From an uncultured Clostridium sp. (GTDB lineage: Bacteria > Bacillota > Clostridia > TANB77 > CAG-508): DNA of 64,000 nucleotides. Below, piece by piece: positions 1 through 64,000 of this stretch. The DNA lies in the NCBI GenBank assembly GCA_964370905.1, contig CAYJKK010000001.1, forward strand, positions 99,749 to 163,748. Direction: 5' to 3'. How positions within the stretch are numbered: the first letter of the stretch is position 1; every line of letters starts with the position of its first letter. The position numbers and the translations under genes are program-made. Under the pieces are notes generated by a model. That model was not told where the DNA came from. It saw only the letters and a list, made by a program, of their open reading frames with translations, and ran no database searches.

Positions 1-385
1 AAAATATGCTTCTTTTACTATTTTGTAAAACTCCATATTTATATTCTGCTAAGCATGCATTTTTAGCATCATTCCTAACAATTACTGGTAACTTATATTT
101 TTTTTCTAACACACTTGCTATATCATATTTATCTAATTTTAAGTTTATAGTTTTTTCTATAACACCTTCTTTTGTTATACCAGGAATTGAAATACCTATT
201 TTTTTTATTTCATATATTTCTTTGTATTCATTTATCTTTATATTTACATATTCTTCTATTGTGTTTATTATATCTTTTTTCATTTCTTCACTAAATGTTA
301 ATTCTTCTTTTTTTAATATCTCACCACTATTATTTATTATCCCTATTGCTATATGGCTTCCACCTATATCTATTCCAATATTCAT
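1..385 (-). CDS. ROK-family sugar kinase (glucokinase-like), N-terminal part; 3' end lies beyond the window start
   Basis: Not in the ORF track because it is open at the window edge. My translation from ATG 385-383 reads MNIGIDIGGSHIAIGIINNSGEILKK...PVIVRNDAKNACLAEYKYG, showing the DxGG phosphate-1 and NDAN-like ROK blocks. GGAGG at 390-394. Confidence 0.7.
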   Translation of the reverse strand, partial: MNIGIDIGGSHIAIGIINNSGEILKKEELTFSEEMKKDIINTIEEYVNIKINEYKEIYEIKKIGISIPGITKEGVIEKTINLKLDKYDIASVLEKKYKLPVIVRNDAKNACLAEYKYGVLQNSKRSIF

Positions 386-450
386 ACTTCCTCCTACACT
401 AAAAGGACAGTCTCCTGTCCTTTTGATTTTATTTTCTTTATCTTTTGTAT

Positions 451-470
451 CTTATCTTATCTTATCTTAT
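451..470. repeat. Pentanucleotide microsatellite (CTTAT)x4
   Basis: Direct reading of cttatcttatcttatcttat, between the pilC stop and the ROK kinase start. Confidence 0.9.
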
Positions 471-545
471 TTATTATTAATTTTTTTCTAATCTCTAGTA
501 TTTATTAAGTTTTATTTCTTTTTTATTTTTCTGTTTTTCTGTTTT

Positions 546-1889
546 TTAAACTCCATAAGCTGAGAATAGGAAGTTACCCATGTAGATTTGTATAATTGGT
601 ACTAATACAACTATAACGAAGAATATTAATACTACACCAACTATAGCATATACTATTTGTGGTAATACTTTCATTATTCTATTTAATATTACATTTATAT
701 CAATATCCATATATTCAACAAGTTTTTCCATCATCTGTACTAAGTCTGTTTGCATACCTATGTTTAACATTTCTGTCATCATTGGTTTTGTAAGACCAGA
801 TTGTTCAAATGGTTCAATCCATGAAGCACCTACTAAAAGATTATTTATTGATGTTTCTGTTATAGACATCATAACATAATTTTCAGTAACATTTCTACTT
901 ACTTCGATAGATTCTTGTATTCTCATACCATTTTGTAAGTTTAATAACATCGCTTTTGTTAATCTTGAAAAATCTATTGCAAATATTAATTCTCCAAATA
1001 CTGGCATTTTATATTTAAATAAATCATAATTATATTTCCCTTTAGGTGTTCTGATGTATAGGAATATAGCTGTTGCAATTCCTAATATAACTACTACTGG
1101 TAAATACCAATAAAGCATCATCACATCAACAACATCTGCAAACCAAAGTGTTACTGCAGGTAACTGATCTGTACTTCCTACAGAGTCAAGTACAGACTGT
1201 ATTGCTGGAATTGCATATAGCGTACCTACAACTAGCATTACAAGTAATAGAATAAATTGTATTAAATTTGGTACTAATATTGCTTTTACTTTTTTAGTTA
1301 AAGCTTCAGATTCATCTAAATATTTTACAGCTTGTTCTAATGATTTTGTAAGAGAACCAGATAACTCACCTACTTTTATCATATTAATATATATATATGG
1401 AAATATTTCTGAATAATATTCCATAGTCGTATGCATATAGTCTCCACCTTCAACACCTGCTAATATATCTTCTAATATTCCTTTTAAAGACAAATTATCT
1501 GTTCCTTCTATTATTGTTTTTAAAGCATGAATATTATTAAATTCTGCCTTTTTTAATAGATAGAAATTTTGTGTAAATACAACTAAATCTCTCTGCGTTA
1601 CTTTTTCAGTAGCTCCTAAATAAATATTTAGTTTTTCCATTACAGTAAATTCTCTTTTTTCTTCACGATTTACATGTGTTGTATTTATGTTTTTCATTAC
1701 ATCTTTTATATCTGTAACGTTTTTCTTTTGTTTTTTTGTTTTAGAGCCGTATGCAACTTGTTGTATTGCTATTGGTAATAATTCTGTATTTTTTAATTTT
1801 TTTATAAGGGTTTGCTTATTTGTTGATTCTACTCTATTTTTTACAATTTCACCTTTTTTTGTCAGTGCTTTATACACATAAGTAGGCAT
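546..1889 (-). CDS. pilC: Type IV pilus assembly platform protein PilC (GspF family)
   Basis: 447 aa polytopic protein with the duplicated T2SSF-type architecture. AGGAG RBS. Last gene of the pil cluster. Confidence 0.85.
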   Translation of the reverse strand: MPTYVYKALTKKGEIVKNRVESTNKQTLIKKLKNTELLPIAIQQVAYGSKTKKQKKNVTDIKDVMKNINTTHVNREEKREFTVMEKLNIYLGATEKVTQRDLVVFTQNFYLLKKAEFNNIHALKTIIEGTDNLSLKGILEDILAGVEGGDYMHTTMEYYSEIFPYIYINMIKVGELSGSLTKSLEQAVKYLDESEALTKKVKAILVPNLIQFILLLVMLVVGTLYAIPAIQSVLDSVGSTDQLPAVTLWFADVVDVMMLYWYLPVVVILGIATAIFLYIRTPKGKYNYDLFKYKMPVFGELIFAIDFSRLTKAMLLNLQNGMRIQESIEVSRNVTENYVMMSITETSINNLLVGASWIEPFEQSGLTKPMMTEMLNIGMQTDLVQMMEKLVEYMDIDINVILNRIMKVLPQIVYAIVGVVLIFFVIVVLVPIIQIYMGNFLFSAYGV

Positions 1890-1912
1890 ATTTTTCTCCT
1901 TTCTTTTTTATT

Positions 1913-3019
1913 TTAAATTCCTTGTTTTTCTTGTTTTATTTTTAATTGCATTATTGTTCTATTTAATACTTCTATATTTTTTTCTTCAACTTGTGATTTA
2001 GCTTGATCTAATGTAATTATATCTTTAACAAATAGTTCAGCTAAAGAATTAATAAGTCCTATACTTCCTTTTTCTGAATTACTTTGTATTGCATCTTCTA
2101 TTTCAGAAACACTTAATTTTTCTTTTCTAATTAATCCTGAAACTATACTATCTATTACCATTACTTCTGGAACTAATGTTAATTTTCCATTTCTTCCTTT
2201 TAATAGTCTTTGTGAAACTACTAATTTTAATAATGTTGATAATAGGTATTTTATTGTTGCTTGATCTCTTACTTCATAGAAATTTATCATCCTATCTATT
2301 GTTTCTGCACAAGATTTTGTGTGCAGTGTTCCTATAACTAAATGCCCTGATTCTGCCATTTCTATTGCAGCTTCCATTGTTTCTTTGTCCCTGATTTCTC
2401 CTATTACTAATATATCACAATCTTCTCTTAAAGAGTTTTTTACACCATCACTAAATGTAAGTGAATCTTTTCCTATTCCAATTTCTTTTTGCACAATTAA
2501 AGATTTTTTTGATGAATGCTTAAATTCTATTGGATTTTCTAATGTTAATATTTTTTTGTTTTGTGTTTCATTTATATGATTTATTAATGCATTTAAAGTT
2601 GTACTTTTACCTGAATTTGTTTTACCAGTTACTAACATTACTCCTTGTGGTTGATAAGTCATTCTTCTTACAATATCTGGTACACCTAATTCTTCATATT
2701 TAGGTAAATCATTTTTTATTAAACGCATTGTACAAATTGGAATATCGTCTGCAGATGATATATTTACCCTAAAACGTATATCACCATATTCATATGACAT
2801 ATCGATTTTTTTAGTATCTGTATATGTTTTGTCTTTATCAATATTTCCTTTTATTAATTCATCATATACTTCCATCATATCTTCAATAGTCAAAACTTTA
2901 GTATTTTCAACTGGTATTAAATCTCTTGAAATTCTTAACATTGGTTTATTTTCACATATCAAATGAACATCTGATGCATCTTTTTTTATAGCTTCATCTA
3001 AAATAGCTTGTAAATTCAT
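1913..3019 (-). CDS. pilT: Type IV pilus retraction ATPase PilT
   Basis: 368 aa with Walker A GKTNSGKST. It has PilT-class length and lacks the N-terminal GSPII domain seen in the neighbouring PilB. AGGAGG RBS. Confidence 0.8.
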   Translation of the reverse strand: MNLQAILDEAIKKDASDVHLICENKPMLRISRDLIPVENTKVLTIEDMMEVYDELIKGNIDKDKTYTDTKKIDMSYEYGDIRFRVNISSADDIPICTMRLIKNDLPKYEELGVPDIVRRMTYQPQGVMLVTGKTNSGKSTTLNALINHINETQNKKILTLENPIEFKHSSKKSLIVQKEIGIGKDSLTFSDGVKNSLREDCDILVIGEIRDKETMEAAIEMAESGHLVIGTLHTKSCAETIDRMINFYEVRDQATIKYLLSTLLKLVVSQRLLKGRNGKLTLVPEVMVIDSIVSGLIRKEKLSVSEIEDAIQSNSEKGSIGLINSLAELFVKDIITLDQAKSQVEEKNIEVLNRTIMQLKIKQEKQGI

Positions 3020-3046
3020 TATTTTTCCTCCTAAATTTAAACTTAA

Positions 3047-4678
3047 TTAATATAATAAAAGTTTTTTGTTTATTTCTTCTAATGTTGTTTCTCCTAAAAC
3101 TACTTTTCTAACACCATCTACTATTAGTGGTTTATATGTTCCTTCTAAAGCGTGTTTTCTAATTTCGATACTTGATTTTCCATTCATTATGTCTTCTTTT
3201 ATTTCTTCTGTTATATCTAATACTTCAAAAACACCCATTCTATCAAAATATCCTGTGTTATTACATCTTTTACATCCTACTGCATTATGCGTTTTTTCAA
3301 GCTTACCGAAATCATAACTATATCTTTCACCTAATTTTACAATTACATCTTTTTCTTCTGATGAAAATTTTCTTTCTTCTTTACAATTTGGGCATAATTT
3401 TCTAACTAATCTTTGTGATATTGTAGTTGCGAGTGTACTTGCTATATCATAATCTGATATTCCCATTTTTCTAAGTCTTGTTATTACTTCAATTGAATCT
3501 ATTGTGTGTATTGTAGATAATACATAATGACCAGTTTGTCCTGCTTGTACTGCTATTTCTCCTGTTTCTTTATCACGAATTTCTCCTACTAATACTATAT
3601 CTGGATCTTGTCTTAAAACTGTTCTTAGTGCACCTGAAAATGATGATTTATTATCTATTTCTATTTGATTTAATCCATTTATTCTTATTTCTACTGGGTC
3701 TTCAATAGTTGTTATATTTATTTCATTGCTATTTAAGTAATCCATAATACTATATAGTGTAGAAGTTTTACCTTCTCCTGTTGGTGCTGCTATAATTGTC
3801 ATACTATTTCTTTTATTAATACTTTTAGCTAATTCTTCTTTTTCTCCTGGAAATCCTAAGTCAAATATATTTTTTATATTTGAATTTTTCTTTAAAAGTC
3901 TTAACACAAATTTTTCTCCATGTACATTTGGTTGTGAAGATACACGTATGTTATATTCGTCATATAGAAGAATTCTACCATCTTGCGATTCTTGTTTTTC
4001 ATGATGCATATTTGATATTGCTTTTAATCTTCCTATTACTTGACTTTGTTTTTCTTTATTAATATTTGCTGCTGTAAATAACTCTCCATCTATTCTGTAT
4101 CTAACTCTTACAGTATTAATCATAGGCTCTATATGAATATCACTTGCACGTCTTTCCATTGCTGTTTTTATTATTGTATCTACCAAGGTTGTTACCGTGT
4201 CTGATTTACTAGTTGCTATTTCTTCTGTACTTGCTCCTTCATATGAGCTAATTATTCTATCTACATCTGATTCAAAAGTTATATATGGTTCCATTATTAA
4301 ACCTTTATTTAATAATAAAAGTTTTACTGTTTCCATATTTTTATTACCAACTGTATCTGCAAAACACACTTTAATTTTACCTGCTGATACTTCAAAAGGT
4401 ATAACTTTGTTTTTCTTAGCTATGTCTAATGGTATATAATCTGGTATATTAACTCTAATTGATGATGAATTTAATAGGATTCCTTTTGTACCAAAAATTT
4501 CTCCTATTGCTTCTATTAAAATATTAGGATCACAAGCATCTAATATATATAATATGTCTCCTATTTTTTTATTTGAATTTTCTTTTTGATATGCTAATGC
4601 ATTTTCAATGTCTTTTTCTGTTACTATACCTCTTTTTACTAATTCAACACCTAATGGTTGTCTTCTTCTTACATCCAT
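3047..4678 (-). CDS. pilB: Type IV pilus extension ATPase PilB (GspE family)
   Basis: 543 aa with Walker A APTGEGKTS and the tetracysteine motif CPNC...CKRC typical of GspE/PilB. Confidence 0.85.
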   Translation of the reverse strand: MDVRRRQPLGVELVKRGIVTEKDIENALAYQKENSNKKIGDILYILDACDPNILIEAIGEIFGTKGILLNSSSIRVNIPDYIPLDIAKKNKVIPFEVSAGKIKVCFADTVGNKNMETVKLLLLNKGLIMEPYITFESDVDRIISSYEGASTEEIATSKSDTVTTLVDTIIKTAMERRASDIHIEPMINTVRVRYRIDGELFTAANINKEKQSQVIGRLKAISNMHHEKQESQDGRILLYDEYNIRVSSQPNVHGEKFVLRLLKKNSNIKNIFDLGFPGEKEELAKSINKRNSMTIIAAPTGEGKTSTLYSIMDYLNSNEINITTIEDPVEIRINGLNQIEIDNKSSFSGALRTVLRQDPDIVLVGEIRDKETGEIAVQAGQTGHYVLSTIHTIDSIEVITRLRKMGISDYDIASTLATTISQRLVRKLCPNCKEERKFSSEEKDVIVKLGERYSYDFGKLEKTHNAVGCKRCNNTGYFDRMGVFEVLDITEEIKEDIMNGKSSIEIRKHALEGTYKPLIVDGVRKVVLGETTLEEINKKLLLY

Positions 4679-4693
4679 AATCTAATTCCTTTC

Positions 4694-5143
4694 CTAATTA
4701 TTTATTATATAATCATTTTCCCATTCTTTATCACCAGATTCCATATCTAGTCTTACTGATATTTTATTTTTTTCGCTATTTACTTCAAAATCACAACTTT
4801 TTACTCCACCTACAATTTTTGCAGTATTTCTATATATAGCATTATTTTCACTCATAAATGTATATTGAATTCCATTACTAAATACTATATAGTCATTTTG
4901 ATGTGTTCCATCTTGAGCTGGAAGTGTTCCACTTTCTAGTATTTCTATATCCTCATAGTTTATTTCTTCAGTAAAATAACTATTAAATCTAGTATATTCG
5001 ACTAGTGGATCTATCTGACTTAGTGTAAGATCTATATTTTGATAAAAATATGAACTCACAATAGTTATTACAGTTATTACAATTAATAAAGTTGTTATAT
5101 ATACAATTAAAGATATTAATGTTACACCTTTTTCTGATTTCAT
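4694..5143 (-). CDS. Minor pilin / pseudopilin (prepilin-type N-terminal domain)
   Basis: 149 aa. Class III signal MKSEKG|VTLISLIVYITTLLIV followed by a hydrophobic helix. Confidence 0.7.
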   Translation of the reverse strand: MKSEKGVTLISLIVYITTLLIVITVITIVSSYFYQNIDLTLSQIDPLVEYTRFNSYFTEEINYEDIEILESGTLPAQDGTHQNDYIVFSNGIQYTFMSENNAIYRNTAKIVGGVKSCDFEVNSEKNKISVRLDMESGDKEWENDYIINN

Positions 5144-5161
5144 ATTTATTCCTTTCTTAAC

Positions 5162-5602
5162 TTATTTTGTTACAACTGTTGATAATTCAACACTTTGGTC
5201 TTCACCATTTAATCTATATTCAACTGTTACTGTTATTATTTTCATATATTCTTCATCTGCTGATGAATTAACTTGATTATAATCTTTAACTTCTTTAGTT
5301 AAAAAATATCCTGTTTCTTCATTACTAGAATCTAAGATAGGAATTGAATTTATCTCACTACCACTTTCGTCTTGTACGTATTCATTAGCAATTATCCCAT
5401 TATATTTTGATATATTATCTGACTTAACTTTTTCAATTTCACTAATAGCATGATACATAGCTTCTGTTTGTCTTTCCATTACTTTTATTGAGTTTGTATA
5501 TTCAGATGATAGTACTGCTATTATTGCTACAAATATAAATAGTGATAAAATTGCAACTATTGTATCTATACCTGTAAAACCTTTCTCACTTCTAAGTATC
5601 AT
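5162..5602 (-). CDS. Minor pilin / pseudopilin (prepilin-type N-terminal domain)
   Basis: 146 aa. SEKG|FTGIDTIVAILSLFIFV with Asp at +5. Confidence 0.65.
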   Translation of the reverse strand: MILRSEKGFTGIDTIVAILSLFIFVAIIAVLSSEYTNSIKVMERQTEAMYHAISEIEKVKSDNISKYNGIIANEYVQDESGSEINSIPILDSSNEETGYFLTKEVKDYNQVNSSADEEYMKIITVTVEYRLNGEDQSVELSTVVTK

Positions 5603-5621
5603 ATTATTTCCTTTCTAAGTA

Positions 5622-6404
5622 TTAATTGTTCATAATAATTAAAACAATTACATATGTTATTATATTTGATATACCAATATATAACGGATAGTTTATATAT
5701 TTAGTATTGTCATTTTTTCTTAATTTATAAATTATATTATAAATTGCTATTATTAAAAATGTTGATATTATCGTGTATAGTGTTACTAGCTCTCCTGTAA
5801 ATATTGCAAGTATTACTAACATTAATAATATTTCTGTTATTTTATTACTTTTAGCTTGTTTTTTTAAGATTATTGTATTTATCATTAATATAATTATATA
5901 TATTGCTAGATACATGCCATATCTATATATATTCGTTTCTTCTAATAAACATAAATATAACATATATATTAATGATATTATTATTCCATACATATTTACT
6001 GATTTTTCTATATTTAATTTAGTTTTAGCTATTCCTATTGTAATTATTAGGTATGTAAAATATAGCGCAAGCATCAATGCTTCTAATGATTTTAATATAG
6101 TTACATTTTCTATATTTATTCCCATAAAATATGCAACTAACACAAATATTAATCCTGAAAATATTTCTAATGCTAAATATCTTGGACTAATTGATTTTTT
6201 GCAATGTCTACATTTTCCTCTTAATAATATATAGCTAAATACTGGAAATAAATCTAGTATTCCTAATTTTTCTTTACAATTAGGACAATATGAATGTTTT
6301 TTTATAATATCTTGTTTTAATGGTATTCTATGTATTGCAAGTGAATAAAAACTTCCAAATAATGAACCCATTATAAATATAATTATATATAAAAGTATAT
6401 CCAT
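5622..6404 (-). CDS. pilD: Prepilin peptidase PilD (A24 family)
   Basis: 260 aa polytopic protein with an N-terminal CPNC...CRHC zinc-finger pair, sitting in the pil cluster. Confidence 0.8.
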   Translation of the reverse strand: MDILLYIIIFIMGSLFGSFYSLAIHRIPLKQDIIKKHSYCPNCKEKLGILDLFPVFSYILLRGKCRHCKKSISPRYLALEIFSGLIFVLVAYFMGINIENVTILKSLEALMLALYFTYLIITIGIAKTKLNIEKSVNMYGIIISLIYMLYLCLLEETNIYRYGMYLAIYIIILMINTIILKKQAKSNKITEILLMLVILAIFTGELVTLYTIISTFLIIAIYNIIYKLRKNDNTKYINYPLYIGISNIITYVIVLIIMNN

Positions 6405-6514
6405 TTTTCTTCCTTTTCTTATTTGTTTAATTTACTTTAATTTTTTCCTTTTAATTATTATAAGAATTAATTCAAATATAAATATTTTTTTATATAATTT
6501 CTATATTTATATTT

Positions 6515-6547
6515 AAAGCCATACACACTTAGTGTGCGTATGGCTTT
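6515..6547 (-). terminator. Hairpin directly downstream of pilA (partial terminator/attenuator)
   Basis: aaagccatacacac...gtgtgcgtatggcttt forms a ~14-bp stem with one mismatch. The U-tract is poor on the minus strand, so read-through to pilD is likely. Confidence 0.5.
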
Positions 6548-6603
6548 TATTTATTTAATTATATAAATATACTATTTAATAATTTATTTATATTAACTTT
6601 TAA

Positions 6604-7110
6604 TTAATCTTTATCTGCTGGGCTCATTGTATCACCACTTGTGCTAACATTGATTGTTCCTACTAATCCTGATACATCTTCACCTTTATAATCTGCTACT
6701 CCTGTAATAGTTATAGTAGCAATATCAGATATAGATTGAGCACCTGAAGCAGATGAATCAAGTTTTAAGTTAGCTATAGTAACTTCTGTTGTTCCGTCTG
6801 ATTCTAACATTCTTAAGTTAGCAACATCATCAGTTGTAACATCATTATCTGTTCCATTTAAATTGTCAATTGCTCTTTCTAAATCAGTTACACTTAATCT
6901 ATTTGATAAAACTGATGAATATACAGCATATAATTCTAAGTTAATCATTTCTTCAGCTTCAGCTACAACTGTTTCTTTAGAAGCTTCACCTGCTCTAGTT
7001 AATATACCATTTTCACCTAATAATAATCCAATAGATACTGCAGCTAAAATTAATAATACTATAATTGTGATTACTAATGAAATTAATGTAATACCTTTTT
7101 GATTTCTCAT
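6604..7110 (-). CDS. pilA: Major type IV pilin
   Basis: 168 aa. MRNQKG|ITLISLVITIIVLLILAAVSIGLLLGENGILTRA. Strong RBS AAAGGAGGAAAAAG, and the gene is followed by a hairpin. Confidence 0.8.
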   Translation of the reverse strand: MRNQKGITLISLVITIIVLLILAAVSIGLLLGENGILTRAGEASKETVVAEAEEMINLELYAVYSSVLSNRLSVTDLERAIDNLNGTDNDVTTDDVANLRMLESDGTTEVTIANLKLDSSASGAQSISDIATITITGVADYKGEDVSGLVGTINVSTSGDTMSPADKD

Positions 7111-7187
7111 GTGTTCTTTTTCCTCCTTTTCTTTAGAATTTTTTATTGACTTATATTTATTTTTTATAAATATAATGTTAATAACTA

Positions 7188-7586
7188 TTATTTTGTACCT
7201 TCATCATCAAAATATGATCCACCTGATGATGAACTTCCACTTGAAGATCCATTATTTGTTGAACCCGAATTTCCATCCGGATTTTCAGTTGGAGCTTCTT
7301 CTACATAAGTAGAAAATGGATTTGCTTTCCCTGATGTATAATCTGATGAAATTTGGTAATTTCTTAAATCTGATGAATCTACTGAATATGTCATAACAAT
7401 TGTTTCTTTATCAACTGTCATTTCAGCTAATTCCTCTTTTACATCTTCTGGAGTTGTATATGCAACTTGTGTCGGTAGTGTTTTTGTCATTGGGAAGTAA
7501 TCATAAAGTAATATTCCTAGTACAACTAAGATTGCAAGAAATAATAACATTAATATTATAATTTCTTTTAAAACTGATTTTACCAT
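7188..7586 (-). CDS. Hypothetical single-pass membrane protein with a Ser/Gly-rich tail
   Basis: 132 aa with an N-terminal TM (IIILMLLFLAILVVLGILLY) and a C-terminal GNSGSTNNGSSSGSSSSGGS stretch. AAGGAG RBS. Lies between pilO and pilA. Confidence 0.55.
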   Translation of the reverse strand: MVKSVLKEIIILMLLFLAILVVLGILLYDYFPMTKTLPTQVAYTTPEDVKEELAEMTVDKETIVMTYSVDSSDLRNYQISSDYTSGKANPFSTYVEEAPTENPDGNSGSTNNGSSSGSSSSGGSYFDDEGTK

Positions 7587-7610
7587 TGCTTATCTCCTTT
7601 TAAATTTAAA

Positions 7611-8297
7611 TTATTGTTTTGTAGTATCATCTTCTGTGTTTTCTTCGGTATTTTCATTATTAGTTTCTTCTGTATTTTGATTTGCATTGTTTGTTGATAT
7701 AATTTCATCTGTTATTCCATTAATTGCTATATCATTACAAGCAAATGTGGCTTGTAACACATCAACTGATGAACCTGGCTTTAATGAAAAGTTCTCTATT
7801 TTAAATCCTAAAGTTTCATCATTTTCTATTCTAGATATAAAATCTATTATAGCTATATAACTTCCTGAAATTGTGAAATTTAAATCATATGCATTTTCAA
7901 TTATTGAATTTCCTCTTAATACATCCATTTTCATTATTGTATTTTCACCTGTTGCATAATTACCAATTTTTACTAATAAATTTTCAAAATCGTATTCTTC
8001 TAATACTCCTATTGGAGCACCATTTTCATCTGTACCTAAAAGTATTAATTCTTCATACTCTGTCTTTTGTTTTTCTAATTCTTTTATATTATTTTCTAAT
8101 AGTGTTACAGCTTCTTTATAATCTTTTTGAGCTAACTTTGCTGCTTCTTGTATTTTTGTATCTAATACTTCATTTTCAGCTTGTATATTTTGGAAACTCA
8201 AAATCTTAAGTTCACCGAATTCCATTCCTTGTAAGATTACAAATACAGAAAGTGCTAATAATAACCCTATTAATATTAATAGTAATAATTTTTTCAT
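7611..8297 (-). CDS. pilO: PilO-like pilus alignment protein
   Basis: 228 aa with an N-terminal TM, a coiled coil and a C-terminal domain. Its start overlaps the pilMN stop. The call rests on position and architecture only. Confidence 0.5.
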   Translation of the reverse strand: MKKLLLLILIGLLLALSVFVILQGMEFGELKILSFQNIQAENEVLDTKIQEAAKLAQKDYKEAVTLLENNIKELEKQKTEYEELILLGTDENGAPIGVLEEYDFENLLVKIGNYATGENTIMKMDVLRGNSIIENAYDLNFTISGSYIAIIDFISRIENDETLGFKIENFSLKPGSSVDVLQATFACNDIAINGITDEIISTNNANQNTEETNNENTEENTEDDTTKQ

Positions 8298-9916
8298 GGC
8301 AACTCTCCTTCTATTTTAATTGTAACTATTCCTCCATCTTTTTGTCCTGATGTTGAAATTACGTTAGTTAAGATAACATCTGTTTTTATTTCTGCAATAA
8401 AGAACCCTAATTGTTCATATTTATCTGATTGAGCATATATTACAACTTTTTTTCCTGTTGTATTTTCTATTGAAGTAATTTGAACATTTTGTGGAATTAC
8501 AGCCATTACTTGATTTAATAAATTTGGAATTGCATTTCTGCTTTCATTTGTTTCCTGTATTTTTTCATTTGTTTTTTGTATATTTTGTATTAAATTAGTA
8601 TATTCACTTGTTTTTTCTTGTATTTTTTTATCATCATCAGTTACTTTTCCTATTTCTGACAATGTTTCTACAATAAACATATCTGCTTCGTTTTGCTTTT
8701 CAAATGTATAGTATGTTAATATACCAGAAAATACTGAGAATATAACTGCGAACATAAGCATTGTATTTGATACACGAAGTAATGCACTTTCTGTTCTATC
8801 AAATTTCTGTCCTAGATCCCAAGTCAAAAATCCACCTTGATTTTTTTGTTCTTCTTTTGTTTTTCCTGGATTTATTTCTATTTTAAACCATCCTGGAACT
8901 TTTTCTGCAAAAGATTGATGTTTGAAGTTAAGACCTTGAACACCTTCACCTAAATATGTTAACGCAACTGATAAAGCTGAGTTAACCTCTACGTAATCTT
9001 TCATATTTATATCTCTTATATTTTCTAAGAAATGTGGTTTTAATATTTCACAGTCTACTTCTGGTAAATATTCTTGGAAATATAAGTCAACATTATTAAT
9101 TAATGCAGCTGTTCCTGTAATATATACTTTGCCAATATCTTGTACAGACTTGTTAATTGATTTTTTAACATTTCCTACTATTTTATATAGTGTTGGCATT
9201 ATATTTTCTAAATACTGTATATGTTCATTTTCTTGTAATTCCATACCATTAGATGTATATATTGTTGTGTTTTTTGCAATTTCATATGCTTTTGAATATG
9301 AATTTTCATTTAAGTTTATTTCATCTAAGAACTCTTTAGCCCCACCATCTATTTTTTCAATATCATAAATTTTACCGCCTAATACAGTTGTTACTGTTGT
9401 TTCTTGTTCCATATTTACAATCATATAATTTTCTACATCATCTACTTTAGTTAGTGATGTTATAGCTATTGGTAATGGTACAATACCTTTTAATTCATAA
9501 TTTGCTAAATTTTGTGTTGTTTTATTTTGATTAATTTTATTTGATGAAACATGTATAACTCTTAATTTATCTTTATCTACTAGGTCATTTACTATTGCAT
9601 ATCTTGTTTCAAATACATTTGGATTTATATTTTTTTCATTATTGTAATATGCAAATTCCGTACTAATTGCTGCTACTAAATCTTTTTTATTTAATAAACT
9701 AGACATTTCAAAATACATATATGCTTCTTCAGATAAATTAACACTTATTGGTGTTTTTTGGCTATATGTTTCTTGGATTACTTGATTTATACCATCTTGT
9801 ATGTTTTCATAGAACTTAGTCCCAAAAGATTCAACACGTATATTTGATTGTTCTTTTGAAACTTTTGCGTATTTAATTAAATTTTCTTCAATATACAGTC
9901 CTAAACATTTCGACAT
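8294..9916 (-). CDS. pilMN: PilM-PilN fusion protein
   Basis: 540 aa. An actin-like ATPase-fold N-terminal ~340 aa is followed by a TM (LMFAVIFSVFSGILTYYTF) and a PilN-like coiled-coil/periplasmic part. First gene of the cluster, matching the fusion known in clostridial pil loci. Confidence 0.7.
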   Translation of the reverse strand: MSKCLGLYIEENLIKYAKVSKEQSNIRVESFGTKFYENIQDGINQVIQETYSQKTPISVNLSEEAYMYFEMSSLLNKKDLVAAISTEFAYYNNEKNINPNVFETRYAIVNDLVDKDKLRVIHVSSNKINQNKTTQNLANYELKGIVPLPIAITSLTKVDDVENYMIVNMEQETTVTTVLGGKIYDIEKIDGGAKEFLDEINLNENSYSKAYEIAKNTTIYTSNGMELQENEHIQYLENIMPTLYKIVGNVKKSINKSVQDIGKVYITGTAALINNVDLYFQEYLPEVDCEILKPHFLENIRDINMKDYVEVNSALSVALTYLGEGVQGLNFKHQSFAEKVPGWFKIEINPGKTKEEQKNQGGFLTWDLGQKFDRTESALLRVSNTMLMFAVIFSVFSGILTYYTFEKQNEADMFIVETLSEIGKVTDDDKKIQEKTSEYTNLIQNIQKTNEKIQETNESRNAIPNLLNQVMAVIPQNVQITSIENTTGKKVVIYAQSDKYEQLGFFIAEIKTDVILTNVISTSGQKDGGIVTIKIEGELP

Positions 9917-10027
9917 TTTTCTTCCCTCTTTTTCTATAATTTATATATATTTTAAACATTTTCCCAAAAATAATACATTTATATTTCATCTTTAGAATTT
10001 TATTTATCACTATATTTTCTTTCCTTA

Positions 10028-10055
10028 ATTATATATTAAAAGAATTAAAAGTCAA
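10028..10055 (-). promoter_or_regulatory. Sigma-A-type promoter of the pil operon
   Basis: The minus strand reads TTGACT-16 nt-TATAAT (-35 at 10050-10055, -10 at 10028-10033). Confidence 0.55.
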
Positions 10056-10071
10056 TCACTTTAACACAAAC

Positions 10072-10104
10072 GTAATATAATTGTAATATAATTGTAATAT
10101 TTGT
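10072..10104. repeat. Tandem 11-bp repeats GTAATATAATT x2 plus a degenerate third copy
   Basis: Direct reading. 10072-10100 is the exact reverse complement of 17766-17794. The array lies just upstream of the -35 of the pil promoter. Confidence 0.95.
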
Positions 10105-10118
10105 TATATTTTAGATTT

Positions 10119-11462
10119 TTATGTATTTTTTTTCAATTTTAAAATATAAAATCCATCTGTTTTTTCGTTTGGTAATACCTGGATTCCTCCTATATTGTCT
10201 TTAAATTTGTCAAAGAAATCATTTTTTTGATATTTTAAATCAATAATTGAAAATTCTTTATTATTTACCAAAAATTTATTTATAACATCTTTATTTTCAC
10301 TACTTATTATACTACATGTAGAATATACTATTTCCCCTTCTTTTTTTAAATATTTTGAACAATTTTCTAAAATTACATATTGCAATTTAGATATATTTTC
10401 TATATCTTCTTTTTTCTTTTGCCATTTAATATCTGGTTTTCTTTTCATAACACCCAAACCTAAACATGGAACATCTAATAGAATTTTATCAAATTTTTCT
10501 TTATATTTTTCTTCATATATACTTCCATCTTGTTTTAGTGTTTCAATTATATCTATGCCCAATCTCTTAGCATTTTGTTTTACTAATTCTAGTCTGTGGT
10601 CATACACATCAAACGCTGTTATTTCTCCACTATTCCCCATAATTTCTGCCATAAATGTAGTTTTTCCACCAGGGGCGCTGCATGCATCTAGTACTTTTTC
10701 ACCGTGTTTAGGATTCAATAGTATCGGAATCAATCCTGCTGCTTCATCTTGAATTGTAAATAGCCCGTCTTTAAATTCTTTTAAATTTTCAATATTTTTA
10801 ATTTTATCTAGAACTAAAAATGGTTCTATTATACCTTTTTCTACCACAATATTTTTAGCTTCTAATTTTTGAATTAATTCATCAATTTCTATTTTCAAAT
10901 TATTAACTCTAATACATAATTTAGGTCTTATATTTGTAGCCTTACAAATTTCTTCTATACTTTCATTTGAATTATCTTTTTGTAATTCTTCAATTATCCA
11001 TTCTGGCATTGAATACATTTTAGATATTCTTTCTTTAAACTCTTGTATATCATTCATTTCAAGATAATCTATTTTTTCTACTTTTCTAAGTACTGCATTA
11101 ACAAAATTACTACTAGATCTATGACCATACCTTTTAGCTAAATTTACACTTTCATTAACTGCTGCTGATTTTGGGACTTTATCTAAAAACACAATTTGGT
11201 ATATCCCCATTCTAAGGATATTTAATATCCATGGTGATATTTTTTTTATTCTAACACTTGAGTATTTTTTTATAATTTCATCTATAGTAAGTCTCCAAGT
11301 CACTGTTCCATAAACTATTTCAGAAATAAAACCTACATCTTTATCTGTTAAATTTTTTCTATTTTCTTTTATCTTTTCATCTAATACTAAATTAGAATAA
11401 CTATTTTCTTCTTGCACTTTATATAATGTTTTTAAAATTATTTCTCTTGTTTTATCTATCAT
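10119..11462 (-). CDS. rsmB: 16S rRNA (cytosine967-C5)-methyltransferase RsmB
   Basis: 447 aa. NusB-like N-terminal domain plus a SAM methyltransferase with DACSAPGGKT, DVPCLG and YSTCS motifs. Confidence 0.85.
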   Translation of the reverse strand: MIDKTREIILKTLYKVQEENSYSNLVLDEKIKENRKNLTDKDVGFISEIVYGTVTWRLTIDEIIKKYSSVRIKKISPWILNILRMGIYQIVFLDKVPKSAAVNESVNLAKRYGHRSSSNFVNAVLRKVEKIDYLEMNDIQEFKERISKMYSMPEWIIEELQKDNSNESIEEICKATNIRPKLCIRVNNLKIEIDELIQKLEAKNIVVEKGIIEPFLVLDKIKNIENLKEFKDGLFTIQDEAAGLIPILLNPKHGEKVLDACSAPGGKTTFMAEIMGNSGEITAFDVYDHRLELVKQNAKRLGIDIIETLKQDGSIYEEKYKEKFDKILLDVPCLGLGVMKRKPDIKWQKKKEDIENISKLQYVILENCSKYLKKEGEIVYSTCSIISSENKDVINKFLVNNKEFSIIDLKYQKNDFFDKFKDNIGGIQVLPNEKTDGFYILKLKKNT

Positions 11463-11620
11463 ATATTTTTCCTCGCTTTTAAAAGTATTATATCCTTTTT
11501 TTTGGTTTTTTTCTATAGTTTATGCATTTGTTTTTAATTTGTATTTAATTTTTGTTTAACTTTTGTATATTTTATCCTTTTTTTGTAAAATATATTTTTA
11601 AAGAATTTTAGGAGGTAAAA

Positions 11621-11839
11621 ATGGAAATGAAAAAACATTTAATAATAACAGGGCATTCAAATATTTCTTGGAAGGATGCGATAGTTAAAGCTATTGATGA
11701 AACTTCAAAAACAATTGATTATATTTCAGAAGTTAAAGTTTTAGAACAAAGAGCTAATATTGATGGTAATAAATTATTAGATTATTTTGTTGATTTAGAT
11801 ATTAGTTTTATAATTGATACAAATAGAAAAAGTTCTTAA
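11621..11839 (+). CDS. Dodecin-family small flavin-binding protein
   Basis: 72 aa. ITGHSNISWKDAIVKAIDETSKTIDYISEVKVLEQ...VDLDISF matches the dodecin pattern. AGGAGG RBS. Confidence 0.6.
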   Translation: MEMKKHLIITGHSNISWKDAIVKAIDETSKTIDYISEVKVLEQRANIDGNKLLDYFVDLDISFIIDTNRKSS

Positions 11840-11851
11840 ATTGGAGGTATT

Positions 11852-12316
11852 ATGGATCCCTTAGAATCTAAAGAAGCATATATAAAATATGTTGATAAAC
11901 AATCCCCAAATTCTCCTCTTCTTAAAAATTGTTTTAGAGCATTTTGGGTTGGAGGTACAATTTGTGCTATTGGACAGATTGTTTTAAATATCTGTGAATT
12001 ACGCGGTTTTGATGAAAAAGTTTCTGGAAGTATTGTATCTATACTTTTTATTGCTATTGTCGCTTTTTTAACAGGTCTTAATATATTTAATAGAATTGGT
12101 AAATATGCAGGTGCTGGATCACTTGTTCCTATTACTGGGTTTGCAAATTCAATTGTCTCACCTGCAATGGAATTCAAGTCTGAAGGGTACATTATGGGTG
12201 TAGGTGGAAAAATGTTTACAATTGCAGGGCCTGTTTTAGTATTTGGTATTTCTACTTCAATTATTATAGGAATTATTTACCTTATATTTAACACCACCTC
12301 AATAACTTTAGTATAG
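11852..12316 (+). CDS. spoVAC: Stage V sporulation protein AC
   Basis: 154 aa membrane protein. FWVGGTICAIGQ...PITGFANS blocks are typical of SpoVAC. Confidence 0.85.
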   Translation: MDPLESKEAYIKYVDKQSPNSPLLKNCFRAFWVGGTICAIGQIVLNICELRGFDEKVSGSIVSILFIAIVAFLTGLNIFNRIGKYAGAGSLVPITGFANSIVSPAMEFKSEGYIMGVGGKMFTIAGPVLVFGISTSIIIGIIYLIFNTTSITLV

Positions 12317-12328
12317 GAGGAAATAACA

Positions 12329-13330
12329 ATGAAGAAAGTTGGAAAACAAACAATAATTTTTGATACACCACCTACTATTTTAGAATGTTCATCAATTGTA
12401 GGTCCTAAAGAATCAAATGGACCACTTAATAAATATTTTGATAAAGCATTAGATGATGAATTTTGGGGTGAAAAAAGCTGGGAAAAAGCTGAAAGTAAAA
12501 TAATTAGAGAAACTGTACTTTCTGTTATTAATAAGAGTGGATTACCGGCTAAAGATATAGAGTACATGTTTGCTGGTGATTTACTAAATCAGTGTATTTC
12601 TTCTAGTTTTGGATTAAGAGATGTAGGAATTCCCTTTTTTGGCATCTTTGGTGCTTGTTCAACATTTGTTGAATCAATGAGTCTAAGCGCTATATTAACT
12701 GAAAGTGTAGCAAATACTACTTTATTTGCTACATCTAGCCATTTTTGTAGTGCTGAAAAACAATTTAGATTTCCTCTTGAACTAGGAACACAAAGACCAC
12801 AAAGTAGTCAGTGGACTGTTACTGGCAGTGGCGCTGGTATATTATCAAAAACTGGTAATGGCCCATATATAACAAGTATTACAACTGGAAAAATAGTTGA
12901 TATGGGAATAAAAGATGCAAATAACATGGGTGCAGCTATGGCTCCTGCTTTTGTAGATACATTGCATGCACATTTATCTGATACAAATCGAACTAGTGAT
13001 TATTATGATTTAATCATAAGTGGTGATTTAGGGCATATCGGAAAAAATATAGCTATAGAGTTATCAAAAAAACTTGGTCATAATATCAAAAATAATTATG
13101 ATGATTGTGGTGTTTTAATATTTGATAAAGATTCACAAGATACACATAGTGGTGGTAGTGGTTGTGGCTGTTGTGCATCAGTTTTTTCTGGATATTTATT
13201 TAACTTACTAAAAACAAATAAAATTAAAAATATTTTATTAATAGCAACAGGTGCTTTAATGAATTCAACAAGTACCCAGCAAGGTGAAACAATCCCTGGA
13301 ATTGCTCATGCTGTTAGTATTGAAATATAG
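12329..13330 (+). CDS. spoVAD: Stage V sporulation protein AD
   Basis: 333 aa soluble thiolase-like protein in the spoVAC-AD-AE gene order. GGAGG RBS. Confidence 0.85.
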   Translation: MKKVGKQTIIFDTPPTILECSSIVGPKESNGPLNKYFDKALDDEFWGEKSWEKAESKIIRETVLSVINKSGLPAKDIEYMFAGDLLNQCISSSFGLRDVGIPFFGIFGACSTFVESMSLSAILTESVANTTLFATSSHFCSAEKQFRFPLELGTQRPQSSQWTVTGSGAGILSKTGNGPYITSITTGKIVDMGIKDANNMGAAMAPAFVDTLHAHLSDTNRTSDYYDLIISGDLGHIGKNIAIELSKKLGHNIKNNYDDCGVLIFDKDSQDTHSGGSGCGCCASVFSGYLFNLLKTNKIKNILLIATGALMNSTSTQQGETIPGIAHAVSIEI

Positions 13331-13343
13331 AAATGGAGAATAT

Positions 13344-13736
13344 ATGGAATTAGATGTATCTGAAATCTTTGAATTTTCATCTCTTATTAAAGCTTTTGTT
13401 GTTGGTGGAATAATATGTATTATTGGACAAATATTAATTGATAAAACAAAACTAACTCCTGCTAAAATTTTAGTCCTATTCGTAACAGTTGGAGCTATAT
13501 TAGGCGGGTTAGGCATATATGATTATCTAGTTGAATTTGGAGGTGCTGGTGCAACTATACCTCTTACTGGTTTTGGAAGTAGTCTTGCACATGGTGCTAT
13601 TGATGCTGTTAAAGAAAAAGGACTTATCGGAGCATTTACTGGTGGAATTTCAGCAACTGCTGGTGGAATAGGTGCTGCAATATTTTTTGGATATATAGCA
13701 TCTTTAATTTCAAAACCTAAAATAAAAAAAGAATAA
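13344..13736 (+). CDS. spoVAE: Stage V sporulation protein AE (SpoVAEb-type)
   Basis: In-frame ATG at 13344 preceded by GGAGAA. FVVGGIICIIGQ...PLTGFGSS is paralogous to SpoVAC. The track's start at 13284 would overlap spoVAD. Confidence 0.8.
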   Translation: MELDVSEIFEFSSLIKAFVVGGIICIIGQILIDKTKLTPAKILVLFVTVGAILGGLGIYDYLVEFGGAGATIPLTGFGSSLAHGAIDAVKEKGLIGAFTGGISATAGGIGAAIFFGYIASLISKPKIKKE

Positions 13737-13760
13737 CAACAGAAAGAAAAAATCATTAGT

Positions 13761-14906
13761 CTAATATGCTAATGATTTTTTTCTTCTACGAATAACTGGA
13801 GCTATTTCGAATTCTATTTCAAAACATTCAAATCTTCCTGTTTGATTATCTTCTAAATAATCTAAATATATATCTAATTCATCAACTGTTTTACAAGCTG
13901 AAATTATCGCTGGATGCAAATTATATGAGAATAATAATTCCATACCTAAATCAAAAGCAAAGACTAATGATTTATTTTCTTTTTTTCTTGCTAATCTAAA
14001 AGCTTCTTTAAATCGCATTACTGGTGCATTTTTATAATAATCTATTGATTTCATATATTTTTTTGCAATTACACTTTCAACACATGTATATTTATTTGGA
14101 TGTTTTCTCATTTCTCTTTCTATGTCTTTATATAAGAATGGTAGTACAACTTTTCCTGAAGTTTCTGATATAAGAAGTGTGTTTTCTTTATAATCTTCTA
14201 AACCTATCAAATTAGGCTCTTCTATGTTCTCTTCTTTACTATTTTGAATTTTAGTATCTATGACTTTTTCTTGCATTTCAGTTTCTTGTATAACATTTTT
14301 TATAGGCATTTCTATGTTAGATTCTTCTCTTAAATCTATTTTGTACAAATCAGATACATCTTGGACTTCTGTTTCCATATCTAATTTTTGTTCTTCTTCT
14401 ACTTCTATTTTTTCTGTAATTTCCTCTTTTGTATAAACTTCATCTATATTATTTATTTTAGAACTAGACTCTTGAACATTATATATATTTGAAAAACCTG
14501 CTAAATCATTTAGGCATTCTTGTATGCGTATTGTGTTAGTAGTTACACTTTTTAAAATTTCTATATATTTTTCATTTAGATCATTTAAATATGTTTCGAA
14601 ATTTTGATCGTTTAAATCATATTTTACTTGATTGTACAAATTGATTATATCCGTCAAATTTACAACATTATTATTTACACATTCAATAGCATTTTTAGCT
14701 TCTTCTAAAACATTAACCATTTTTTCTATATTGTTTTCTTCTATATTTTCATTAGAATCAACAAATTTTTGCATATATACTAAAAACACTTCTTTTTGTC
14801 TTTCTTGAGATCCAAGTACGCAATCTAAATATTCTTTTTCTTTTTCCAAATTTTCAATTATTTTTCCAAATTGTATACATCCATTATCTTTTGTTATAAC
14901 TATCAT
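13761..14906 (-). CDS. Hypothetical acidic coiled-coil protein; last gene of the SipW/TasA-like operon
   Basis: 381 aa. The N-terminal half is Glu/Asn-rich and the conserved-looking C-terminal ~140 aa contain no motif I recognise. Confidence 0.5.
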   Translation of the reverse strand: MIVITKDNGCIQFGKIIENLEKEKEYLDCVLGSQERQKEVFLVYMQKFVDSNENIEENNIEKMVNVLEEAKNAIECVNNNVVNLTDIINLYNQVKYDLNDQNFETYLNDLNEKYIEILKSVTTNTIRIQECLNDLAGFSNIYNVQESSSKINNIDEVYTKEEITEKIEVEEEQKLDMETEVQDVSDLYKIDLREESNIEMPIKNVIQETEMQEKVIDTKIQNSKEENIEEPNLIGLEDYKENTLLISETSGKVVLPFLYKDIEREMRKHPNKYTCVESVIAKKYMKSIDYYKNAPVMRFKEAFRLARKKENKSLVFAFDLGMELLFSYNLHPAIISACKTVDELDIYLDYLEDNQTGRFECFEIEFEIAPVIRRRKKSLAY

Positions 14907-14927
14907 AACTTCTCCTTATTTTTTAGA

Positions 14928-15554
14928 TTATTCATTACAAAGGTAATATTCATTTTGTTCATTTCTTTTTTTATTTTCGTAGGCTATTCTCTTTATATTC
15001 CTTTCAGTTTTCTTTTTTTTCATATTCCCAGTATATGCTATATATACATATGCAAATAATAATAACACAATAATAACTATCCCATTTTGTAACCATAACA
15101 CTGCATATCCTAAAAATGGTATTGCTCCTATTACTTTACCTTCGATTGCAGAGCCTTTAACAACCCCTTGATCTTCTGCGTTATTATTATCACCTTTTGT
15201 TTTATATTCTACTTGACTATTATTTTCCATTACTTCTGTTATTCTATGTGTTACAACTGTTTCTCCCTGTCTAAAAGATATGGTATCTCCTACATCATAT
15301 TTTTGATCAGTACTTTTTACAATTGCTATATCGCCTATATTATAGGTTGGTTCCATACTTCCTGACACTATTACATATGTTTTATATCCTAAAAAATCTG
15401 GTGTTTTATCTGGACTTATTATAGCTTGCAAAATTAATGATATATTATATACAATAAGTGGTATTACAATTATATATACCATCAATTGCAATCTATTCAT
15501 AATTCTTTTACTTTTAGCTTTTCTCTTAACAATCGCTTCATTTGTATATAACAT
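14928..15554 (-). CDS. sipW: SipW-type (S26B, ER/archaeal-type) signal peptidase I
   Basis: 208 aa with VSGSMEP, THRI (His in place of the LepB Lys) and KGDNN boxes, plus N- and C-terminal TM segments. Confidence 0.8.
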   Translation of the reverse strand: MLYTNEAIVKRKAKSKRIMNRLQLMVYIIVIPLIVYNISLILQAIISPDKTPDFLGYKTYVIVSGSMEPTYNIGDIAIVKSTDQKYDVGDTISFRQGETVVTHRITEVMENNSQVEYKTKGDNNNAEDQGVVKGSAIEGKVIGAIPFLGYAVLWLQNGIVIIVLLLFAYVYIAYTGNMKKKKTERNIKRIAYENKKRNEQNEYYLCNE

Positions 15555-15576
15555 TTTATTCTCCTTTTCATTTTAA

Positions 15577-16233
15577 TTATATTGAATTTGTAGCTTCTAT
15601 GACCATCTCTAACATATATTGTTGGTCTTCTACTTTAGATCCAACTAATGTATCTGCTTCATCACTATTTTCCCAATACCATTCCACAGTATATTTAGTT
15701 ATAGAATCTTCTGCTACAATAATATTTTCAACATCTAATTCTGATATATCTAAATAGTCATTTTCATTTCCCCTTATATATACATTATCCATTTTTAATC
15801 TATATTTCATATTAATATCATTTGAAGTAGTTTCTATAAATTTTATATGATATTCAATCTCTTGTCCTGTAACATTTTCTACTATTACATCATATTTTCC
15901 GTATGACATAGGAGCTATTATCTTTTCATTATCAAATTTCACATTTTGAAACATATTTATTTGTTCTTTTTTTTCAATATCTATATCTCCACTTGTAACT
16001 TCTATATATCTAGTATTTTCAACACCTGATAAAAATTCTTCTCGAGTTGCTCCTATTGTTCCTATCCTAAATGCTAATATAGTTACTAAAATTAGAAAAC
16101 AAGTTAAAAAAGCTCCTAATATTGACTTAATTTTCCTATTATGTTTTTTATCCTTTAAAAATTCTTCTAATGTATGTATTTTTTGTTTATCATTAGTTTC
16201 TTGATTTTGTTTTTGCATATTTTCTTTATTCAT
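15577..16233 (-). CDS. TasA/camelysin-like secreted protein, paralogue 2 (putative minor/accessory subunit)
   Basis: 218 aa with a signal-anchor. It shares blocks with the 223-aa neighbour: APMSYGKYDVIVENV vs APGVQGEFEIEVENL, TVEWYWE vs TIYWRWP, DTLVG vs DTLIG. Confidence 0.5.
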   Translation of the reverse strand: MNKENMQKQNQETNDKQKIHTLEEFLKDKKHNRKIKSILGAFLTCFLILVTILAFRIGTIGATREEFLSGVENTRYIEVTSGDIDIEKKEQINMFQNVKFDNEKIIAPMSYGKYDVIVENVTGQEIEYHIKFIETTSNDINMKYRLKMDNVYIRGNENDYLDISELDVENIIVAEDSITKYTVEWYWENSDEADTLVGSKVEDQQYMLEMVIEATNSI

Positions 16234-16300
16234 TAATCAATCCTCCTAATATTTTCACTTAAACATACTTCTTTAATATATTTAAGTCAAAATATCTATA

Positions 16301-16336
16301 ATATAGGTTCTAATTATTACTAAATAGAACCTATAT
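16301..16336 (-). terminator. 12-bp perfect hairpin just after the 223-aa gene
   Basis: atataggttcta-12 nt-tagaacctatat, starting 10 nt downstream of the stop. Confidence 0.55.
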
Positions 16337-16345
16337 TAATTTTTA

Positions 16346-17017
16346 CTAATCAACTTGTGTTACTGTTATATCTGTTGTTATTTGTATTTTAAGGTCATCA
16401 GTATCATCTGCAGTTGTTGCTGCTCCTGCTGCTGCTGCAATACCTATTAAAGTATCATTTGCATCTGCCGCTGCATCTGCTCCTATTGGCCATCTCCAAT
16501 AAATTGTTGAAGATGTTGATGTAGCACCACTATTTACCACAACTGGTGTAGTTATATCTGTTAAAGCTGCAGACCAATTTGTTCCATCAGCACTATACTG
16601 AATTGGAACAGTAGCTCCTACTGGGAAGTTTACTCCTTCAGATTCAAAAGAAACTGTATATTGTGCAGTTACATCTGATAAGTTTTCTACTTCTATTTCA
16701 AATTCACCTTGTACACCAGGTGCTATCATTCCAGCAGTTACATCTAATTCACCTGTAGTACTTTCAGTACCGTCAGCTGTATCAGTATCATTTATTGTAT
16801 CAAATAAATTAAATGATATTGAATCAGCCGGTGCTGTAGTTATATCTGTACCATTAACTTCAATTGACCATTTAGCAACTGTAGCTGAATCTACCCCACT
16901 TACTGTAGAAGTATATCTAGCATAAGTTCCAGAAACTAATATTAAGGCAATTATTGTTAAAAGTAATAATAAAGCTAATAATTTTTTATTATTTTTCTTT
17001 TCATTTCTTGCTTGCAT
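16346..17017 (-). CDS. TasA/camelysin-like secreted protein with a SipW-cognate-type signal peptide (putative major subunit)
   Basis: 223 aa. MQARNEKKNNKKLLALLLLLTIIALILVSGTYARYTS has a K-rich n-region, an L-rich core and a GTYA-Y-T motif like TasA/CalY signals. The mature part is Thr/Ala/Asp-rich. GGAGGTG RBS. Confidence 0.6.
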   Translation of the reverse strand: MQARNEKKNNKKLLALLLLLTIIALILVSGTYARYTSTVSGVDSATVAKWSIEVNGTDITTAPADSISFNLFDTINDTDTADGTESTTGELDVTAGMIAPGVQGEFEIEVENLSDVTAQYTVSFESEGVNFPVGATVPIQYSADGTNWSAALTDITTPVVVNSGATSTSSTIYWRWPIGADAAADANDTLIGIAAAAGAATTADDTDDLKIQITTDITVTQVD

Positions 17018-17079
17018 TTTTTCACCTCCTTTTAGTTAAAATATATCTTTAATTTAAAAAACTTTTTAATGTTTTGAAA

Positions 17080-17679
17080 TTATTTTTTATTCAATAATTC
17101 CTCTTTTTCTTTTTTTAATTTTCTAACTTCCTCTTCCAATTCTAATTCTTTTTCTGTTGTTTCTTTAACATATTTTAAACTTTCTTTATTTTCATAGAAT
17201 TGAATTAATACTAATAATAGTATTGGTATAGATAATGCAACTACCATTCCTGTTGGTGTTTGTAAGAACATACCTAAATTCCCAAGACCAACTATTTTTG
17301 TTTGATATAAACCTTCTATATTATTCATAGTGATATATCCTTCATCATTTTGATCATTATTATCACCTTTTGTAATATATTGTCTTATTCCACTTGCTTC
17401 ATTTATTTCTACAATTCTATGAGTTATAACTGTGTCTTCAATTCTATATGCAATTATTTCTCCTACATCTAATTCTTCTTCTTTAACTTCATAAACAATT
17501 ACTAAATCTCCAACTGCAATATCTGTTTCCATAGATTCCGATAATACAATAAATGGTTTCCATCCAAAAAATGATGGTACTTCATTAGGATTTACTGCTG
17601 AATCTATTAAAATAACCGCATTTACAAATAAAATTGGAACTAGTAAAATTATAACTATTATTCTTAATATATTTTTCAT
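17080..17679 (-). CDS. sipW: SipW-type (S26B) signal peptidase I, second copy
   Basis: 199 aa with LSESMET, THRI and KGDNND boxes and a C-terminal TM followed by a coiled-coil tail. Confidence 0.75.
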   Translation of the reverse strand: MKNILRIIVIILLVPILFVNAVILIDSAVNPNEVPSFFGWKPFIVLSESMETDIAVGDLVIVYEVKEEELDVGEIIAYRIEDTVITHRIVEINEASGIRQYITKGDNNDQNDEGYITMNNIEGLYQTKIVGLGNLGMFLQTPTGMVVALSIPILLLVLIQFYENKESLKYVKETTEKELELEEEVRKLKKEKEELLNKK

Positions 17680-17761
17680 TCTGTTTCCCCTATTTCTTAT
17701 AAACTATTAAATATTATTATGTATTCATAATATACCATATAGTAAAAAAAAAGTACATTAA

Positions 17762-17794
17762 AATTATATTACAATTATATTACAATTATATTAC
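17762..17794. repeat. Tandem 11-bp repeats AATTATATTAC x3 (perfect)
   Basis: Direct reading. This is the reverse complement of the 10072-10104 array. It lies 83-115 nt upstream of the first SipW start codon. Confidence 0.95.
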
Positions 17795-17823
17795 AAAATA
17801 TGACATAAGTACTTATAACGCAA

Positions 17824-17855
17824 CAAAAAAAGCTATTTACAAATGTAATATAGCT
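17824..17855 (-). terminator. Rho-independent terminator of infC-rpmI-rplT
   Basis: The agctatttac/gtaatatagct stem is followed on the minus strand by a run of 7 T. Confidence 0.7.
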
Positions 17856-17876
17856 CTTTTATAATAATATTTAAAT

Positions 17877-18224
17877 TTATTTTTTTGACATTTCAACTAT
17901 TTCAGTAAATGCTTTTGGGTCATTTACAGCTATTTCAGCTAACATTTTTCTATTAACTGTAATATTTGCTTTTTTCATTCCAGCTATCATTCTACTGTAT
18001 GTAGTTCCATTCATTCTAGCTGCAGCGTTTATTCTTGCTATCCATAATTTTCTGAAATCACTTTTTTTGTCTTTTCTTCCTATATATGCATATCTTAAAG
18101 ATTTCATAACTGCTTGATTAGCATTTCTAAATCTATAACTTTTTGCTCCATAATATCCTTTAGCTTGTTTTAATATTTTTTTATGTCTTGCTTTTGTTGT
18201 TCTTGCTGTTTTTACTCTTGCCAT
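17877..18224 (-). CDS. rplT: 50S ribosomal protein L20
   Basis: 115 aa. [28 protein letters not shown]. Confidence 0.95.
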
Positions 18225-18262
18225 TTATTTCACCTTCCTTAATTCCCTCTATATTTTAATTA

Positions 18263-18466
18263 TTAGTTACCATATGGTAATAATTTTTTAATTGTTTTTA
18301 CACATGATTTATCCGCATAAGCATCTTGCACTTTTCCAGATTTTTTTTGTCTACTTGTTTTGTTTGCTAATAAATGTCTTCTATTAGCTTTAGTTCTTTT
18401 TACTTTACCAGTAGCTGTTAAAGAATATCTTTTTTTAGCTGCTTTATTTGTTTTTAATTTAGGCAT
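18263..18466 (-). CDS. rpmI: 50S ribosomal protein L35
   Basis: 67 aa. MPKLKTNKAAKKRYSLTATGKVKR. Confidence 0.95.
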   Translation of the reverse strand: MPKLKTNKAAKKRYSLTATGKVKRTKANRRHLLANKTSRQKKSGKVQDAYADKSCVKTIKKLLPYGN

Positions 18467-18505
18467 AATTAATACTCCTTTCGATTATATATATTTATTT
18501 AAGCA

Positions 18506-19009
18506 TTATGCTTTTTTAGCTAATATTGTAAACATGTTTCTACCTTCTAGTCTAGGTTGTTTTTCAACAGTTGCAATTTCTTCTAATGCAGTAATAAATC
18601 TTTGTAATACTGCTTCACCTGCTTTTGCATTATTTACTTCTCTACCTCTAAATCTAACTGTTATTTTTACTTTGTTTCCGTCTTCAATGAATTTTCTAAC
18701 GTTTTTAGATTTAAAACCAAAGTCATGTTCTTCAATATTAGGAGTTACTCTAATTTCTTTAAGCTCTAAAACTTTTTGTTTTTTCTTAGCTTCTTTTTCT
18801 TTTTTAGATTGTTCAAATTTGTATTTTCCATAATTCATTATTTTACAAACTTGTTGATCTGGCGAAACTAATACTAAATCTAAGTTTTTTTCTTCAGCTA
18901 GTGCTATAGCTTCTTCTAAAGATTTTTTTCCAAGTTTTTCACCTGTTTCTCCTATTAACTGAACTTCTTTAGCTTTAATCTGTCTGTTGATTGGTAATTC
19001 TTGTTTTAT
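18506..19009 (-). CDS. infC: Translation initiation factor IF-3, probable ATA start
   Basis: IKQELPINRQIKAKEVQLIG... is typical IF-3. GGAGGTG at 19016-19022 sits 6 nt before ATA at 19009-19007. The track's TTG start at 19024 lies inside the SD sequence. Confidence 0.85.
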   Translation of the reverse strand: MKQELPINRQIKAKEVQLIGETGEKLGKKSLEEAIALAEEKNLDLVLVSPDQQVCKIMNYGKYKFEQSKKEKEAKKKQKVLELKEIRVTPNIEEHDFGFKSKNVRKFIEDGNKVKITVRFRGREVNNAKAGEAVLQRFITALEEIATVEKQPRLEGRNMFTILAKKA

Positions 19010-19024
19010 ATAAAACACCTCCAA

Positions 19025-19165
19025 TAAAAAAATTGACTATTGTTACAAGTCAATTCAAAAATACTATTAGATAAAATAATTATTTAAAATTATTTTCTAA
19101 AAATATTAAATTCTAACCTTTTCCTTATTTGTAAAGGTGAGAAGTTCGACTTCTTCTTGTAACGA
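19025..19165 (-). promoter_or_regulatory. L20-leader-like transcription attenuator upstream of infC
   Basis: The ~140-nt leader ends in the terminator ATTGACT-9 nt-AGTCAAT plus a run of 7 T (19025-19054). The 5' GUUACAAG (19163-19156) is complementary to CUUGUAAC in the terminator 5' arm and loop (19049-19042). Internal hairpins are AGAAGU/ACUUCU and ACCUUU/AAAGGU. Confidence 0.55.
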
Positions 19166-19170
19166 ATATT

Positions 19171-19200
19171 ATTATAGCATATAAAAATGGTAGCTGTCAA
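19171..19200 (-). promoter_or_regulatory. Sigma-A promoter with extended -10 for the infC operon
   Basis: The minus strand reads TTGACA (19195-19200)-18 nt-TATAAT (19171-19176), with TGc immediately 5' of the -10. Confidence 0.7.
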
Positions 19201-19245
19201 GCATTTTTCCAAAAACTTATTCTAAATCCTCTTATAATTTGTTAT

Positions 19246-20091
19246 TTAAAACATTAACACATATATTATTATACCAATTGATTGTATAGCAAATAAATTC
19301 AACATATTAGATGTAAGTAAATTGTTTGTTGCTTCAACAACTCCTAAAAATTTAGTTTCTTCATTTTTAGTATAGTGTTTTTGTGATTCTATAAAAGTTA
19401 TAAATTCTGGAGCACTTGTTATAATACCTAAAATTATTCCTAGTACTAACTCTGGAATATTAAATCTTAAATTTAATGTATCTAACGTATTTCCTAAAAA
19501 TGTACCTATAATATATAAGACTATGGTTGTACAAATTAAACTTATTATATATTTTACTATCTTTTGTTTATTTCCTCTTTCCCATTTTTCTTCTTTTTCT
19601 ATTTCTAAATTTAATTTTTCAAATTCCTTTTTTAAATATCTTCCTTCTATATATTTATCTATTTTTTTAAATAATATAAATAGTATTAGAAATATCATAA
19701 CGATCCCTAAATTCATTTTAAAATCAAAAACATATAATACTCCTGGTATTAATATCGTTATAATAACTAAAATCATGGTCATTTTAATTGCAGTTTTCTT
19801 TAATACTTTTTTATTGTTGTTTACATATATAGATATTATGTATTGAACAAAATTTATTATATTAGAAAATAATATATTTACAATTCCTGTTGCAATTAAT
19901 CCACTGCTACTAGAAACAATTACTGTTAATAATTCTGGTACAGATGTTGCATATCCCGTTATATCTCCTATCGTTTTTGGAGCTAAATCCAAACTTTCTC
20001 CAAGTTTTCTAAGTAATTTAACTAATATATATTTTGATACTAAAACTAATAATACTGAATAAAAAATAAATTTTAAAATCTCTACTATCAT
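19246..20091 (-). CDS. Sodium/calcium exchanger (CaCA, YrbG-like) family membrane protein
   Basis: 281 aa with two internal repeats carrying GYATSVPELL...NILFSNIINF and GIITSAPEFI...NLLTSNMLNL, resembling alpha-repeat motifs. Confidence 0.55.
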   Translation of the reverse strand: MIVEILKFIFYSVLLVLVSKYILVKLLRKLGESLDLAPKTIGDITGYATSVPELLTVIVSSSSGLIATGIVNILFSNIINFVQYIISIYVNNNKKVLKKTAIKMTMILVIITILIPGVLYVFDFKMNLGIVMIFLILFILFKKIDKYIEGRYLKKEFEKLNLEIEKEEKWERGNKQKIVKYIISLICTTIVLYIIGTFLGNTLDTLNLRFNIPELVLGIILGIITSAPEFITFIESQKHYTKNEETKFLGVVEATNNLLTSNMLNLFAIQSIGIIIYVLMF

Positions 20092-20284
20092 TTCTTATAA
20101 CTTCTCCTATGTATATTTTACCTTATATTTTTGCTTTTATCCTATATTTTATTGTTCTTACTTTATTTCTTATATTTTATCCTATTATTTTTTAATTGTC
20201 TATTTATTTTTTAAAATTTAATTTTTTATTTCCCTCGTTTCACTTAATTTGCTTTATTATCTTTTACTTTAAACTTCATTTTTG

Positions 20285-20313
20285 TTGATATTTACCAATA
20301 ATTAGTATATAAT
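20285..20313 (+). promoter_or_regulatory. Sigma-A promoter for the DUF1653-serS unit
   Basis: TTGATA-17 nt-TATAAT. Confidence 0.55.
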
Positions 20314-20344
20314 ATGTATATTATATTTTAAGGAGGAATTATTT

Positions 20345-20608
20345 ATGAATGAAATACAAATTGGAAAAGCTTACCGTCATTTTAAAGGTAACTATTATTT
20401 TGTAGAAAATGTAGCATTTGATTCAGAAACTATGGAAAGGTTTGTTGTATATAAACCACTATACTCTAGAGAAGATGGGCGCTCCATTTGGATTAGACCT
20501 GAAAAAATGTTTTTAGAAGAAATTCCAGAAAGACCTGATAATATAACAGGGCAAAAAACAAGATTTGCACTTGCAGATGAATTAAATAAAGATTACTTAC
20601 ATAAATAG
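20345..20608 (+). CDS. DUF1653-family protein
   Basis: 87 aa with YRHFKGNYYFV...VVYKPLY. AAGGAGG RBS. Confidence 0.6.
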   Translation: MNEIQIGKAYRHFKGNYYFVENVAFDSETMERFVVYKPLYSREDGRSIWIRPEKMFLEEIPERPDNITGQKTRFALADELNKDYLHK

Positions 20609-20635
20609 TGTAATAACAGTTAGGAGATATATTGT

Positions 20636-21922
20636 ATGATAGATATTAAAATATTACGTGAAAATCCAGAGTTAGTTAAAGAAAATATTAAGAGAAAATT
20701 TCAAAATCATAAATTAGTATTAGTTGATGAAATTTTAGATTTAGATATAAAATCGAGAGAAGTTAAATTACTAGGAGATAATTTAAGAGCTGAGAAAAAA
20801 ACACTTAGTTCAGAAGTTGGTAATTTAATGAAATCTGGAAAAAGAGATGAAGCTGAACAAATAAAATTAAAAGTTCAAGATATAAATAACAAATTAAGTG
20901 AAAATGAAAATTTAGAAAAAGAATATTCTAAGCAAGTTATTGATAAATTAATGAAAATACCAAATTTTATGCATGATTCTGTTCCTATTGGAAAAGATGA
21001 TTCTGAAAATGTTGAAGTAGAAAAATTTGGTGAACCTATTGTTCCAGATTATGAAATACCATATCATGGAGAAATAATGGAAAGCTTAAATGGTTTAGAT
21101 TTAGATAGTGCTAGACGTGTTTCTGGTAATGGTTTCTACTATATGTTAGGAGATGTTGCAAGATTACATTCTGCTGTATTATCTTATGCTAGAGATTTTA
21201 TGATAAATAAAGATTTTATTTATTGTATCCCACCATATATGATTAGAAGTGATGTTGTAGCTGGTGTTATGAGTTTTGAAGAAATGGATGCTATGATGTA
21301 TAAGATTGAAGGTGAGGACTTGTATTTAATTGGTACTAGTGAGCATTCAATGATTGGGAAATTTAAAGATCAAATCTTATCAAAACAGGAAATGCCTTGT
21401 AAAATGACATCTTATTCACCTTGTTTTAGAAAAGAAAAAGGTGCTCATGGTATTGAAGAACGTGGAGTATATAGAATACACCAATTTGAAAAACAAGAAA
21501 TGATTGTTGTATGTGAACCTGAAGATAGTTGGAATTGGTATGATAAAATGTGGTCATATACAGTTGAATTTTTTAGAAGTATGAATATTCCAATTAGAAC
21601 TTTAGAATGTTGTTCTGGAGATTTAGCTGATTTAAAAGCTAAAAGTGTTGATATTGAAGCATGGTCACCAAGACAAAAAAAATATTTTGAAGTTGGAAGT
21701 TGTTCTAATTTAACAGATGCTCAAGCAAGAAGATTAGGAATACGTATCAAAGGTGAAAATACAAACTATTTTGCCCATACTTTAAATAATACAGTTGTTG
21801 CCCCACCTAGAATGTTAATTTCGATTTTAGAGAATAACTATCAAGAAGATGGAAGTGTTTTAATCCCAGAAGTCTTAAGACCATATATGGGTGGATTAGA
21901 AAAAATGATACCTAAAAAATAA
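20636..21922 (+). CDS. serS: Serine--tRNA ligase
   Basis: 428 aa with an N-terminal coiled-coil arm (MIDIKILRENPELVKENI) and a class II core (FRKEKGAHG..., GSCSNLTDAQARRL). Confidence 0.9.
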   Translation: MIDIKILRENPELVKENIKRKFQNHKLVLVDEILDLDIKSREVKLLGDNLRAEKKTLSSEVGNLMKSGKRDEAEQIKLKVQDINNKLSENENLEKEYSKQVIDKLMKIPNFMHDSVPIGKDDSENVEVEKFGEPIVPDYEIPYHGEIMESLNGLDLDSARRVSGNGFYYMLGDVARLHSAVLSYARDFMINKDFIYCIPPYMIRSDVVAGVMSFEEMDAMMYKIEGEDLYLIGTSEHSMIGKFKDQILSKQEMPCKMTSYSPCFRKEKGAHGIEERGVYRIHQFEKQEMIVVCEPEDSWNWYDKMWSYTVEFFRSMNIPIRTLECCSGDLADLKAKSVDIEAWSPRQKKYFEVGSCSNLTDAQARRLGIRIKGENTNYFAHTLNNTVVAPPRMLISILENNYQEDGSVLIPEVLRPYMGGLEKMIPKK

Positions 21923-21979
21923 AAAGCAAGACAACAAAACAAAAATTAAAAATAATAAGAAAATAAAGGAATTTAAAAT

Positions 21980-22567
21980 ATGTTAATAAAAGAACCTAAA
22001 TTTGAAATATCAGCTGTTAGTCCAAAACAATATCCAAATAATGGTTTACCTGAAATAGTTTTAGTAGGTAAATCAAATGTTGGTAAATCTAGCTTTGTAA
22101 ATACTATGATAAATAGAAAAAAACTAGCTAGGACTAGTAGTGAACCTGGTAAAACTCGTCAACTTAATTTTTATAAGATGGATGAATTATTTTACTTTGT
22201 TGACCTTCCTGGGTATGGATATAGTAAAATGTCAAAAAAAGAACAAGAACAAGTTGGGAAATTTATAGAAGAATACTTAACGGTTAGAAACGAAATTAAG
22301 CTAATTATATTTTTAGTTGATATTAGACATTCACCATCAGCTAATGATAAACATATGTATAATTATATTATTTCTTCTGGACTGCCATTTATAATTATAG
22401 CTAATAAAGCTGATAAAATAGCAATTACTAAAGTTGATGATAGTGTTAAAACTCTTCATAAAGAATTAAATCCAATTGGTGATATACCAATATTCCCATT
22501 TTCATCTGAACGAAAAATTTATAAAGACACAATATGGGAATGTATTGAAAAAGAAATCCAAGATTAA
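21980..22567 (+). CDS. engB: Ribosome biogenesis GTPase YsxC/EngB
   Basis: 195 aa with G1 GKSNVGKSS, G3 DLPGYG and G4 NKADK. Confidence 0.9.
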   Translation: MLIKEPKFEISAVSPKQYPNNGLPEIVLVGKSNVGKSSFVNTMINRKKLARTSSEPGKTRQLNFYKMDELFYFVDLPGYGYSKMSKKEQEQVGKFIEEYLTVRNEIKLIIFLVDIRHSPSANDKHMYNYIISSGLPFIIIANKADKIAITKVDDSVKTLHKELNPIGDIPIFPFSSERKIYKDTIWECIEKEIQD

Positions 22568-22638
22568 TGGATTTCTTTTTCATTTTCTATTTTATTTCTT
22601 ATTTTATTTCTTATTTTATTTAAAATTAATATATTTAA

Positions 22639-22902
22639 CTAATATTTTCTGAAAAATATACACGCTTTATATATTATTACTATAAATAATATTAACATAA
22701 GCATTGCATAAAATACAGAAACATTTCCTAAAACAAGCATGCTATAAGTAGCACCTATAATAATTCCAACTATAAATAAAGCAAGTACAGTTAAAATCGC
22801 TATAATAAGATTACCACATCCATTATATTTACATTTCTTTTTGTTTTTTATTCCATAGTAATTCACATCATAATCTATATCACAATCTTTCAAATCTAGC
22901 AC
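22639..22902 (-). CDS. Hypothetical small membrane protein
   Basis: 87 aa with two predicted TM helices after a Cys/Lys-containing N-terminus. Confidence 0.45.
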   Translation of the reverse strand: MLDLKDCDIDYDVNYYGIKNKKKCKYNGCGNLIIAILTVLALFIVGIIIGATYSMLVLGNVSVFYAMLMLILFIVIIYKACIFFRKY

Positions 22903-22962
22903 CTCCTACATAACAAAATTTCATTTTGCTATATTATATAATATGCTATACTTGTAACTTAG

Positions 22963-23157
22963 TTACTTTGTTATTTCTGCTTTTCTCTCTATTTTAGTAA
23001 TTATTTTTTTAGCTTTTTCTCTTTCTAATATAATTACATGCTCACACCCTAAACACTTTAATTTGAAGTCTACTCCTACCCTAGTTATTTCCCAAAGTTT
23101 ACTTCCACAAGGATGGACTTTCTTAGTTCTAACTATATCACCTATATTATATTCCAA
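22963..23157 (-). CDS. DUF951-family protein
   Basis: 64 aa with KKVHPCGS..W.I.R.G.D.KLKCLGCEH. Confidence 0.65.
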   Translation of the reverse strand: MEYNIGDIVRTKKVHPCGSKLWEITRVGVDFKLKCLGCEHVIILEREKAKKIITKIERKAEITK

Positions 23158-23168
23158 ACTTATATCCT

Positions 23169-24812
23169 CTATATTCTTTCAAATCTTTTTTTAATTCTTT
23201 CTTTTCCAAATATTTTCATAATCTCATACATATCTGGTGTGTTTGTTCTTCCTGTAAGAGCTATTCTAAGTACAGTACTTACATCACCAACATGTCCTGG
23301 GTAGTTATCTGGATTTTCTTTATACACTTTTACTTCTTCTGCATATCCAAGTTCTCCTGCCATCTTTTTCATTTTATCAAACCACTCTTGCTTTTCATCA
23401 TTTTCATCATAATATTTTTCTATATATGTTGTTACTATTTTTTTAATAGCTTCTATATTATTAATCGCTTGCCACTCATAATTTATTTCTTTGCTTTCAA
23501 AATTATCATCATACATATATTCAATACTATCATATACGTCTACCCATTTAGAAATATCTTTTCTTGGTTTTTTTGATTCTCTTTCTATATTTAATACTTT
23601 TATAGAATACTCTTTATCTTCTAATAGTTTATATAGTTTTTCATCATATTTTTCAGACCATACTAATGCATTTTCATAAACTCTTTCAGCTTTCCATTTT
23701 GATATTTCAGTTTTACTTACATCTAATAGTTTTACCATATCAAATAAAGCTCCACTAACACTCATTTTATTTAATTGTAATTCAAATTCTGAAATATCTG
23801 TTACTGGATTTGCTCTTCTCCAATTTTCAAATGTTGAGTTTGCAATATTTAATAAATATTCTATTACTGATTCTTTTGGTATTCCTTGTTCTTCATAATA
23901 CATAACTGCAGCTTCCGGATCTAATCTTTTACTTAATTTTCTTTTATTTCCATTATCATTTTTCATAATAGGACCGATATGTGCATATCTAGGAATTTTA
24001 AATCCTAATTCGAAAAATAATTGTAAATGAAGTGGTACAGATGATAACCACTCATCTCCTCTTATTACATGTGTTGTTCTCATTAGATGATCATCTATTG
24101 CATGAGCAAAATGGTATGTTGGAAGTCCATCTGCTTTTATTATTACAACATCTGTGTCATTTTCTGGAAATTCTACATTTCCTTTTATTATATCTTTATG
24201 TTTTATTTTTTTATCTTCTCTCCCTGGTGATTTAAATCTTATAATATATTTTTCTCCTGCTTTAATTTTTGCAATTGATTCTTCTACTGTATTATTTCTA
24301 CATTTTGCCCATATTCCATAATATCCTGGTCTTATTTTTGCAGCTTCTTGTTTTTCTCTTATTTTTTCACCTTCTTCTGGTGTACAAAAACAAGGATATG
24401 CTTTCCCTATTTCTATTAGATATTTTACATATGAATGATATATTTCTTTTCTATCTGATTGCTTATATGGTCCATAGTTTCCAATTTCTTTACCTTCTCC
24501 TATTACACCTTCTTCAGCTCCAACTCCAAATTTAGCAAGTGATGTGGCCATTTCTTCTACTGCGCCTTCTACTAATCTTTTTTGGTCTGTATCTTCTATT
24601 CTTACAAAATATATACCTTCAGTTTGATTAGCCATTTTTTTAGCTACCATTCCTTGATATACCCCACCAATATGTGTTACTCCTGTTGGGCTTGGTGCAA
24701 TTCTTGTAACTATTGCTCCTTCTTTTAAGTTTCTTTCTGGGTATTTATCTTCATAATATGAAATTTCCTTTACATTTGGAAATATTAAATCTGCTAAATC
24801 TTTATAATCCAT
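23169..24812 (-). CDS. gltX: Glutamate--tRNA ligase (long form)
   Basis: 547 aa with IAPSPTG.THIGG (HIGH), RIEDTD and KLSKR (KMSKS). Confidence 0.8.
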   Translation of the reverse strand: MDYKDLADLIFPNVKEISYYEDKYPERNLKEGAIVTRIAPSPTGVTHIGGVYQGMVAKKMANQTEGIYFVRIEDTDQKRLVEGAVEEMATSLAKFGVGAEEGVIGEGKEIGNYGPYKQSDRKEIYHSYVKYLIEIGKAYPCFCTPEEGEKIREKQEAAKIRPGYYGIWAKCRNNTVEESIAKIKAGEKYIIRFKSPGREDKKIKHKDIIKGNVEFPENDTDVVIIKADGLPTYHFAHAIDDHLMRTTHVIRGDEWLSSVPLHLQLFFELGFKIPRYAHIGPIMKNDNGNKRKLSKRLDPEAAVMYYEEQGIPKESVIEYLLNIANSTFENWRRANPVTDISEFELQLNKMSVSGALFDMVKLLDVSKTEISKWKAERVYENALVWSEKYDEKLYKLLEDKEYSIKVLNIERESKKPRKDISKWVDVYDSIEYMYDDNFESKEINYEWQAINNIEAIKKIVTTYIEKYYDENDEKQEWFDKMKKMAGELGYAEEVKVYKENPDNYPGHVGDVSTVLRIALTGRTNTPDMYEIMKIFGKERIKKRFERI

Positions 24813-24890
24813 TCTTATTCTCCTTCAAATTTTATTTATTTATATTTAAATTTTCCTTATTATATCAAATTTTTTTAGTATTTACAAGTT

Positions 24891-24914
24891 AAAAAAAAAC
24901 GGAATAAAATTCCG
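24891..24914 (-). terminator. Terminator downstream of the RNase J gene (bidirectional hairpin)
   Basis: cggaat-aaa-attccg flanked by A9 and T6 runs. Confidence 0.75.
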
Positions 24915-24925
24915 TTTTTTAAAAT

Positions 24926-26929
24926 CTATACTTCCATAATAATTGGTATTATCATTGGATTTCTTTTTGTTTTTGAGAATATATAATCTCTTAATACTTC
25001 TCTTGTATTTACTTTTATTGCTGTCCATTCTCTTACACCATTTTGCTCACACTTTTTAACTTCATTTCTTACTACTGCTTTTACTTCATCCATTAAGTTT
25101 TCAGATTCACGTACATATACAAATCCTCTTGAAATAACATCTGGTCCTGCAATAACTTCTCCTGTTGAAGAATCCATAGTAATAACAATTACTATTAAAC
25201 CATCTTGAGATAAATGTTGTCTATCACGTAATACTACATTCCCTACGTCTCCTACACCTAAACCATCAACTAATATTCTTCCTGCTTGTACTGATGTAGT
25301 CATTTTAGCTTCATTTTTATCCATTTCTAATACTTTACCATTAGAAATCATTAATATATTTTCTTTTTCTACACCCATATTTAGAGCAGTTTCACTATGA
25401 GCTATCAATTGTCTATATTCTCCATGAACTGGTATAAAATATTTAGGTCTTGTTAAAGCAAGCATTAACTTTTGTTCTTCTTGACAGGCATGTCCTGAAA
25501 CATGTATATCTTCTAAAGAACTATATATAACTTCTGCACCAATTTGCATTAAATCATCAATTACTCTTGATACAAATTTTTCATTACCTGGAATTGGTGT
25601 TGCAGATATTATAACTTTATCATTTTGAGTTATTTTAACTTTTCTATGTTCACCTGCCGCCATTCTAGTTAAAGCTGACATCGGTTCACCTTGACTTCCT
25701 GTTGTAATTATTACTAATTGTTCATCAGTATAGTTTTTAACCATATCTATATCTATAAATATATTAGCTGGTGCTTCTATATATCCTAATTCTTTAGCAG
25801 TGTTAATCATGTTTATCATACTTCTACCACATACTGCTATTTTTCTGTTATATTTTACAGCTGAATTTACTATTTGTTGTACTCTATGAACATTTGAAGC
25901 AAAAGTTGCTACGATTATTCTTTTTTTACAATATATAAATAATTTGTCAAACACTTCTCCAACAGTACTCTCTGACATTGTAAATCCTTTTCTTTCTGCA
26001 TTTGTACTATCTGACATAAGTGCCATAATTCCTTGATTTCCAAGTTCAGCAATTCTCCCAAAATCAACTATTTTTCCATCAATTGGTGTATAATCTATTT
26101 TAAAATCTCCAGTGTGTAGTACTGTTCCTGCTGGTGTTGTTATTGCAAGCATCATAGCATCTGGAACACTATGTGAACTTTGAATATATTCTATTTTAAA
26201 GTTTTTTCCAAAAGTTAAAACTTGTCCTGCTAAAACTTCATTAATAGTTGAATTTCTTAATAATTTATGTTCTTCTAATTTGTTTCTAATTAATCCACAA
26301 GCTAATCTTGGAGCATATATTGGCATATTTATTTTTCTAAGTACATATGGTATTGCTCCTATATGATCTTCATGTCCATGTGTTATAACTAATGCTTTTA
26401 TTTTATCTGCATTTTTTTCTAGATATGTTGTATCTGGTATTACTAAGTCTATTCCTAACATATCATCTTCTGGAAATGAAAGTCCACAATCTACAACTAC
26501 TATTTCATTTTCATATTCAAATACAGTTATATTTTTTCCAACTTCATGTAATCCTCCTAATGGAATTATTTTTAATTTACCTTTTTTAAATATGCTTTCA
26601 TTACTTTTTTCTGAAAAGTCTTTACTTGGTGCATTTTGTCTTTTCCCTGGAAAAGCAGGTTTTCTTCTTTCATATTTTGGTTTCTCTTTCTTTACCTTCT
26701 CACCTCTAGTCTCTTCTGTAACTGTTGTTTTTTTCATGTTCCTATTTAATTTAGATACTTCTTTACTTACAGTTCTTTCTGTATTTTCTCCATTTTCTAG
26801 ATTTTCCTTTTTAGCTGAATTTCTAAAAGGTTTAGAGTATTGTCTTTTAGTATTATCTCTTGTTCTCGGTTTTTTTTCTACTTGTTTTTGAACTTCCGAT
26901 TGTTCATTTTGCATGTTATTTTCTTGCAT
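24926..26929 (-). CDS. rnj: Ribonuclease J with a ~110-aa basic N-terminal extension
   Basis: 667 aa. The metallo-beta-lactamase/beta-CASP core starts at KLKIIPLGGLHEVGKN and includes HGHEDHIGA. AAGGAGG lies 5 nt before the annotated ATG. Confidence 0.9.
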   Translation of the reverse strand: MQENNMQNEQSEVQKQVEKKPRTRDNTKRQYSKPFRNSAKKENLENGENTERTVSKEVSKLNRNMKKTTVTEETRGEKVKKEKPKYERRKPAFPGKRQNAPSKDFSEKSNESIFKKGKLKIIPLGGLHEVGKNITVFEYENEIVVVDCGLSFPEDDMLGIDLVIPDTTYLEKNADKIKALVITHGHEDHIGAIPYVLRKINMPIYAPRLACGLIRNKLEEHKLLRNSTINEVLAGQVLTFGKNFKIEYIQSSHSVPDAMMLAITTPAGTVLHTGDFKIDYTPIDGKIVDFGRIAELGNQGIMALMSDSTNAERKGFTMSESTVGEVFDKLFIYCKKRIIVATFASNVHRVQQIVNSAVKYNRKIAVCGRSMINMINTAKELGYIEAPANIFIDIDMVKNYTDEQLVIITTGSQGEPMSALTRMAAGEHRKVKITQNDKVIISATPIPGNEKFVSRVIDDLMQIGAEVIYSSLEDIHVSGHACQEEQKLMLALTRPKYFIPVHGEYRQLIAHSETALNMGVEKENILMISNGKVLEMDKNEAKMTTSVQAGRILVDGLGVGDVGNVVLRDRQHLSQDGLIVIVITMDSSTGEVIAGPDVISRGFVYVRESENLMDEVKAVVRNEVKKCEQNGVREWTAIKVNTREVLRDYIFSKTKRNPMIIPIIMEV

Positions 26930-27310
26930 TTTTCCTCCTTATTTTTCTATACTTTAGTATTTTATTAATAATTCTCCCATTTAAATTTGACTTTTATATT
27001 ATTACTTTCTAAAAAAACAATAAAAAGATATGCTTTATATTTTGCACATTTTTATTTATTAACTTCACATTCCCGCTTTACTAATTTTACACAAAACAAA
27101 GTTTATATGAATTAATATAAACTTCATCTTAGTTATTTTATATTATTATCTCATCATTTTAATTATATACATTAATCTCATTTAATGTGTGGTCTTATTT
27201 AATAAAATCTCTTCTTTAGCCGTTGGCTATTAATATATGTATTATACACTAAAAATCTTTTAAAGTCAAATTAAATTTCTTAACATAAGTTATAGTCTAA
27301 ATAATATTGA

Positions 27311-27355
27311 AAAAAAATAAAAATCAACTCGCTATATTTTATAGTTAGTTGATTT
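27311..27355 (-). terminator. Terminator of the 303-aa gene
   Basis: The aaatcaact/agttgattt stem, with an inner extension, is followed on the minus strand by a T-run. Confidence 0.6.
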
Positions 27356-27401
27356 TTATTTTTATCTTTTTTATTTCATATTTTTTATTATATTTAAGTT
27401 C

Positions 27402-28313
27402 CTATTCTCCTCTACCTTCTGGTAATGCAGAATAATCTAATTTTATTCTTATTTTTGTAATTGCTTTAATTGTTCTTACAAATTTTGAATTTTTAATTTT
27501 TTGCCAAATTGATTGTTTAGCAACAAATGTAGTTTCTTGTTCAAATACTTGTTTTTGTTCTTCCACTGTTTCTTGTTCTACTATTGCTGCAACATTTTCT
27601 TGCACATTAACTTCTGTTTTTGTTTCTACTGTATCTGTAACTTGAGCAACTACTTCTTCAGTTCCATGAACTTTTGTACTAAAGTCTTCTAAAGGTGCTG
27701 GTATTGATTTTAATGCATCTGCTACTTCTATACCAATATAGCTAAGTGCTTTTGATCTATCTTCTATTCTTTCCATATCAATTTCTATATGTAAATTTGA
27801 TTCTAAGTTATTTACTCTAGCTTTTATTAATTTTACTGCATCTTGATAATCTTGAGAATCACTATCTCCAGAATTTCCAGCTATATTTAAAGTATCAATA
27901 ATATCTTCTGTAAAATTTTCTTGTACCTTAACAACTGATTCTTGCCATGCTTCATCACCTATATCAATTAAATCTAATATATTTTCTAATTCTGATGCTC
28001 TAGCAATATTTTGTTCTCTTTGTCTTATTAATTCTTCTATTTTTTTCGTATTTTCCTCAAATTGATTTGTTGCAAACTCAACAAGCCCATATGCAGCTTT
28101 ATATACAGCTATTGGAAAATTTTTCTTTTTTGGATATTCTATTAAATATGTTTTAACTGATTCAATTAAATCCTTAAAAAACATATCATCATCTAATTGA
28201 ACTATTTGTTTTTTACTTTTAGGATTTATCAACTTTTGAATTTTATCTATATTAAATAATATTTTTTCTTCAGTTATAACCATTCTTACACTTACTATGC
28301 CAGATTTAGACAT
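27402..28313 (-). CDS. Hypothetical acidic coiled-coil protein with a basic amphipathic C-terminus
   Basis: 303 aa with an AGGAGG RBS. I recognise no domain. The C-terminal SIWQKIKNSKFVRTIKAITKIRIKL looks like an amphipathic helix. Confidence 0.5.
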   Translation of the reverse strand: MSKSGIVSVRMVITEEKILFNIDKIQKLINPKSKKQIVQLDDDMFFKDLIESVKTYLIEYPKKKNFPIAVYKAAYGLVEFATNQFEENTKKIEELIRQREQNIARASELENILDLIDIGDEAWQESVVKVQENFTEDIIDTLNIAGNSGDSDSQDYQDAVKLIKARVNNLESNLHIEIDMERIEDRSKALSYIGIEVADALKSIPAPLEDFSTKVHGTEEVVAQVTDTVETKTEVNVQENVAAIVEQETVEEQKQVFEQETTFVAKQSIWQKIKNSKFVRTIKAITKIRIKLDYSALPEGRGE

Positions 28314-28439
28314 TGAAATGTACCTCCTTTATCTTACGCGTATCGCTCTTTAATATTTTTTCATTTTAATTATACAAGATAAATTTATAAACTACAAGTA
28401 ATTTCTTTATTTTTTTCTTTACATTTTTGTTACAAAAAT

Positions 28440-28483
28440 ATTACAGAAATATTACAATGGTTATTTTGTAATATTTCTGTAAT
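28440..28483. repeat. Perfect 18-bp-arm inverted repeat (8-nt spacer) containing TTGTAATAT half-sites
   Basis: attacagaaatattacaa-tggttatt-ttgtaatatttctgtaat. It lies 42 nt after the fadD stop and 127 nt upstream of the 303-aa gene start. Confidence 0.95.
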
Positions 28484-28524
28484 TATTTTTAATATTTTAA
28501 TATAGTTTCAAGTTTCCCTAACAA

Positions 28525-30249
28525 TTAATTGTTATTAGCTTCTATGACTTTCATTTCATCAAATCTTTTAACTTTTTGTGTTGTTGTTTTTATTAATTCT
28601 TTATTTGTTACAATTATATCTCTTACATATTTATATGCTGGTAATAACTTATTTGTTATTTTTACTTCTTTAATTATTTTTTCTTTTATCTCTTCTTCAT
28701 TTTCTGTTCCAAATACTTCTAATGCTGTTTCTGCATTATATACAATTTTAGCAGCAATCTTATAATCTCCATCTGGTTGTAATTTTCCATAAACAAAACT
28801 TTCTTTTACACCTTCTATTTTATTTATTAATATCTCAATTTCTTCTGGATAAATATTTTTTCCGTTTTTTAATACAATAACGAATTTTTTTCTTCCTGAT
28901 ATGAATATATATCCATCTTTATCTATTCTAGCAAGATCACCTGTATGTAGCCATCCATCAATAATTGTTTCTTTTGTAGCTTCTTCATTTTGATAATATC
29001 CTAACATCACTGTTGGACCCTTTACTAACAATTCACCAATTCCATGTTCATTTGGTTCATCTATTCTAACATCTAAGCTAGGAAAAGCTTTCCCTATTGA
29101 TCCTACTCTTCTATTTTTATCATCTTCTGCAGCTATAACTGGTGAACTTTCTGTTAGTCCATATCCTTGATACATATCAAACCCTAACTGATTAAATCCT
29201 TTTTCTGTTTGAGGATCTAATGCTGCTCCTCCTGATACAAGTAATCTTAGATTTCCTCCTAAATTTGCATGTATATCTTTAAATATTTTTCTTCTAACAT
29301 CTATTCCTATTTTTCCTAATATTTTAGATATTTTTATACCTTTTTGTACTGCTGGCATTTTTCCTTTACTTTCGATTCCTTTAATCAATTTTTTGTACAT
29401 ATTTTCAAATAATAACGGTACTGATATTATAGCTGTTATTTTAAATTCTTTTAAATTGTCACCTATATATTTTATACCTTCACAAAAAGCTATTTTACTT
29501 CCTTTTGAAATTGGAAGTATAAATCCTACAGTACATTCAAATGTATGATGTAATGGTAAGAAAGATAAGAATCTATCTTCAACTTTTACTTTTATTACAG
29601 AATCTATATCATATAAATTAGAACAAATATTATCATGAGATAACATTACTGCTTTAGATGCAGAAGTAGTTCCAGAAGTAAATAACATAACTGCCATTTC
29701 CTTATTCTCTATTTTAGCATTTAAAAATTCTGTATTTCCAGAATTTAATAATCCCTTACCACTTTTAATCAATTCCGATATAGATAATATTCCGTTTTCT
29801 TCTTTATCTATATCCATTGATATAAAATTTTTTATTTTCGTATTACCTTGTTCTTTTAATCTATCCATTACATTGTTATATGTTTCTGAATATATTATAG
29901 CTTCAACACCAGAACGAATAATAAGATTTTCAATTTCATTTTCAGGTAATGATTTATCAATTGGCACAACTACACCAGTCCCTGTTATTACTGCAAAATA
30001 TGTTACTCCCCATTCATATCTATTTTCACCAATTACAGCTACTTTTTTATCTTTTAAGCCCATATTAATTAGTTTTGTACCTAAAGCTTCTATATCATTT
30101 CTAAATTCTTTATGTGTAATAGTTCTAAATTCATCTTCCATTTCTGTTTTATATAAATAAGCAACTTCATCTCCTATTTTTTCTCCTGTCTTTTTTAGCA
30201 TTTCCTTTAAATCAGTATATTTAGTTGCATTATATATTCTTTTTCTCAT
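28525..30249 (-). CDS. Long-chain fatty acid--CoA ligase (AMP-binding family)
   Basis: 574 aa with the LFTSGTTSASKAVMLSH AMP-binding signature and YGLTESS, GDLARID blocks. Confidence 0.8.
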   Translation of the reverse strand: MRKRIYNATKYTDLKEMLKKTGEKIGDEVAYLYKTEMEDEFRTITHKEFRNDIEALGTKLINMGLKDKKVAVIGENRYEWGVTYFAVITGTGVVVPIDKSLPENEIENLIIRSGVEAIIYSETYNNVMDRLKEQGNTKIKNFISMDIDKEENGILSISELIKSGKGLLNSGNTEFLNAKIENKEMAVMLFTSGTTSASKAVMLSHDNICSNLYDIDSVIKVKVEDRFLSFLPLHHTFECTVGFILPISKGSKIAFCEGIKYIGDNLKEFKITAIISVPLLFENMYKKLIKGIESKGKMPAVQKGIKISKILGKIGIDVRRKIFKDIHANLGGNLRLLVSGGAALDPQTEKGFNQLGFDMYQGYGLTESSPVIAAEDDKNRRVGSIGKAFPSLDVRIDEPNEHGIGELLVKGPTVMLGYYQNEEATKETIIDGWLHTGDLARIDKDGYIFISGRKKFVIVLKNGKNIYPEEIEILINKIEGVKESFVYGKLQPDGDYKIAAKIVYNAETALEVFGTENEEEIKEKIIKEVKITNKLLPAYKYVRDIIVTNKELIKTTTQKVKRFDEMKVIEANNN

Positions 30250-30282
30250 ATTTTATTCCCCTTTTTCTATTTATATTAATAT

Positions 30283-30858
30283 TTATTTTATTTTAAGGCA
30301 TTCAATTACTGTTTCTTCAAATTCTTTATATATTTCCATAATTTCTATTTCTGTTTCTTTTTGATTTCTTAATTTATATACTAAGGTTGAACATATTGTC
30401 CCATAAATTGTTGATGCTATTAACTCTGGGTTCCCGTTTCTAATTTGTTCTTTTTCAATTCCAATTTTAACAATTTTTTCTAATTTGTCTATATATTCAA
30501 ATACTTGCTTTTTACATTTTTGACTTCTTTGATCATTGCCTAAAAACTCTGTAAGCAGTATTGTAATTAAATTTTCATATTTAATTACTATTTTTATATG
30601 TATTAATAAAATTGCTCGAATCTTATCTATATAATTTGTCACTTTATCTGTTTTTATATCTACACTTTTTGATAATAACATTATTCCTTCTTCTATCAAA
30701 AAGTTAAAAATTTCTTCTTTACTTGTAAAGTGATAATATAGAGTTCCTTTTGCAACACCGACAGTTGCAGTTATTTCTTCAATACTAGTTGCATCATATC
30801 CTTTTTCTGCAAAAAGTTTCATTGATGTTTCAAATATTTTTCTTTTTGTTTTGTTCAT
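30283..30858 (-). CDS. TetR/AcrR-family transcriptional regulator
   Basis: 191 aa with an N-terminal HTH (FAEKGYDATSIEEITATVGVAKGTLYYHF). Confidence 0.85.
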   Translation of the reverse strand: MNKTKRKIFETSMKLFAEKGYDATSIEEITATVGVAKGTLYYHFTSKEEIFNFLIEEGIMLLSKSVDIKTDKVTNYIDKIRAILLIHIKIVIKYENLITILLTEFLGNDQRSQKCKKQVFEYIDKLEKIVKIGIEKEQIRNGNPELIASTIYGTICSTLVYKLRNQKETEIEIMEIYKEFEETVIECLKIK

Positions 30859-31122
30859 TATCTTTCCCTTATTTTTACCTTTCTAAAAATGATTAAAATA
30901 ATTTAAGTTCTTCTACTTTGTATTATATATTGTCTATTTATTTATTGCAATACTTTTTTTATCATTATGACTAATAAGTCAATATATTTTTTAAACTATT
31001 TAATATTACAATTTTATTACTTTTATTTTTTTTATTTACTTTTATCTACAATTAATATAAAATACAGATAAATAACAAATAATCATAATATAATTGGTTA
31101 AAATAAAAATTGGAGGAAACAA

Positions 31123-33513
31123 ATGAGAAATAAAAATAAATTAAGTTATAAAGATTTAAAAATGACTTGTGATGCAAAATTATTTAATTTTGAAACAACA
31201 AAAGATTTAGAGCCTATAAAAACAGGTATAGGACAAGAGCGTGGTATTAAAGCTTTAGAGTTTGGATTAGAAGTAGATGTTAAAGGTAATAACCTATTTT
31301 TAGAAGGGCCTAGTGGAGTTGGTAAAACTATGTATACAAAAACATATTTAAACTCTATTTGTAAAAAGAAAAAAACTCCATCTGACTGGTGCTATATATA
31401 TAATTTTGAAGATAAAAATTCTCCTATTGCAGTTGAACTTGCAGCTGGTGCTGGTAAAGAATTTAAAGATGCAATGGATGGATTTATTCGTGAAATAAAA
31501 AAAGATATTAAAAAAACTTTTAATGCAGACGACTTTGAAAAAGAAAAAGCATTAATCAAACAAGAATTTGAAGTTAAGAGATCTGAATTATTAGAAAAAT
31601 TAAATGAAAATGCTTCTAAATATAGCTTCAATGTAAAAACTGCTCAAAATGGTATATATATGATGCCTATAGTAGAAGGAAGAACAATTGAAGAAGATGA
31701 ATTCGAAAAATTAGATGATGTTATTAAACAACAATATGAAGAAAAATCTGTTATTGTTCAAGAACAAATAATGGAAACTATTGGAAAAATAAAAGAAATT
31801 GAAAGAGCATCAGATAAGCGTTTATCTGAATGGCAATCAAATGTTGCACTTTTAACAATTAATGTTCATATAAATTATTTAAAATCTAAATATAAGAGAA
31901 ATAAAAAAATCAATAAATTTTTAACAGATATTAAAGAAGATATTTTGGCTAATATATCTATTTTCTTAGAAGATGAAATTAAACCAGATCCTAATCAACC
32001 TATAAACCCTAATATAAAAAAAGTTGACCCTAGTTTAAACTATAGAGTTAATCTATTTATTGATAATTCTAAACAAGAAGGTGCACCTGTTATTATGGAC
32101 TCAAACTATAGCTATCATAATATATTTGGTAGCTTAGAATATGAAAATTTTTATGGTGCTTTAAAAACTGATCATATGATGATTAAGCCTGGTCTTCTGC
32201 ACAAAGCAAATGGTGGTTATATAATGTTCCAAGCAAAAGATTTATTAACAAATGGTATTTGTTATGAAGCTCTTAAAAAATCATTGCGTGTAAAAGAACT
32301 TAGTATTGAAAATACTTCAGACCCACGTTCTTCTATGGTACTTGTATCACTTCGCCCTGAATCTATACCACTTAATGCAAAAGTAATATTAATTGGTAAT
32401 CCACATATATATCAAACTTTACTTGCTATGGATTCAGATTTTAAAAAACTGTTTAAAATTAAAGTTGAATTTGAAGATGATGCAATAATAAATAATGAGA
32501 ATGTTAATAAATTAGCTCAAATTATTCACAGCTTTTGTGAATATGAAAACTTACCACATTTAGACGCAAGTGCTATGGCAAGACTAGTAGAGCACGCTTC
32601 TAAACTTGCTGGAAGTCATGAAAAAGTTTCTACACGTTTTGATGAATTAACTCAAATTACAGCTGAAGCAGCTACTTGGGCAAAGCTTTCTAAATCTAAA
32701 ATAGTTTCGGAAACTCATATAATTAAAGCTTTATCAGAAAGAATTGAACGTGTCAAAAAATATGATTCTAAATACTTAGAAATGATTAAAAATAATTCTA
32801 TATTAATTAATACTTCTGGTAAATCTGTTGGAGAATTAAATGGTTTAACAATACTTAGTATTGGAGATTATACTTTTGGTAAACCTTCAAAAATAACTGT
32901 AACTACTTATACTGGAAAAGCCGGTGTTATAAATATTGAAAAAGAAATTGATATTTCAGGACCTTCACACTCTAAAGGTGTATTAATTTTAAGTGGATAT
33001 TTAGGAGAACTTTTTGCACAAGATATTCCGCTTTGTTTAACTGCTAGTATATGCTTCGAACAATTATATAGTGGTGTAGATGGAGATAGTGCTTCTAGTA
33101 CTGAACTATATGGTATATTATCTAGTTTATCTGAAATTCCAATTTCGCAATCTATTGCTGTAACTGGATCTGTTAATCAAAAAGGTGAAATCCAACCTAT
33201 TGGTGGAGTTAATGAAAAAATTGAAGGATTTTATCAAATTTGTAAATCTCGTGGATTAGATGGTAGTCATGGTGTTATGATACCTATACAAAATGTTCCA
33301 AATTTGCAATTATCTGATGAAGTTATAGAAGCAGTAAAAAACAACTTATTTAGTGTTTATTTTGTAAAAACAATTGAAGATGGTATAGAAATATTGACTG
33401 GTGTACCTGCTGGTAAAAAAGATAAGAATGGAAGATTTCCTCAAGGGACTATAAATTATTTAGTATATGAAAAATTAAAAAAATATGCCAACATTAGTAG
33501 TAAAATGTCTTAA
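31123..33513 (+). CDS. Lon-like AAA+ protease (COG1067/LonC-like, stand-alone)
   Basis: 796 aa with Walker A GPSGVGKT and a C-terminal S16 Lon protease domain (GDSASSTELYGILS...VTGSVNQKGEIQPIGGVNEKIEGF). Confidence 0.75.
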   Translation: MRNKNKLSYKDLKMTCDAKLFNFETTKDLEPIKTGIGQERGIKALEFGLEVDVKGNNLFLEGPSGVGKTMYTKTYLNSICKKKKTPSDWCYIYNFEDKNSPIAVELAAGAGKEFKDAMDGFIREIKKDIKKTFNADDFEKEKALIKQEFEVKRSELLEKLNENASKYSFNVKTAQNGIYMMPIVEGRTIEEDEFEKLDDVIKQQYEEKSVIVQEQIMETIGKIKEIERASDKRLSEWQSNVALLTINVHINYLKSKYKRNKKINKFLTDIKEDILANISIFLEDEIKPDPNQPINPNIKKVDPSLNYRVNLFIDNSKQEGAPVIMDSNYSYHNIFGSLEYENFYGALKTDHMMIKPGLLHKANGGYIMFQAKDLLTNGICYEALKKSLRVKELSIENTSDPRSSMVLVSLRPESIPLNAKVILIGNPHIYQTLLAMDSDFKKLFKIKVEFEDDAIINNENVNKLAQIIHSFCEYENLPHLDASAMARLVEHASKLAGSHEKVSTRFDELTQITAEAATWAKLSKSKIVSETHIIKALSERIERVKKYDSKYLEMIKNNSILINTSGKSVGELNGLTILSIGDYTFGKPSKITVTTYTGKAGVINIEKEIDISGPSHSKGVLILSGYLGELFAQDIPLCLTASICFEQLYSGVDGDSASSTELYGILSSLSEIPISQSIAVTGSVNQKGEIQPIGGVNEKIEGFYQICKSRGLDGSHGVMIPIQNVPNLQLSDEVIEAVKNNLFSVYFVKTIEDGIEILTGVPAGKKDKNGRFPQGTINYLVYEKLKKYANISSKMS

Positions 33514-33521
33514 TTTATATA

Positions 33522-33555
33522 AAGAGTAAATGAAAATATAAAATCATTTACTCTT
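33522..33555. terminator. Bidirectional terminator between the convergent lon-like and DUF4363 genes
   Basis: aagagtaaatga-10 nt-tcatttactctt, with T-runs on both sides. Confidence 0.7.
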
Positions 33556-33945
33556 TTAAAATATATTCTTTATACTAAACTTGTATTTCTCATCTATTCT
33601 ATTAATTATATTTTCACATTTACTTATTTCTACTTGTGCTGTACTATATTCTTCTTTTTTTAGTAGCTTTTCTACTTCTATTATAGTTAATTGCAGTTTT
33701 TCTAACTCTTCATGTTCTATATATATTACTAGCATTTCAAATTTTTCTTCAAAATATCCTCTTAAATTTGTAGCATTTCTACTTATTTCTAAGTTGTTAA
33801 CTTCATCAGCTAATATATAGTTTTCTATTTCTTCTAATCTATAATTTAGCTCTCTTGCTACTTCTGTTGTATAATTTTGTGATATATAATTTAGTGATAT
33901 AACAATTATAAAAATTAAAATACTAATAACTATTTGCTTAGTCAT
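33556..33945 (-). CDS. DUF4363-family protein
   Basis: 129 aa with an N-terminal TM. It is paired with a DUF421 gene, as is common in Clostridia. Confidence 0.55.
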   Translation of the reverse strand: MTKQIVISILIFIIVISLNYISQNYTTEVARELNYRLEEIENYILADEVNNLEISRNATNLRGYFEEKFEMLVIYIEHEELEKLQLTIIEVEKLLKKEEYSTAQVEISKCENIINRIDEKYKFSIKNIF

Positions 33946-34624
33946 TGTTCTTCTCCTTTAATAATTTCTGACAATAAATTTTTTCTCCTTCGTCAACTGT
34001 AACAATAAGTGCTTCTTCTGGTTTTATTCTATACTTCTCTAAAGATTTTTTTAACCACATATAATCTTTCCCTATTTTTTTCAAGTTTTCTTCCATCACT
34101 ATTCCATCTATTACTAAATCATATGAAACACCTTCATATTTGACTTCAATATCGAAATCTTCCACTCGAACATTTCTTTTTTCTTTTTTTAAAGCAATCG
34201 TTATTTCTCCATTTGTTTCTAATATGGCATAATCTACATCTGCTAAATTATTTATATCTTTTCCCCTTAATCTTTCTTGTAATTCATTAATAGTAAACTT
34301 TTCTCTTCTTAATATTTTTTCATCAATTTTACCTTTAGCTATTAATATTGATGGTTTTCCACATATTATCCCCCTCATTTTAATACTTTTCAAATTTATC
34401 ATTGATATAAGTAATTGCATTAATAATAATCCAAGTATAGGTATTATTCCATTTGTTATTGGTATTCCTACATCTTCCATCGGAATTGTTGCTAAATCTG
34501 CTATCATAAGTGATATTGCAAACTCAAATGGCTGTAATTGTCCTACTTGTCTTTTTCCCATCATTCTCATTACTATTAAAACAATTACATATAAAATTAT
34601 TGCTCTTAAAAAAACAATTAGCAA
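33938..34624 (-). CDS. DUF421 (YetF-type) membrane protein
   Basis: 228 aa. RMMGKRQVGQLQPFEFAISLMIADLA is typical of the YetF/YdfS family. Confidence 0.75.
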   Translation of the reverse strand: MLIVFLRAIILYVIVLIVMRMMGKRQVGQLQPFEFAISLMIADLATIPMEDVGIPITNGIIPILGLLLMQLLISMINLKSIKMRGIICGKPSILIAKGKIDEKILRREKFTINELQERLRGKDINNLADVDYAILETNGEITIALKKEKRNVRVEDFDIEVKYEGVSYDLVIDGIVMEENLKKIGKDYMWLKKSLEKYRIKPEEALIVTVDEGEKIYCQKLLKEKNND

Positions 34625-34787
34625 AATATCATCTCCTACTATATTCTATCTTCATATATTTTATTATTTGTTTTTTATTCTTTTTTTATACTTTTTTATA
34701 CTTGAAACTTTGATTATGTATATATTAATGTTTCTTGTAAATACTTTATTTATATTTATTAAATTTACATATTTTAGGAGGGCATAT

Positions 34788-35138
34788 ATGGAAAAAACAA
34801 AATTAATAACTATTTCTTCTAATATTTTTAAAATATTAATTAGACTTTTAGCTTCAACAATTTTACTTGGTATTACTGCCTTTTTCACTATTGGGTTTAC
34901 CATTGAAAGCATATGGTCATTAATTTTTGCAGTTATTTTTATGACATTAATCGATTTATTTTTAGTTAAAACTTTTAATTTAAATGCAATTCCTTTTGGA
35001 CGAGGAATTGTCGGTTTTCTTTTATTTTGTTTATTACTTTATTCAACTGGGCTTTTTATAACTGGATATTCAATATCTATTTTATCTTCTTTTTTTGCTG
35101 CTATTATTTATGGAATTGTTGATTATCTAATTACCTAA
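34788..35138 (+). CDS. Hypothetical 4-TM membrane protein
   Basis: In-frame ATG at 34788 preceded by AGGAGG, 116 aa. The upstream part of the track ORF lacks an RBS. Confidence 0.5.
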   Translation: MEKTKLITISSNIFKILIRLLASTILLGITAFFTIGFTIESIWSLIFAVIFMTLIDLFLVKTFNLNAIPFGRGIVGFLLFCLLLYSTGLFITGYSISILSSFFAAIIYGIVDYLIT

Positions 35139-35218
35139 GAATTTAATAAAATATATAAATGTTAAATACACTAGATATAATTAAAAAATAGATGAAAATA
35201 GATAAAAATACAAAAAAT

Positions 35219-35257
35219 GTGAGATTAATTAGTTTCTAGTTAATCTCACCTTTTTTG
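35219..35257 (+). terminator. Rho-independent terminator
   Basis: gtgagattaa-11 nt-ttaatctcac followed by a run of 6 T. Confidence 0.75.
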
Positions 35258-35292
35258 TATTTATTTTTATATTTATTTTTTATCTTTAAGTT

Positions 35293-35958
35293 TTATATTT
35301 TTGGAATTATTTCTCCTTGATTTTTATAAATAGAATTTTCTTTTATAACTCCTCTTACTGAAGATAATGGATATATGCTTGCATTTTTACCAATCACAGT
35401 TCCTGGATTTAATACACTTGAACAACCAACTTCTACTTCATCACCTATCATAGCACCAAATTTTTTAATTCCAGTCTCTATTTTTTCTTTTCCTTCTTTT
35501 ACAACTACTAATTTTTTATCTGATTTAACATTAGAAGTAATTGCTCCAGCTCCCATATGAGCTTTATATCCAAGAATCGAATCTCCTACATAATTATAGT
35601 GTGGTACTTGAACCTTATTAAATAATATTACATTTTTAAGTTCTGTAGAATTCCCAACAACTGCTCCATTACCAACTATAGCATTTCCACGAATAAAAGC
35701 ACAATGTCTTATTTCTGCTTCTTCTCCAATTATTGTTGGAGCTACAATTAAAGCTGTTTTTGCAACTTTAGCATTTTTTGCTATCCATATATTTTCTTCT
35801 ACTTCCTCATATTTTTCCTTATCCAAAGTTTTCCCTAGTTCTAAAATATATGTTCCTATTTTAGGTAGTACTTCCCATGGATACACACTTTTTTCAAATA
35901 ATTGTTTTGCAATTGTTTGCTCTAAATTATATAATTTATTTATTTTACAATTTTCCAT
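35293..35958 (-). CDS. Left-handed beta-helix (hexapeptide-repeat) transferase-like protein
   Basis: 221 aa with repeated [LIV]G..xx[IV] hexapeptides (IRGNAIVGNGAVVGNSTELKNVILFN...). Confidence 0.6.
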   Translation of the reverse strand: MENCKINKLYNLEQTIAKQLFEKSVYPWEVLPKIGTYILELGKTLDKEKYEEVEENIWIAKNAKVAKTALIVAPTIIGEEAEIRHCAFIRGNAIVGNGAVVGNSTELKNVILFNKVQVPHYNYVGDSILGYKAHMGAGAITSNVKSDKKLVVVKEGKEKIETGIKKFGAMIGDEVEVGCSSVLNPGTVIGKNASIYPLSSVRGVIKENSIYKNQGEIIPKI

Positions 35959-35970
35959 ATAATTTTACTC

Positions 35971-37224
35971 CTAATTTCTATTTTGTTCTTCCCAATACTT
36001 TTCATACAATTCTTTTGCTGTTTTTGGACTGTCTACACCTTCTCTATTTTTAACTGGTGCAAAATCATTTTCTCTTTTTCCTCTTAATAATAGCATATCC
36101 TCAAAAAACTCAAAACCATCAAATATAAATGATTCAAATTTATATGTATTCGGTTCGTTTGGAACTATCTCTTTACCAGTACTGTCCATATATGAATTCT
36201 TCTTAACTGCATAATGGTATCTTAATTTTTCTGTACTTATTTTTTCAATAGCATCTATTGAATACATATTTGCCATTATATTAGATTCACCATATTTTAA
36301 ATCACCCTCTATGTTTCTTAAAACAGACATTTCTTCTGGTAACTCTGTGTATTCAATAACTCCTGGCTTTCCATTTTTTTTGCAAAATACCCCTACTCTT
36401 TCTTCTGGAGCAATTTTTGCAACAGTTTTTGCAGCTATTTGTTTATTTGAATTTGCAACAATTCCCATAAATGTTGTATCTACCATATCTAATAATACAT
36501 TATCTACTCCACCAATAAATACCCATTTAATCCCACGTTCTTTCATATCTGCAAGTGCTCCACTTACTCTTAATACAGAATATGTTCCACCATTTCCATC
36601 TGATGCTTCTTTTATTGTGTAATCTTTATTAAAAATTACTTTTCCATCAAAGTCTAACAATGGTAGTTCGTTTTGTATCATAAACATTACTGAATTTTTA
36701 TCATATCCAAAATAATTATTTTTTTCCATAAAATTAACTGTCTCTTCGTTATTTTCTTTACTTGTCATTATATACCACGGAATATTGCATTCATATTTTT
36801 TGTTTGCTGCTTTTAAATTTTCAGCTAATATCTCAAACAAATATTTTCCTTTTCCATATATATCTAATCTAAAAGTACCTTTAGGACCACTATGACCTAA
36901 TCTTGTTCCTTGACCTCCTGCCATTGTTACTACTGCATATTGCCCATTTTTTAAAATTTCTACTGCTTTATCTTCATATTGCTCTTTTTCTATTTTTGAT
37001 AATCGTGATTTATCAATACATTCAATCTCTTCTATAACATTTTCCTTTATTTCTATCTCTTCTTTTGTTTGTTCGTATAATTCTTTAAGTTGATCAAAAT
37101 CTATCTTTAGAATTTGCTCTATCAATTCGTCTTTTTCTTTTCCTTCTAATTTTTCTATTATTTCTATTATATGTTCTTGATTATATATTTTTAATAAATC
37201 AACTATATTTTGTATTTTGTCCAT
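35971..37224 (-). CDS. UDPGP-family UDP-sugar (UDP-GlcNAc-type) pyrophosphorylase
   Basis: VVTMAGGQGTRLGHSGPKGTF and later UDPGP blocks. I prefer Met10 (MDKIQNIV) as the start because the first ATG at 37251 has no SD sequence. Confidence 0.7.
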   Translation of the reverse strand: MDKIQNIVDLLKIYNQEHIIEIIEKLEGKEKDELIEQILKIDFDQLKELYEQTKEEIEIKENVIEEIECIDKSRLSKIEKEQYEDKAVEILKNGQYAVVTMAGGQGTRLGHSGPKGTFRLDIYGKGKYLFEILAENLKAANKKYECNIPWYIMTSKENNEETVNFMEKNNYFGYDKNSVMFMIQNELPLLDFDGKVIFNKDYTIKEASDGNGGTYSVLRVSGALADMKERGIKWVFIGGVDNVLLDMVDTTFMGIVANSNKQIAAKTVAKIAPEERVGVFCKKNGKPGVIEYTELPEEMSVLRNIEGDLKYGESNIMANMYSIDAIEKISTEKLRYHYAVKKNSYMDSTGKEIVPNEPNTYKFESFIFDGFEFFEDMLLLRGKRENDFAPVKNREGVDSPKTAKELYEKYWEEQNRN

Positions 37225-37481
37225 TTTATCATCCCTTCTTAAAAGAGTCATAATATATTATATGATTACCCCCACAATATTGATATTTTATCATATTCAC
37301 AGTAATCTAGCAAGTCTTTTTTACATATTATTTTTTATGTAAATCACATCATTTTTCTAAATATCTTTTTAAACTTGTCATATTATTTAGATATAGCAAT
37401 ATATATTAACTAAAGTAATTTTGCACATAAAACTTTTGTAATAAAGAATTAATGTAGTTAGATTTTGAAGGAGGTATATAG

Positions 37482-38961
37482 ATGGAAAATACAAGATTGT
37501 ATCAAGACATCGCAAAAAGAACGGAAGGAGATATTTATGTAGGGGTTGTTGGCCCTGTTAGAACTGGAAAATCAACTTTTATTAAAAAATTTATGGATTT
37601 ATTAGTAATTCCTAATATAGACAATGAATATAAGAAAGAACGAGCTAAAGATGAACTTCCACAAAGTGCAAGTGGAAAAACAATTATGACAACAGAACCT
37701 AAATTTATTCCAAATGAAGCTATAGAAATAACTTTAGAAAATAATTTAAAATTTAAAACTAGATTAGTTGATTGTGTTGGCTATTTAGTTGATAATGCTA
37801 TTGGATATTTAGAAGATGATATGCCTAGAATGATTAAAACCCCATGGTCTGATGAAGAAATTCCATTTGAAGTGGCTGCTGAAATAGGAACAAAAAAAGT
37901 AATTGAAGAACATTCTACTATTGGAATTTTAATAACAAGTGATGGAACTGTAACAGACATTCCAAGAGAAGACTATATATCTGCTGAAGAAAGAGTTGTA
38001 GGTGAATTAAAAGACTTAAACAAACCTTTTGTAATGCTTTTAAATTGTTACGATCCAACGTCAGAATATTCTCAAAATTTAGCTTTTGATTTAAGTGAAA
38101 AATATAATGTTAGTGTTCTTCCACTAAATTGTGAATACTTATCTATACATGATATTAATAATATATTTTCTAAACTATTATATGAATTTCCAATTGAACA
38201 AATTAAATTTAAAACTCCAAAATGGATTGATAATTTAGATATAAGTCATTTATTAAAAAACACTTTATTTACACAAATTAAAGAAGCTTTTAATGATGTA
38301 ACATTGCTAAAAGATGTTTCTACTTGTATTAATTGTATTAAACAAACTGATATAATTTCAAGGACTTCTATATTAGATATAGAGCTTGGCTCTCGGTAAT
38401 GTTAATATTGAAATAGAATTAAATGAATCTTTATTTTATCAAATATTATCTGAAATTAGTGGTGTTGAAATTACTGATGAAGGCGCTTTATTTAGTATTA
38501 TTTCTAACTTATCTAATATCAAGAAAAAGTATGATAGAATATCATATGCTTTAGAAGAAGTTGAAGCAAAAGGTTATGGTATTGTTACACCTTCTATTGA
38601 AGATTTAGAACTTGCAGAACCTGAAATGATAAAACAAGGATCTAGATTTGGAGTTAAACTTAAAGCTACTGCTCCATCCATTCACCTTATTAAAACAAAT
38701 GTTGAAACTGAAGTATCTCCAATTGTTGGTAGTGAAAAGCAGTCTGAAGAATTAGTTAATTATTTACTTTCTGAGTTTGATAGTAATCCTAAGGAAATTT
38801 GGAAATCAAATATTTTTGGAAAATCACTTCACGAATTAGTTAATGAAGGTTTACAAACTAAACTTTCTAAAATGCCTGAAGATGCTCAAGTAAAATTACA
38901 AGAAACTTTAGAAAAAATTGTAAATGAAGGTAGTGGCGGATTAATTTGTATAATTTTATAA
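37482..38961 (+). pseudogene. spoIVA: Stage IV sporulation protein A, interrupted by a +1-nt frameshift near 38391-38396
   Basis: The two track ORFs (305 + 191 aa) together equal full-length SpoIVA. The N-terminus has Walker A GPVRTGKST and the C-terminus ends NEGSGGLICIIL. Removing one base from ggctctcggtaat restores ...LDIELGSGNVNIEIEL... Confidence 0.8.
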
Positions 38962-38967
38962 CTTTTA

Positions 38968-39005
38968 AAAGGAATGAATTTTGCATCATTCCTTTTATTT
39001 ATTTT
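38968..39005 (+). terminator. spoIVA terminator
   Basis: aaaggaatga-8 nt-tcattccttt followed by a T-rich tract. Confidence 0.75.
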
Positions 39006-39098
39006 TTGTTCTATCTATTCTATTATAAAATCTAAGGTCATATATCTAAATTACTTCTATTTATCAACTTAAATTTTATAAAAGAACTTGAATAAAAA

Positions 39099-39127
39099 TT
39101 GACATTTTATAAATTTAGTTATATAAT
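39099..39127 (+). promoter_or_regulatory. Consensus sigma-A promoter with no protein gene downstream
   Basis: TTGACA (39099-39104)-17 nt-TATAAT (39122-39127). Confidence 0.7.
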
Positions 39128-39143
39128 ATATATATATATATAT
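39127..39143. repeat. (TA)n dinucleotide microsatellite (~8.5 units)
   Basis: Direct reading. It overlaps the end of the -10 and the predicted transcription start. Confidence 0.9.
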
Positions 39144-39233
39144 CAGATGAGGACACCATATTTATATGGTGTGCCGTATAAGTATTTAAAATTTAAAACA
39201 CATCTCTAACGGCGAAGCAGAGATGTGTTTTTC
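39134..39233 (+). ncRNA. Candidate ~100-nt small RNA (putative type I antitoxin)
   Basis: It is bounded by the consensus promoter and by the terminator ACACATCTCT-11 nt-AGAGATGTGT plus a run of 5 T (39198-39233). An internal 8-bp hairpin sits at 39153-39172. There is no ORF. The 3' ~28 nt are antisense to the peptide ORF. Confidence 0.45.
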
Positions 39234-39367
39234 TTATATTTGTATTTATCTAACTCTTTATTTGTATTAGCTAGTAATGCAAATAAGACAATAACTACAA
39301 ATGTTAAATTTACAAGTATCATTAATAAAAAATATATTAAAAATATGTACACTTGCTCGTATAACAT
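39206..39367 (-). CDS. Small hydrophobic peptide, 53 aa (putative type I toxin)
   Basis: Below the track's size cutoff. GAGGGGAGG lies 8 nt before ATG 39367 (an alternative ATG is at 39373). The sequence is MLYEQVYIFLIYFLLMILVNLTFVVIVLFALLANTNKELDKYKYKKNTSLLRR, one TM helix plus a Lys/Arg tail. Its 3' end runs into the shared hairpin. Confidence 0.5.
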   Translation of the reverse strand: MLYEQVYIFLIYFLLMILVNLTFVVIVLFALLANTNKELDKYKYKKNTSLLRR

Positions 39368-39454
39368 AAGCATCGCCTCCCCTCTATAAAAGGTTACGAC
39401 ACATCACATTTCCAACTTTTATTACCGTAATCATTGTTTGTACTACCTTATTTT

Positions 39455-39490
39455 CAAAAATAAAAGATTGATAATATTTCAATCAATCTT
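39455..39490 (-). terminator. proS terminator
   Basis: aagattgat-9 nt-atcaatctt, followed on the minus strand by TTTATTTTT. Confidence 0.65.
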
Positions 39491-39539
39491 CCATCCAACA
39501 ACTCATGTATTCTCTTTTTATGTTTTTTATTCTTTTTTC

Positions 39540-40823
39540 TTAACTGTTTAATTCATTTACAATTTCTTCAATAGTAACTGCTGTTTTTTCACCTGTTTTT
39601 ATATCTTCTATTTCTAAAATATCGCCATCTTGTCTATCCCCTATAACTAATATTTTAGGTGTTCCTAATATTTTAGCATCTTTAATTTTTGCCCCCATAG
39701 TTACATATTCTCTATCATCTAATATAGTTTCTATTCCATTTTCCTGAAGCTTTTTATATAACATTTTAGCTAACTCATATTTTTCTTCATTATCCATTTT
39801 AGGAATAATTTGCAATTTATATGGAGCTACACTATCGGGTAATACAAAACCATTTGGACCAAATTTTTCATCTATAATTAAACATTGTTCATATAAAACT
39901 GCAAGTGTTCTACTAACACCTATTCCATAACATCCCATATAGTATGGTTCTTCTTTATTTTCTTTGCTAATATATTTCCCATTCATTATTTCTGAATATC
40001 TAGTACCTAATTGGAATATATGCCCTAATTCCATTGCTCTTATTTCTTTAAATTCTGAAATATTTTCTATACCATATTCTTCTTTTAAATATTGTTCATG
40101 ATTTTCTTTTTCTAATATTTCTGTATTTAATCCCATACCTGTTTTTTCATGATATAGTATAGTATCTTCTCCTTGATTAGAAATAAGCATAAACTCTTCA
40201 GATTTTTTACCACCCATAGATCCATTATCTGCAACTATTGGTATAACTTTCATTCCTATTTTATCAAATATTTCTAAAAATGCTGCTCTTATATTATTAT
40301 AAGTATCTTCTAATGACTCAGCATCTAAATCAAAACTATATGCATCTAGCATTGGAAATGCTTTACCTCTTAATAGGTATCCTCTTGTTCTAATCTCGTT
40401 TCTATATTTTTCTCCTATTTGATAATATGTTGCTGGTAAATTTTTATATGATTTTAATCTTTCTTTTGCAAATTCTAAAACAGCCTCTTCCCCTGTTGGA
40501 GCTAAACAAAAAGTTCCTTTGTTCGATTCTGTTGTAAGCATAACACCATCATTTACATAGTCATCATATCTTCCAGATGCTTTCCATAACGTATCTGGCT
40601 GAAGTGTTGGCAATAACACTTCTGTACATCCATATTTGTTTAATGTTTCTACAATTATTTTTTCAATATTTCTTCTTACTAATAATGGTATTGTACCATA
40701 TCCAAATAAACCTGCACCATATTGAACTAATTGTGCTGTTTGTAATAATATACTTTGTGCTGGGTACATTTCATCTATATTATTTAACTTTGTTGTCCCC
40801 ATTCCTGTTTGTGATAATTTCAT
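39540..40823 (-). CDS. proS: Proline--tRNA ligase, bacterial-type core without the INS editing domain
   Basis: 427 aa with motif 2 YRNEIRTRGYLLRGKAFPMLDAYSF, motif 3 GCYGIGVSRTLA and a C-terminal anticodon-binding domain. Only ~135 aa separate motifs 2 and 3. Confidence 0.65.
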   Translation of the reverse strand: MKLSQTGMGTTKLNNIDEMYPAQSILLQTAQLVQYGAGLFGYGTIPLLVRRNIEKIIVETLNKYGCTEVLLPTLQPDTLWKASGRYDDYVNDGVMLTTESNKGTFCLAPTGEEAVLEFAKERLKSYKNLPATYYQIGEKYRNEIRTRGYLLRGKAFPMLDAYSFDLDAESLEDTYNNIRAAFLEIFDKIGMKVIPIVADNGSMGGKKSEEFMLISNQGEDTILYHEKTGMGLNTEILEKENHEQYLKEEYGIENISEFKEIRAMELGHIFQLGTRYSEIMNGKYISKENKEEPYYMGCYGIGVSRTLAVLYEQCLIIDEKFGPNGFVLPDSVAPYKLQIIPKMDNEEKYELAKMLYKKLQENGIETILDDREYVTMGAKIKDAKILGTPKILVIGDRQDGDILEIEDIKTGEKTAVTIEEIVNELNS

Positions 40824-40867
40824 CTATTTTCCTTCTTTCTTTTATTTCCATTTAATTTCCAACTTTT

Positions 40868-41488
40868 TTATACACTAATATTTTCCCCGTCATTTTTGGG
40901 TGATGGAGCCTCTAAATCTATGTTTTGATTTTCTTCTATTATTTCATCTATAACTATTTGTCTATTTTCATCTAACTTATATTTTGGAAGTTCTGGTAAA
41001 TCTTTTAATGATGAATATCCAAACATCTTTAAGAATTCATCTGTTACACTATATGACATTGGTTTACCTGGTAAATCTATCTTCCCTGCTTCTTCTATTA
41101 ATCCATATTCTAATAATCTATACACACTTGCATCTGCTGAAACTCCTCTTATTGCTTCTATTTCTGCTCTTGTTATTTTAGAGTTATATGCAATAATTGA
41201 AAGTGTTTCTAATGAAGCATTTGATAAATTTGGTTTACTTCTTTTATCTATAATTGAATATATATATTGATGATTTTCTTTTTTGCTACTTAATTGATAT
41301 GTTTCATTAATTTTTAATAATTCTATTCCTCTATTATCATTTTTAAACTCTTCTTGCATTTCTGATACTGCCTCTTCTATATCTTCTTCTGAAATTTCTA
41401 AGCTCATCATTATTTCTTTTTTTGTTACTTGTCTTCCTGCTGCAAAAAGTATTGATTCTATTATTCCTTTTATGTTTTCTTTTCCCAT
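40868..41488 (-). CDS. scpB: Segregation and condensation protein B
   Basis: 206 aa. IIESILFAAGRQVTKKEI... with tandem winged-helix architecture. Confidence 0.85.
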   Translation of the reverse strand: MGKENIKGIIESILFAAGRQVTKKEIMMSLEISEEDIEEAVSEMQEEFKNDNRGIELLKINETYQLSSKKENHQYIYSIIDKRSKPNLSNASLETLSIIAYNSKITRAEIEAIRGVSADASVYRLLEYGLIEEAGKIDLPGKPMSYSVTDEFLKMFGYSSLKDLPELPKYKLDENRQIVIDEIIEENQNIDLEAPSPKNDGENISV

Positions 41489-41515
41489 TATTTTCTCCTA
41501 AATTTTAATATGTAT

Positions 41516-41544
41516 ATTATCACACGTAACTTAGTATTTGTCAA
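41516..41544 (-). promoter_or_regulatory. Sigma-A promoter of scpB-proS
   Basis: The minus strand reads TTGACA-17 nt-GATAAT, preceded by TGt (extended -10). Confidence 0.6.
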
Positions 41545-41581
41545 TATTTTGGGCTAATCTACTCTCATAAATATATTACAC

Positions 41582-41628
41582 TAATAAATATTGGTTAATG
41601 TGATAATCACATTAACCAATATTTATTA
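41582..41628. terminator. 47-bp perfect palindrome (23-bp arms), probable bidirectional terminator
   Basis: taataaatattggttaatgtgat-a-atcacattaaccaatatttatta, starting 7 nt after the stop of the 233-aa gene. Confidence 0.6.
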
Positions 41629-41634
41629 TTTATT

Positions 41635-42336
41635 CTAAAATTTTATTGGTAATCCTTTTTTTAAATCTTCTAATGCTTCTTTTGGAGATTCTCTTAAATA
41701 TATTAAATAATTATATGCACCTAAAGGTTCTAAATATGTTGTATCATATAGTTGCTTTGCTGAATACCTTTCCACTTCTATTTGATTAAAATTTTTAAAT
41801 CTATTATTTTTTATATAAAAATAGAATTCATTTAATATATCGTCTTGTCTTAATAATTTATTATATGATGTTCGTGCTCTTTGTTCTGACATATTATATT
41901 CTGTCATAAGATGTTTTACAACACAATTTTCTCTTTTGGCTTCTTCTAAAAAAAAGTAACTATTGAACAAATCAAAAAACCAATCTGGTACATATTTCTC
42001 ATTTACCATACAAAAAGTACTTAATGTTTTGTCTTCATAAAACTCATTTCCCCAATCAACAAGTTTTTGAACTGTATCTATATCTGCTTGATCTACTGTT
42101 ACATCTTTTTTATAGATATCTAAAACTTCATTAGACATACACCATGCAAATTCGTTAAACTCCTTATTTTTTGCAAGTGTAATCCATTTATCATATTTAA
42201 TCTTATAGTCTTCTTTATCAAAGTTTTTTTCCAGTACATACGCTATTGTTGCATGCTCTCTAGGGTTCCACATATAGAATTCTTCTATATCCCACAACAC
42301 CTTTATTAATTCTAAAAAATCATTTCCTAAACTCAT
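41635..42336 (-). CDS. Hypothetical protein (Trp/Tyr/Phe-rich, no recognised domain)
   Basis: 233 aa with a GGAGG RBS and its own terminator. Confidence 0.5.
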   Translation of the reverse strand: MSLGNDFLELIKVLWDIEEFYMWNPREHATIAYVLEKNFDKEDYKIKYDKWITLAKNKEFNEFAWCMSNEVLDIYKKDVTVDQADIDTVQKLVDWGNEFYEDKTLSTFCMVNEKYVPDWFFDLFNSYFFLEEAKRENCVVKHLMTEYNMSEQRARTSYNKLLRQDDILNEFYFYIKNNRFKNFNQIEVERYSAKQLYDTTYLEPLGAYNYLIYLRESPKEALEDLKKGLPIKF

Positions 42337-42727
42337 CTCTTAACCTCCTATAATTTTTTTATATATTTTTTAAGCTCCTTCTGACATTCCTCTATCTAGA
42401 TCTTTTATTACTTTAAATCTCTTCTGTATAATAATAATCTATTTTTTCATCCTATAAAAATATATATTAATTATATTATTTACCTAATTATTAGTCAACT
42501 AAAAAATAAATAAACTTAAAAAATTACAATATGATACATCTATCTCTTTACTCCTTCTTTCTTTTCTATTCATTTTTCAACTTTTTATCACTCCATATTT
42601 TAAATTTTTCAATTAATTTAAATACGATTATTTTTCTTGGCTTTTAACTAATTTCTCTTTTATTTCCACTTGTTTTTCTCTTTTATCTATGCTATTATTA
42701 ATATAAATTCAAAATACGGAGGTAAAA

Positions 42728-42889
42728 ATGTCGAGTATTCTAAATCCAAATAAAAAAGTTGAAATAGTTTCTGGAGATGGATCAAATTTAAACATCTCTC
42801 CTGTTACTGACTATATAGATACTGATGATAAAAAATCTAAAAATAAACCTAAAAATATAGTAGTACCAAAAGAATCAGATAAAAAATAG
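42728..42889 (+). CDS. Small hydrophilic protein, 53 aa
   Basis: Below the track cutoff. ACGGAGGTAAAA then ATG. MSSILNPNKKVEIVSGDGSNLNISPVTDYIDTDDKKSKNKPKNIVVPKESDKK. Followed by a 13-bp-stem terminator. Confidence 0.55.
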   Translation: MSSILNPNKKVEIVSGDGSNLNISPVTDYIDTDDKKSKNKPKNIVVPKESDKK

Positions 42890-42916
42890 ATTTTCTATTT
42901 AAAATAAAGTTAAAGA

Positions 42917-42960
42917 AAATAAGTTGTGCTTAATGTTGCACGACTTATTTTCCTTTTTTT
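42917..42960 (+). terminator. Rho-independent terminator
   Basis: aaataagttgtgc-8 nt-gcacgacttattt followed by a T-run. Confidence 0.75.
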
Positions 42961-43024
42961 ATTTTTTCATTTTTGATTCTTTTTTTATTTTACATTTATA
43001 TTTTTACATTTTTCATCTTATATT

Positions 43025-44146
43025 TTACTTCATTATAATTAGATCATAGTCTTTATTACCAAGCCCAATTTTTACTGCATGATCTATCTGACTTTCCCAA
43101 TTTGTAGATGGATGACTACATTTCAAGTTATCACAAATATGTTTACTTTCTTTTAACCTTTCCCCTAGTTGACTATTTTCAAAAGGTTTTTGACTATTTG
43201 CCATATCTACACAAGCTTTATCTAATGCTACCATATCAAATGATGCAAGCATACCTATATTTGGTATTATTGGTGCATCATTTTCGCTGTGACAATCACA
43301 ATTTGGAGAAACATCACAAATTAAACTAATATGAAATTGTGGTTTATCTTTTACAACTGCATATGCATATTCAGCCATTTTCATATTTAATATATCTCCT
43401 GTTTCATCTCCTGCTGAATTAATTGCATCAAAATTACAAATTCCTATACATCTTCCACAACCTACACATTTATTGTGATTTATTTTAGCAATTCCTTTTT
43501 CATTGTATGAAATAGCATCATGAGCACATATCTTACTACATTTTTTACATTTAACACAAGCCAATTCATTTACTGTCGGTTTTCCACTACTATGCATTTC
43601 CATTTTACCTGCTCTTGATCCACATCCCATACCTACATTTTTTATTGCACCTCCAAAACCAGTCATTTCGTGTCCTTTAAAATGTGTAAGTGAAATAAAT
43701 ATGTCTGCATCCATAATTGCTCTTCCTATTTTTGCTTCTTTTATATATTCTTTATTTATTTCTACAATTTCTTCATCTGTTCCTTTTAAACCATCAGCAA
43801 TTATCACATGTGTTCCTGTAGAAAAAGGAGTAAATCCATTTAAGTACGCTGCATCTATATGATCTATTGCATTTTTTCTTTGTCCTACATATAAAGTGTT
43901 ACAATCTGTTAAAAAAGGTTTTCCACCTAATTCTTTTACAATATCTACTACTACTTTTGAATAATTTGGTCTTAAAAAAGCCAAATTACCTGGTTCTCCA
44001 AAGTGAAGTTTTATTGCAGTAAAATTATTATTAAAGTCAATTTTATCTATTCCTGCTGTTTTAATTAATTTTTCTAATTTTTGCAATAAATTATATCCTG
44101 GTTTTGCTCTAAAGTCTGTAAAATATACTTTTGATTTTTCACTCAT
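43025..44146 (-). CDS. DUF362-domain protein with 2x[4Fe-4S] ferredoxin-type insert
   Basis: 373 aa with CVKCKKCSKICAHDA and CVGCGRCIGICNFDA cluster motifs within a DUF362-like frame. Confidence 0.7.
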   Translation of the reverse strand: MSEKSKVYFTDFRAKPGYNLLQKLEKLIKTAGIDKIDFNNNFTAIKLHFGEPGNLAFLRPNYSKVVVDIVKELGGKPFLTDCNTLYVGQRKNAIDHIDAAYLNGFTPFSTGTHVIIADGLKGTDEEIVEINKEYIKEAKIGRAIMDADIFISLTHFKGHEMTGFGGAIKNVGMGCGSRAGKMEMHSSGKPTVNELACVKCKKCSKICAHDAISYNEKGIAKINHNKCVGCGRCIGICNFDAINSAGDETGDILNMKMAEYAYAVVKDKPQFHISLICDVSPNCDCHSENDAPIIPNIGMLASFDMVALDKACVDMANSQKPFENSQLGERLKESKHICDNLKCSHPSTNWESQIDHAVKIGLGNKDYDLIIMK

Positions 44147-44182
44147 ATTTATTTCTCCCTTTAATTATATTTTTAGTTTTTT

Positions 44183-44491
44183 CTATTCTATTTTTCTATA
44201 TTTTAAAACTTCCACTTTTTCATTTAAATATTTTATAAATTTCATATCATTAACTATTATTTCTTCTTTTTTTATTTTAGGTAATTTTTTTATATGATAT
44301 TCTAATTTGCAAGCATCTTTCCTATTTTCTGTTTCCCATACTACCTCTACATTTTTAATATCACGCCTTAATGTATATTTAGCACATTTTTTATCTTTTG
44401 ATTTATGCTCTTCTAATCTTCTTTCAAAATTATTTGTTATGCCTGTATATATCGAATTATCTGTACATCTTATCATATATGTATAATACAC
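44183..44491 (-). CDS. GIY-YIG domain protein (UPF0213/YazA-like)
   Basis: 102 aa. YYTYMIRCTDNSIYTGITNNFERRLEEH. Confidence 0.75.
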   Translation of the reverse strand: MYYTYMIRCTDNSIYTGITNNFERRLEEHKSKDKKCAKYTLRRDIKNVEVVWETENRKDACKLEYHIKKLPKIKKEEIIVNDMKFIKYLNEKVEVLKYRKIE

Positions 44492-44623
44492 TTTTCTACT
44501 TTCTTTCTTTTATTTTTTCTTATTCTTTTTCACTTTGCTTTTCTATTTATTTTACTTTTATTTTCCTTTTGATTTTTAATTATTTGTATTCTATCAAAAA
44601 AATATTTTTTAATCAATATTTTT

Positions 44624-44641
44624 TTGTACTAAGGTGTACAA
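44624..44641. promoter_or_regulatory. Palindrome TTGTAC-N6-GTACAA upstream of the oxidoreductase promoter (candidate operator)
   Basis: Direct reading. It ends 16 nt upstream of the -35. Confidence 0.3.
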
Positions 44642-44656
44642 TTCCTTTATATTTTC

Positions 44657-44685
44657 TTGACAATAGATATAAATCGTCATATACT
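44657..44685 (+). promoter_or_regulatory. Sigma-A promoter of the 2-oxoacid:ferredoxin oxidoreductase operon
   Basis: TTGACA-17 nt-TATACT. Confidence 0.65.
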
Positions 44686-44723
44686 ATGGAAGTAAAAAAG
44701 TTTAAAAGGAGGTAGACAAAATA

Positions 44724-45302
44724 ATGAAAGACTTAATTGAAATTAGATGGCACGGTAGAGGTGGTCAAGGTGCTAAAACAGCTTCTTTATTATTAGCTGA
44801 TGCAGCATTTAATACTGGTAAATATATTCAAGGTTTTCCTGAATATGGACCAGAAAGAATGGGTGCACCAATTACTGCATATAACAGAGTTAGTGTTAAT
44901 CCAATAACAATTCATAGTAATATATATGAACCTGATTATGTAGTTGTTGTTGATGATACACTTTTAACTTCAGTTGATGTAACTGCTGGGCTAAAAGAAG
45001 AAGGAGCTATAATAATTAATACTACAAAATCTGGAGAATATATTAAATCATTACTTAAAGGATATACTGGTAATGTATATACTATAGATGCTAGAAAAGT
45101 TTCTGAAGAAGCTTTAGGAAAATATTTTCCTAATACACCAATGCTAGCTGCTATTATAAAAGTTAGTGAAATAATGACAGATGATGCCTTATTAGAAGAT
45201 ATGAAATCATCTTTAAAACATAAATTTGCTAGTAAACCTGAGGTTATTGAAGGAAATATGAAAGCCTTAGAATTAGCTTTAAAGGAGGTACATAAAATAT
45301 GA
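44724..45302 (+). CDS. porG: 2-oxoacid (pyruvate/ketoisovalerate-type):ferredoxin oxidoreductase, gamma subunit
   Basis: 192 aa. IRWHGRGGQGAKTAS. Gene order is gamma-delta-alpha-beta with overlapping stops and starts. Confidence 0.8.
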   Translation: MKDLIEIRWHGRGGQGAKTASLLLADAAFNTGKYIQGFPEYGPERMGAPITAYNRVSVNPITIHSNIYEPDYVVVVDDTLLTSVDVTAGLKEEGAIIINTTKSGEYIKSLLKGYTGNVYTIDARKVSEEALGKYFPNTPMLAAIIKVSEIMTDDALLEDMKSSLKHKFASKPEVIEGNMKALELALKEVHKI

Positions 45303-45595
45303 CAAAAATAAATCCACAAACTCCTATGGAACAAATGACTCCAGGTGGAGATATATATGAATCTGGAAATGCAATGGATTTTAAAACAGGTGATTGGAGA
45401 AGTGAACGCCCAATATTTATAGAAGAAAAATGTAAACAATGTGGTTTATGCTTCCCTGTTTGTCCTGATAATTCTATTCCAGTTAATAAAGAATTAAAAA
45501 GAGAAGATTTTAATTATGACTATTGTAAAGGATGCGGTGTTTGTGCCGAAGTTTGTCCTTTTGCAGCTATAATAATGAAAGGGGAAAATGAATAA
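45299..45595 (+). CDS. porD: 2-oxoacid:ferredoxin oxidoreductase, delta (2x[4Fe-4S]) subunit
   Basis: 98 aa with CKQCGLCFPVCP and CKGCGVCAEVCP. Confidence 0.8.
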   Translation: MTKINPQTPMEQMTPGGDIYESGNAMDFKTGDWRSERPIFIEEKCKQCGLCFPVCPDNSIPVNKELKREDFNYDYCKGCGVCAEVCPFAAIIMKGENE

Positions 45596-46788
45596 TGGGA
45601 ATTAGAGAAAGATTAAGTGGTAATGAAGCTTCTGCTTTTGCCATGAAACAAATAAATCCAGATGTAGTTGCTGCATTTCCAATAACACCTTCAACAGAAA
45701 TACCTCAATATTTTTCAACTTTTGTTGCTAATGGTTCTGTTGATACAGAATTTGTTGCAGTAGAAAGTGAACATAGTGCTATGTCTGCATGTATCGGAGC
45801 CCAAGCTGCTGGTGCAAGAGCTATGACAGCTACTTCTGCTAATGGTTTATCTTTAATGTGGGAAATGATATATATAGCTTCTAGCTTACGTTTACCAATT
45901 GTTATGACATTAGTTAATAGAGCTGTTTCTGGACCACTAAATATCCATAATGATCATTCAGATGCTATGGGTGCTAGAGATTCTGGTTGGATTCAACTAT
46001 TTTCAGAAAACAATCAAGAAGCTTATGATAACTTATTAATGGCTCATAAAATTGCTGAACATAAAGATGTAAAATTACCTCTTATGGTTTGCCAAGATGG
46101 GTTTATTACATCTCACTCAATTGAAAATATTGAATTATTAGAAGATGATAAAGTAAAAGAATTTGTTGGAACATATAACCCTGAACATTACTTATTAAAT
46201 GAAAAAGAACCTATTTCAGTTGGTCCTTTAGATGTTCAACCATACTTATTTGAACATAAAACACAACAAGCAATAGCTATGCAAAATGCTAAACAAGTAA
46301 TTTTAGATGTATCTAAAGACTTTGAAAAATTAACTGGAAGAAGTTATAGCTTTTTTGAAGAATATATGTTAGATGACGCTGAAATTGCAATAGTTTGTAT
46401 GAATTCAACTGCAGGTACTACGAAATTTGTAGTTAATGAATTAAGAAAACAAGGAATTAAAGCTGGTTTATTAAAACTACGTGTATTTAGACCATTTCCT
46501 GCTGAAGAAATAGCAAATAGCTTATCACATTTAAAAGCAATTGCAGTTCTTGATAAATCTGATTCATTAAATGCTGCAGGTGGAGCATTATTTTCTGATA
46601 TTACATCTGCTATGTATGTTAATAATATATTTGTACCTACAGTAAACTATGTTTATGGTATTGGTGGTAGAGATACAAAATCTGATCATATAGAAAAAGT
46701 ATATTCTGATTTACAAGAAATTGTTAAATCTGGAAAAATAGAAAATCCTTACAGATATTTAGGTGTTAGAAGGGAAGGTGAAATATAA
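45595..46788 (+). CDS. porA: 2-oxoacid:ferredoxin oxidoreductase, alpha subunit
   Basis: 397 aa. GNEASAFAMKQINPDVVAAFPITPSTEI. Confidence 0.85.
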   Translation: MGIRERLSGNEASAFAMKQINPDVVAAFPITPSTEIPQYFSTFVANGSVDTEFVAVESEHSAMSACIGAQAAGARAMTATSANGLSLMWEMIYIASSLRLPIVMTLVNRAVSGPLNIHNDHSDAMGARDSGWIQLFSENNQEAYDNLLMAHKIAEHKDVKLPLMVCQDGFITSHSIENIELLEDDKVKEFVGTYNPEHYLLNEKEPISVGPLDVQPYLFEHKTQQAIAMQNAKQVILDVSKDFEKLTGRSYSFFEEYMLDDAEIAIVCMNSTAGTTKFVVNELRKQGIKAGLLKLRVFRPFPAEEIANSLSHLKAIAVLDKSDSLNAAGGALFSDITSAMYVNNIFVPTVNYVYGIGGRDTKSDHIEKVYSDLQEIVKSGKIENPYRYLGVRREGEI

Positions 46789-47741
46789 TGGCATATAATT
46801 TAAAAGAAACAATAGCAACAAAAGAAGCTAGACTTACTTCTGGACATAGAATGTGTGCTGGTTGTGGTGCACCTCCTGTTGCAACTCATATTATGAGAGC
46901 ATTAAAAGAAGGAGATCATGCAGTTGTAGCTGGAGCTACTGGTTGTATGGAAGTTTCAACTTTTATATATCCATATACTGCTTGGAAAGATTCTTTTATA
47001 CATACTGCATTTGAATGTGCTGCTGCTACTCTATCTGGAGCTGAAGCTGCATACAATGCAATGAAAAGACAAGGTAAAATTGATAATACAACAAAATTTA
47101 TAGCTTTTGGTGGAGATGGTGGAACTTATGATATAGGTCTTCAAAGTTTATCTGGAGCTATGGAACGTGGACATGATATGGTATATGTATGTTATGATAA
47201 TGGTGCATATATGAATACTGGTATACAACGTTCATCTGCTACTCCTAAATTTTCTAGTACTACTACTTCTCCTTCTGGAAAAGTAATACCTGGAAAATTA
47301 CAACAAAGAAAAGATTTATCAAAAATTATGGTAGGACATAATATTCCATATATGGCTCAAACTATTGCTCATATGAATTTTAAAGATTTATATGAAAAAG
47401 CTGAAAAAGCTATATATACTGAAGGTGCTGCATTTTTAAATGTTCTAGCTCCATGCCCTAGAGGTTGGGGATATCCAACTGGGGACTTAATGAAAATTAA
47501 TAAATTAGCAGTTGATACTTGCTATTGGCCACTATATGAAGTTGTTAATGGTGTCTATAAAATTACATATAAACCTGCTAAAAAATTACCAATTACAGAA
47601 TTTTTAAAACCGCAAAAACGTTTTAGCCATATGTTTAAACCTGGAAATGAATGGATGATTGAAGAATTCCAAAATGAAATAGATTTAAGATGGCAAGAAT
47701 TATTAGATTTAGAAGAAATCACAAATAGAAATTCAAAATAA
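46788..47741 (+). CDS. porB: 2-oxoacid:ferredoxin oxidoreductase, beta (TPP-binding) subunit
   Basis: 317 aa with CAGCG and the GGDGGTYDIG TPP motif. Confidence 0.85.
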   Translation: MAYNLKETIATKEARLTSGHRMCAGCGAPPVATHIMRALKEGDHAVVAGATGCMEVSTFIYPYTAWKDSFIHTAFECAAATLSGAEAAYNAMKRQGKIDNTTKFIAFGGDGGTYDIGLQSLSGAMERGHDMVYVCYDNGAYMNTGIQRSSATPKFSSTTTSPSGKVIPGKLQQRKDLSKIMVGHNIPYMAQTIAHMNFKDLYEKAEKAIYTEGAAFLNVLAPCPRGWGYPTGDLMKINKLAVDTCYWPLYEVVNGVYKITYKPAKKLPITEFLKPQKRFSHMFKPGNEWMIEEFQNEIDLRWQELLDLEEITNRNSK

Positions 47742-47748
47742 TATCAAA

Positions 47749-47780
47749 AAAGAGGTTAATTCAAAATTAGCCTCTTTTTG
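47749..47780 (+). terminator. Terminator of the oxidoreductase operon
   Basis: aaagagg-15 nt-cctcttt followed by a short T-run. Confidence 0.7.
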
Positions 47781-47837
47781 TGTTTATAATCTTGTAATTT
47801 ATGATTATTTAATTTAAAATTATAAGTTATAAGTTTG

Positions 47838-47993
47838 TTAAATAATAAATTCCCAAATTACTATTGTTAAAATTACAATTAGTAATCCTACTACTGCCAT
47901 AATTTTTATTGTCCGATTTTCTCTTTCTTCCTCTGTTGTTAGTTTTTCATTTTTCTTAGTGTACCTCTTTGAAGTTCTTTTATTATTTTTCAT
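47838..47993 (-). CDS. Small tail-anchored membrane protein, 51 aa
   Basis: Below the track cutoff. GGAGAGGA RBS. MKNNKRTSKRYTKKNEKLTTEEERENRTIKIMAVVGLLIVILTIVIWEFII. Confidence 0.5.
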   Translation of the reverse strand: MKNNKRTSKRYTKKNEKLTTEEERENRTIKIMAVVGLLIVILTIVIWEFII

Positions 47994-48112
47994 ATTTTTT
48001 CCTCTCCGTCTCATAATTATAAGACAACCTTCTTAAATTTTGCTATTATATTTTAACATAAAACTCATCTTAAATCAAATATAAGTTCTTAGAACTAGTT
48101 TAAAATAGTAAC

Positions 48113-48134
48113 AAAAAAAGAGGTTTCCCTCTTT
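48113..48134 (-). terminator. Ferredoxin gene terminator
   Basis: The minus strand reads AAAGAGG-GAAA-CCTCTTT followed by a T-run. Confidence 0.75.
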
Positions 48135-48138
48135 AATA

Positions 48139-48309
48139 TTATTCTTCTACTGGTGCTCCTACTGGACAAACATTTGCACAAGTACCACAAGAAATACAAG
48201 TAGATTCTTCAACTACAAATATTTCATCACCTTGAGAGATACATCCTACTGGACATTCTGCTGCACAAGCTCCACATGATATACATGTATTTTCTATTTT
48301 ATATGCCAT
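48139..48309 (-). CDS. fdx: Clostridial-type 2x[4Fe-4S] ferredoxin, 56 aa
   Basis: Below the track cutoff. AGGAGGTG RBS. MAYKIENTCISCGACAAECPVGCISQGDEIFVVEESTCISCGTCANVCPVGAPVEE. Confidence 0.9.
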   Translation of the reverse strand: MAYKIENTCISCGACAAECPVGCISQGDEIFVVEESTCISCGTCANVCPVGAPVEE

Positions 48310-48341
48310 AATTTTCACCTCCTATAAATCTAACTATCTAT

Positions 48342-49232
48342 TTAGTCTTTTTTTTCTAATTCTGCTAATTCTTTTTTATATCTAATTTCTTCTTTATCTT
48401 GTTTTTCTACATTTTTTAATACTTTTAAGTCTTTAGCATCATATCTTTTATAAAAGAAACCTTCTCCATCTCTAAATTTAACTCTTACTCTTTCTTTTAA
48501 AGTTTCTATTGAATCAACTTCACCTTCTCCATCTTCTGTTTTAACAATAGCACCTATCTTAGGAAGTTTTTTAACTTTTTCTTCATATACTTCATTTTCA
48601 TATTTCAAGCAACACATAAGTCTACCACAATTTCCTGAAATTTTCGCTGGATTTAATGATAAGTTTTGCTCTTTTGCCATTTTTATTGATACTGATTCAC
48701 ATTCTTTTAAAAATGCACAACAACATAATTCTCTACCACAAACTCCGTTACCACCTATTTTTTTAACTTCATCTCTTACACCTAGTTGTCTTAATTCTAT
48801 TCTTGTTTTATATATTGCTGCTAAATCTTTTACTAATTCTCTAAAATCTATCCTACCATTTGCAGTAAAATTAAATACTGCTTTACTTTTGTCAAATTTA
48901 AATTCAACATCAGATAATGTCATATCTAATTTATGTTCTTTTATCTTTTTCTTTGCTATTTCAAAAGCTTCTTTTTCTTTCTTTTTGCATTCTTCATACT
49001 GAATATGATCACCTTTATTAGCTATTCTTATTACATTTTTTAAGCATTTTGGCATTTTATCATCTTCAACTGTTCTACATTCTACAACATGCGAATATTC
49101 TTCTCCTTGCGCAGTATCTACAATTATTATATCATCTTTTTTAATTTCTAATTTCTTCGGATCAAAAAAGTATATTTTTCCTTGATTTTTAAATTTAACC
49201 CCTACTATATTTTTCAATTTATTTCCTCCCAC
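48342..49232 (-). CDS. yaaT: PSP1-domain protein YaaT/RicT
   Basis: 296 aa with the PSP1 C-terminal domain and Cys cluster (GVCGRELCCCAFL...GNCGRLMCCLKYE). Sits downstream of holB, as in Bacillus. Confidence 0.85.
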   Translation of the reverse strand: MGGNKLKNIVGVKFKNQGKIYFFDPKKLEIKKDDIIIVDTAQGEEYSHVVECRTVEDDKMPKCLKNVIRIANKGDHIQYEECKKKEKEAFEIAKKKIKEHKLDMTLSDVEFKFDKSKAVFNFTANGRIDFRELVKDLAAIYKTRIELRQLGVRDEVKKIGGNGVCGRELCCCAFLKECESVSIKMAKEQNLSLNPAKISGNCGRLMCCLKYENEVYEEKVKKLPKIGAIVKTEDGEGEVDSIETLKERVRVKFRDGEGFFYKRYDAKDLKVLKNVEKQDKEEIRYKKELAELEKKD

Positions 49233-50104
49233 ATATTTAATAACATGTTGTCAATACACATATCATAATTTGCATTTTGCTTTATCCTTTTTTTAGTTTC
49301 TTCTATAATTTCTATACAATTTGCATAATTTATATTGTTTCTTACTTTTTTTAATATTATAACATTCATATATTCTAATAATTCAATTATTTCTTCTTTC
49401 ATTTCGTAAATCGTATCTGCTAAATCATATATTTCTAGTATGTGTTTTTTATCTAATTCTTCTATTATATTTTTTATGCTTTGGTATTTGTCTTTTTTTT
49501 CTTTAAGTAGTATTAATTTTTGTATACTTCCCTCCGATATTTCTAATAGTTCTTCATTTACGTCTTGTTCAGAATTTATATTTAGGTATTCTAACATTTC
49601 TTCATTTGCTAATTTATTAAATTTTAAAATCATACATCTAGATTTAATAGTTGTTAGTATATTACTTTCATTTCTAGTTATTAATATCATCATTACATAT
49701 TCTGGCGGCTCTTCTAATGTTTTTAATAAACAGTTTTGAGCTTCTTTTGTCATGTTTTCAAAATTATCTATAATATATACTTTCTTTTTTGATATAATTG
49801 GTCTTTCTTGTATCTTTTTTTGTAAGCCTCTTATTTCTTCTATTTTTATTGTAGCATTATTTGGTTCTATTATGTTAAAATCAGGATGATTTTTAGTATT
49901 ATATTTAATACAAGATTCACAAACACAATTTAATTGTTTTTTATCATTTAAACATAATACTTGTTTTGCAAATTCTTGTGCAAATAGTTTTTTTCCTATT
50001 CCTTCTATTCCGGAAAATAGGTAACTATGAGATATTTTATCTGATTCTATTGCTATTTTCAAAGTATCTTTTATTCTATTATTTCCTAAAATATTCTCAA
50101 ACAT
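49214..50104 (-). CDS. holB: DNA polymerase III subunit delta'
   Basis: 296 aa with SHSYLFSGIEGIGKK and a CxxC zinc module. Confidence 0.8.
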   Translation of the reverse strand: MFENILGNNRIKDTLKIAIESDKISHSYLFSGIEGIGKKLFAQEFAKQVLCLNDKKQLNCVCESCIKYNTKNHPDFNIIEPNNATIKIEEIRGLQKKIQERPIISKKKVYIIDNFENMTKEAQNCLLKTLEEPPEYVMMILITRNESNILTTIKSRCMILKFNKLANEEMLEYLNINSEQDVNEELLEISEGSIQKLILLKEKKDKYQSIKNIIEELDKKHILEIYDLADTIYEMKEEIIELLEYMNVIILKKVRNNINYANCIEIIEETKKRIKQNANYDMCIDNMLLNMWEEIN

Positions 50105-50122
50105 ATTTCTATCCTTTACTTT

Positions 50123-50758
50123 TTATTCTACTTCTCCCCATTTATCAAGTGGCCATATTCTAATAGATACTGTACTTTCAATTTGATCAAATGGAACACA
50201 TCCAAAGGCTCTAGAGTCAGTACTTTGTGGTCTGTTATCTCCTAATGCAAATACCGTATTTTCTGGAACTATTATATCATCAAAACCTGTTTCTCCTAAT
50301 ATATCTGTTACAACACCTGAATCTATATATGGTTCATTTAACAATTCTCCGTCAATATATATTTTTCCTTGCTTAATTTCAACATGTTCTCCAGGAAGAG
50401 CTATTACTCTTTTTATATAACTCCTTTTACCAATTTCTAAAAAATCTTCTGTAAACCACTGTCCTAACTCTTTTTCTTCATATTCAGCTATTGGGTTATC
50501 TGTATCAATCTCCTTTGAAGTGTAACCAATTTTGTTTGGTTCTTCAAAAGTAATTATTTCTCCTCTTTCTGGTATTTTGTTTATTGTCCTATCAAATCTA
50601 TTTAACCATAATCTCTCACCGCTAATTAGTGTTGGGTACATAGATTCATGTTGTACTATTGTAGGTGTTCCTATATAGTATCTAAATAGGACAGCTAATA
50701 CTAAAGCAATAATTATACATAATATCCATTCTATTATTTCTTTTACTTTTTTATCCAA
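50123..50758 (-). CDS. lepB: Signal peptidase I (LepB/S26A type), TTG start
   Basis: 211 aa with HESMYPTL, GDNRPQSTDSR and an IKRVIALPGE box. Confidence 0.85.
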   Translation of the reverse strand: MDKKVKEIIEWILCIIIALVLAVLFRYYIGTPTIVQHESMYPTLISGERLWLNRFDRTINKIPERGEIITFEEPNKIGYTSKEIDTDNPIAEYEEKELGQWFTEDFLEIGKRSYIKRVIALPGEHVEIKQGKIYIDGELLNEPYIDSGVVTDILGETGFDDIIVPENTVFALGDNRPQSTDSRAFGCVPFDQIESTVSIRIWPLDKWGEVE

Positions 50759-50824
50759 GTTTATTTCTCCTATCTTTCTTTAGATAAGAGATATTATATC
50801 CTAATATCTCTTATTTTTCAAGTA

Positions 50825-52237
50825 TTACATATTATCTTTTGTTGGTATCTTAACAACAACTTCTGTACCTTGTCCGACAACACTTTTAATATCTATGCTT
50901 CCACCATTTTTATCTAGAATTTCTTTTGCTATTGATAAACCTAAACCTGTTCCACCCATTTCTCTTGTTCTAGCTTTATCTACTCTATAGAATCTTTCAA
51001 ATATTCTATTTAAATCTTCTTCTGGAATTCCTATTCCATTATCAAATATTTTTATGTATGCATCATTATATACAAATCCAACATAAATCTTAATTTCTCC
51101 ATCTTCTTTTGTATATTTTATACTATTTGTTAATATATTTAGAATTACTCTTTCAATTTCAGATTTATTTGCATATACAGGTGGTACATCCGCTGTAACA
51201 AATGTATTTACTTTATGATTTTTTTTCTTAATTTCTATTGCTAATTTATCTTGAGCTTTTTTAACTAATTCTCCTAAGTCAAATGTTTCTTTTTCCACAT
51301 TATTCTTATTATTATCATATCTTGATAATGTTAGTAAATCTGTTACAAGTTTTCCCATTCTTTTTGCTTCTGTTGCAATTACATTTAAGAATTTATCTTG
51401 TGTTTCTTTTTCATATTCACATTCTAATAATGTTTCAGCATATCCCATTATTGAAGTTATTGGTGTTTTTAATTCATGAGATACATCTGCTACGAATTCT
51501 TTTTGTATAGATTCTAATTTAACATGTTCTGTTATATCTTGTACAACAGCTATCATACCACTTGGTTTATCATTTTCATCTTTAAATGGTGCAAAAAATA
51601 CATTCATATGAGTATTTTCAATATTAATTCTTTGTTCTGTAGAAGTCCAATTGTCTAGATATATAATTTTTTCCATATTTATATTTAATTTAAACTTATT
51701 AAATATATCCTCAAAATTAACATCTTCTGGTTTTATACTTAGGAATTTTTTAGCAGCTGGATTTATTAATATTATTTCACCTTGTAAATTAAATGCTATT
51801 ATTCCATCTGTCATATGTAACAAGATTGTTTCTATTTGATTTTTTTTAGTTGAAACTTCACTTAGTCTTTCTTTTAATTCAGATGTTATCTTCATAAATA
51901 TCTTTTCTGGATTTTTGATCTTTTTACCTTTTCTTAGCCTAGTAACTTCTGGTTCTTCTTTTATTCTCTCACTACTTTCTAATAGTTTATTTATAGGAAA
52001 CATAACAAACTTTTTCATAAATTTTCTTATCAATATCATTGATATAACAAAAACAACACAAAGTATTGCTATTGCTACATATGTATAATTATATATATTA
52101 TTAAATACTTCTTCATTTCCATTAACAGTTCTATTTATATAATCTATTATCACTATAAAATATGCTATTAAACCTCCAAATATTGTAACACTTATTAAAC
52201 TAAATATTATTAATAATTTTAATTGTATATTTTTCAA
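50825..52237 (-). CDS. Sensor histidine kinase (2 TM-HAMP-PAS-HisKA-HATPase), no cognate regulator nearby
   Basis: 470 aa with H-box VSHELKTPITSIMGY and N/G boxes (NSIKYT, DNGIGI, GGTGLGLSI). Confidence 0.85.
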   Translation of the reverse strand: MKNIQLKLLIIFSLISVTIFGGLIAYFIVIIDYINRTVNGNEEVFNNIYNYTYVAIAILCVVFVISMILIRKFMKKFVMFPINKLLESSERIKEEPEVTRLRKGKKIKNPEKIFMKITSELKERLSEVSTKKNQIETILLHMTDGIIAFNLQGEIILINPAAKKFLSIKPEDVNFEDIFNKFKLNINMEKIIYLDNWTSTEQRINIENTHMNVFFAPFKDENDKPSGMIAVVQDITEHVKLESIQKEFVADVSHELKTPITSIMGYAETLLECEYEKETQDKFLNVIATEAKRMGKLVTDLLTLSRYDNNKNNVEKETFDLGELVKKAQDKLAIEIKKKNHKVNTFVTADVPPVYANKSEIERVILNILTNSIKYTKEDGEIKIYVGFVYNDAYIKIFDNGIGIPEEDLNRIFERFYRVDKARTREMGGTGLGLSIAKEILDKNGGSIDIKSVVGQGTEVVVKIPTKDNM

Positions 52238-52256
52238 AATTTATACTCCTCTATCT

Positions 52257-53375
52257 CTATTTTTTTAATAATTTTAATATTTCTGCATATATTCTATCAT
52301 CTGCATCTAATATTGAGTTCTTAAGCGCATTTTTTCCCATATCTATTACTGTCATTTTGTTTTTTATAATCTTATTTATTTCTTCATCTAATTTTTCTGC
52401 TGTTAAATCTTTATCTAATATTATTTCTGCTGCACCTAAATCCTTTAGTACTTTTGCATTATATAGTTGATGATCATGGCTAACATTTGGAAGTGGTATC
52501 AATATTGATGGTTTTCCTAAATTAGATATTTCAGAAATAGTCATAGCTCCACTTCTTGAAACTACTATATCAATAGAGTTCATCACATCTTCCATATTAT
52601 ATATATATGGTACTATTTTTATATTTTGAGTATTATTTATACTTAGATGTTTAGTTTCTAATTGTTCTTTTACTTCGTCATATAACTTCATACCTACTGA
52701 CCATATTATCTGGTAATTATTATTAATCTCTTTTTCTAATATATTTAGTATTGCATTATTTATATTCCTAGCTCCCTGACTTCCACCAAAAACAAGTATT
52801 GTTGGTTTATCTATTTTAAGGCCAAACTCTCCTAATATTTCTTGTTTTTGAGCTTCTGTAAAATCATATTTTTTAAGTTTTACAGGTGTTCCTGTGTGGA
52901 CTATATTTTTACATTTTTTTATCCTATCTATTGCTTCTTTAAAAGAAACAGCTATTGTATCAGTTTTTTTTGCTAAAATTTTAACAGCTTTTCCTGGAAA
53001 CGCATTGCTTTCATGTAACATTGTTGGAATTTTTAATTTATGCGCTTCTGATATTACTGCACCACAAATATATCCTCCTGTTCCAATAACAATATCTGGA
53101 TTAAACTCTTTAATAATTTTTTTTGATTGTGAAAATCCTTGTATTGTTTTATACATTTTTTTAAAATTATCTATTGAAATTTTCTTACTTAATCCATATG
53201 CATCAATTGTTTTTAACTTATATCCAGCTTTTGGAACTAAATCATTTTCAATTCCTCTTGTTGTTCCTATAAAAATTATTTCTGCATCACTATAGTTTTC
53301 TTTTATCTTATTTGCAATAGAAATTCCAGGGTTTATATGCCCTGCTGTACCTGCTGCTGCTATAATTACTCTCAT
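52257..53375 (-). CDS. murG: UDP-GlcNAc:lipid I GlcNAc transferase MurG
   Basis: 372 aa. MRVIIAAAGTAGHINPG. Confidence 0.9.
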   Translation of the reverse strand: MRVIIAAAGTAGHINPGISIANKIKENYSDAEIIFIGTTRGIENDLVPKAGYKLKTIDAYGLSKKISIDNFKKMYKTIQGFSQSKKIIKEFNPDIVIGTGGYICGAVISEAHKLKIPTMLHESNAFPGKAVKILAKKTDTIAVSFKEAIDRIKKCKNIVHTGTPVKLKKYDFTEAQKQEILGEFGLKIDKPTILVFGGSQGARNINNAILNILEKEINNNYQIIWSVGMKLYDEVKEQLETKHLSINNTQNIKIVPYIYNMEDVMNSIDIVVSRSGAMTISEISNLGKPSILIPLPNVSHDHQLYNAKVLKDLGAAEIILDKDLTAEKLDEEINKIIKNKMTVIDMGKNALKNSILDADDRIYAEILKLLKK

Positions 53376-53393
53376 TTTTCCTCCTATGTTACT

Positions 53394-54524
53394 TTAAGTT
53401 TTTGCTGTTGCTCTCGATATATTTAGCAATATTCCCATTTCTACTAATATTATTACAAGTGCTGTTCCACCATAACTAAAAAATGGTAGTGGCATTCCTG
53501 TAACTGGCATCGAAGATGTTACTACTGCTATATTTATAATTACTTGAATAGCTATCAAACTAGTTATTCCTATAGCTATTAAACTTCCAAACATATCTGG
53601 TGATTTTAATGCTATTAATATTCCTCTCCAAATCAATATTCCAAACAAGACTATTACAGCTGCACATCCTACAAATCCTAATTCTTCAGCTAGTATTGAA
53701 AATATAAAGTCATTATGGGGTTCTGGAATATATGAAAATTTTTGTTTACTTTCTCCTAAACCTACTCCAAAAAATCCACCAGACCCTATTGCATATAAAC
53801 TTTGTACTATCTGATATCCACTATCTGTTGTATCTTGCCATGGATCTAAAAATGTTATAACTCTTTCTAATCTATATGGTGTAAATGCTATTAGAGCTAT
53901 TAATATTGGTAACCCAACTGCCAGTGCCACACCCATAAAATGAGAAAATTTAACTCCTGCTGTTAACATCATTATACTAACTGTTCCAATTATTACTATC
54001 ATAGCACTATAATGTGGTTGTGGTATTAAACACGCTGCTATAAGTAATACTCCTAAAAAGTTTAATATAAAGCCTTTCCAAAATAATTTTAGTCTATCTT
54101 TCGTCACTGTTAAGAGCCCAGCATAAAAAATTATAACTAATATTTTAGCAATTTCTGACGGTTGAAACGATAATGTTTCTGTTACATATATCCACCTTGT
54201 CGCTCCATTAATTTCCTCTCCAAACAATAATACAGCAGCTAATAGTGCTATAGCAATTACTAATGCATGTATATAATATTTTTTATAAAACCTATAATCC
54301 ACTTTTGATATACAAAACATTAATACTAATCCACCAATTGCAAACATAAATTGTTTAAAAAAGTATTCATAGCTATCTCCACTTACTGCTAGTGCTGTTG
54401 GTGAACTTGCTGAAAGCACCATTATTAATCCTATTGCTAATAACAAAATTATTGTTATTAAAAGTGGAAAATCAAATGGGTTGTTTACAAAACTAGAAAA
54501 TTTCTTTTCTTTTTTAACTGCCAT
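53394..54524 (-). CDS. ftsW: SEDS peptidoglycan polymerase FtsW/SpoVE
   Basis: 376 aa polytopic protein with PEPHNDFIF and LPFFSYGG motifs. Confidence 0.85.
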   Translation of the reverse strand: MAVKKEKKFSSFVNNPFDFPLLITIILLLAIGLIMVLSASSPTALAVSGDSYEYFFKQFMFAIGGLVLMFCISKVDYRFYKKYYIHALVIAIALLAAVLLFGEEINGATRWIYVTETLSFQPSEIAKILVIIFYAGLLTVTKDRLKLFWKGFILNFLGVLLIAACLIPQPHYSAMIVIIGTVSIMMLTAGVKFSHFMGVALAVGLPILIALIAFTPYRLERVITFLDPWQDTTDSGYQIVQSLYAIGSGGFFGVGLGESKQKFSYIPEPHNDFIFSILAEELGFVGCAAVIVLFGILIWRGILIALKSPDMFGSLIAIGITSLIAIQVIINIAVVTSSMPVTGMPLPFFSYGGTALVIILVEMGILLNISRATAKT

Positions 54525-54563
54525 AATCTCTTCAAACTCCTATCTCTATTTTTCCTCTGTTTC

Positions 54564-55553
54564 TTATATTATTTTTAATCCTACTACACATAATATTAAA
54601 GTTATTATACTAAATATTACTACTACTTTATTTTCTCTCCAACCACTTAATTCAAAATGATGGTGAAGTGGTGCCATTTTAAATATTCTTTTTCCTGTTT
54701 TTTTAAAATATGCAACTTGAATCATAACTGATAAAGTTTCTAATACTGGAATAAGTGCTATTATTGGTAAAATAAGTGGCATTTTTAAGTATAAAGCAAG
54801 TGCTGATATTACACCACCTAACAATAACGATCCTGTATCTCCCATAAAAACTTTTGCTGGATGTAAATTAAATATTAAAAATCCAAGTACACCACCTATT
54901 ACTATATTTGCAAAAATTGGTATTTCTGGAATTGCTAAGTTTATTCCTATAACTGATAAACACGCTATTATTATTGCAGATACACTTGATGCTAAACCAT
55001 CAATACCATCTGTTAAATTAATTGCATTTGAAGTTCCTAAAATAACTAATATTGCAAACGGTATATATAAATATTCTGGTAATACTAAACTTTGATTTAA
55101 AATTGGTATATGAATATCTGTTCCTATTTTTAATATATACACCAAGTATAATACAAATATTACTGAGATTACTAATAATCCAAATATTTTGTATATCGGT
55201 TTTAATCCTTTCGTGTTTTTCAATACTAATTTTTTAAAATCATCAATAAATCCTATAACTCCAAAACCTATAGTTATAAATAATAATGGTAATAATTTAT
55301 TTGCTACTTCTATATTATCTGTAGCAGTATAAAATATATATGTTCCTATTGTTACAATAAGCATTGTTAATATTATAATGACTCCTCCCATTGTAGGTGT
55401 TCCTTGTTTTTTTAAATGTGATTGTGGTCCATCATCTCTTTCTATTTGTCCTATTTTCAATTTTCTAAGTAGAGGTAGGGTACAAAAACCTAACCCTATT
55501 GATATTATAAATGAAATTATTAGGACTATTATGTGCGTTTCCATTTCATCCAA
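54564..55553 (-). CDS. mraY: Phospho-N-acetylmuramoyl-pentapeptide transferase MraY
   Basis: 329 aa with NAINLTDGIDGLA and APLHHHFE. Confidence 0.9.
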   Translation of the reverse strand: MDEMETHIIVLIISFIISIGLGFCTLPLLRKLKIGQIERDDGPQSHLKKQGTPTMGGVIIILTMLIVTIGTYIFYTATDNIEVANKLLPLLFITIGFGVIGFIDDFKKLVLKNTKGLKPIYKIFGLLVISVIFVLYLVYILKIGTDIHIPILNQSLVLPEYLYIPFAILVILGTSNAINLTDGIDGLASSVSAIIIACLSVIGINLAIPEIPIFANIVIGGVLGFLIFNLHPAKVFMGDTGSLLLGGVISALALYLKMPLILPIIALIPVLETLSVMIQVAYFKKTGKRIFKMAPLHHHFELSGWRENKVVVIFSIITLILCVVGLKII

Positions 55554-55570
55554 CCTTTCTTATATTTTCA

Positions 55571-57052
55571 TTAGTTCTTAACATTTAATTTATTAATTAT
55601 ATCATTTACTATAATTCTTTCATCAAATGAGTGTTTAACTTTATTTATTTCTTGATATGGCTCATGACCTTTTCCTGCTAAAACAATTAAATCTCTTTTA
55701 GTAGCCATTTTTATAGCTTTTTCTATTGCTACTGTTCTATCAACTTCTATTTCATATTTTCCATTTGTTTTTTTGATTCCTGCTTCAATCTCTTTAATTA
55801 TTTCTTCAGGTTTTTCAGTTCTTGGATTGTCTGATGTAATTATTGTGTAATCAGCTATTTTACCTGATATTTCTCCCATCAGTGGTCTTTTACTTGAATC
55901 TCTATCTCCACCACATCCAAATACAGAAATAACATTTCCTCTTGTATAACTTTTAACTGCTGCTAATATATTTTCCAAACTCTCTGGTGAATGAGCATAA
56001 TCTATCATTATTGGTAATTCTAATTTATTTGTTACAAGTTCTGATCTTCCTGGCACTCTTACTGTCTCTAAAGCTTCTTTTATCACTTCTGTTTCTATTC
56101 CAAAGTGATTTGCTACTGATATTGCTGCTAACGAATTGTATACACTAAATCTTCCTGGTATACAAACTTTTACTCTTTCATTTTTCCCATTTAATCTTGT
56201 TCTAAAATCTACATACATATTTGTTATTGTAATATCTCTTGCAACTATCGTAGCTTGATTATCAATACCATATGTTACAATATTACTTTCTGGAAATAAT
56301 TTTGGAATCTTAATTCCATGTATATCATCTATATTTACAATTCCATTTCTACACATATTAAATAATTTCAATTTTGATTCAAAATAGTCTTTCATATCTG
56401 GATGCTCATTTTTACTGATATGGTCTTTTGAAAAGTTAGTAAATAATACTAAATTAAATTCACAACCTGTTACTCTATGTAATTTTAAGCTTTGTGATGA
56501 GACTTCCATTACAACATATTCAATACCATTATCAACCATTTCTTTTAAAGTTTGTTGAAGCTCTAAGCTCTCTGGTGTTGTTCTATCACTTTCTCTTAAT
56601 ACTTTATTATTCATATATACTGCAATAGTTCCAATTAATCCTACTTTTTTACCAGCTTTTTCTAATATTTCTTTTACCATAAAAGTTGTTGTTGTTTTTC
56701 CTTTAGTTCCTGTAATTCCAATCAACTTTAATTTCTTTGATGGATTGCCATAAAAATTGCTTGCCATTATAGCTAAACCTTCTCTTGTACTATCCATTGC
56801 AACAATAGTTATATTCTCAGATATTTTTAATTTTTTCATATCTGTACTTTTTTCTATAACAACTGCTACTGCTCCTTTTTCTATTGCTTTTTCTATGTAT
56901 TCATGACCATCTGCTGAAAATCCTTTTATTGCTACAAATACATTTCCTTTTACTATTTTTTCCGAATTACTTTCTATTCCTGTAATTTCTAAATCTAAAT
57001 CTCCTTTTGCTGCTAATCCGTTTAGTCCAACAAGCATATTTTTTAATTTCAT
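55571..57052 (-). CDS. murE: UDP-MurNAc-L-Ala-D-Glu:meso-DAP ligase MurE
   Basis: 493 aa with GITGTKGKTTT. The DNPR motif (SDNPRTE) suggests DAP specificity. Confidence 0.85.
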   Translation of the reverse strand: MKLKNMLVGLNGLAAKGDLDLEITGIESNSEKIVKGNVFVAIKGFSADGHEYIEKAIEKGAVAVVIEKSTDMKKLKISENITIVAMDSTREGLAIMASNFYGNPSKKLKLIGITGTKGKTTTTFMVKEILEKAGKKVGLIGTIAVYMNNKVLRESDRTTPESLELQQTLKEMVDNGIEYVVMEVSSQSLKLHRVTGCEFNLVLFTNFSKDHISKNEHPDMKDYFESKLKLFNMCRNGIVNIDDIHGIKIPKLFPESNIVTYGIDNQATIVARDITITNMYVDFRTRLNGKNERVKVCIPGRFSVYNSLAAISVANHFGIETEVIKEALETVRVPGRSELVTNKLELPIMIDYAHSPESLENILAAVKSYTRGNVISVFGCGGDRDSSKRPLMGEISGKIADYTIITSDNPRTEKPEEIIKEIEAGIKKTNGKYEIEVDRTVAIEKAIKMATKRDLIVLAGKGHEPYQEINKVKHSFDERIIVNDIINKLNVKN

Positions 57053-57202
57053 ATTTTAATCCTCTCGATCTTTAATTTTTAACTGTCCGTAAATTATTCC
57101 AGGCAATTTAAGTACATTATATATCTTATTAAAGTTTTTGTATAGATTTTTAGATAATTTTTTGATATTTTTCATCAGTTTTTTTAGTAAATTTATCTAC
57201 TT

Positions 57203-59179
57203 CTAATTTATGTATACATTTGTCCCTTTATTTACGGTTATTCCTTTTTTAGGAATCTGATTTGTTACTAATGTTTCTTTTTTTTGTTCTATATCTAATT
57301 CATTTTCATTTACCAAAATCAATCCACTTTCTATCAATATTTTTTCTGCTTCTTCTACGGATAAGCCTATTATATCTGGTACTATAATAGTTTGAACTTC
57401 GTTTTGATTATTGTTTTCGATTTCCATATATGGTAATACTTCACTAAAAATCTGTCCTGCTACGGGTGCAGCTACTCCACCTCCTTGATGTCCACCTTCA
57501 CCTGTAGGATTATATAAAGTTATTAATAATACTATTTCTGGATTTTGGATTGATGCAACACCAATAAAAGATGTTACATATTTATTAGTATTTACTCCAT
57601 CTTCTGATGTTCCAGTTTTCCCTCCTATTTCATAACCTAAAACTTGTGCATTTTTCGCGGTTCCTTCTGATACAACAGAATGTAACATGCTCAAAATACT
57701 TTGAGATGTTGTATCTGAAATATTAACTTTTGTACTTTCTACTGGTATATCTACTATTTCATTTGTTTGACTGTCTATTATTTGTTTAACAACTCTTGGC
57801 TCAACTAGATTCCCACCATTAACCATTGATGACACTGCAGTTACAAGCTGGATAGGCGTTATTTCAAATCTTTGACCAAAACTAATTGTAGCAAGTTCAA
57901 CTGGTCCTACTTTTTCTTCTGCTAAAAATATACTTCCAGCTTCTCCTGGTATATCTATTCCTGTTTTTTCTAATAATCCAAATTCTTGAAGATATTTATA
58001 ATATGTATTTTTTCCAATTTGTTGGCCTAAACCGATAAATACTGGATTACATGAATTCATTAAAGCTTCTCTTAAACTTTGTGATCCGTGCGGGTTATAG
58101 TATCTCCAACACTTAATATTTACTCCAGCTATATTTATTGATCCTCCACAATTAAATTCCCCAGCTTTATCTACTTCAGTTATTCCTTCCTCTAAAGCTA
58201 CTGCTGCTGTTATTATTTTAAAAGTTGATCCTGGCTCATATGTATCAGATACACTCTTATTTCTCCAAACTGATTGAAGCATTGTAGTTTTTTGACTACT
58301 TTCCATAGTATCCCATACTAGTTCTAATTCTTCTGTATATGCATTATACGGATTATTAAGGTCATATGATGGATAATTCGCCATTGCTAATATATCTCCA
58401 TTTTGTGGATTCATGGCAATTATACTTCCACCATCTGTACACACATTGTCTATACATGCTTCTTTCAAATATTTCTCTACAATAGACTGAATCGTATAAT
58501 CTATTGTTAAGACTAAATCATTCCCTGAAATCGCTGGAACATACGTCTCTCCTTCATCTCCAATTTCATAACCCCTTGCATCTGTTTGCTTAACAATATA
58601 CCCTTTTTCACCTTTTAATTCTGAATCATACCACGCTTCTATTCCATCTAGTCCTTGATTATCTGATCCTACGAATCCAATAACTTGTGAAGCAAAATTA
58701 GAATATGGGTAATATCTTTTGGTATCTTCATCTATATTTATTCCATATTCGATATTATTCTCTACCATCCAAATCCTTAACTCATCTGTTTTTTCTTTTT
58801 CTACTCTTTTAATTATTGTTTCTGACGAACTATTGCGATTTACTTTAGTTAACATACTTTCATAGTCTAATTCAAATATCTGACTTAGTGCTAATGCTAC
58901 TTTTTCTTTATTTTCTTTTTTTATATTATTAGGATTTATCGTAATCGTTTCTACAGTACTACTTATTGCTAAAACTTTTTCACCTGTTGCATCATATATT
59001 GTTCCTCTTTTAGCATTTATCCCTCTATTTATTGTTTGTTGTTCATATGCAAGTTCACTAAGCCACTTTCCATCTACCATTTGTATTATACCTATTCTAA
59101 CTAATAGGCATGAAAATATAAAGAAATAGAAGAAAAGCAAATTTTTCATTTTTTTCTTATCAGATAATTTTAATGACAC
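57203..59179 (-). CDS. Class B penicillin-binding protein with C-terminal PASTA domain (SpoVD/FtsI-type), GTG start
   Basis: 658 aa with STFK (EPGSTFKI), SCN (MNSCN) and KTGT boxes, plus a C-terminal PASTA (VPDIIGLSVEEAEKIL). Confidence 0.85.
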   Translation of the reverse strand: MSLKLSDKKKMKNLLFFYFFIFSCLLVRIGIIQMVDGKWLSELAYEQQTINRGINAKRGTIYDATGEKVLAISSTVETITINPNNIKKENKEKVALALSQIFELDYESMLTKVNRNSSSETIIKRVEKEKTDELRIWMVENNIEYGINIDEDTKRYYPYSNFASQVIGFVGSDNQGLDGIEAWYDSELKGEKGYIVKQTDARGYEIGDEGETYVPAISGNDLVLTIDYTIQSIVEKYLKEACIDNVCTDGGSIIAMNPQNGDILAMANYPSYDLNNPYNAYTEELELVWDTMESSQKTTMLQSVWRNKSVSDTYEPGSTFKIITAAVALEEGITEVDKAGEFNCGGSINIAGVNIKCWRYYNPHGSQSLREALMNSCNPVFIGLGQQIGKNTYYKYLQEFGLLEKTGIDIPGEAGSIFLAEEKVGPVELATISFGQRFEITPIQLVTAVSSMVNGGNLVEPRVVKQIIDSQTNEIVDIPVESTKVNISDTTSQSILSMLHSVVSEGTAKNAQVLGYEIGGKTGTSEDGVNTNKYVTSFIGVASIQNPEIVLLITLYNPTGEGGHQGGGVAAPVAGQIFSEVLPYMEIENNNQNEVQTIIVPDIIGLSVEEAEKILIESGLILVNENELDIEQKKETLVTNQIPKKGITVNKGTNVYIN

Positions 59180-59195
59180 ATTATCACCTCTGTTA

Positions 59196-59223
59196 ATTTT
59201 ATGAGCAAATTTAGTTTTTATTC
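59196..59223 (-). promoter_or_regulatory. Sigma-E-like promoter upstream of the PBP gene
   Basis: The minus strand reads GAATAAA-13 nt-CATAAAAT, against the sigma-E pattern kmATAww-13/14-CATACAmT. Confidence 0.35.
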
Positions 59224-59353
59224 TGCTATTTTTTCTTTTTTAGCCTAAGTATTTCCTAAATAAATTCAACTATAAATACTGTATATTAGAATGTTACAGA
59301 TGTTAATATAAAAATAAATAACATTAAAATATACAAAGTATAAAATAAAAACT

Positions 59354-59391
59354 AAAAAGTAATCTTTAATCTAATTTAAAGATTACTTTTT
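59354..59391 (-). terminator. 16-bp perfect hairpin overlapping the ftsL stop codon
   Basis: aaaaagtaatctttaa-6 nt-ttaaagattacttttt, followed by a U-rich tract on the minus strand. Confidence 0.6.
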
Positions 59392-59884
59392 AGTTAAATA
59401 TATTATCTAATAATGATTCAAACCAATTTTTATTTTCTTCAACTATTACCTCTTCTGAAGCTGATTCAATATAGTCTTTTTTAGGAAGAGTTACATATAC
59501 TGTTTGAGTGTTTGTTGCTTTTTGCATACCTAACTGTTCTTTTGCTTGTTTTTCTATATTGTTTAAATTCATACTGCTTTCAATTGAAACAGATAATTGT
59601 TCATTCTCTTTTTGGGTAACTGACAAAACATTTTTTAAATCTTGTATTTCTGAAAACTTTTCGTTTATTACAGAGTTTCTATAACTTATAACTAATAGAA
59701 CTGCGAAAACACCAATGACTAATAAAGTTAATCTAAACTGCCTTTTTTTCTCTTCAGCAGATACTTTAACTTCTTGTCTTGGTAATGGATTAACCACTTT
59801 CAACTCTTGTTTTTTCGCTTTTTTCTTAATCTCTGGTTCTACTTTTCTAGGACTCGTCGAGTATGAATATCTGTCTATTGCCAT
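59390..59884 (-). CDS. ftsL: FtsL/DivIC-like cell division protein
   Basis: 164 aa. Basic N-terminus, a single TM (LTLLVIGVFAVLLVISY) and a coiled coil. Its position is between rsmH and the PBP gene. Confidence 0.65.
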   Translation of the reverse strand: MAIDRYSYSTSPRKVEPEIKKKAKKQELKVVNPLPRQEVKVSAEEKKRQFRLTLLVIGVFAVLLVISYRNSVINEKFSEIQDLKNVLSVTQKENEQLSVSIESSMNLNNIEKQAKEQLGMQKATNTQTVYVTLPKKDYIESASEEVIVEENKNWFESLLDNIFN

Positions 59885-59901
59885 AAGTTATTCTTACCTC
59901 C

Positions 59902-60840
59902 TTATCTCTTTTTTTCAAATATACGTAATTTTGCACTTTTACTTCTTGTATTTTCTTCTTGCTCCTCCTTAGTTGCAATTATTGGTTTTTTATTTATCAT
60001 TTTACCTTGTGCTTTATCTTCTGCTCCACATACGCAATGAGGAAAATCTGGTGGACAATTACATTTACCTTGTTTTTCTACATATACGTTTTTTACTGCT
60101 CTATCTTCAAGTGAGTGAAAAGTTATTACACATAATCTTCCTCTACTCTCTAATACATCTATACTATTTTCTATTGTTTTTGTTAATGGTTTTATTTCAT
60201 CATTAACTTCTATTCTAATTGCTTGGAATGTTCTTTTAGCAGGATGTCCATCTTTTTGTTTTGAACGTGGTATTGAATTTTCAATTATATTTACAAGTTC
60301 TTTTGTAGTTGTTATTCTTTTAGTTTCTCTTATACTACAAATATTTCTTGCTATTTGTCTTGAAAATCTTTCTTCTCCATATTCATAAATTATATTTGCT
60401 ATTTCTTCTTCTTCATATTCATTAACAATTTTTTCAGCTGTCAAATCTTGTGTTTTATCCATTCTCATATCTAAAACATTTTCACCTAAATAACTAAAAC
60501 CTCTATTCTTTTCATCTAGCTGATATGAAGAAACACCCAAATCCAAAAGTATTCCATCAACTTTTTCTATATTTAATTCTGATAATATTTCTTTTATATC
60601 ATCATGATTTCCATGTACATATTTTACATTACTAAAATCTTTTAATCTTTCTTTTGCTGCTCTTAATGCATCTTGATCACGATCAATTCCAATTAATAAT
60701 CCATCACTCGAAAGTTTTTTTACGATCTCCAAACTATGTCCTGCTCCACCTAAAGTTCCATCTACATATATTCCATTTGGTCTTATTGCTAAACCTTCTA
60801 TACATTCTTCTAAAAGTACTGATTTATGTTTAAATTCCAA
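59902..60840 (-). CDS. rsmH: 16S rRNA m4C1402 methyltransferase RsmH (MraW), TTG start
   Basis: 312 aa. HKSVLLEECIEGL...DGTLGGAGHS. Confidence 0.9.
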   Translation of the reverse strand: MEFKHKSVLLEECIEGLAIRPNGIYVDGTLGGAGHSLEIVKKLSSDGLLIGIDRDQDALRAAKERLKDFSNVKYVHGNHDDIKEILSELNIEKVDGILLDLGVSSYQLDEKNRGFSYLGENVLDMRMDKTQDLTAEKIVNEYEEEEIANIIYEYGEERFSRQIARNICSIRETKRITTTKELVNIIENSIPRSKQKDGHPAKRTFQAIRIEVNDEIKPLTKTIENSIDVLESRGRLCVITFHSLEDRAVKNVYVEKQGKCNCPPDFPHCVCGAEDKAQGKMINKKPIIATKEEQEENTRSKSAKLRIFEKKR

Positions 60841-60878
60841 TTTCTACACCTCTTACTAATTCGATTTTAAAACTATAA

Positions 60879-60909
60879 TCAGCTGGTAATTAAAGAAACT
60901 ACCAGCTGA
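60879..60909 (-). promoter_or_regulatory. 10-bp perfect GC-containing hairpin in the mraZ-rsmH spacer
   Basis: tcagctggta-11 nt-taccagctga, ending 39 nt upstream of the rsmH start. Confidence 0.5.
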
Positions 60910-60986
60910 ATTTATCTTAATCACATTTTTCTTTTGATTTTAATCATCATTAGTAACATTTTCTTTTATCTAATGTACTTTTAAAT

Positions 60987-61115
60987 TCTTTTGTACATTT
61001 TATTCTTTTGTATTTTTATCTTTTGTTTTTTATTTTACTTATCTTTTGTTTTATTAATTTTTATCTTTTGTTTTTTATTTTTAATAATTTTATCTTTTGT
61101 ACTTTTTTCTTTTGT
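60987..61115. repeat. Seven exact copies of TCTTTTGT (ACAAAAGA on the coding strand) plus near-copies
   Basis: Copies start at 60987, 61004, 61019, 61042, 61064, 61093 and 61108. Near-copies lie at 60929 and 60962. Confidence 0.9.
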
Positions 61116-61135
61116 TTTATATAAACTTTTTCAAG

Positions 61136-61561
61136 TTATATACCTAACATTGTCATGTTTTCTGCTATATCATCTACTGAAATGTCTTCATCACATTTAT
61201 TCCATGTTTGTTTGTCCCAGATTTCTAATCTAGTACCTACTCCAATTATTATTACTTCTTTTTCTAAGTTTGCTGCTACTCTTAAGTTACTTGGTAGTAA
61301 AAACCTACCTTGCTTATCTAGTTCACACTCAGTTGCTCCAGATAGAAAGAATCTTACAAAGTTTCTTGCATTTTTATCAGATAATGGTAATGATTTTAAT
61401 TTCGATTCAAAATTTAACCATTCCCCTTGTGAAAAAGCAAATAAGCATCCATCTAACCCTTTAGTTACTATAAATTTTTCTCCCATGTCTTGTCTTAATT
61501 TTGACGGCATTATTATTCTACCTTTAACATCTAAAGAATGTTCATATTCTCCTATTAACAA
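61136..61561 (-). CDS. mraZ: Transcriptional regulator MraZ, TTG start
   Basis: 141 aa. [22 protein letters not shown] and a second DKQGRFLLP SpoVT-AbrB repeat. Confidence 0.9.
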
Positions 61562-61568
61562 TTAGATT

Positions 61569-61613
61569 TCACTCCTCTCACTTTCACTCCACTTTGCACC
61601 ACTTCTCTCCACT
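61569..61613 (-). promoter_or_regulatory. Five phased AGTG(G/A) direct repeats (candidate MraZ operator)
   Basis: CCACT at 61589, 61599 and 61609 (exactly 10 bp apart) and TCACT at 61569 and 61578. They lie between the -10 and the mraZ start. Confidence 0.55.
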
Positions 61614-61621
61614 TAATTTAG

Positions 61622-61650
61622 ATTTTAATATAACTTTTCTTATTTTGCAA
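61622..61650 (-). promoter_or_regulatory. Sigma-A promoter of the dcw operon
   Basis: The minus strand reads TTGCAA-17 nt-TAAAAT. Confidence 0.5.
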
Positions 61651-61779
61651 TAGTTTTTTCAAATTTTTTTTATTTTTTTACTTTTTTATTTTTATTCTTT
61701 GCTCTTTAAATTCTTTTTTACTTTATTTATAAAAAAAGAAAAAGAAGTATAATTCTAAATTACACTTCTTTTTCTTGCT

Positions 61780-63120
<1,341 letters not shown>

Positions 63121-63254
63121 TTATTTTTCAACAAAAAACTTTCATTTTTTATGTAACCTTCGTTTTTTTATATAAAAATACCTATGTAAAATGCATAAAA
63201 TTGTTCTAACAACATATATTTATATTATATTTTAATATAAAGGTAGGTATTTTT

Positions 63255-63731
63255 ATGGCTATTAATTTCAAAAAACTAATTTTTTCAATTTTATTACCTA
63301 TTATTCCTTCATTTATTATTAGTATGATTAGTGATCCTTCTAGTACTTTTGACAAATTGGTTTTACCTTCTTTTTCACCACCTGCACCTACATTTGGTAT
63401 TGTCTGGACTATTTTATATGTATTAATGGGTATATCTAGTTATTTAGTTCTAACAACTGATACTAACGATAAAAAAGCACAACAAACTGGATTAATATTG
63501 TACTTTATTCAACTTGTTCTAAATTTTTTATGGACTCCTATATTTTTTGGTTTAGAAATGTATCTACTTGGCTCTATATGGATTTTAATCATGATAGTTT
63601 TTGTTATTTTTATGATTATAAATTTTTCAAGAGTTAATAAATATGCTGCCATTCTTCAATTGCCTTATCTTATCTGGTTAATTTTTGCTGCATATTTAAG
63701 TTTTTCTATATATTTTTTAAATGTAGCTTAG
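63255..63731 (+). CDS. tspO: TspO/MBR-family tryptophan-rich sensory protein
   Basis: 158 aa with 5 TM segments. PPAPTFGIVWTILYVLMG...FLWTPIFFG. Confidence 0.8.
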   Translation: MAINFKKLIFSILLPIIPSFIISMISDPSSTFDKLVLPSFSPPAPTFGIVWTILYVLMGISSYLVLTTDTNDKKAQQTGLILYFIQLVLNFLWTPIFFGLEMYLLGSIWILIMIVFVIFMIINFSRVNKYAAILQLPYLIWLIFAAYLSFSIYFLNVA

Positions 63732-63752
63732 AGATTCTCAGCTACATTTTTT
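63721..63752 (+). terminator. tspO terminator
   Basis: atgtagct-11 nt-agctacat followed by a run of 6 T. The stem overlaps the stop codon. Confidence 0.65.
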
Positions 63753-63789
63753 ATGCTAAATAAAATTAAAGGAACTTAACTAAGCTCCT

Positions 63790-64000
63790 TTACTCTTGTA
63801 TTGTAGTACTAGTTGCACCTTTACCCACTACTGATTCTTGAAGTGATCTCCATGTATTACATCCCACAACTCCATCTTGAGTTAATCCAATTGATTTTTG
63901 ATATTCTTTTACTGCGTTTTCTGTTTGTGCTCCAAATATCCCATCTAACCCACCTGTTCTATATCCTAGGGTATTTAAATTATCTTGCAATATTAAAACA
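63790..64000 (-). CDS. Peptidoglycan-binding (PG_binding_1) domain protein, C-terminal part; 5' end lies beyond the window
   Basis: LQDNLNTLGYRTGGLDGIFGAQTENAVKEYQKSIGLTQDGVVG. The frame stays open to position 64000, so the track's TTG start is probably internal. Confidence 0.65.
   Translation of the reverse strand, partial: VLILQDNLNTLGYRTGGLDGIFGAQTENAVKEYQKSIGLTQDGVVGCNTWRSLQESVVGKGATSTTIQE

Follow-up and report, generated by a model that had tools for sequence, protein, structure and literature searches.

In Bacillus subtilis the PhoP core consists of four TT(A/T/C)ACA boxes, and OmpR uses the sites F1–F3. Head-to-tail repeats at 11 bp are a hallmark of winged-helix response regulators (PMC6222199). 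The published WalR/VicR consensus is TGTWAH-N5-TGTWAH (PMC9210968, PMC4168254), refined for VicR to TGTWAHA-N4, with A at position 7 (PMC4168254); either strand can carry a VicR site (PMC4168254, Table 1), and in S. mutans biofilm-matrix genes are under VicR control (PMC4168254, PMC9210968). The OmpR-family regulator PhoP of Salmonella can activate whether its boxes are direct or reversed, and its ancestral and acquired target genes differ in promoter architecture (PMC3335776). Here we compare with these systems a set of promoter-upstream repeats in a 64,000-nucleotide stretch of DNA from an uncultured Clostridium sp. (the window).

The window contains a perfect inverted repeat, as the preliminary description had it. 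Both a repeat search of the 64-kb window and the raw sequence confirmed that 10072–10100 is the exact reverse complement of 17766–17794 (arms of 29 nt, 100% complementary, 7665 nt between them), and three perfect AATTATATTAC units are present at the second locus (17762–17794). The base composition is 26.5% GC, at which ~2e-6 perfect inverted pairs of this length are expected in 64 kb, so the identity is indeed beyond chance. The two arms are two copies of one conserved promoter-upstream array of TGTAAT boxes. Its functional unit is the hexamer TGTAAT every 11 bp, rather than the 29-mer, and the perfect 29-nt identity is incidental: 29 bases are identical because the preferred full unit, TGTAATATAAT, is used at both places in this species. 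The 11-bp phasing first described stands. The 11-bp ‘unit’ is incidental as well; what is conserved is the hexamer with an A-rich spacer. Units inside any one array share their orientation (head-to-tail, 11-bp period), and this period places all of them on one face of the helix. A fourth, weak unit beside the -35 was overlooked in both arrays; each has four phased units, three strong and one weak, the weak one being promoter-proximal.

We scanned the window for phased arrays, defined as at least three TGTWAH hexamers at 11-bp spacing with at most one mismatch, using Markov shuffles as the control. The scan gave 5 overlapping matches at 3 loci, compared to 0.33 in the shuffles, and phased triplets peaked at a period of 11 (5 matches, against 0–2 elsewhere in the range 8–14). 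All three loci are intergenic and promoter-proximal, and all three arrays end 0–20 nt upstream of a predicted -35. Could the arrays simply be a by-product of AT-rich DNA, such as generic UP-element or curved DNA, or tandem -10-like TATAAT, with no specific binder? The low GC content of the genome would fit this, as would the TATAAT inside each unit. The exact 27-mer can also be found in metagenome contigs that are unrelated and AT-rich, among them one encoding a topoisomerase II-like protein, and for this reason the sequence alone is not diagnostic. Against such an origin, it is the G and C positions that do not vary in the alignment of pil arrays described below, relatives swap ATAAT for spacers that do not form TATAAT, and neither the period-11 excess nor the chance expectation given above is accounted for. 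We consider it highly improbable.

Array A (10060–10098, plus strand) comprises TTTAAC, CGTAAT, TGTAAT and TGTAAT, starting at 10060, 10071, 10082 and 10093 and separated by the spacers acaaa, ataat and ataat. It lies in reverse orientation relative to the type IV pilus (pil) operon (546–9916, minus strand), which encodes a PilM/N-like protein of 540 aa, proteins of 228 aa and 132 aa, a pilin with an N-methylation motif, a prepilin peptidase, two small proteins, PilB-like and PilT-like ATPases and a PilC-like platform protein. The predicted pil promoter (10028–10055, minus strand) has the -35 TTGACT (10055–10050), a 16-nt spacer and the -10 TATAAT (10033–10028), as reported at the outset, and matched at 11/12 positions in a consensus scan. 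The gap from array to -35 is 16–17 nt with the array limits used originally, and the weak unit TTTAAC is 4 nt from the -35.

The array upstream of pil is kept in five species (window, L026, L001–L003, L004 and L035), between which PilM is ~60% and RsmB 60–67% identical. Three hexamers are invariant at 17/18 positions across the five, compared to 3/10 for the spacers, and no gaps interrupt the stretch to the -35 and -10, themselves conserved. As the upstream neighbour in L035 is topA, not rsmB, the array travels with pil. The perfect 11-bp units might instead be a slippage-prone contingency repeat, whose copy number would set promoter strength and so give phase variation. The window arrays do contain perfect tandem copies, the number of units per array ranges from 3 to 6 between loci, and the 11-mer is expanded to ~11–12 tandem copies in three metagenome contigs (L037, L038, L048). 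However, the spacers of relatives have diverged while hexamers and distance to the -35 have held, which argues for selection on the boxes and not on repeat perfection. The L001 species, whose units are imperfect, also has identical arrays in all three of its independent samples, and only ~3 copies make a poor substrate for slippage. No other strains of the window's species were found among the sequence matches. Slippage is, in our judgement, improbable.

Array B (17757–17795, minus strand) comprises TGTAAT at 17795, 17784 and 17773 and TTTAAT at 17762, all separated by ataat, and lies in direct orientation relative to sipW, 83–115 nt upstream of its ATG at 17679, as originally placed. The putative sipW promoter (17729–17757, minus strand) has the -35 TGTACT (17757–17752), a 17-nt spacer and the extended -10 TGGTATATT (17737–17729). 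It is non-canonical, with a poor -35, and scored too low to pass the consensus scan; it is predicted from conservation only, AATGTAC being kept in L026 and TGnTATATT in L026 and L051, so that the extended -10 is common to all three species. The weak unit TTTAAT overlaps the -35-like hexamer. Both arrays occupy about -78 to -36 of the predicted pil and sipW promoters. A likely intrinsic terminator of rplT (17819–17860, minus strand; hairpin plus U7, -12 kcal/mol, of classical shape with a z-score of only -1.2) sits between the ribosomal-protein operon and array B.

The sipW-upstream array recurs in two other species. That of L026 is direct (TGTAAT, TGTAAT and TGTAAA, with the spacers aaatc and aaaat), while that of L051 consists of four ATTACA in reverse orientation. 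Orientation is therefore flexible at one and the same operon, in keeping with the early suggestion that either orientation would be tolerated. No array was found upstream of the more distant homologues of the operon's 223-aa protein (L028–L030). Taken together, the alignments identify the arrays as conserved promoter-upstream elements, with hexamers held and spacers free upstream of orthologous pil operons in five species and of sipW in two further ones. This supports the preferred proposal of the preliminary description, phased operator sites for one regulator that would co-control both operons. The proposal survives the refuting check set for it there, as the arrays are neither missing nor unconserved ahead of these operons in relatives.

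The operon downstream of array B (13761–17679, minus strand) encodes a SipW of 199 aa, a secreted 223-aa protein, its distant 218-aa paralogue, a second SipW of 208 aa and a 381-aa protein without known function. The label ‘TasA-like’ given to the 223-aa protein rested on its SipW context, with two SipW-type peptidases encoded in its operon, and was not upheld by family models. Neither the window protein nor 28 homologues matched the TasA family models (Pfam Peptidase_M73 and the NCBIfam SipW-dependent exported families) at E<=1, and the 223-aa protein had no sequence match in the PDB. Its AlphaFold model (pLDDT 69) had the donor-strand pilins FimG and FimF as best Foldseek matches (E 5e-3, TM 0.3–0.4); TasA was not among the matches.

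The third array (28418–28483) has a minus-strand run of TGTAAT-TGTAAT-TGTAAC-TGTAAA (28456 to 28418) and a divergent plus-strand pair, TGTAAT-N5-TGTAAT (28467–28483). A predicted minus-strand promoter (TTGTAG, 28397–28392; 17-nt spacer; TATAAT, 28374–28369) follows 20 nt downstream and precedes a conserved 303-aa gene (27402–28313) whose function is not known. An array precedes this gene in six species (window, L020, L023, L006, L031, L032), and its product, the best-conserved target, models as a coiled coil without a DNA-binding fold. A weaker two-unit site, AGTAAT-aaaat-TGTAAT (31005–31021, minus strand), lies between divergent TetR-family and Lon-like genes; the corresponding intergenic region of L031 has TGTAAA-acaat-TGTAAA.

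Among the promoter switches that invert between flanking inverted repeats are fimS of E. coli and the cwpV and flgB switches of C. difficile, and 29 nt is near the minimum for RecA-dependent exchange. The arms here, which flank the 7.7-kb segment as a perfect inverted repeat near surface-structure genes, might likewise be recombination sites through which the segment inverts as a switch, by a recombinase or by homologous recombination, and their length makes rare inversions physically possible. This was the second proposal made for the repeat, and several observations speak against it. L001–L003 keep the pil array yet have neither a sipW block nor the array that goes with it; L001, of which the complete locus could be read, has no such block between rplT and spoVAE. 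In L035 pil lies at a different locus, with no second array within the visible 3.7 kb upstream (murG, topA). The two arrays of L026 share hexamers but differ in spacers, so the repeat identity is lost in relatives, and the intervening genes have the same order and orientation in the window, L026 and L001, one gene excepted. No recombinase genes were found within 6000–22000 of the window. Unlike the short promoter cassettes of the known switches, the segment carries housekeeping genes (rsmB, spoVA), and its inversion would switch neither promoter, because each is located between its array and its operon. Inversion as a switch is thus very improbable.

The arrays are not confined to these operons. 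Single copies of the exact 22-mer are present in 22 genomes (20/22 from Clostridia or other Bacillota); in 19 of these it extends in phase to 3–6 TGTWAH units, always between genes. The genes 3' of these arrays include veg (L008, L016, L017, L027), pilM (L004), a pilin-like gene (L046), thioester-domain (TED)/DUF11 adhesins (L009, L022, L044), a LysM-G5-M23 hydrolase (L019) and YkuD L,D-transpeptidases (L007, L013). Judged by sequence, the arrays are members of one motif family that precedes genes for the surface and the cell envelope across gut Clostridia, and the predicted regulon is much wider than the pil and SipW operons. Listing downstream genes had been suggested at the outset; the ~19 further genomes yielded targets beyond these two operons.

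What binds the arrays? The window arrays carry the two-hexamer WalR/VicR signature, a TGT[A/T]A[A/T/C] direct repeat with a 5-nt gap: CGTAAT/TGTAAT/TGTAAT in array A, three TGTAAT in array B and TGTAAT/TGTAAT/TGTAAC/TGTAAA in the third array. They also lie in promoter regions, the promoters here being predicted. WalR/VicR sites do likewise, ahead of the -35 at activated genes and across the promoter at repressed ones. An A follows every strong unit of arrays A and B and all units of the minus-strand run of the third array, and is absent after the weak TTTAAT in array B and, in the third array, after the second unit of the plus-strand pair. Across 47 units in which position 7 was not forced by the query it is A in 72%, compared to a background of ~37%; as the hexamers in this survey were chosen by their TGTWAH match, only the spacer statistics are independent. 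The window also encodes a histidine kinase of the WalK/PnpS/PhoR class, an orphan that scores below the equivalog cut-offs. We therefore propose, with a probability of about 60%, that a WalR-type response regulator of the OmpR/PhoB family docks on the arrays, binding them cooperatively.

It is possible, though rather unlikely, that these are genuine conserved operators of a different protein, an uncharacterised clade-specific one that polymerises along one helix face. Neither a walR gene nor any other gene for an OmpR-type response regulator was found in the window or in the loci examined around arrays. The regulon (pili, the SipW operon, veg, adhesins and the 303-aa gene) differs from the classical WalR set, and neither arrays of 3–6 units nor use in both orientations is usual for WalR. 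Such a protein would, however, have to reproduce an exact TGTWAH-N5-TGTWAH match together with the A at position 7 (PMC4168254), and 11-bp head-to-tail repeats typify winged-helix response regulators (PMC6222199). Peptidoglycan enzymes account for two of the targets found in other genomes, and the best-conserved target, the 303-aa protein, has no DNA-binding fold in its model.

If a WalR-type protein is the binder, an OmpR/PhoB-family winged-helix regulator with the specificity TGTWAH-N5-TGTWAH would bind the arrays in cooperative fashion, as dimers in tandem. Occupation would begin with the three strong units distal to the promoter and reach the weak promoter-side unit only at high levels of phosphorylated regulator, which from there would contact RNA polymerase and tune transcription. 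Activation is the most likely outcome, because the arrays sit upstream of the -35, and the opposite orientation would be tolerated, as with Salmonella PhoP boxes. With one shared regulator, pil, the SipW operon, the 303-aa gene and the further targets would answer one signal. More tentatively, and with the odds against it, one regulator might be a master switch for pili, SipW-dependent fibres, thioester adhesins and veg in uncultured low-GC gut Clostridia, acting through arrays of 3–6 phased TGTAAT units in either orientation; it could be WalR itself in rewired form, or a member of a family not yet recognised as DNA-binding. On this reading the reverse orientation of all pil promoters could make pili respond differently from the other targets.

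Set against described systems, the arrays share with WalR/VicR boxes the hexamer, the 5-nt spacer, the head-to-tail order, the A at position 7, promoter-region placement on either strand and, in other genomes, some peptidoglycan-enzyme targets. They differ in that WalR/VicR classically has two half-sites and cell-wall hydrolase targets, whereas here there are 3–6 units and the window's own predicted targets are type IV pili, the SipW secreted-protein operon and the coiled-coil 303-aa protein. With multi-site OmpR/PhoB promoters they have in common four half-sites at 11-bp spacing, abutting or replacing the -35, and a gradient from strong distal to weak proximal units, which suggests hierarchical, cooperative filling. 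The array hexamer fits the B. subtilis PhoP box at only 5/6 positions, and no phosphate genes were seen adjoining any array. Salmonella PhoP offers a parallel in architecture, one regulator using boxes in direct or reverse orientation at varied distances (Zwir et al. 2012, PMC3335776); here, pil arrays are always reverse and those of most other targets direct. The phylum and the box sequence differ, and here a single operon, sipW, has its array in either orientation depending on the species.

The exact inverted 29-nt repeat reported in the preliminary description was recovered: positions 10072-10100 (GTAATATAATT GTAATATAATT GTAATAT) are the reverse complement of 17766-17794, and the second locus carries three perfect 11-nt units (17762-17794). 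As had also been claimed, chance does not explain the match, since perfect 29-nt inverted pairs are expected about 2e-6 times in 64 kb at 26.5% GC. Read in another register, the arrays are direct-repeat hexamers with a 5-nt spacer (TGTAAT-ATAAT-TGTAAT-ATAAT-TGTAAT). The window was scanned for runs of three or more TGT[A/T]A[A/T/C] hexamers spaced 11 bp apart, allowing no more than one mismatch. This gave five overlapping hits in three places only, compared to 0.33 hits in Markov shuffles, and the 5 hits at period 11 compare with 0-2 at the other periods from 8 to 14. Two of the places are array A (10060-10098), before the type IV pilus (pil) operon, and array B (17757-17795), before the signal peptidase gene sipW. 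Both extend in phase on the promoter side by a fourth, degenerate unit. In array A this is TTTAAC (10060), which lies 4 nt from the pil -35, and in array B it is TTTAAT (17762), which overlaps a -35-like hexamer of sipW. Each array covers about -78 to -36, its three distal units being strong and its proximal one weak, and the two are oppositely directed relative to transcription. The third array (28418-28483), the most elaborate in the window (4 + 2 units), has TGTAAT, TGTAAT, TGTAAC and TGTAAA on the minus strand and, on the plus strand, two divergent units. A distance of 20 nt separates it from the downstream predicted promoter (TTGTAG-17-TATAAT) of a gene for a 303-aa protein.

The nearby genes of interest are all encoded on the minus strand. 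Array A is flanked by the rsmB stop codon (10119) and the start (9916) of the type IV pilus operon, which runs down to 546 and encodes a PilM/N-like protein, two small proteins, a pilin with an N-methylation motif, a prepilin peptidase, and PilB, PilT and PilC homologues. A consensus scan recovered the same pil promoter as had been named from inspection, TTGACT-16-TATAAT (10055 to 10028), with 11/12 matches. Array B is bounded by the likely rplT terminator (a hairpin followed by U7) and the SipW-type signal peptidase gene (start 17679). This gene is the first of an operon whose other products are a secreted 223-aa protein, a 218-aa distant paralogue of it, another SipW and a 381-aa protein without known function. 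The stem-loop of this terminator (17826-17860, minus strand) contains an inverted ATTACA/TGTAAA pair (AGCTATATTACATTTGTAAATAGCT), which may be a chance occurrence or an extra low-affinity site beside array B. Across the whole window (1-64000), no Rfam family scored at or above its gathering threshold, and thus no c-di-GMP riboswitch or other leader accounts for the array regions. Many Bacillota have an L20 leader or T-box leaders at infC-rpmI-rplT or aminoacyl-tRNA synthetase genes; infC-rpmI-rplT and several aminoacyl-tRNA synthetase genes are present in the window, none with an Rfam match at that threshold.

The preliminary description preferred to read the arrays as phased sites for one regulator, and their conservation before orthologous pil and sipW operons, judged by sequence comparison, argues for that reading. 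An array precedes pilM, always in reverse orientation, in five species: that of the window, a human-gut species (loci L001-L003), the closest relative (L026), L004 and L035. Homologues of the PilM-like protein number in the thousands, and those nearest to it (~60% identity) are from an abundant human-gut lineage. When the five pil regions were aligned without gaps, 17 of the 18 hexamer positions and 3 of the 10 spacer positions were invariant, and the -35 and -10 lay at a fixed distance from the array. In L035 the upstream gene is topA, not rsmB, showing that the array goes with pil. The reverse arrangement is also seen at a pilin-like gene in a further locus, L046.

At sipW, the closest relative L026 (GCA_964371215.1; RsmB 67% and SpoVAD 78% identical to those of the window, gene order the same) has TGTAAT-aaatc-TGTAAT-aaaat-TGTAAA upstream of the gene, followed, as in the window, by AATGTAC and TGnTATATT elements. 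The operon is at another locus in L051, where it is preceded by four ATTACA units (reverse orientation) at a similar distance to a TGATATATT extended -10. L027 has a pair of units only, and in L028-L030, where the homologues of the 223-aa protein are more distant (36-42% identity), no array was found. The association is therefore genuine, though restricted to this clade, and the sipW operon has no fixed array orientation, with direct units in the window and L026 and reverse units in L051. In L001, rplT directly adjoins spoVAE (L001 5877-5940) and the two SipW genes and those for the 223-aa, 218-aa and 381-aa proteins (window 13740-17876) are absent, so this block (~13.74-17.88 kb) is an insertion relative to that lineage. 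In L027 and L051 the block is located elsewhere, in the manner of a mobile cassette that carries its array along or gains one. In the window, the 381-aa gene of the block (13761-14906, minus strand) runs in the same direction as the sipW operon; a 33%-identical homologue in L026 (9102-10340) is on the opposite strand, which indicates a local inversion of this gene alone.

What gives rise to the match between the two arms? The preliminary description held inversion of the intervening 7.7 kb to be the less likely option, and as a designed switch we reject it: the partner array is absent in L001 and none was seen in the readable stretch of L035, a search found no recombinase nearby, neither promoter would be switched, and gene order is stable across species. 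The full unit in both window arrays, TGTAATATAAT, is a form common in many other genomes. The L004 and L035 pil arrays have the same spacers as that of the window, while in L026 the hexamers are common to both arrays and the spacers differ. The shared preferred unit and the spacer differences in L026 thus point to convergence, or slippage-driven homogenisation, toward that unit, and by this comparison the 29-nt identity appears to be no functional long repeat. The 11-mer unit is clearly able to expand by slippage. A metagenome scan with an exact 27-mer returned no contig of the window's species, and several of its hits were unrelated AT-rich contigs, some with long tandem expansions. About 11-12 perfect tandem copies of GTAATATAATT occur in L037 (25-150), L038 (397-511) and L048 (3483-3597), apparently unrelated contigs of 27-41% GC. 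Slippage or phase variation through the 11-bp units in this species is improbable; repeat perfection is not what relatives conserve. Generic AT-rich DNA, an UP element and tandem -10 boxes were rejected because G and C are invariant positions and TATAAT is lost in relatives; that loss, and spacings of 0, 11 or 22 nt, also dispose of TTGTAA and TATAAT of the units as tandem promoters.

Phased arrays of this kind extend well beyond the window. An exact 22-mer (two units), scanned against a collection of species genomes, occurred once each in 22 of them, 20 being Clostridia or other Bacillota and mostly gut or rumen MAGs. In 19 of these genomes there was an in-phase run of 3-6 TGTWAH units, with other spacers, and intergenic every time. 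Both cyanobacterial hits and that in C. akagii lack in-phase extension and look like chance. Downstream of the arrays are veg (L008, L016, L017, L027), pilM (L004), thioester-domain (TED)/DUF11 adhesins (L009, L022, L044), a LysM-G5-M23 peptidoglycan hydrolase (L019), a YkuD L,D-transpeptidase in L007 and L013 (Dorea), and other secreted proteins at several loci. Most arrays point toward the gene; all pil arrays point away from it. The veg arrays are in the yabG-veg intergenic regions of four other Clostridia genomes (L008 4362-4400; L016 4700-4738; L017 2820-2858; L027 1791-1818), and no veg gene was found within the window. In B. subtilis, Veg stimulates the tapA-sipW-tasA operon. A further four-unit array in L026 (895-933) precedes an uncharacterised 115-aa gene and is flanked by radA and a radical-SAM (MiaB-like) gene.

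The 303-aa gene (27402-28313, minus strand; upstream region 28314-28483) has orthologues preceded by arrays in L006, L020, L023, L031 and L032, making six species with the window. Its product has no Pfam, NCBIfam or PDB match, and at least 8000 homologues at E<=0.001, which are 64-71% identical among the matches listed. The AlphaFold model shows a coiled coil of long helices, together with a disordered acidic linker and, at the C-terminus, a basic helix. With no family match and only generic fold hits for this model, an autoregulated transcription factor appears unlikely.

The label 'TasA-like' for the 223-aa protein found no support in family models. The protein and 28 homologues match no TasA/SipW-substrate family model, even at E<=1, and no PDB sequence. 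Its AlphaFold model (pLDDT 69) shows a weak likeness to the chaperone-usher donor-strand pilins FimG/FimF (E 5e-3, TM 0.3-0.4), and TasA is absent from the structure matches. On this model it is best described as a putative SipW-associated secreted beta-sandwich protein, for which a fibre role is plausible. The 223-aa protein (16346-17017, minus strand) and its 218-aa paralogue (15577-16233, minus strand) fall outside all described families.

Hexamers arranged head to tail at intervals of one helical turn mark the sites of winged-helix OmpR/PhoB-family response regulators (PMC6222199), and the array hexamer fits the published WalR consensus, TGTWAH-N5-TGTWAH (PMC9210968; PMC4168254). In the 47 units left free by the query, A occupies position 7 in 72% and position 9 in 74%; the A-rich position 7 reproduces the refined VicR consensus, TGTWAHA-N4 (PMC4168254). 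VicR sites occur on both strands, and the same paper repeats a rule by which sites upstream of the -35 activate and those overlapping the promoter repress (PMC4168254). The conservation, phasing, position and motif identity of the arrays are observed directly, and we infer a WalR-like OmpR/PhoB-family response regulator as their binder, together with the sign of regulation and the co-regulation. Filling of the arrays would be cooperative and hierarchical, the strong distal units being occupied first and the weak proximal unit at high levels of phosphorylated regulator, which would place protein beside RNA polymerase. An array-binding protein from outside the response-regulator families is a serious alternative. 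A tblastn search with B. subtilis WalR found no OmpR-type regulator gene in the window or loci L001-L032, and we found no paper linking WalR to type IV pili in Clostridia. An orphan histidine kinase of the WalK/PnpS/PhoR class (50825-52237, minus strand; 470 aa, PAS + HisKA) could be the sensor of the pathway. It is most similar to PnpS, WalK and PhoR, and scores below all equivalog cut-offs. Its gene sits in the dcw cluster, flanked by murG and a signal peptidase I gene, and no response regulator is encoded close by. Among the motifs of other regulators, the hexamer does not fit Spo0A (TGTCGAA), CodY, ScoC or Fur/Zur/PerR boxes, sigma-E/F/G/K promoters, the ComK box, CovR (ATTARA), SaeR or CiaR. 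Neither does it fit the C. difficile RR_1586 motif DRTTAAG (PMC6222199).

One DNA code before pili, a putative secreted-fibre operon, adhesins, veg and a protein that is very widespread but of unknown function offers a testable regulon in uncultured organisms, and predicts which surface structures would be switched jointly in common gut Clostridia. The 44-bp array is a concrete bait for the regulator. There is also a caution for sequence scans, as a striking long inverted repeat can come from two promoters with an optimal short phased site. The arrays are a new instance, in uncultured gut Clostridia, of a known kind of cis-regulatory site, unusual in array size and target set. Their occurrence in both orientations has a precedent in Salmonella PhoP, where one regulator activates from direct or reverse boxes (PMC3335776).

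What the first reader, a model, noticed from the sequence alone, without database searches (positions are those of the whole stretch)
13761..17679. Five-gene operon with two SipW-type peptidases bracketing two TasA/camelysin-like paralogues, a possible uncharacterised secreted-fibre system
**Seen in the sequence**
- The minus-strand gene order is sipW(199 aa)-223 aa-218 aa-sipW(208 aa)-381 aa, with short gaps.
- Both peptidases carry the S26B Ser/His signature (S-M-E, THRI, GDNN) rather than the LepB Ser/Lys signature. A normal lepB sits elsewhere at 50123.
- The 223-aa protein starts with a Lys-rich n-region, a Leu-rich core and SGTYARYTS. This resembles the SipW-cognate signals of TasA/CalY.
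- The two middle proteins are paralogues. They share APG/APM..G.[FY][ED][IV].VEN[LV], [IV][YE]W[RY]W and DTL[IV]G blocks.
- The 223-aa gene has the strongest RBS and is followed by a 12-bp perfect hairpin. That pattern fits a highly expressed major subunit.

**Established context**
- B. subtilis tapA-sipW-tasA builds donor-strand-exchanged TasA fibres using one SipW.

**Inference**
- This locus differs from the B. subtilis one. It has two peptidases, no TapA-like gene, and an extra 381-aa acidic coiled-coil protein with an unrecognised C-terminal domain.
- It lies 4 kb from a type IV pilus cluster and shares an upstream repeat with it.
- It may therefore encode a distinct two-subunit fibre whose subunits each have a dedicated peptidase.
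Basis: partly seen in the sequence, partly recalled or inferred. Interest (0 to 1): 0.75.

Follow-up and report, generated by a model that had tools for sequence, protein, structure and literature searches.

The report
Two-peptidase secreted fibre operon in Clostridia
This operon belongs to a very large, unnamed family in gut and soil Firmicutes that probably builds a TasA-like surface fibre, using two specialised SipW-type signal peptidases, an abundant major subunit and a rarer end subunit.

Summary
In detail: five minus-strand genes, sipW1, A (223 aa), B (218 aa), sipW2 and a 381-aa protein.

- **Peptidases.** Both pass the archaeal-type signal peptidase model and keep the Ser/His residues.
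- **A and B.** They are weak but real paralogues.
- **Link to TasA.** A and B are not members of the TasA/camelysin Pfam family. Pfam, NCBIfam and profile-profile tests are negative. The link rests on a TasA-like cleavage motif, collinear motifs, SipW linkage and a weak top fold hit to the TasA fibre.
- **Two peptidases are the norm.** In about 80 loci from Bacillota, sipW-A-B-sipW(-A') is the usual order. The upstream and downstream peptidases are separate ancient classes.
- **Family size.** The A family has 8,415 clusters and no name.
- **Expression layout.** A is followed by a hairpin in 90% of loci, while B, sipW2 and A' are tightly packed.
- **B.** It lacks A's N-terminal motif. Long B proteins carry adhesin domains ahead of a C-terminal core, like an end subunit.
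- **381-aa protein.** It is a conserved partner of unknown fold.

Best reading: a new variant of SipW-dependent fibre. Polymerisation itself is untested.

The parts
17752..17795 (-). Three tandem copies of an 11-nt unit (GTAATATAATT), about 80-125 nt upstream of the sipW1 start codon. Candidate regulator-binding site in the operon's own promoter region.
   Evidence: Exact copies occur at only two places in 64 kb. About 0.05 matches are expected by chance and 0 of 100 shuffles reach the count.
17080..17679 (-). sipW1: upstream-class archaeal/ER-type signal peptidase I (199 aa), with Ser49/His87 and a charged C-terminal tail.
   Evidence: TIGR02228 scores 98.6 bits against a cutoff of 51.85. Ser and His are conserved in 68/70 upstream-class members. 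The nearest neighbours from other loci are upstream-class.
16346..17017 (-). A: candidate major fibre subunit (223 aa). It has a short basic n-region, a hydrophobic core, a predicted cleavage site TYA33|R34 and a conserved mature N-terminus (YTS...ATVAKWSIEV), followed by a beta-sandwich core.
   Evidence: 145 homologues, invariant motifs; AF2 pLDDT 81.6; top fold hit is the TasA fibre; cleavage motif aligns with TasA GGGTWA|AF; 8,415 clusters.
16299..16338 (-). Stem-loop in the 112-nt A-to-B spacer. Likely a partial terminator or an mRNA 3' stabiliser that sets an excess of A over the downstream genes.
   Evidence: 14-bp stem, -19.6 kcal/mol, z = -4.5; across the family the A-to-B spacer has a median length of 110 nt and a median MFE of -33.5, and 90% of loci are at or below -12 kcal/mol.
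15577..16233 (-). B: paralogue of A (218 aa) with a cytoplasmic tail of about 35-40 aa, a strong TM segment and no A-type cleavage/N-terminal motif. Candidate end subunit (tip or membrane-proximal base).
   Evidence: 24% identity to A; 43% to the L001 orthologue; 0 of 72 B proteins carry the A motif; long B proteins carry Cadherin-like, CarboxypepD_reg, Big_2 and SdrD_B domains; conserved core at the extreme C-terminus of long B proteins.
14928..15554 (-). sipW2: downstream-class archaeal/ER-type signal peptidase I (208 aa), starting 22 nt after B.
   Evidence: TIGR02228 scores 98.6 bits. It is 31% identical to sipW1. Ser and His are conserved in 61/61 downstream-class members. In 59/61 cases the nearest neighbour from another locus is downstream-class.
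13761..14906 (-). 381-aa partner with no signal peptide or TM segment. It has a three-helix bundle (13-136), a disordered acidic linker (143-224) and a compact alpha/beta C-terminal domain (241-370) with no recognisable fold.
   Evidence: no family or PDB match; 177 unnamed homologues; 54% identity of the C-terminal domain to the L002 neighbour; AF2, C-terminal domain pLDDT about 95; no fold match; always at the 3' end of the fibre operon.
10071..10103 (+). Second site of the same 11-nt tandem repeat, in inverted orientation. It lies just upstream of a TTGACT -35-like hexamer, ahead of the 540-aa first gene of the type IV pilus cluster.

Best explanation
The operon most likely encodes a SipW-dependent extracellular fibre or pilus. 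It resembles the TasA-superfamily fibres but belongs to a separate, unnamed sequence family.

Proposed steps:
1. A own promoter, carrying three 11-nt repeats, drives sipW1 and A.
2. A hairpin after A lets only some transcripts continue into B, sipW2 and the 381-aa gene. This makes A abundant and the other products scarce.
3. A is exported by Sec and cut after Ala33 by a SipW-type peptidase.
4. The conserved new N-terminus of A then inserts as a beta-strand into the next subunit, so that A polymerises (donor-strand complementation, as in TasA).
5. B has the same core but no A-type N-terminal segment, so it sits at one end of the fibre. It is either a tip (in relatives it carries adhesin domains) or a membrane-anchored base.
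6. The two peptidases are ancient specialised classes. sipW1 probably processes A, and sipW2 probably processes the downstream products.
7. The 381-aa cytoplasmic protein is a lineage-specific accessory or regulatory factor.

Shown here: gene content, peptidase class, paralogy, motifs, synteny, hairpin conservation and B's domain layout.

Inferred: cleavage site, polymerisation, the position of B, the division of labour between the peptidases, and the role of the 381-aa protein.
For: - Peptidases. Both are TIGR02228-type with catalytic Ser/His.
- Cleavage motif. A's 'VSGTYA-RY' is the only region that hhalign aligns to TasA-family 'GGGTWA-AF', where TasA is cut.
- Collinear motifs. PG-x10-N-x-[GS] and a terminal '..TQ' strand fall in register with TasA. 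The same PG...N block aligns to AbpX (E 0.09).
- Fold. The AF2 model of A (pLDDT 81.6) has the TasA fibre 8aur_A as its best PDB match (probability 0.96, E 5.9e-3). Donor-strand pilins CfaB, a FimD-usher complex chain and PapA follow.
- Transitive link. Two of 142 A/A' family members hit PF12389 at E down to 9.8e-5.
- Synteny. sipW-A-B-sipW(-A') recurs in about 80 loci from 195 matching species genomes.
- Peptidase classes. The two positions hold separate classes: 68/70 and 59/61 same-class nearest neighbours.
- Expression layout. A hairpin follows A in 90% of loci, while B, sipW2 and A' are separated by a median of 9 nt.
- B. No B protein has A's N-terminal motif (0/72). Long B proteins carry adhesin-type domains ahead of a C-terminal core.
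- Precedents. TasA assembles by donor-strand exchange (PMC9674648). C. perfringens has a sipW-bsaA-bsaB-bsaC operon (PMC7395162 and PMC11580942). Dedicated TIGR02228 peptidases occur in AbpX loci.
Against: - No significant sequence or profile link to TasA/camelysin, to SipW-cognate signal models or to any solved structure.
- The Foldseek match to TasA is weak (TM 0.36, and nothing at E <= 1e-3).
- Beta-sandwich proteins are common and need not polymerise.
- No multimer model could be run, so donor-strand insertion is untested.
- Eleven loci have one peptidase with both A and B, so the second peptidase is not strictly required for B.
- Whether B's TM segment is cleaved is unknown.
- The 381-aa protein has no assignable function.
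Confidence: 0.6

Rival explanations
1. A and B are SipW-processed secreted or cell-surface proteins that do not polymerise. They could be monomeric adhesins or a surface coat. The hairpin would then only tune their relative amounts.
For: - No significant homology to any proven fibre subunit.
- The fold match is weak.
- B relatives and some A relatives carry adhesin or enzyme domains, which also fits monomeric surface display.
Against: - A's most conserved part is the extended mature N-terminus (Y35, A48 and W50 invariant). That is hard to explain for a monomeric globular protein and is expected for a donor strand.
- The family has three paralogue classes in fixed order and with different expression.
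- B has a tip-adhesin-like domain order.
- The best fold hits are donor-strand fibres.
Confidence: 0.2
2. The system is a fibre, but the two peptidases do not each serve one subunit. sipW1 processes all subunits.
For: - Eleven loci have a single peptidase with both A and B.
- In many relatives sipW2 is immediately followed by A', which is absent here.
- B lacks any recognisable cleavage motif.
Against: - sipW2 keeps catalytic Ser/His in 61/61 cases.
- It is retained in at least 17 loci without A', including this window.
- The two classes have been kept separate over wide taxonomic distances, which suggests distinct substrates.
Confidence: 0.3
3. The products are spore-associated surface or coat components rather than a matrix or pilus of vegetative cells, echoing TasA's first description as spore coat-associated protein CotN.
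For: - The locus abuts spoVAC-D-E.
- In L043 the 381-aa homologue is co-oriented with spoVA.
- L001 and L084 have sporulation genes nearby.
- TasA was first described as spore-associated.
Against: - The family is common in MAGs labelled Tenericutes, Mollicutes or Bacilli. These lineages are not known to sporulate (general knowledge).
- Sporulation neighbours are not conserved across loci.
- No sporulation promoter was identified.
Confidence: 0.08

Closest known systems
Bacillus subtilis tapA-sipW-tasA (TasA fibres; Pfam PF12389; PDB 8AUR, 5OF1)
   Same: - A dedicated archaeal/ER-type SipW peptidase is encoded next to its substrates.
- The substrate signal ends in G-T-[WY]-A followed by an aromatic residue at +2.
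- The core is a beta-sandwich with a PG-x10-N-x-[GS] block and a terminal '..TQ' strand.
- The best structural match for A is the TasA fibre.
   Different: - No PF12389 match, and hhalign is insignificant.
- Two peptidases rather than one.
- No TapA. The accessory subunit B is instead a paralogue of the major subunit.
- A conserved hairpin follows the major subunit gene.
- There is a 381-aa partner of unknown fold.
Clostridium perfringens sipW-bsaA-bsaB-bsaC (Obana 2020, PMC7395162; Kivimaki 2025 preprint, PMC11580942)
   Same: - A clostridial operon that starts with sipW, followed by two paralogous TasA-like proteins.
- The first, BsaA, is the polymer. The second, BsaB, is a minor non-polymerising partner.
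- There is a functional link to type IV pilus genes. Here the link is a shared promoter repeat with the nearby type IV pilus cluster.
   Different: - The bsa operon has one peptidase.
- The bsa operon also encodes a VWA protein (BsaC) and a two-component system.
- BsaA locks subunits with an Asn-Lys isopeptide bond. That triad could not be mapped here, and the window's A has Arg, not Lys, at the first mature residue.
Archaeal TasA-superfamily fibres with dedicated TIGR02228 peptidases (AbpX, AbpA, Tafi; bioRxiv 10.64898/2026.01.04.697558, PMC9245690, PMC12337348)
   Same: - Loci combine a major subunit, predicted tip or minor subunits, sometimes a membrane anchor, and a TIGR02228 peptidase.
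- AbpX chains are the best sequence-profile hits of the A family among solved structures. They align the PG...N block.
   Different: - The hit is below significance (E 0.09).
- AbpX-linked peptidases are reported to have ten TM helices. The ones here are small two-TM enzymes of 199 and 208 aa.
- This family is confined to Bacillota in the loci seen here.
Chaperone-usher pili of Gram-negative bacteria (FimA/FimH, PapA/PapG, CfaB)
   Same: [quoted passage not shown]
- A terminal two-domain adhesin has a variable domain ahead of a C-terminal pilin-like domain and lacks its own donor strand.
- CfaB, a FimD-usher complex chain and PapA rank just behind TasA in the fold search.
   Different: - There is no chaperone or usher, and the bacteria have a single membrane.
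- Processing is by SipW-type peptidases.
- This is an analogy of design, not evidence of common descent.

Membership tests
Archaeal/ER-type signal peptidase I (MEROPS S26B; NCBIfam TIGR02228) | Score above the curated cutoff of the family model | tested here: met
   Both peptidases score 98.6 bits against a cutoff of 51.85.
Archaeal/ER-type signal peptidase I (MEROPS S26B; NCBIfam TIGR02228) | Ser/His catalytic residues instead of the Ser/Lys dyad of LepB-type enzymes | tested here: met
   S-M-E and T-H-R-I are present in both. Ser and His are conserved in 68/70 upstream and 61/61 downstream family members. The LepB-type enzyme at 50123 has SMYPT and KRVIA instead.
Bacillus SipW orthologue (NCBIfam NF046067 equivalog) | Score above the equivalog cutoff (190 bits) | tested here: not met
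   Scores are 90.0 and 106.7 bits. They are SipW-like but not Bacillus SipW orthologues.
TasA/camelysin (Pfam PF12389 Peptidase_M73) | Match to the Pfam profile | tested here: not met
   A and B have no hit at E <= 1. None of the 44 close A homologues hit it. Only 2 of 142 A/A' relatives hit it weakly, with a best E of 9.8e-5.
TasA/camelysin (Pfam PF12389 Peptidase_M73) | Profile-profile homology to a TasA-family alignment | tested here: not met
   hhalign gives probability 2.4% and 3.0%. Only the signal/cleavage motif and the last strand align locally.
TasA superfamily (TasA, AbpA, AbpX, Tafi, threads) | Jelly-roll/beta-sandwich subunit fold like TasA | tested here: inconclusive
   The AF2 model is a beta-sandwich. 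Foldseek's top PDB hit is the TasA fibre 8aur_A, but at E 5.9e-3 and TM 0.36, with nothing at E <= 1e-3.
TasA superfamily (TasA, AbpA, AbpX, Tafi, threads) | N-terminal signal cut by a dedicated, adjacently encoded SipW-type peptidase | tested here: inconclusive
   Adjacency to the peptidase genes is met in nearly all of about 80 loci. The cleavage motif aligns with TasA's. Cleavage itself was not tested.
TasA superfamily (TasA, AbpA, AbpX, Tafi, threads) | Polymerisation by donor-strand complementation | not testable with these tools
   No multimer prediction was available. The only support is indirect: an invariant, amphipathic mature N-terminus in A.
SipW-cognate signal and exported-protein models (TIGR04088 and relatives in NCBIfam) | Match to the curated model | tested here: not met
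   A and B have no NCBIfam hit at E <= 1. I did not confirm that TIGR04088 is present in the release searched.
BsaA-type 'exchange and lock' fibres | Asn-Glu-Lys triad forming an intermolecular isopeptide bond | not testable with these tools
   This needs a multimer model or an alignment to BsaA, and neither was available. The window's A has Arg34 where most relatives have Lys.
Type IV pilins | Class III signal with an N-terminal methylation motif | tested here: not met
   A and B have no PF07963 hit. The genuine pilin at 6604-7110 does hit it.
Sortase-assembled Gram-positive pili | C-terminal LPXTG sorting signal and an adjacent sortase | tested here: not met
   A ends in ...ITVTQVD and B ends in ...VIEATNSI. 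No sortase gene is in the operon.

The most novel reading that the evidence does not exclude
This is the first look at a Bacillota-wide class of donor-strand fibre that has not been described (8,415 clusters at 50% identity, no Pfam or NCBIfam model). In this class two anciently diverged SipW peptidases divide the work between an abundant shaft subunit and scarce end subunits. B acts as a modular tip adhesin or cell-wall-spanning base. In this lineage a shared 11-nt repeat co-regulates the fibre with a type IV pilus machine that helps it cross the peptidoglycan. The 381-aa partner carries a new fold.
Probability: 0.3. Interest if true: 0.75.

Novelty: new variant of a known kind. Interest (0 to 1): 0.6.

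Why it matters
Fibres of the TasA type hold biofilms together in Bacillus, C. perfringens and archaea. Surveys based on Pfam PF12389 would miss this family entirely.

The family is very large and common in gut Clostridia, Oscillospiraceae, Lachnospiraceae and uncultured Bacilli. If it does build fibres, many gut and soil anaerobes have an unrecognised surface filament with swappable adhesin modules.

The fixed pair of specialised signal peptidases offers a clean test of substrate selection by SipW-type enzymes. The shared promoter repeat gives a handle on a possible link between type IV pilus machinery and fibre export, as proposed for C. perfringens.

Tried and rejected
- **Family scans.** Pfam, NCBIfam and PHROGs scans of all five proteins named only the peptidases.
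- **PDB by sequence.** Searches with A, the 381-aa protein and profiles A1, A2 and A3 gave nothing significant. The best was AbpX at E 0.09.
- **hhalign against TasA.** The A profile against one TasA sequence, and against two TasA-family profiles, was insignificant.
- **Fold search of the 381-aa model.** PDB and BFVD gave only generic helical bundles and no match for the C-terminal domain.
- **11-nt repeat in other loci.** It was not found in 82 related loci, so its conservation could not be shown.
- **Type IV pilus genes near the operon elsewhere.** None were seen within 6 kb except in L018. Pilus proximity is therefore not a family trait.
- **Source organism.** The exact protein is a singleton from one NCBI contig of 179 kb, and its contig could not be retrieved. 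The genome scan missed the window's own genome because its motif is ARYT, not AKYT.
- **Simple terminator scan.** No sites were found in 13500-18000, because the stems are AT-rich.
- **Ideas considered and dropped.** Type IV pilin and sortase-pilin identities fail on their motifs. I noted a resemblance of 'GKVVLPF' in the 381-aa protein to AbrB-type DNA-binding motifs. I dropped it because there is no Pfam hit and the predicted secondary structure fits only partly.

Full report
**1.

The minus strand carries five genes:

| Gene | Coordinates | Length |
|---|---|---|
| sipW1 | 17080-17679 | 199 aa |
| A | 16346-17017 | 223 aa |
| B | 15577-16233 | 218 aa |
| sipW2 | 14928-15554 | 208 aa |
| 381-aa gene | 13761-14906 | 381 aa |

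- The gaps between genes are 62, 112, 22 and 21 nt.
- Both peptidases pass NCBIfam TIGR02228, archaeal-type signal peptidase I, at 98.6 bits against a cutoff of 51.85. Both fall below the Bacillus SipW equivalog cutoff.
- Both show the SME, THRI and GDNN motifs. They are 31% identical to each other.
- A LepB-type enzyme is at 50123-50758.
- The hairpin after A (16299-16338) has a 14-bp stem, -19.6 kcal/mol and z = -4.5.
- The type IV pilus cluster lies at 546-9916.
- The tandem 11-nt repeat GTAATATAATT occurs only upstream of sipW1 (17752-17795) and, inverted, at 10071-10103. The second site is just ahead of a -35-like hexamer for the first gene of the pilus cluster. About 0.05 matches are expected by chance.

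**2. A and B are not TasA/camelysin by any sequence test**

- A and B match no Pfam or NCBIfam model. This includes Peptidase_M73 and the SipW-cognate families. None of 44 close homologues of A match Peptidase_M73 either.
- Profile searches of the PDB give nothing significant. The best hits are the archaeal bundling pilin AbpX at E 0.09 and 0.48, and they align the 'APG...veN.S.V' block. Broader profiles did no better.
- I took the mature TasA sequence from memory and confirmed it is identical to PDB 8aur_A. I then built a TasA-family alignment in which every member carries PF12389.
- hhalign of the A profile against that alignment is insignificant, at probability 2.4%, or 3.0% with a 250-sequence A profile.
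- The best local alignment is the signal and cleavage motif: VSGTYAKY against GGGTWAAF. The second best is the last strand ending in TQ.
- A permissive full-length alignment puts PG-x10-N-x-[GS] in register in both families.
- By analogy with TasA, which is cut between A27 and A28, A would be cut between A33 and R34. This is an inference.

**3. Fold evidence is weak but points the same way**

- The AF2 model of A has pLDDT 81.6 and pTM 0.67 and is a beta-sandwich.
- Its best PDB match is the TasA fibre 8aur_A (probability 0.96, E 5.9e-3, TM 0.36). Near the top of the list are chains from donor-strand pili: CfaB, a FimD-usher complex and PapA. Nothing reaches E 1e-3.
- Two of 142 A-type relatives match PF12389 weakly, with a best E of 9.8e-5.
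- I therefore treat A and B as working like TasA-superfamily subunits. I do not file them as PF12389 members.

**4. The two-peptidase layout is the norm for a very large family**

- A has 145 unnamed homologues in the word-indexed search.
- In an exhaustive HMMER search of 1.84 billion representatives, 8,415 clusters hit at E <= 1e-3 and 4,148 at E <= 1e-10.
- A genome scan found relatives in 195 species-level genomes. They include Clostridia, Oscillospiraceae, Lachnospiraceae, Peptococcaceae, [Clostridium] asparagiforme, Ca. Formimonas, and MAGs labelled Tenericutes or Bacilli.
- I built HMMs for the four component types and applied them to 83 loci. The usual order is sipW-A-B-sipW-A'. Thirty-two loci have two peptidases, two A-type genes and one B. 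Fourteen have two peptidases, one A and one B. Eleven have only one peptidase with A and B.
- The upstream and downstream peptidases are separate ancient classes. The nearest neighbour from another locus is of the same positional class in 68/70 and 59/61 cases. Mean bit scores are 112 within a class and 71 between classes.
- Both classes keep the catalytic Ser and His.

**5. Expression layout is conserved**

| Spacer | Median gap | Median MFE | Loci at or below -12 kcal/mol |
|---|---|---|---|
| sipW to A | 81 nt | -14.9 kcal/mol | 62% |
| A to B | 110 nt | -33.5 kcal/mol | 90% |
| B to sipW2 | 9 nt | 0 | 4% |
| sipW2 to A' | 9 nt | 0 | 3% |

The layout fits an abundant A and scarce downstream products. 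That reading is an inference.

**6. The subunit classes differ at the N-terminus**

- A has a short basic n-region, a hydrophobic core and then SGT[YF]AKYTS...A.VAKW. The motif is found in 72 of 78 A proteins. Y35, A48 and W50 are invariant.
- A48, W50, I52 and V54 alternate as hydrophobic residues, as in an amphipathic strand (read from the sequence).
- A' has a degenerate form of the same motif.
- B has a cytoplasmic tail of about 30 aa and a stronger TM segment. It never carries the A motif (0 of 72).
- B ranges from 170 to 1,364 aa. Long B proteins carry Cadherin-like, CarboxypepD_reg, Big_2 and SdrD_B domains.
- In every long B the conserved core lies at the extreme C-terminus. The variable domains sit between the TM segment and that core.
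- That is the design of a terminal subunit: a variable module plus an acceptor domain with no donor segment, as in FimH or PapG. Whether B is a distal tip or a membrane-anchored base depends on whether its TM segment is cleaved. I could not test this.

**7. The 381-aa protein is a real partner of unknown function**

- It has 177 unnamed homologues with no Pfam domain.
- Its C-terminal 140 aa are 54% identical to a gene next to the L002 operon.
- It appears in 13 of 83 loci. In three further look-ups that started from its own homologues, it sat at the 3' end of an extended operon, on the opposite strand.
- Those extended operons add A', a protein of about 270 aa and a giant protein of 1,059-1,699 aa.
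- In the closest relative, L043, the gene points the same way as spoVAC-D-E. In this window it is inverted and lies 21 nt after sipW2.
- AF2 gives a three-helix bundle (13-136), a disordered acidic linker (143-224) and a confident alpha/beta domain (241-370, pLDDT about 95).
- No fold match was found in the PDB or BFVD.
- It has no signal peptide or TM segment, so it is probably cytoplasmic. My best guess is an accessory or regulatory factor, held with low confidence.

**8. Comparison with known systems**

- **TasA.** TasA fibres form when mature residues 28-38 insert into the next subunit. TapA is thought to nucleate the fibre, and SipW cuts both proteins (PMC9674648).
- **C. perfringens Bsa.** The sipW-bsaA-bsaB-bsaC operon makes BsaA polymers that depend on SipW. 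BsaB is a minor, non-polymerising paralogue. Export is linked to type IV pilus genes. The authors note that several TasA-like paralogues can share an operon.
- **Archaeal AbpX, AbpA and Tafi.** These loci combine a major subunit, tip or minor subunits, anchors and TIGR02228 peptidases.
- **This locus.** It fits that general plan but differs in five ways: it is a separate sequence family, it has two specialised small peptidases, B is a paralogue of A rather than a TapA-like protein, a conserved hairpin follows A, and it has the 381-aa partner.
- **Literature.** I found no paper describing this family. The iterative search in the Kivimaki preprint may already include members, which I could not check.

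**9. Verdict**

- The best explanation is a SipW-dependent fibre that works like TasA, with A as shaft and B as end subunit (confidence about 0.6). Strand-exchange polymerisation and the division of labour between the peptidases remain inferred.
- Novelty: a new variant of a known kind.
- Interest is moderate to high. The family is very large, unnamed and common in gut anaerobes, and it offers direct tests of SipW specificity and of a link between type IV pili and fibre export.

Noticed in passing
window 10071-10103 and 17752-17795: The same tandem 11-nt unit (GTAATATAATT) sits in both promoter regions, in opposite orientations relative to the downstream genes. One site precedes the fibre operon and the other precedes the type IV pilus cluster. 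The 11-nt period is one helical turn, which fits a response-regulator-type binding site and hints at co-regulation. The repeat was not found in 82 related loci.
   Followed up: partly
L001:12163-14424, L002:12167-13525, L043:1780-3090, L014:1578-2858, L023:9866-11107, L015:2524-4161: Larger proteins (about 410-740 aa) that share a domain with the window's 168-aa type IV pilin (6604-7110) lie close to the fibre operon in several relatives, and next to infC-rpmI-rplT in those where that operon falls within the fetched flanks (E 2e-18 to 7e-9). The link may reflect conserved gene order rather than function.
   Followed up: partly
L002:12212-15793: In one relative the pilin-domain protein (437 aa) is followed by a MutS_I fragment, a bAvd gene and a reverse transcriptase (RVT_1). 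That looks like a diversity-generating retroelement. The orthologue in L001 has a faint FGE-sulfatase (C-type lectin-like) hit, which is the usual fold of a DGR target.
   Followed up: no
L083:7927-14339, L084:7957-14924, L085:8030-14984: In some relatives the operon is extended by a protein of about 160-200 aa (A'), in L084 and L085 by a further protein of about 270 aa, and by a giant protein of 1,059-1,699 aa. One giant protein has Flg_new and DUF285 repeats and the others have no Pfam domain. The homologue of the 381-aa gene then follows on the opposite strand.
   Followed up: partly
Family members in alignment A2 and P0306, P0326, P0337, P0355, P0359, P0382, P0385, P0414: Some proteins have an A-type domain at the N-terminus followed by 300-600 extra residues. 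Single members of A2 carry a GDSL lipase domain (E 3e-23) or a cohesin domain (E 2e-5). This suggests shaft-type subunits that display enzymes or binding modules.
   Followed up: no
window 13761-14906 compared with L043:8330-11453: The 381-aa gene is inverted relative to the closest relative. There it follows spoVAC-spoVAD-spoVAE on the same strand. Here it converges on spoVAE and is packed behind sipW2.
   Followed up: partly
window 17815-17876: An AT-rich hairpin (AGCTAT...ATAGCT) followed by a run of seven T lies just after rplT. It probably terminates the infC-rpmI-rplT operon, so the fibre operon would need its own promoter. The simple terminator scan did not flag it because the stem has few G-C pairs.
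   Followed up: no
window 241-370 of the 381-aa protein (nt 13797-14186): The C-terminal domain has invariant His331 and Cys338 in the motif NLHPAIISAC, plus invariant Arg298, Asp342 and Tyr347 across 66 homologues. This could mark a metal site or an active site. No fold match was found.
   Followed up: no
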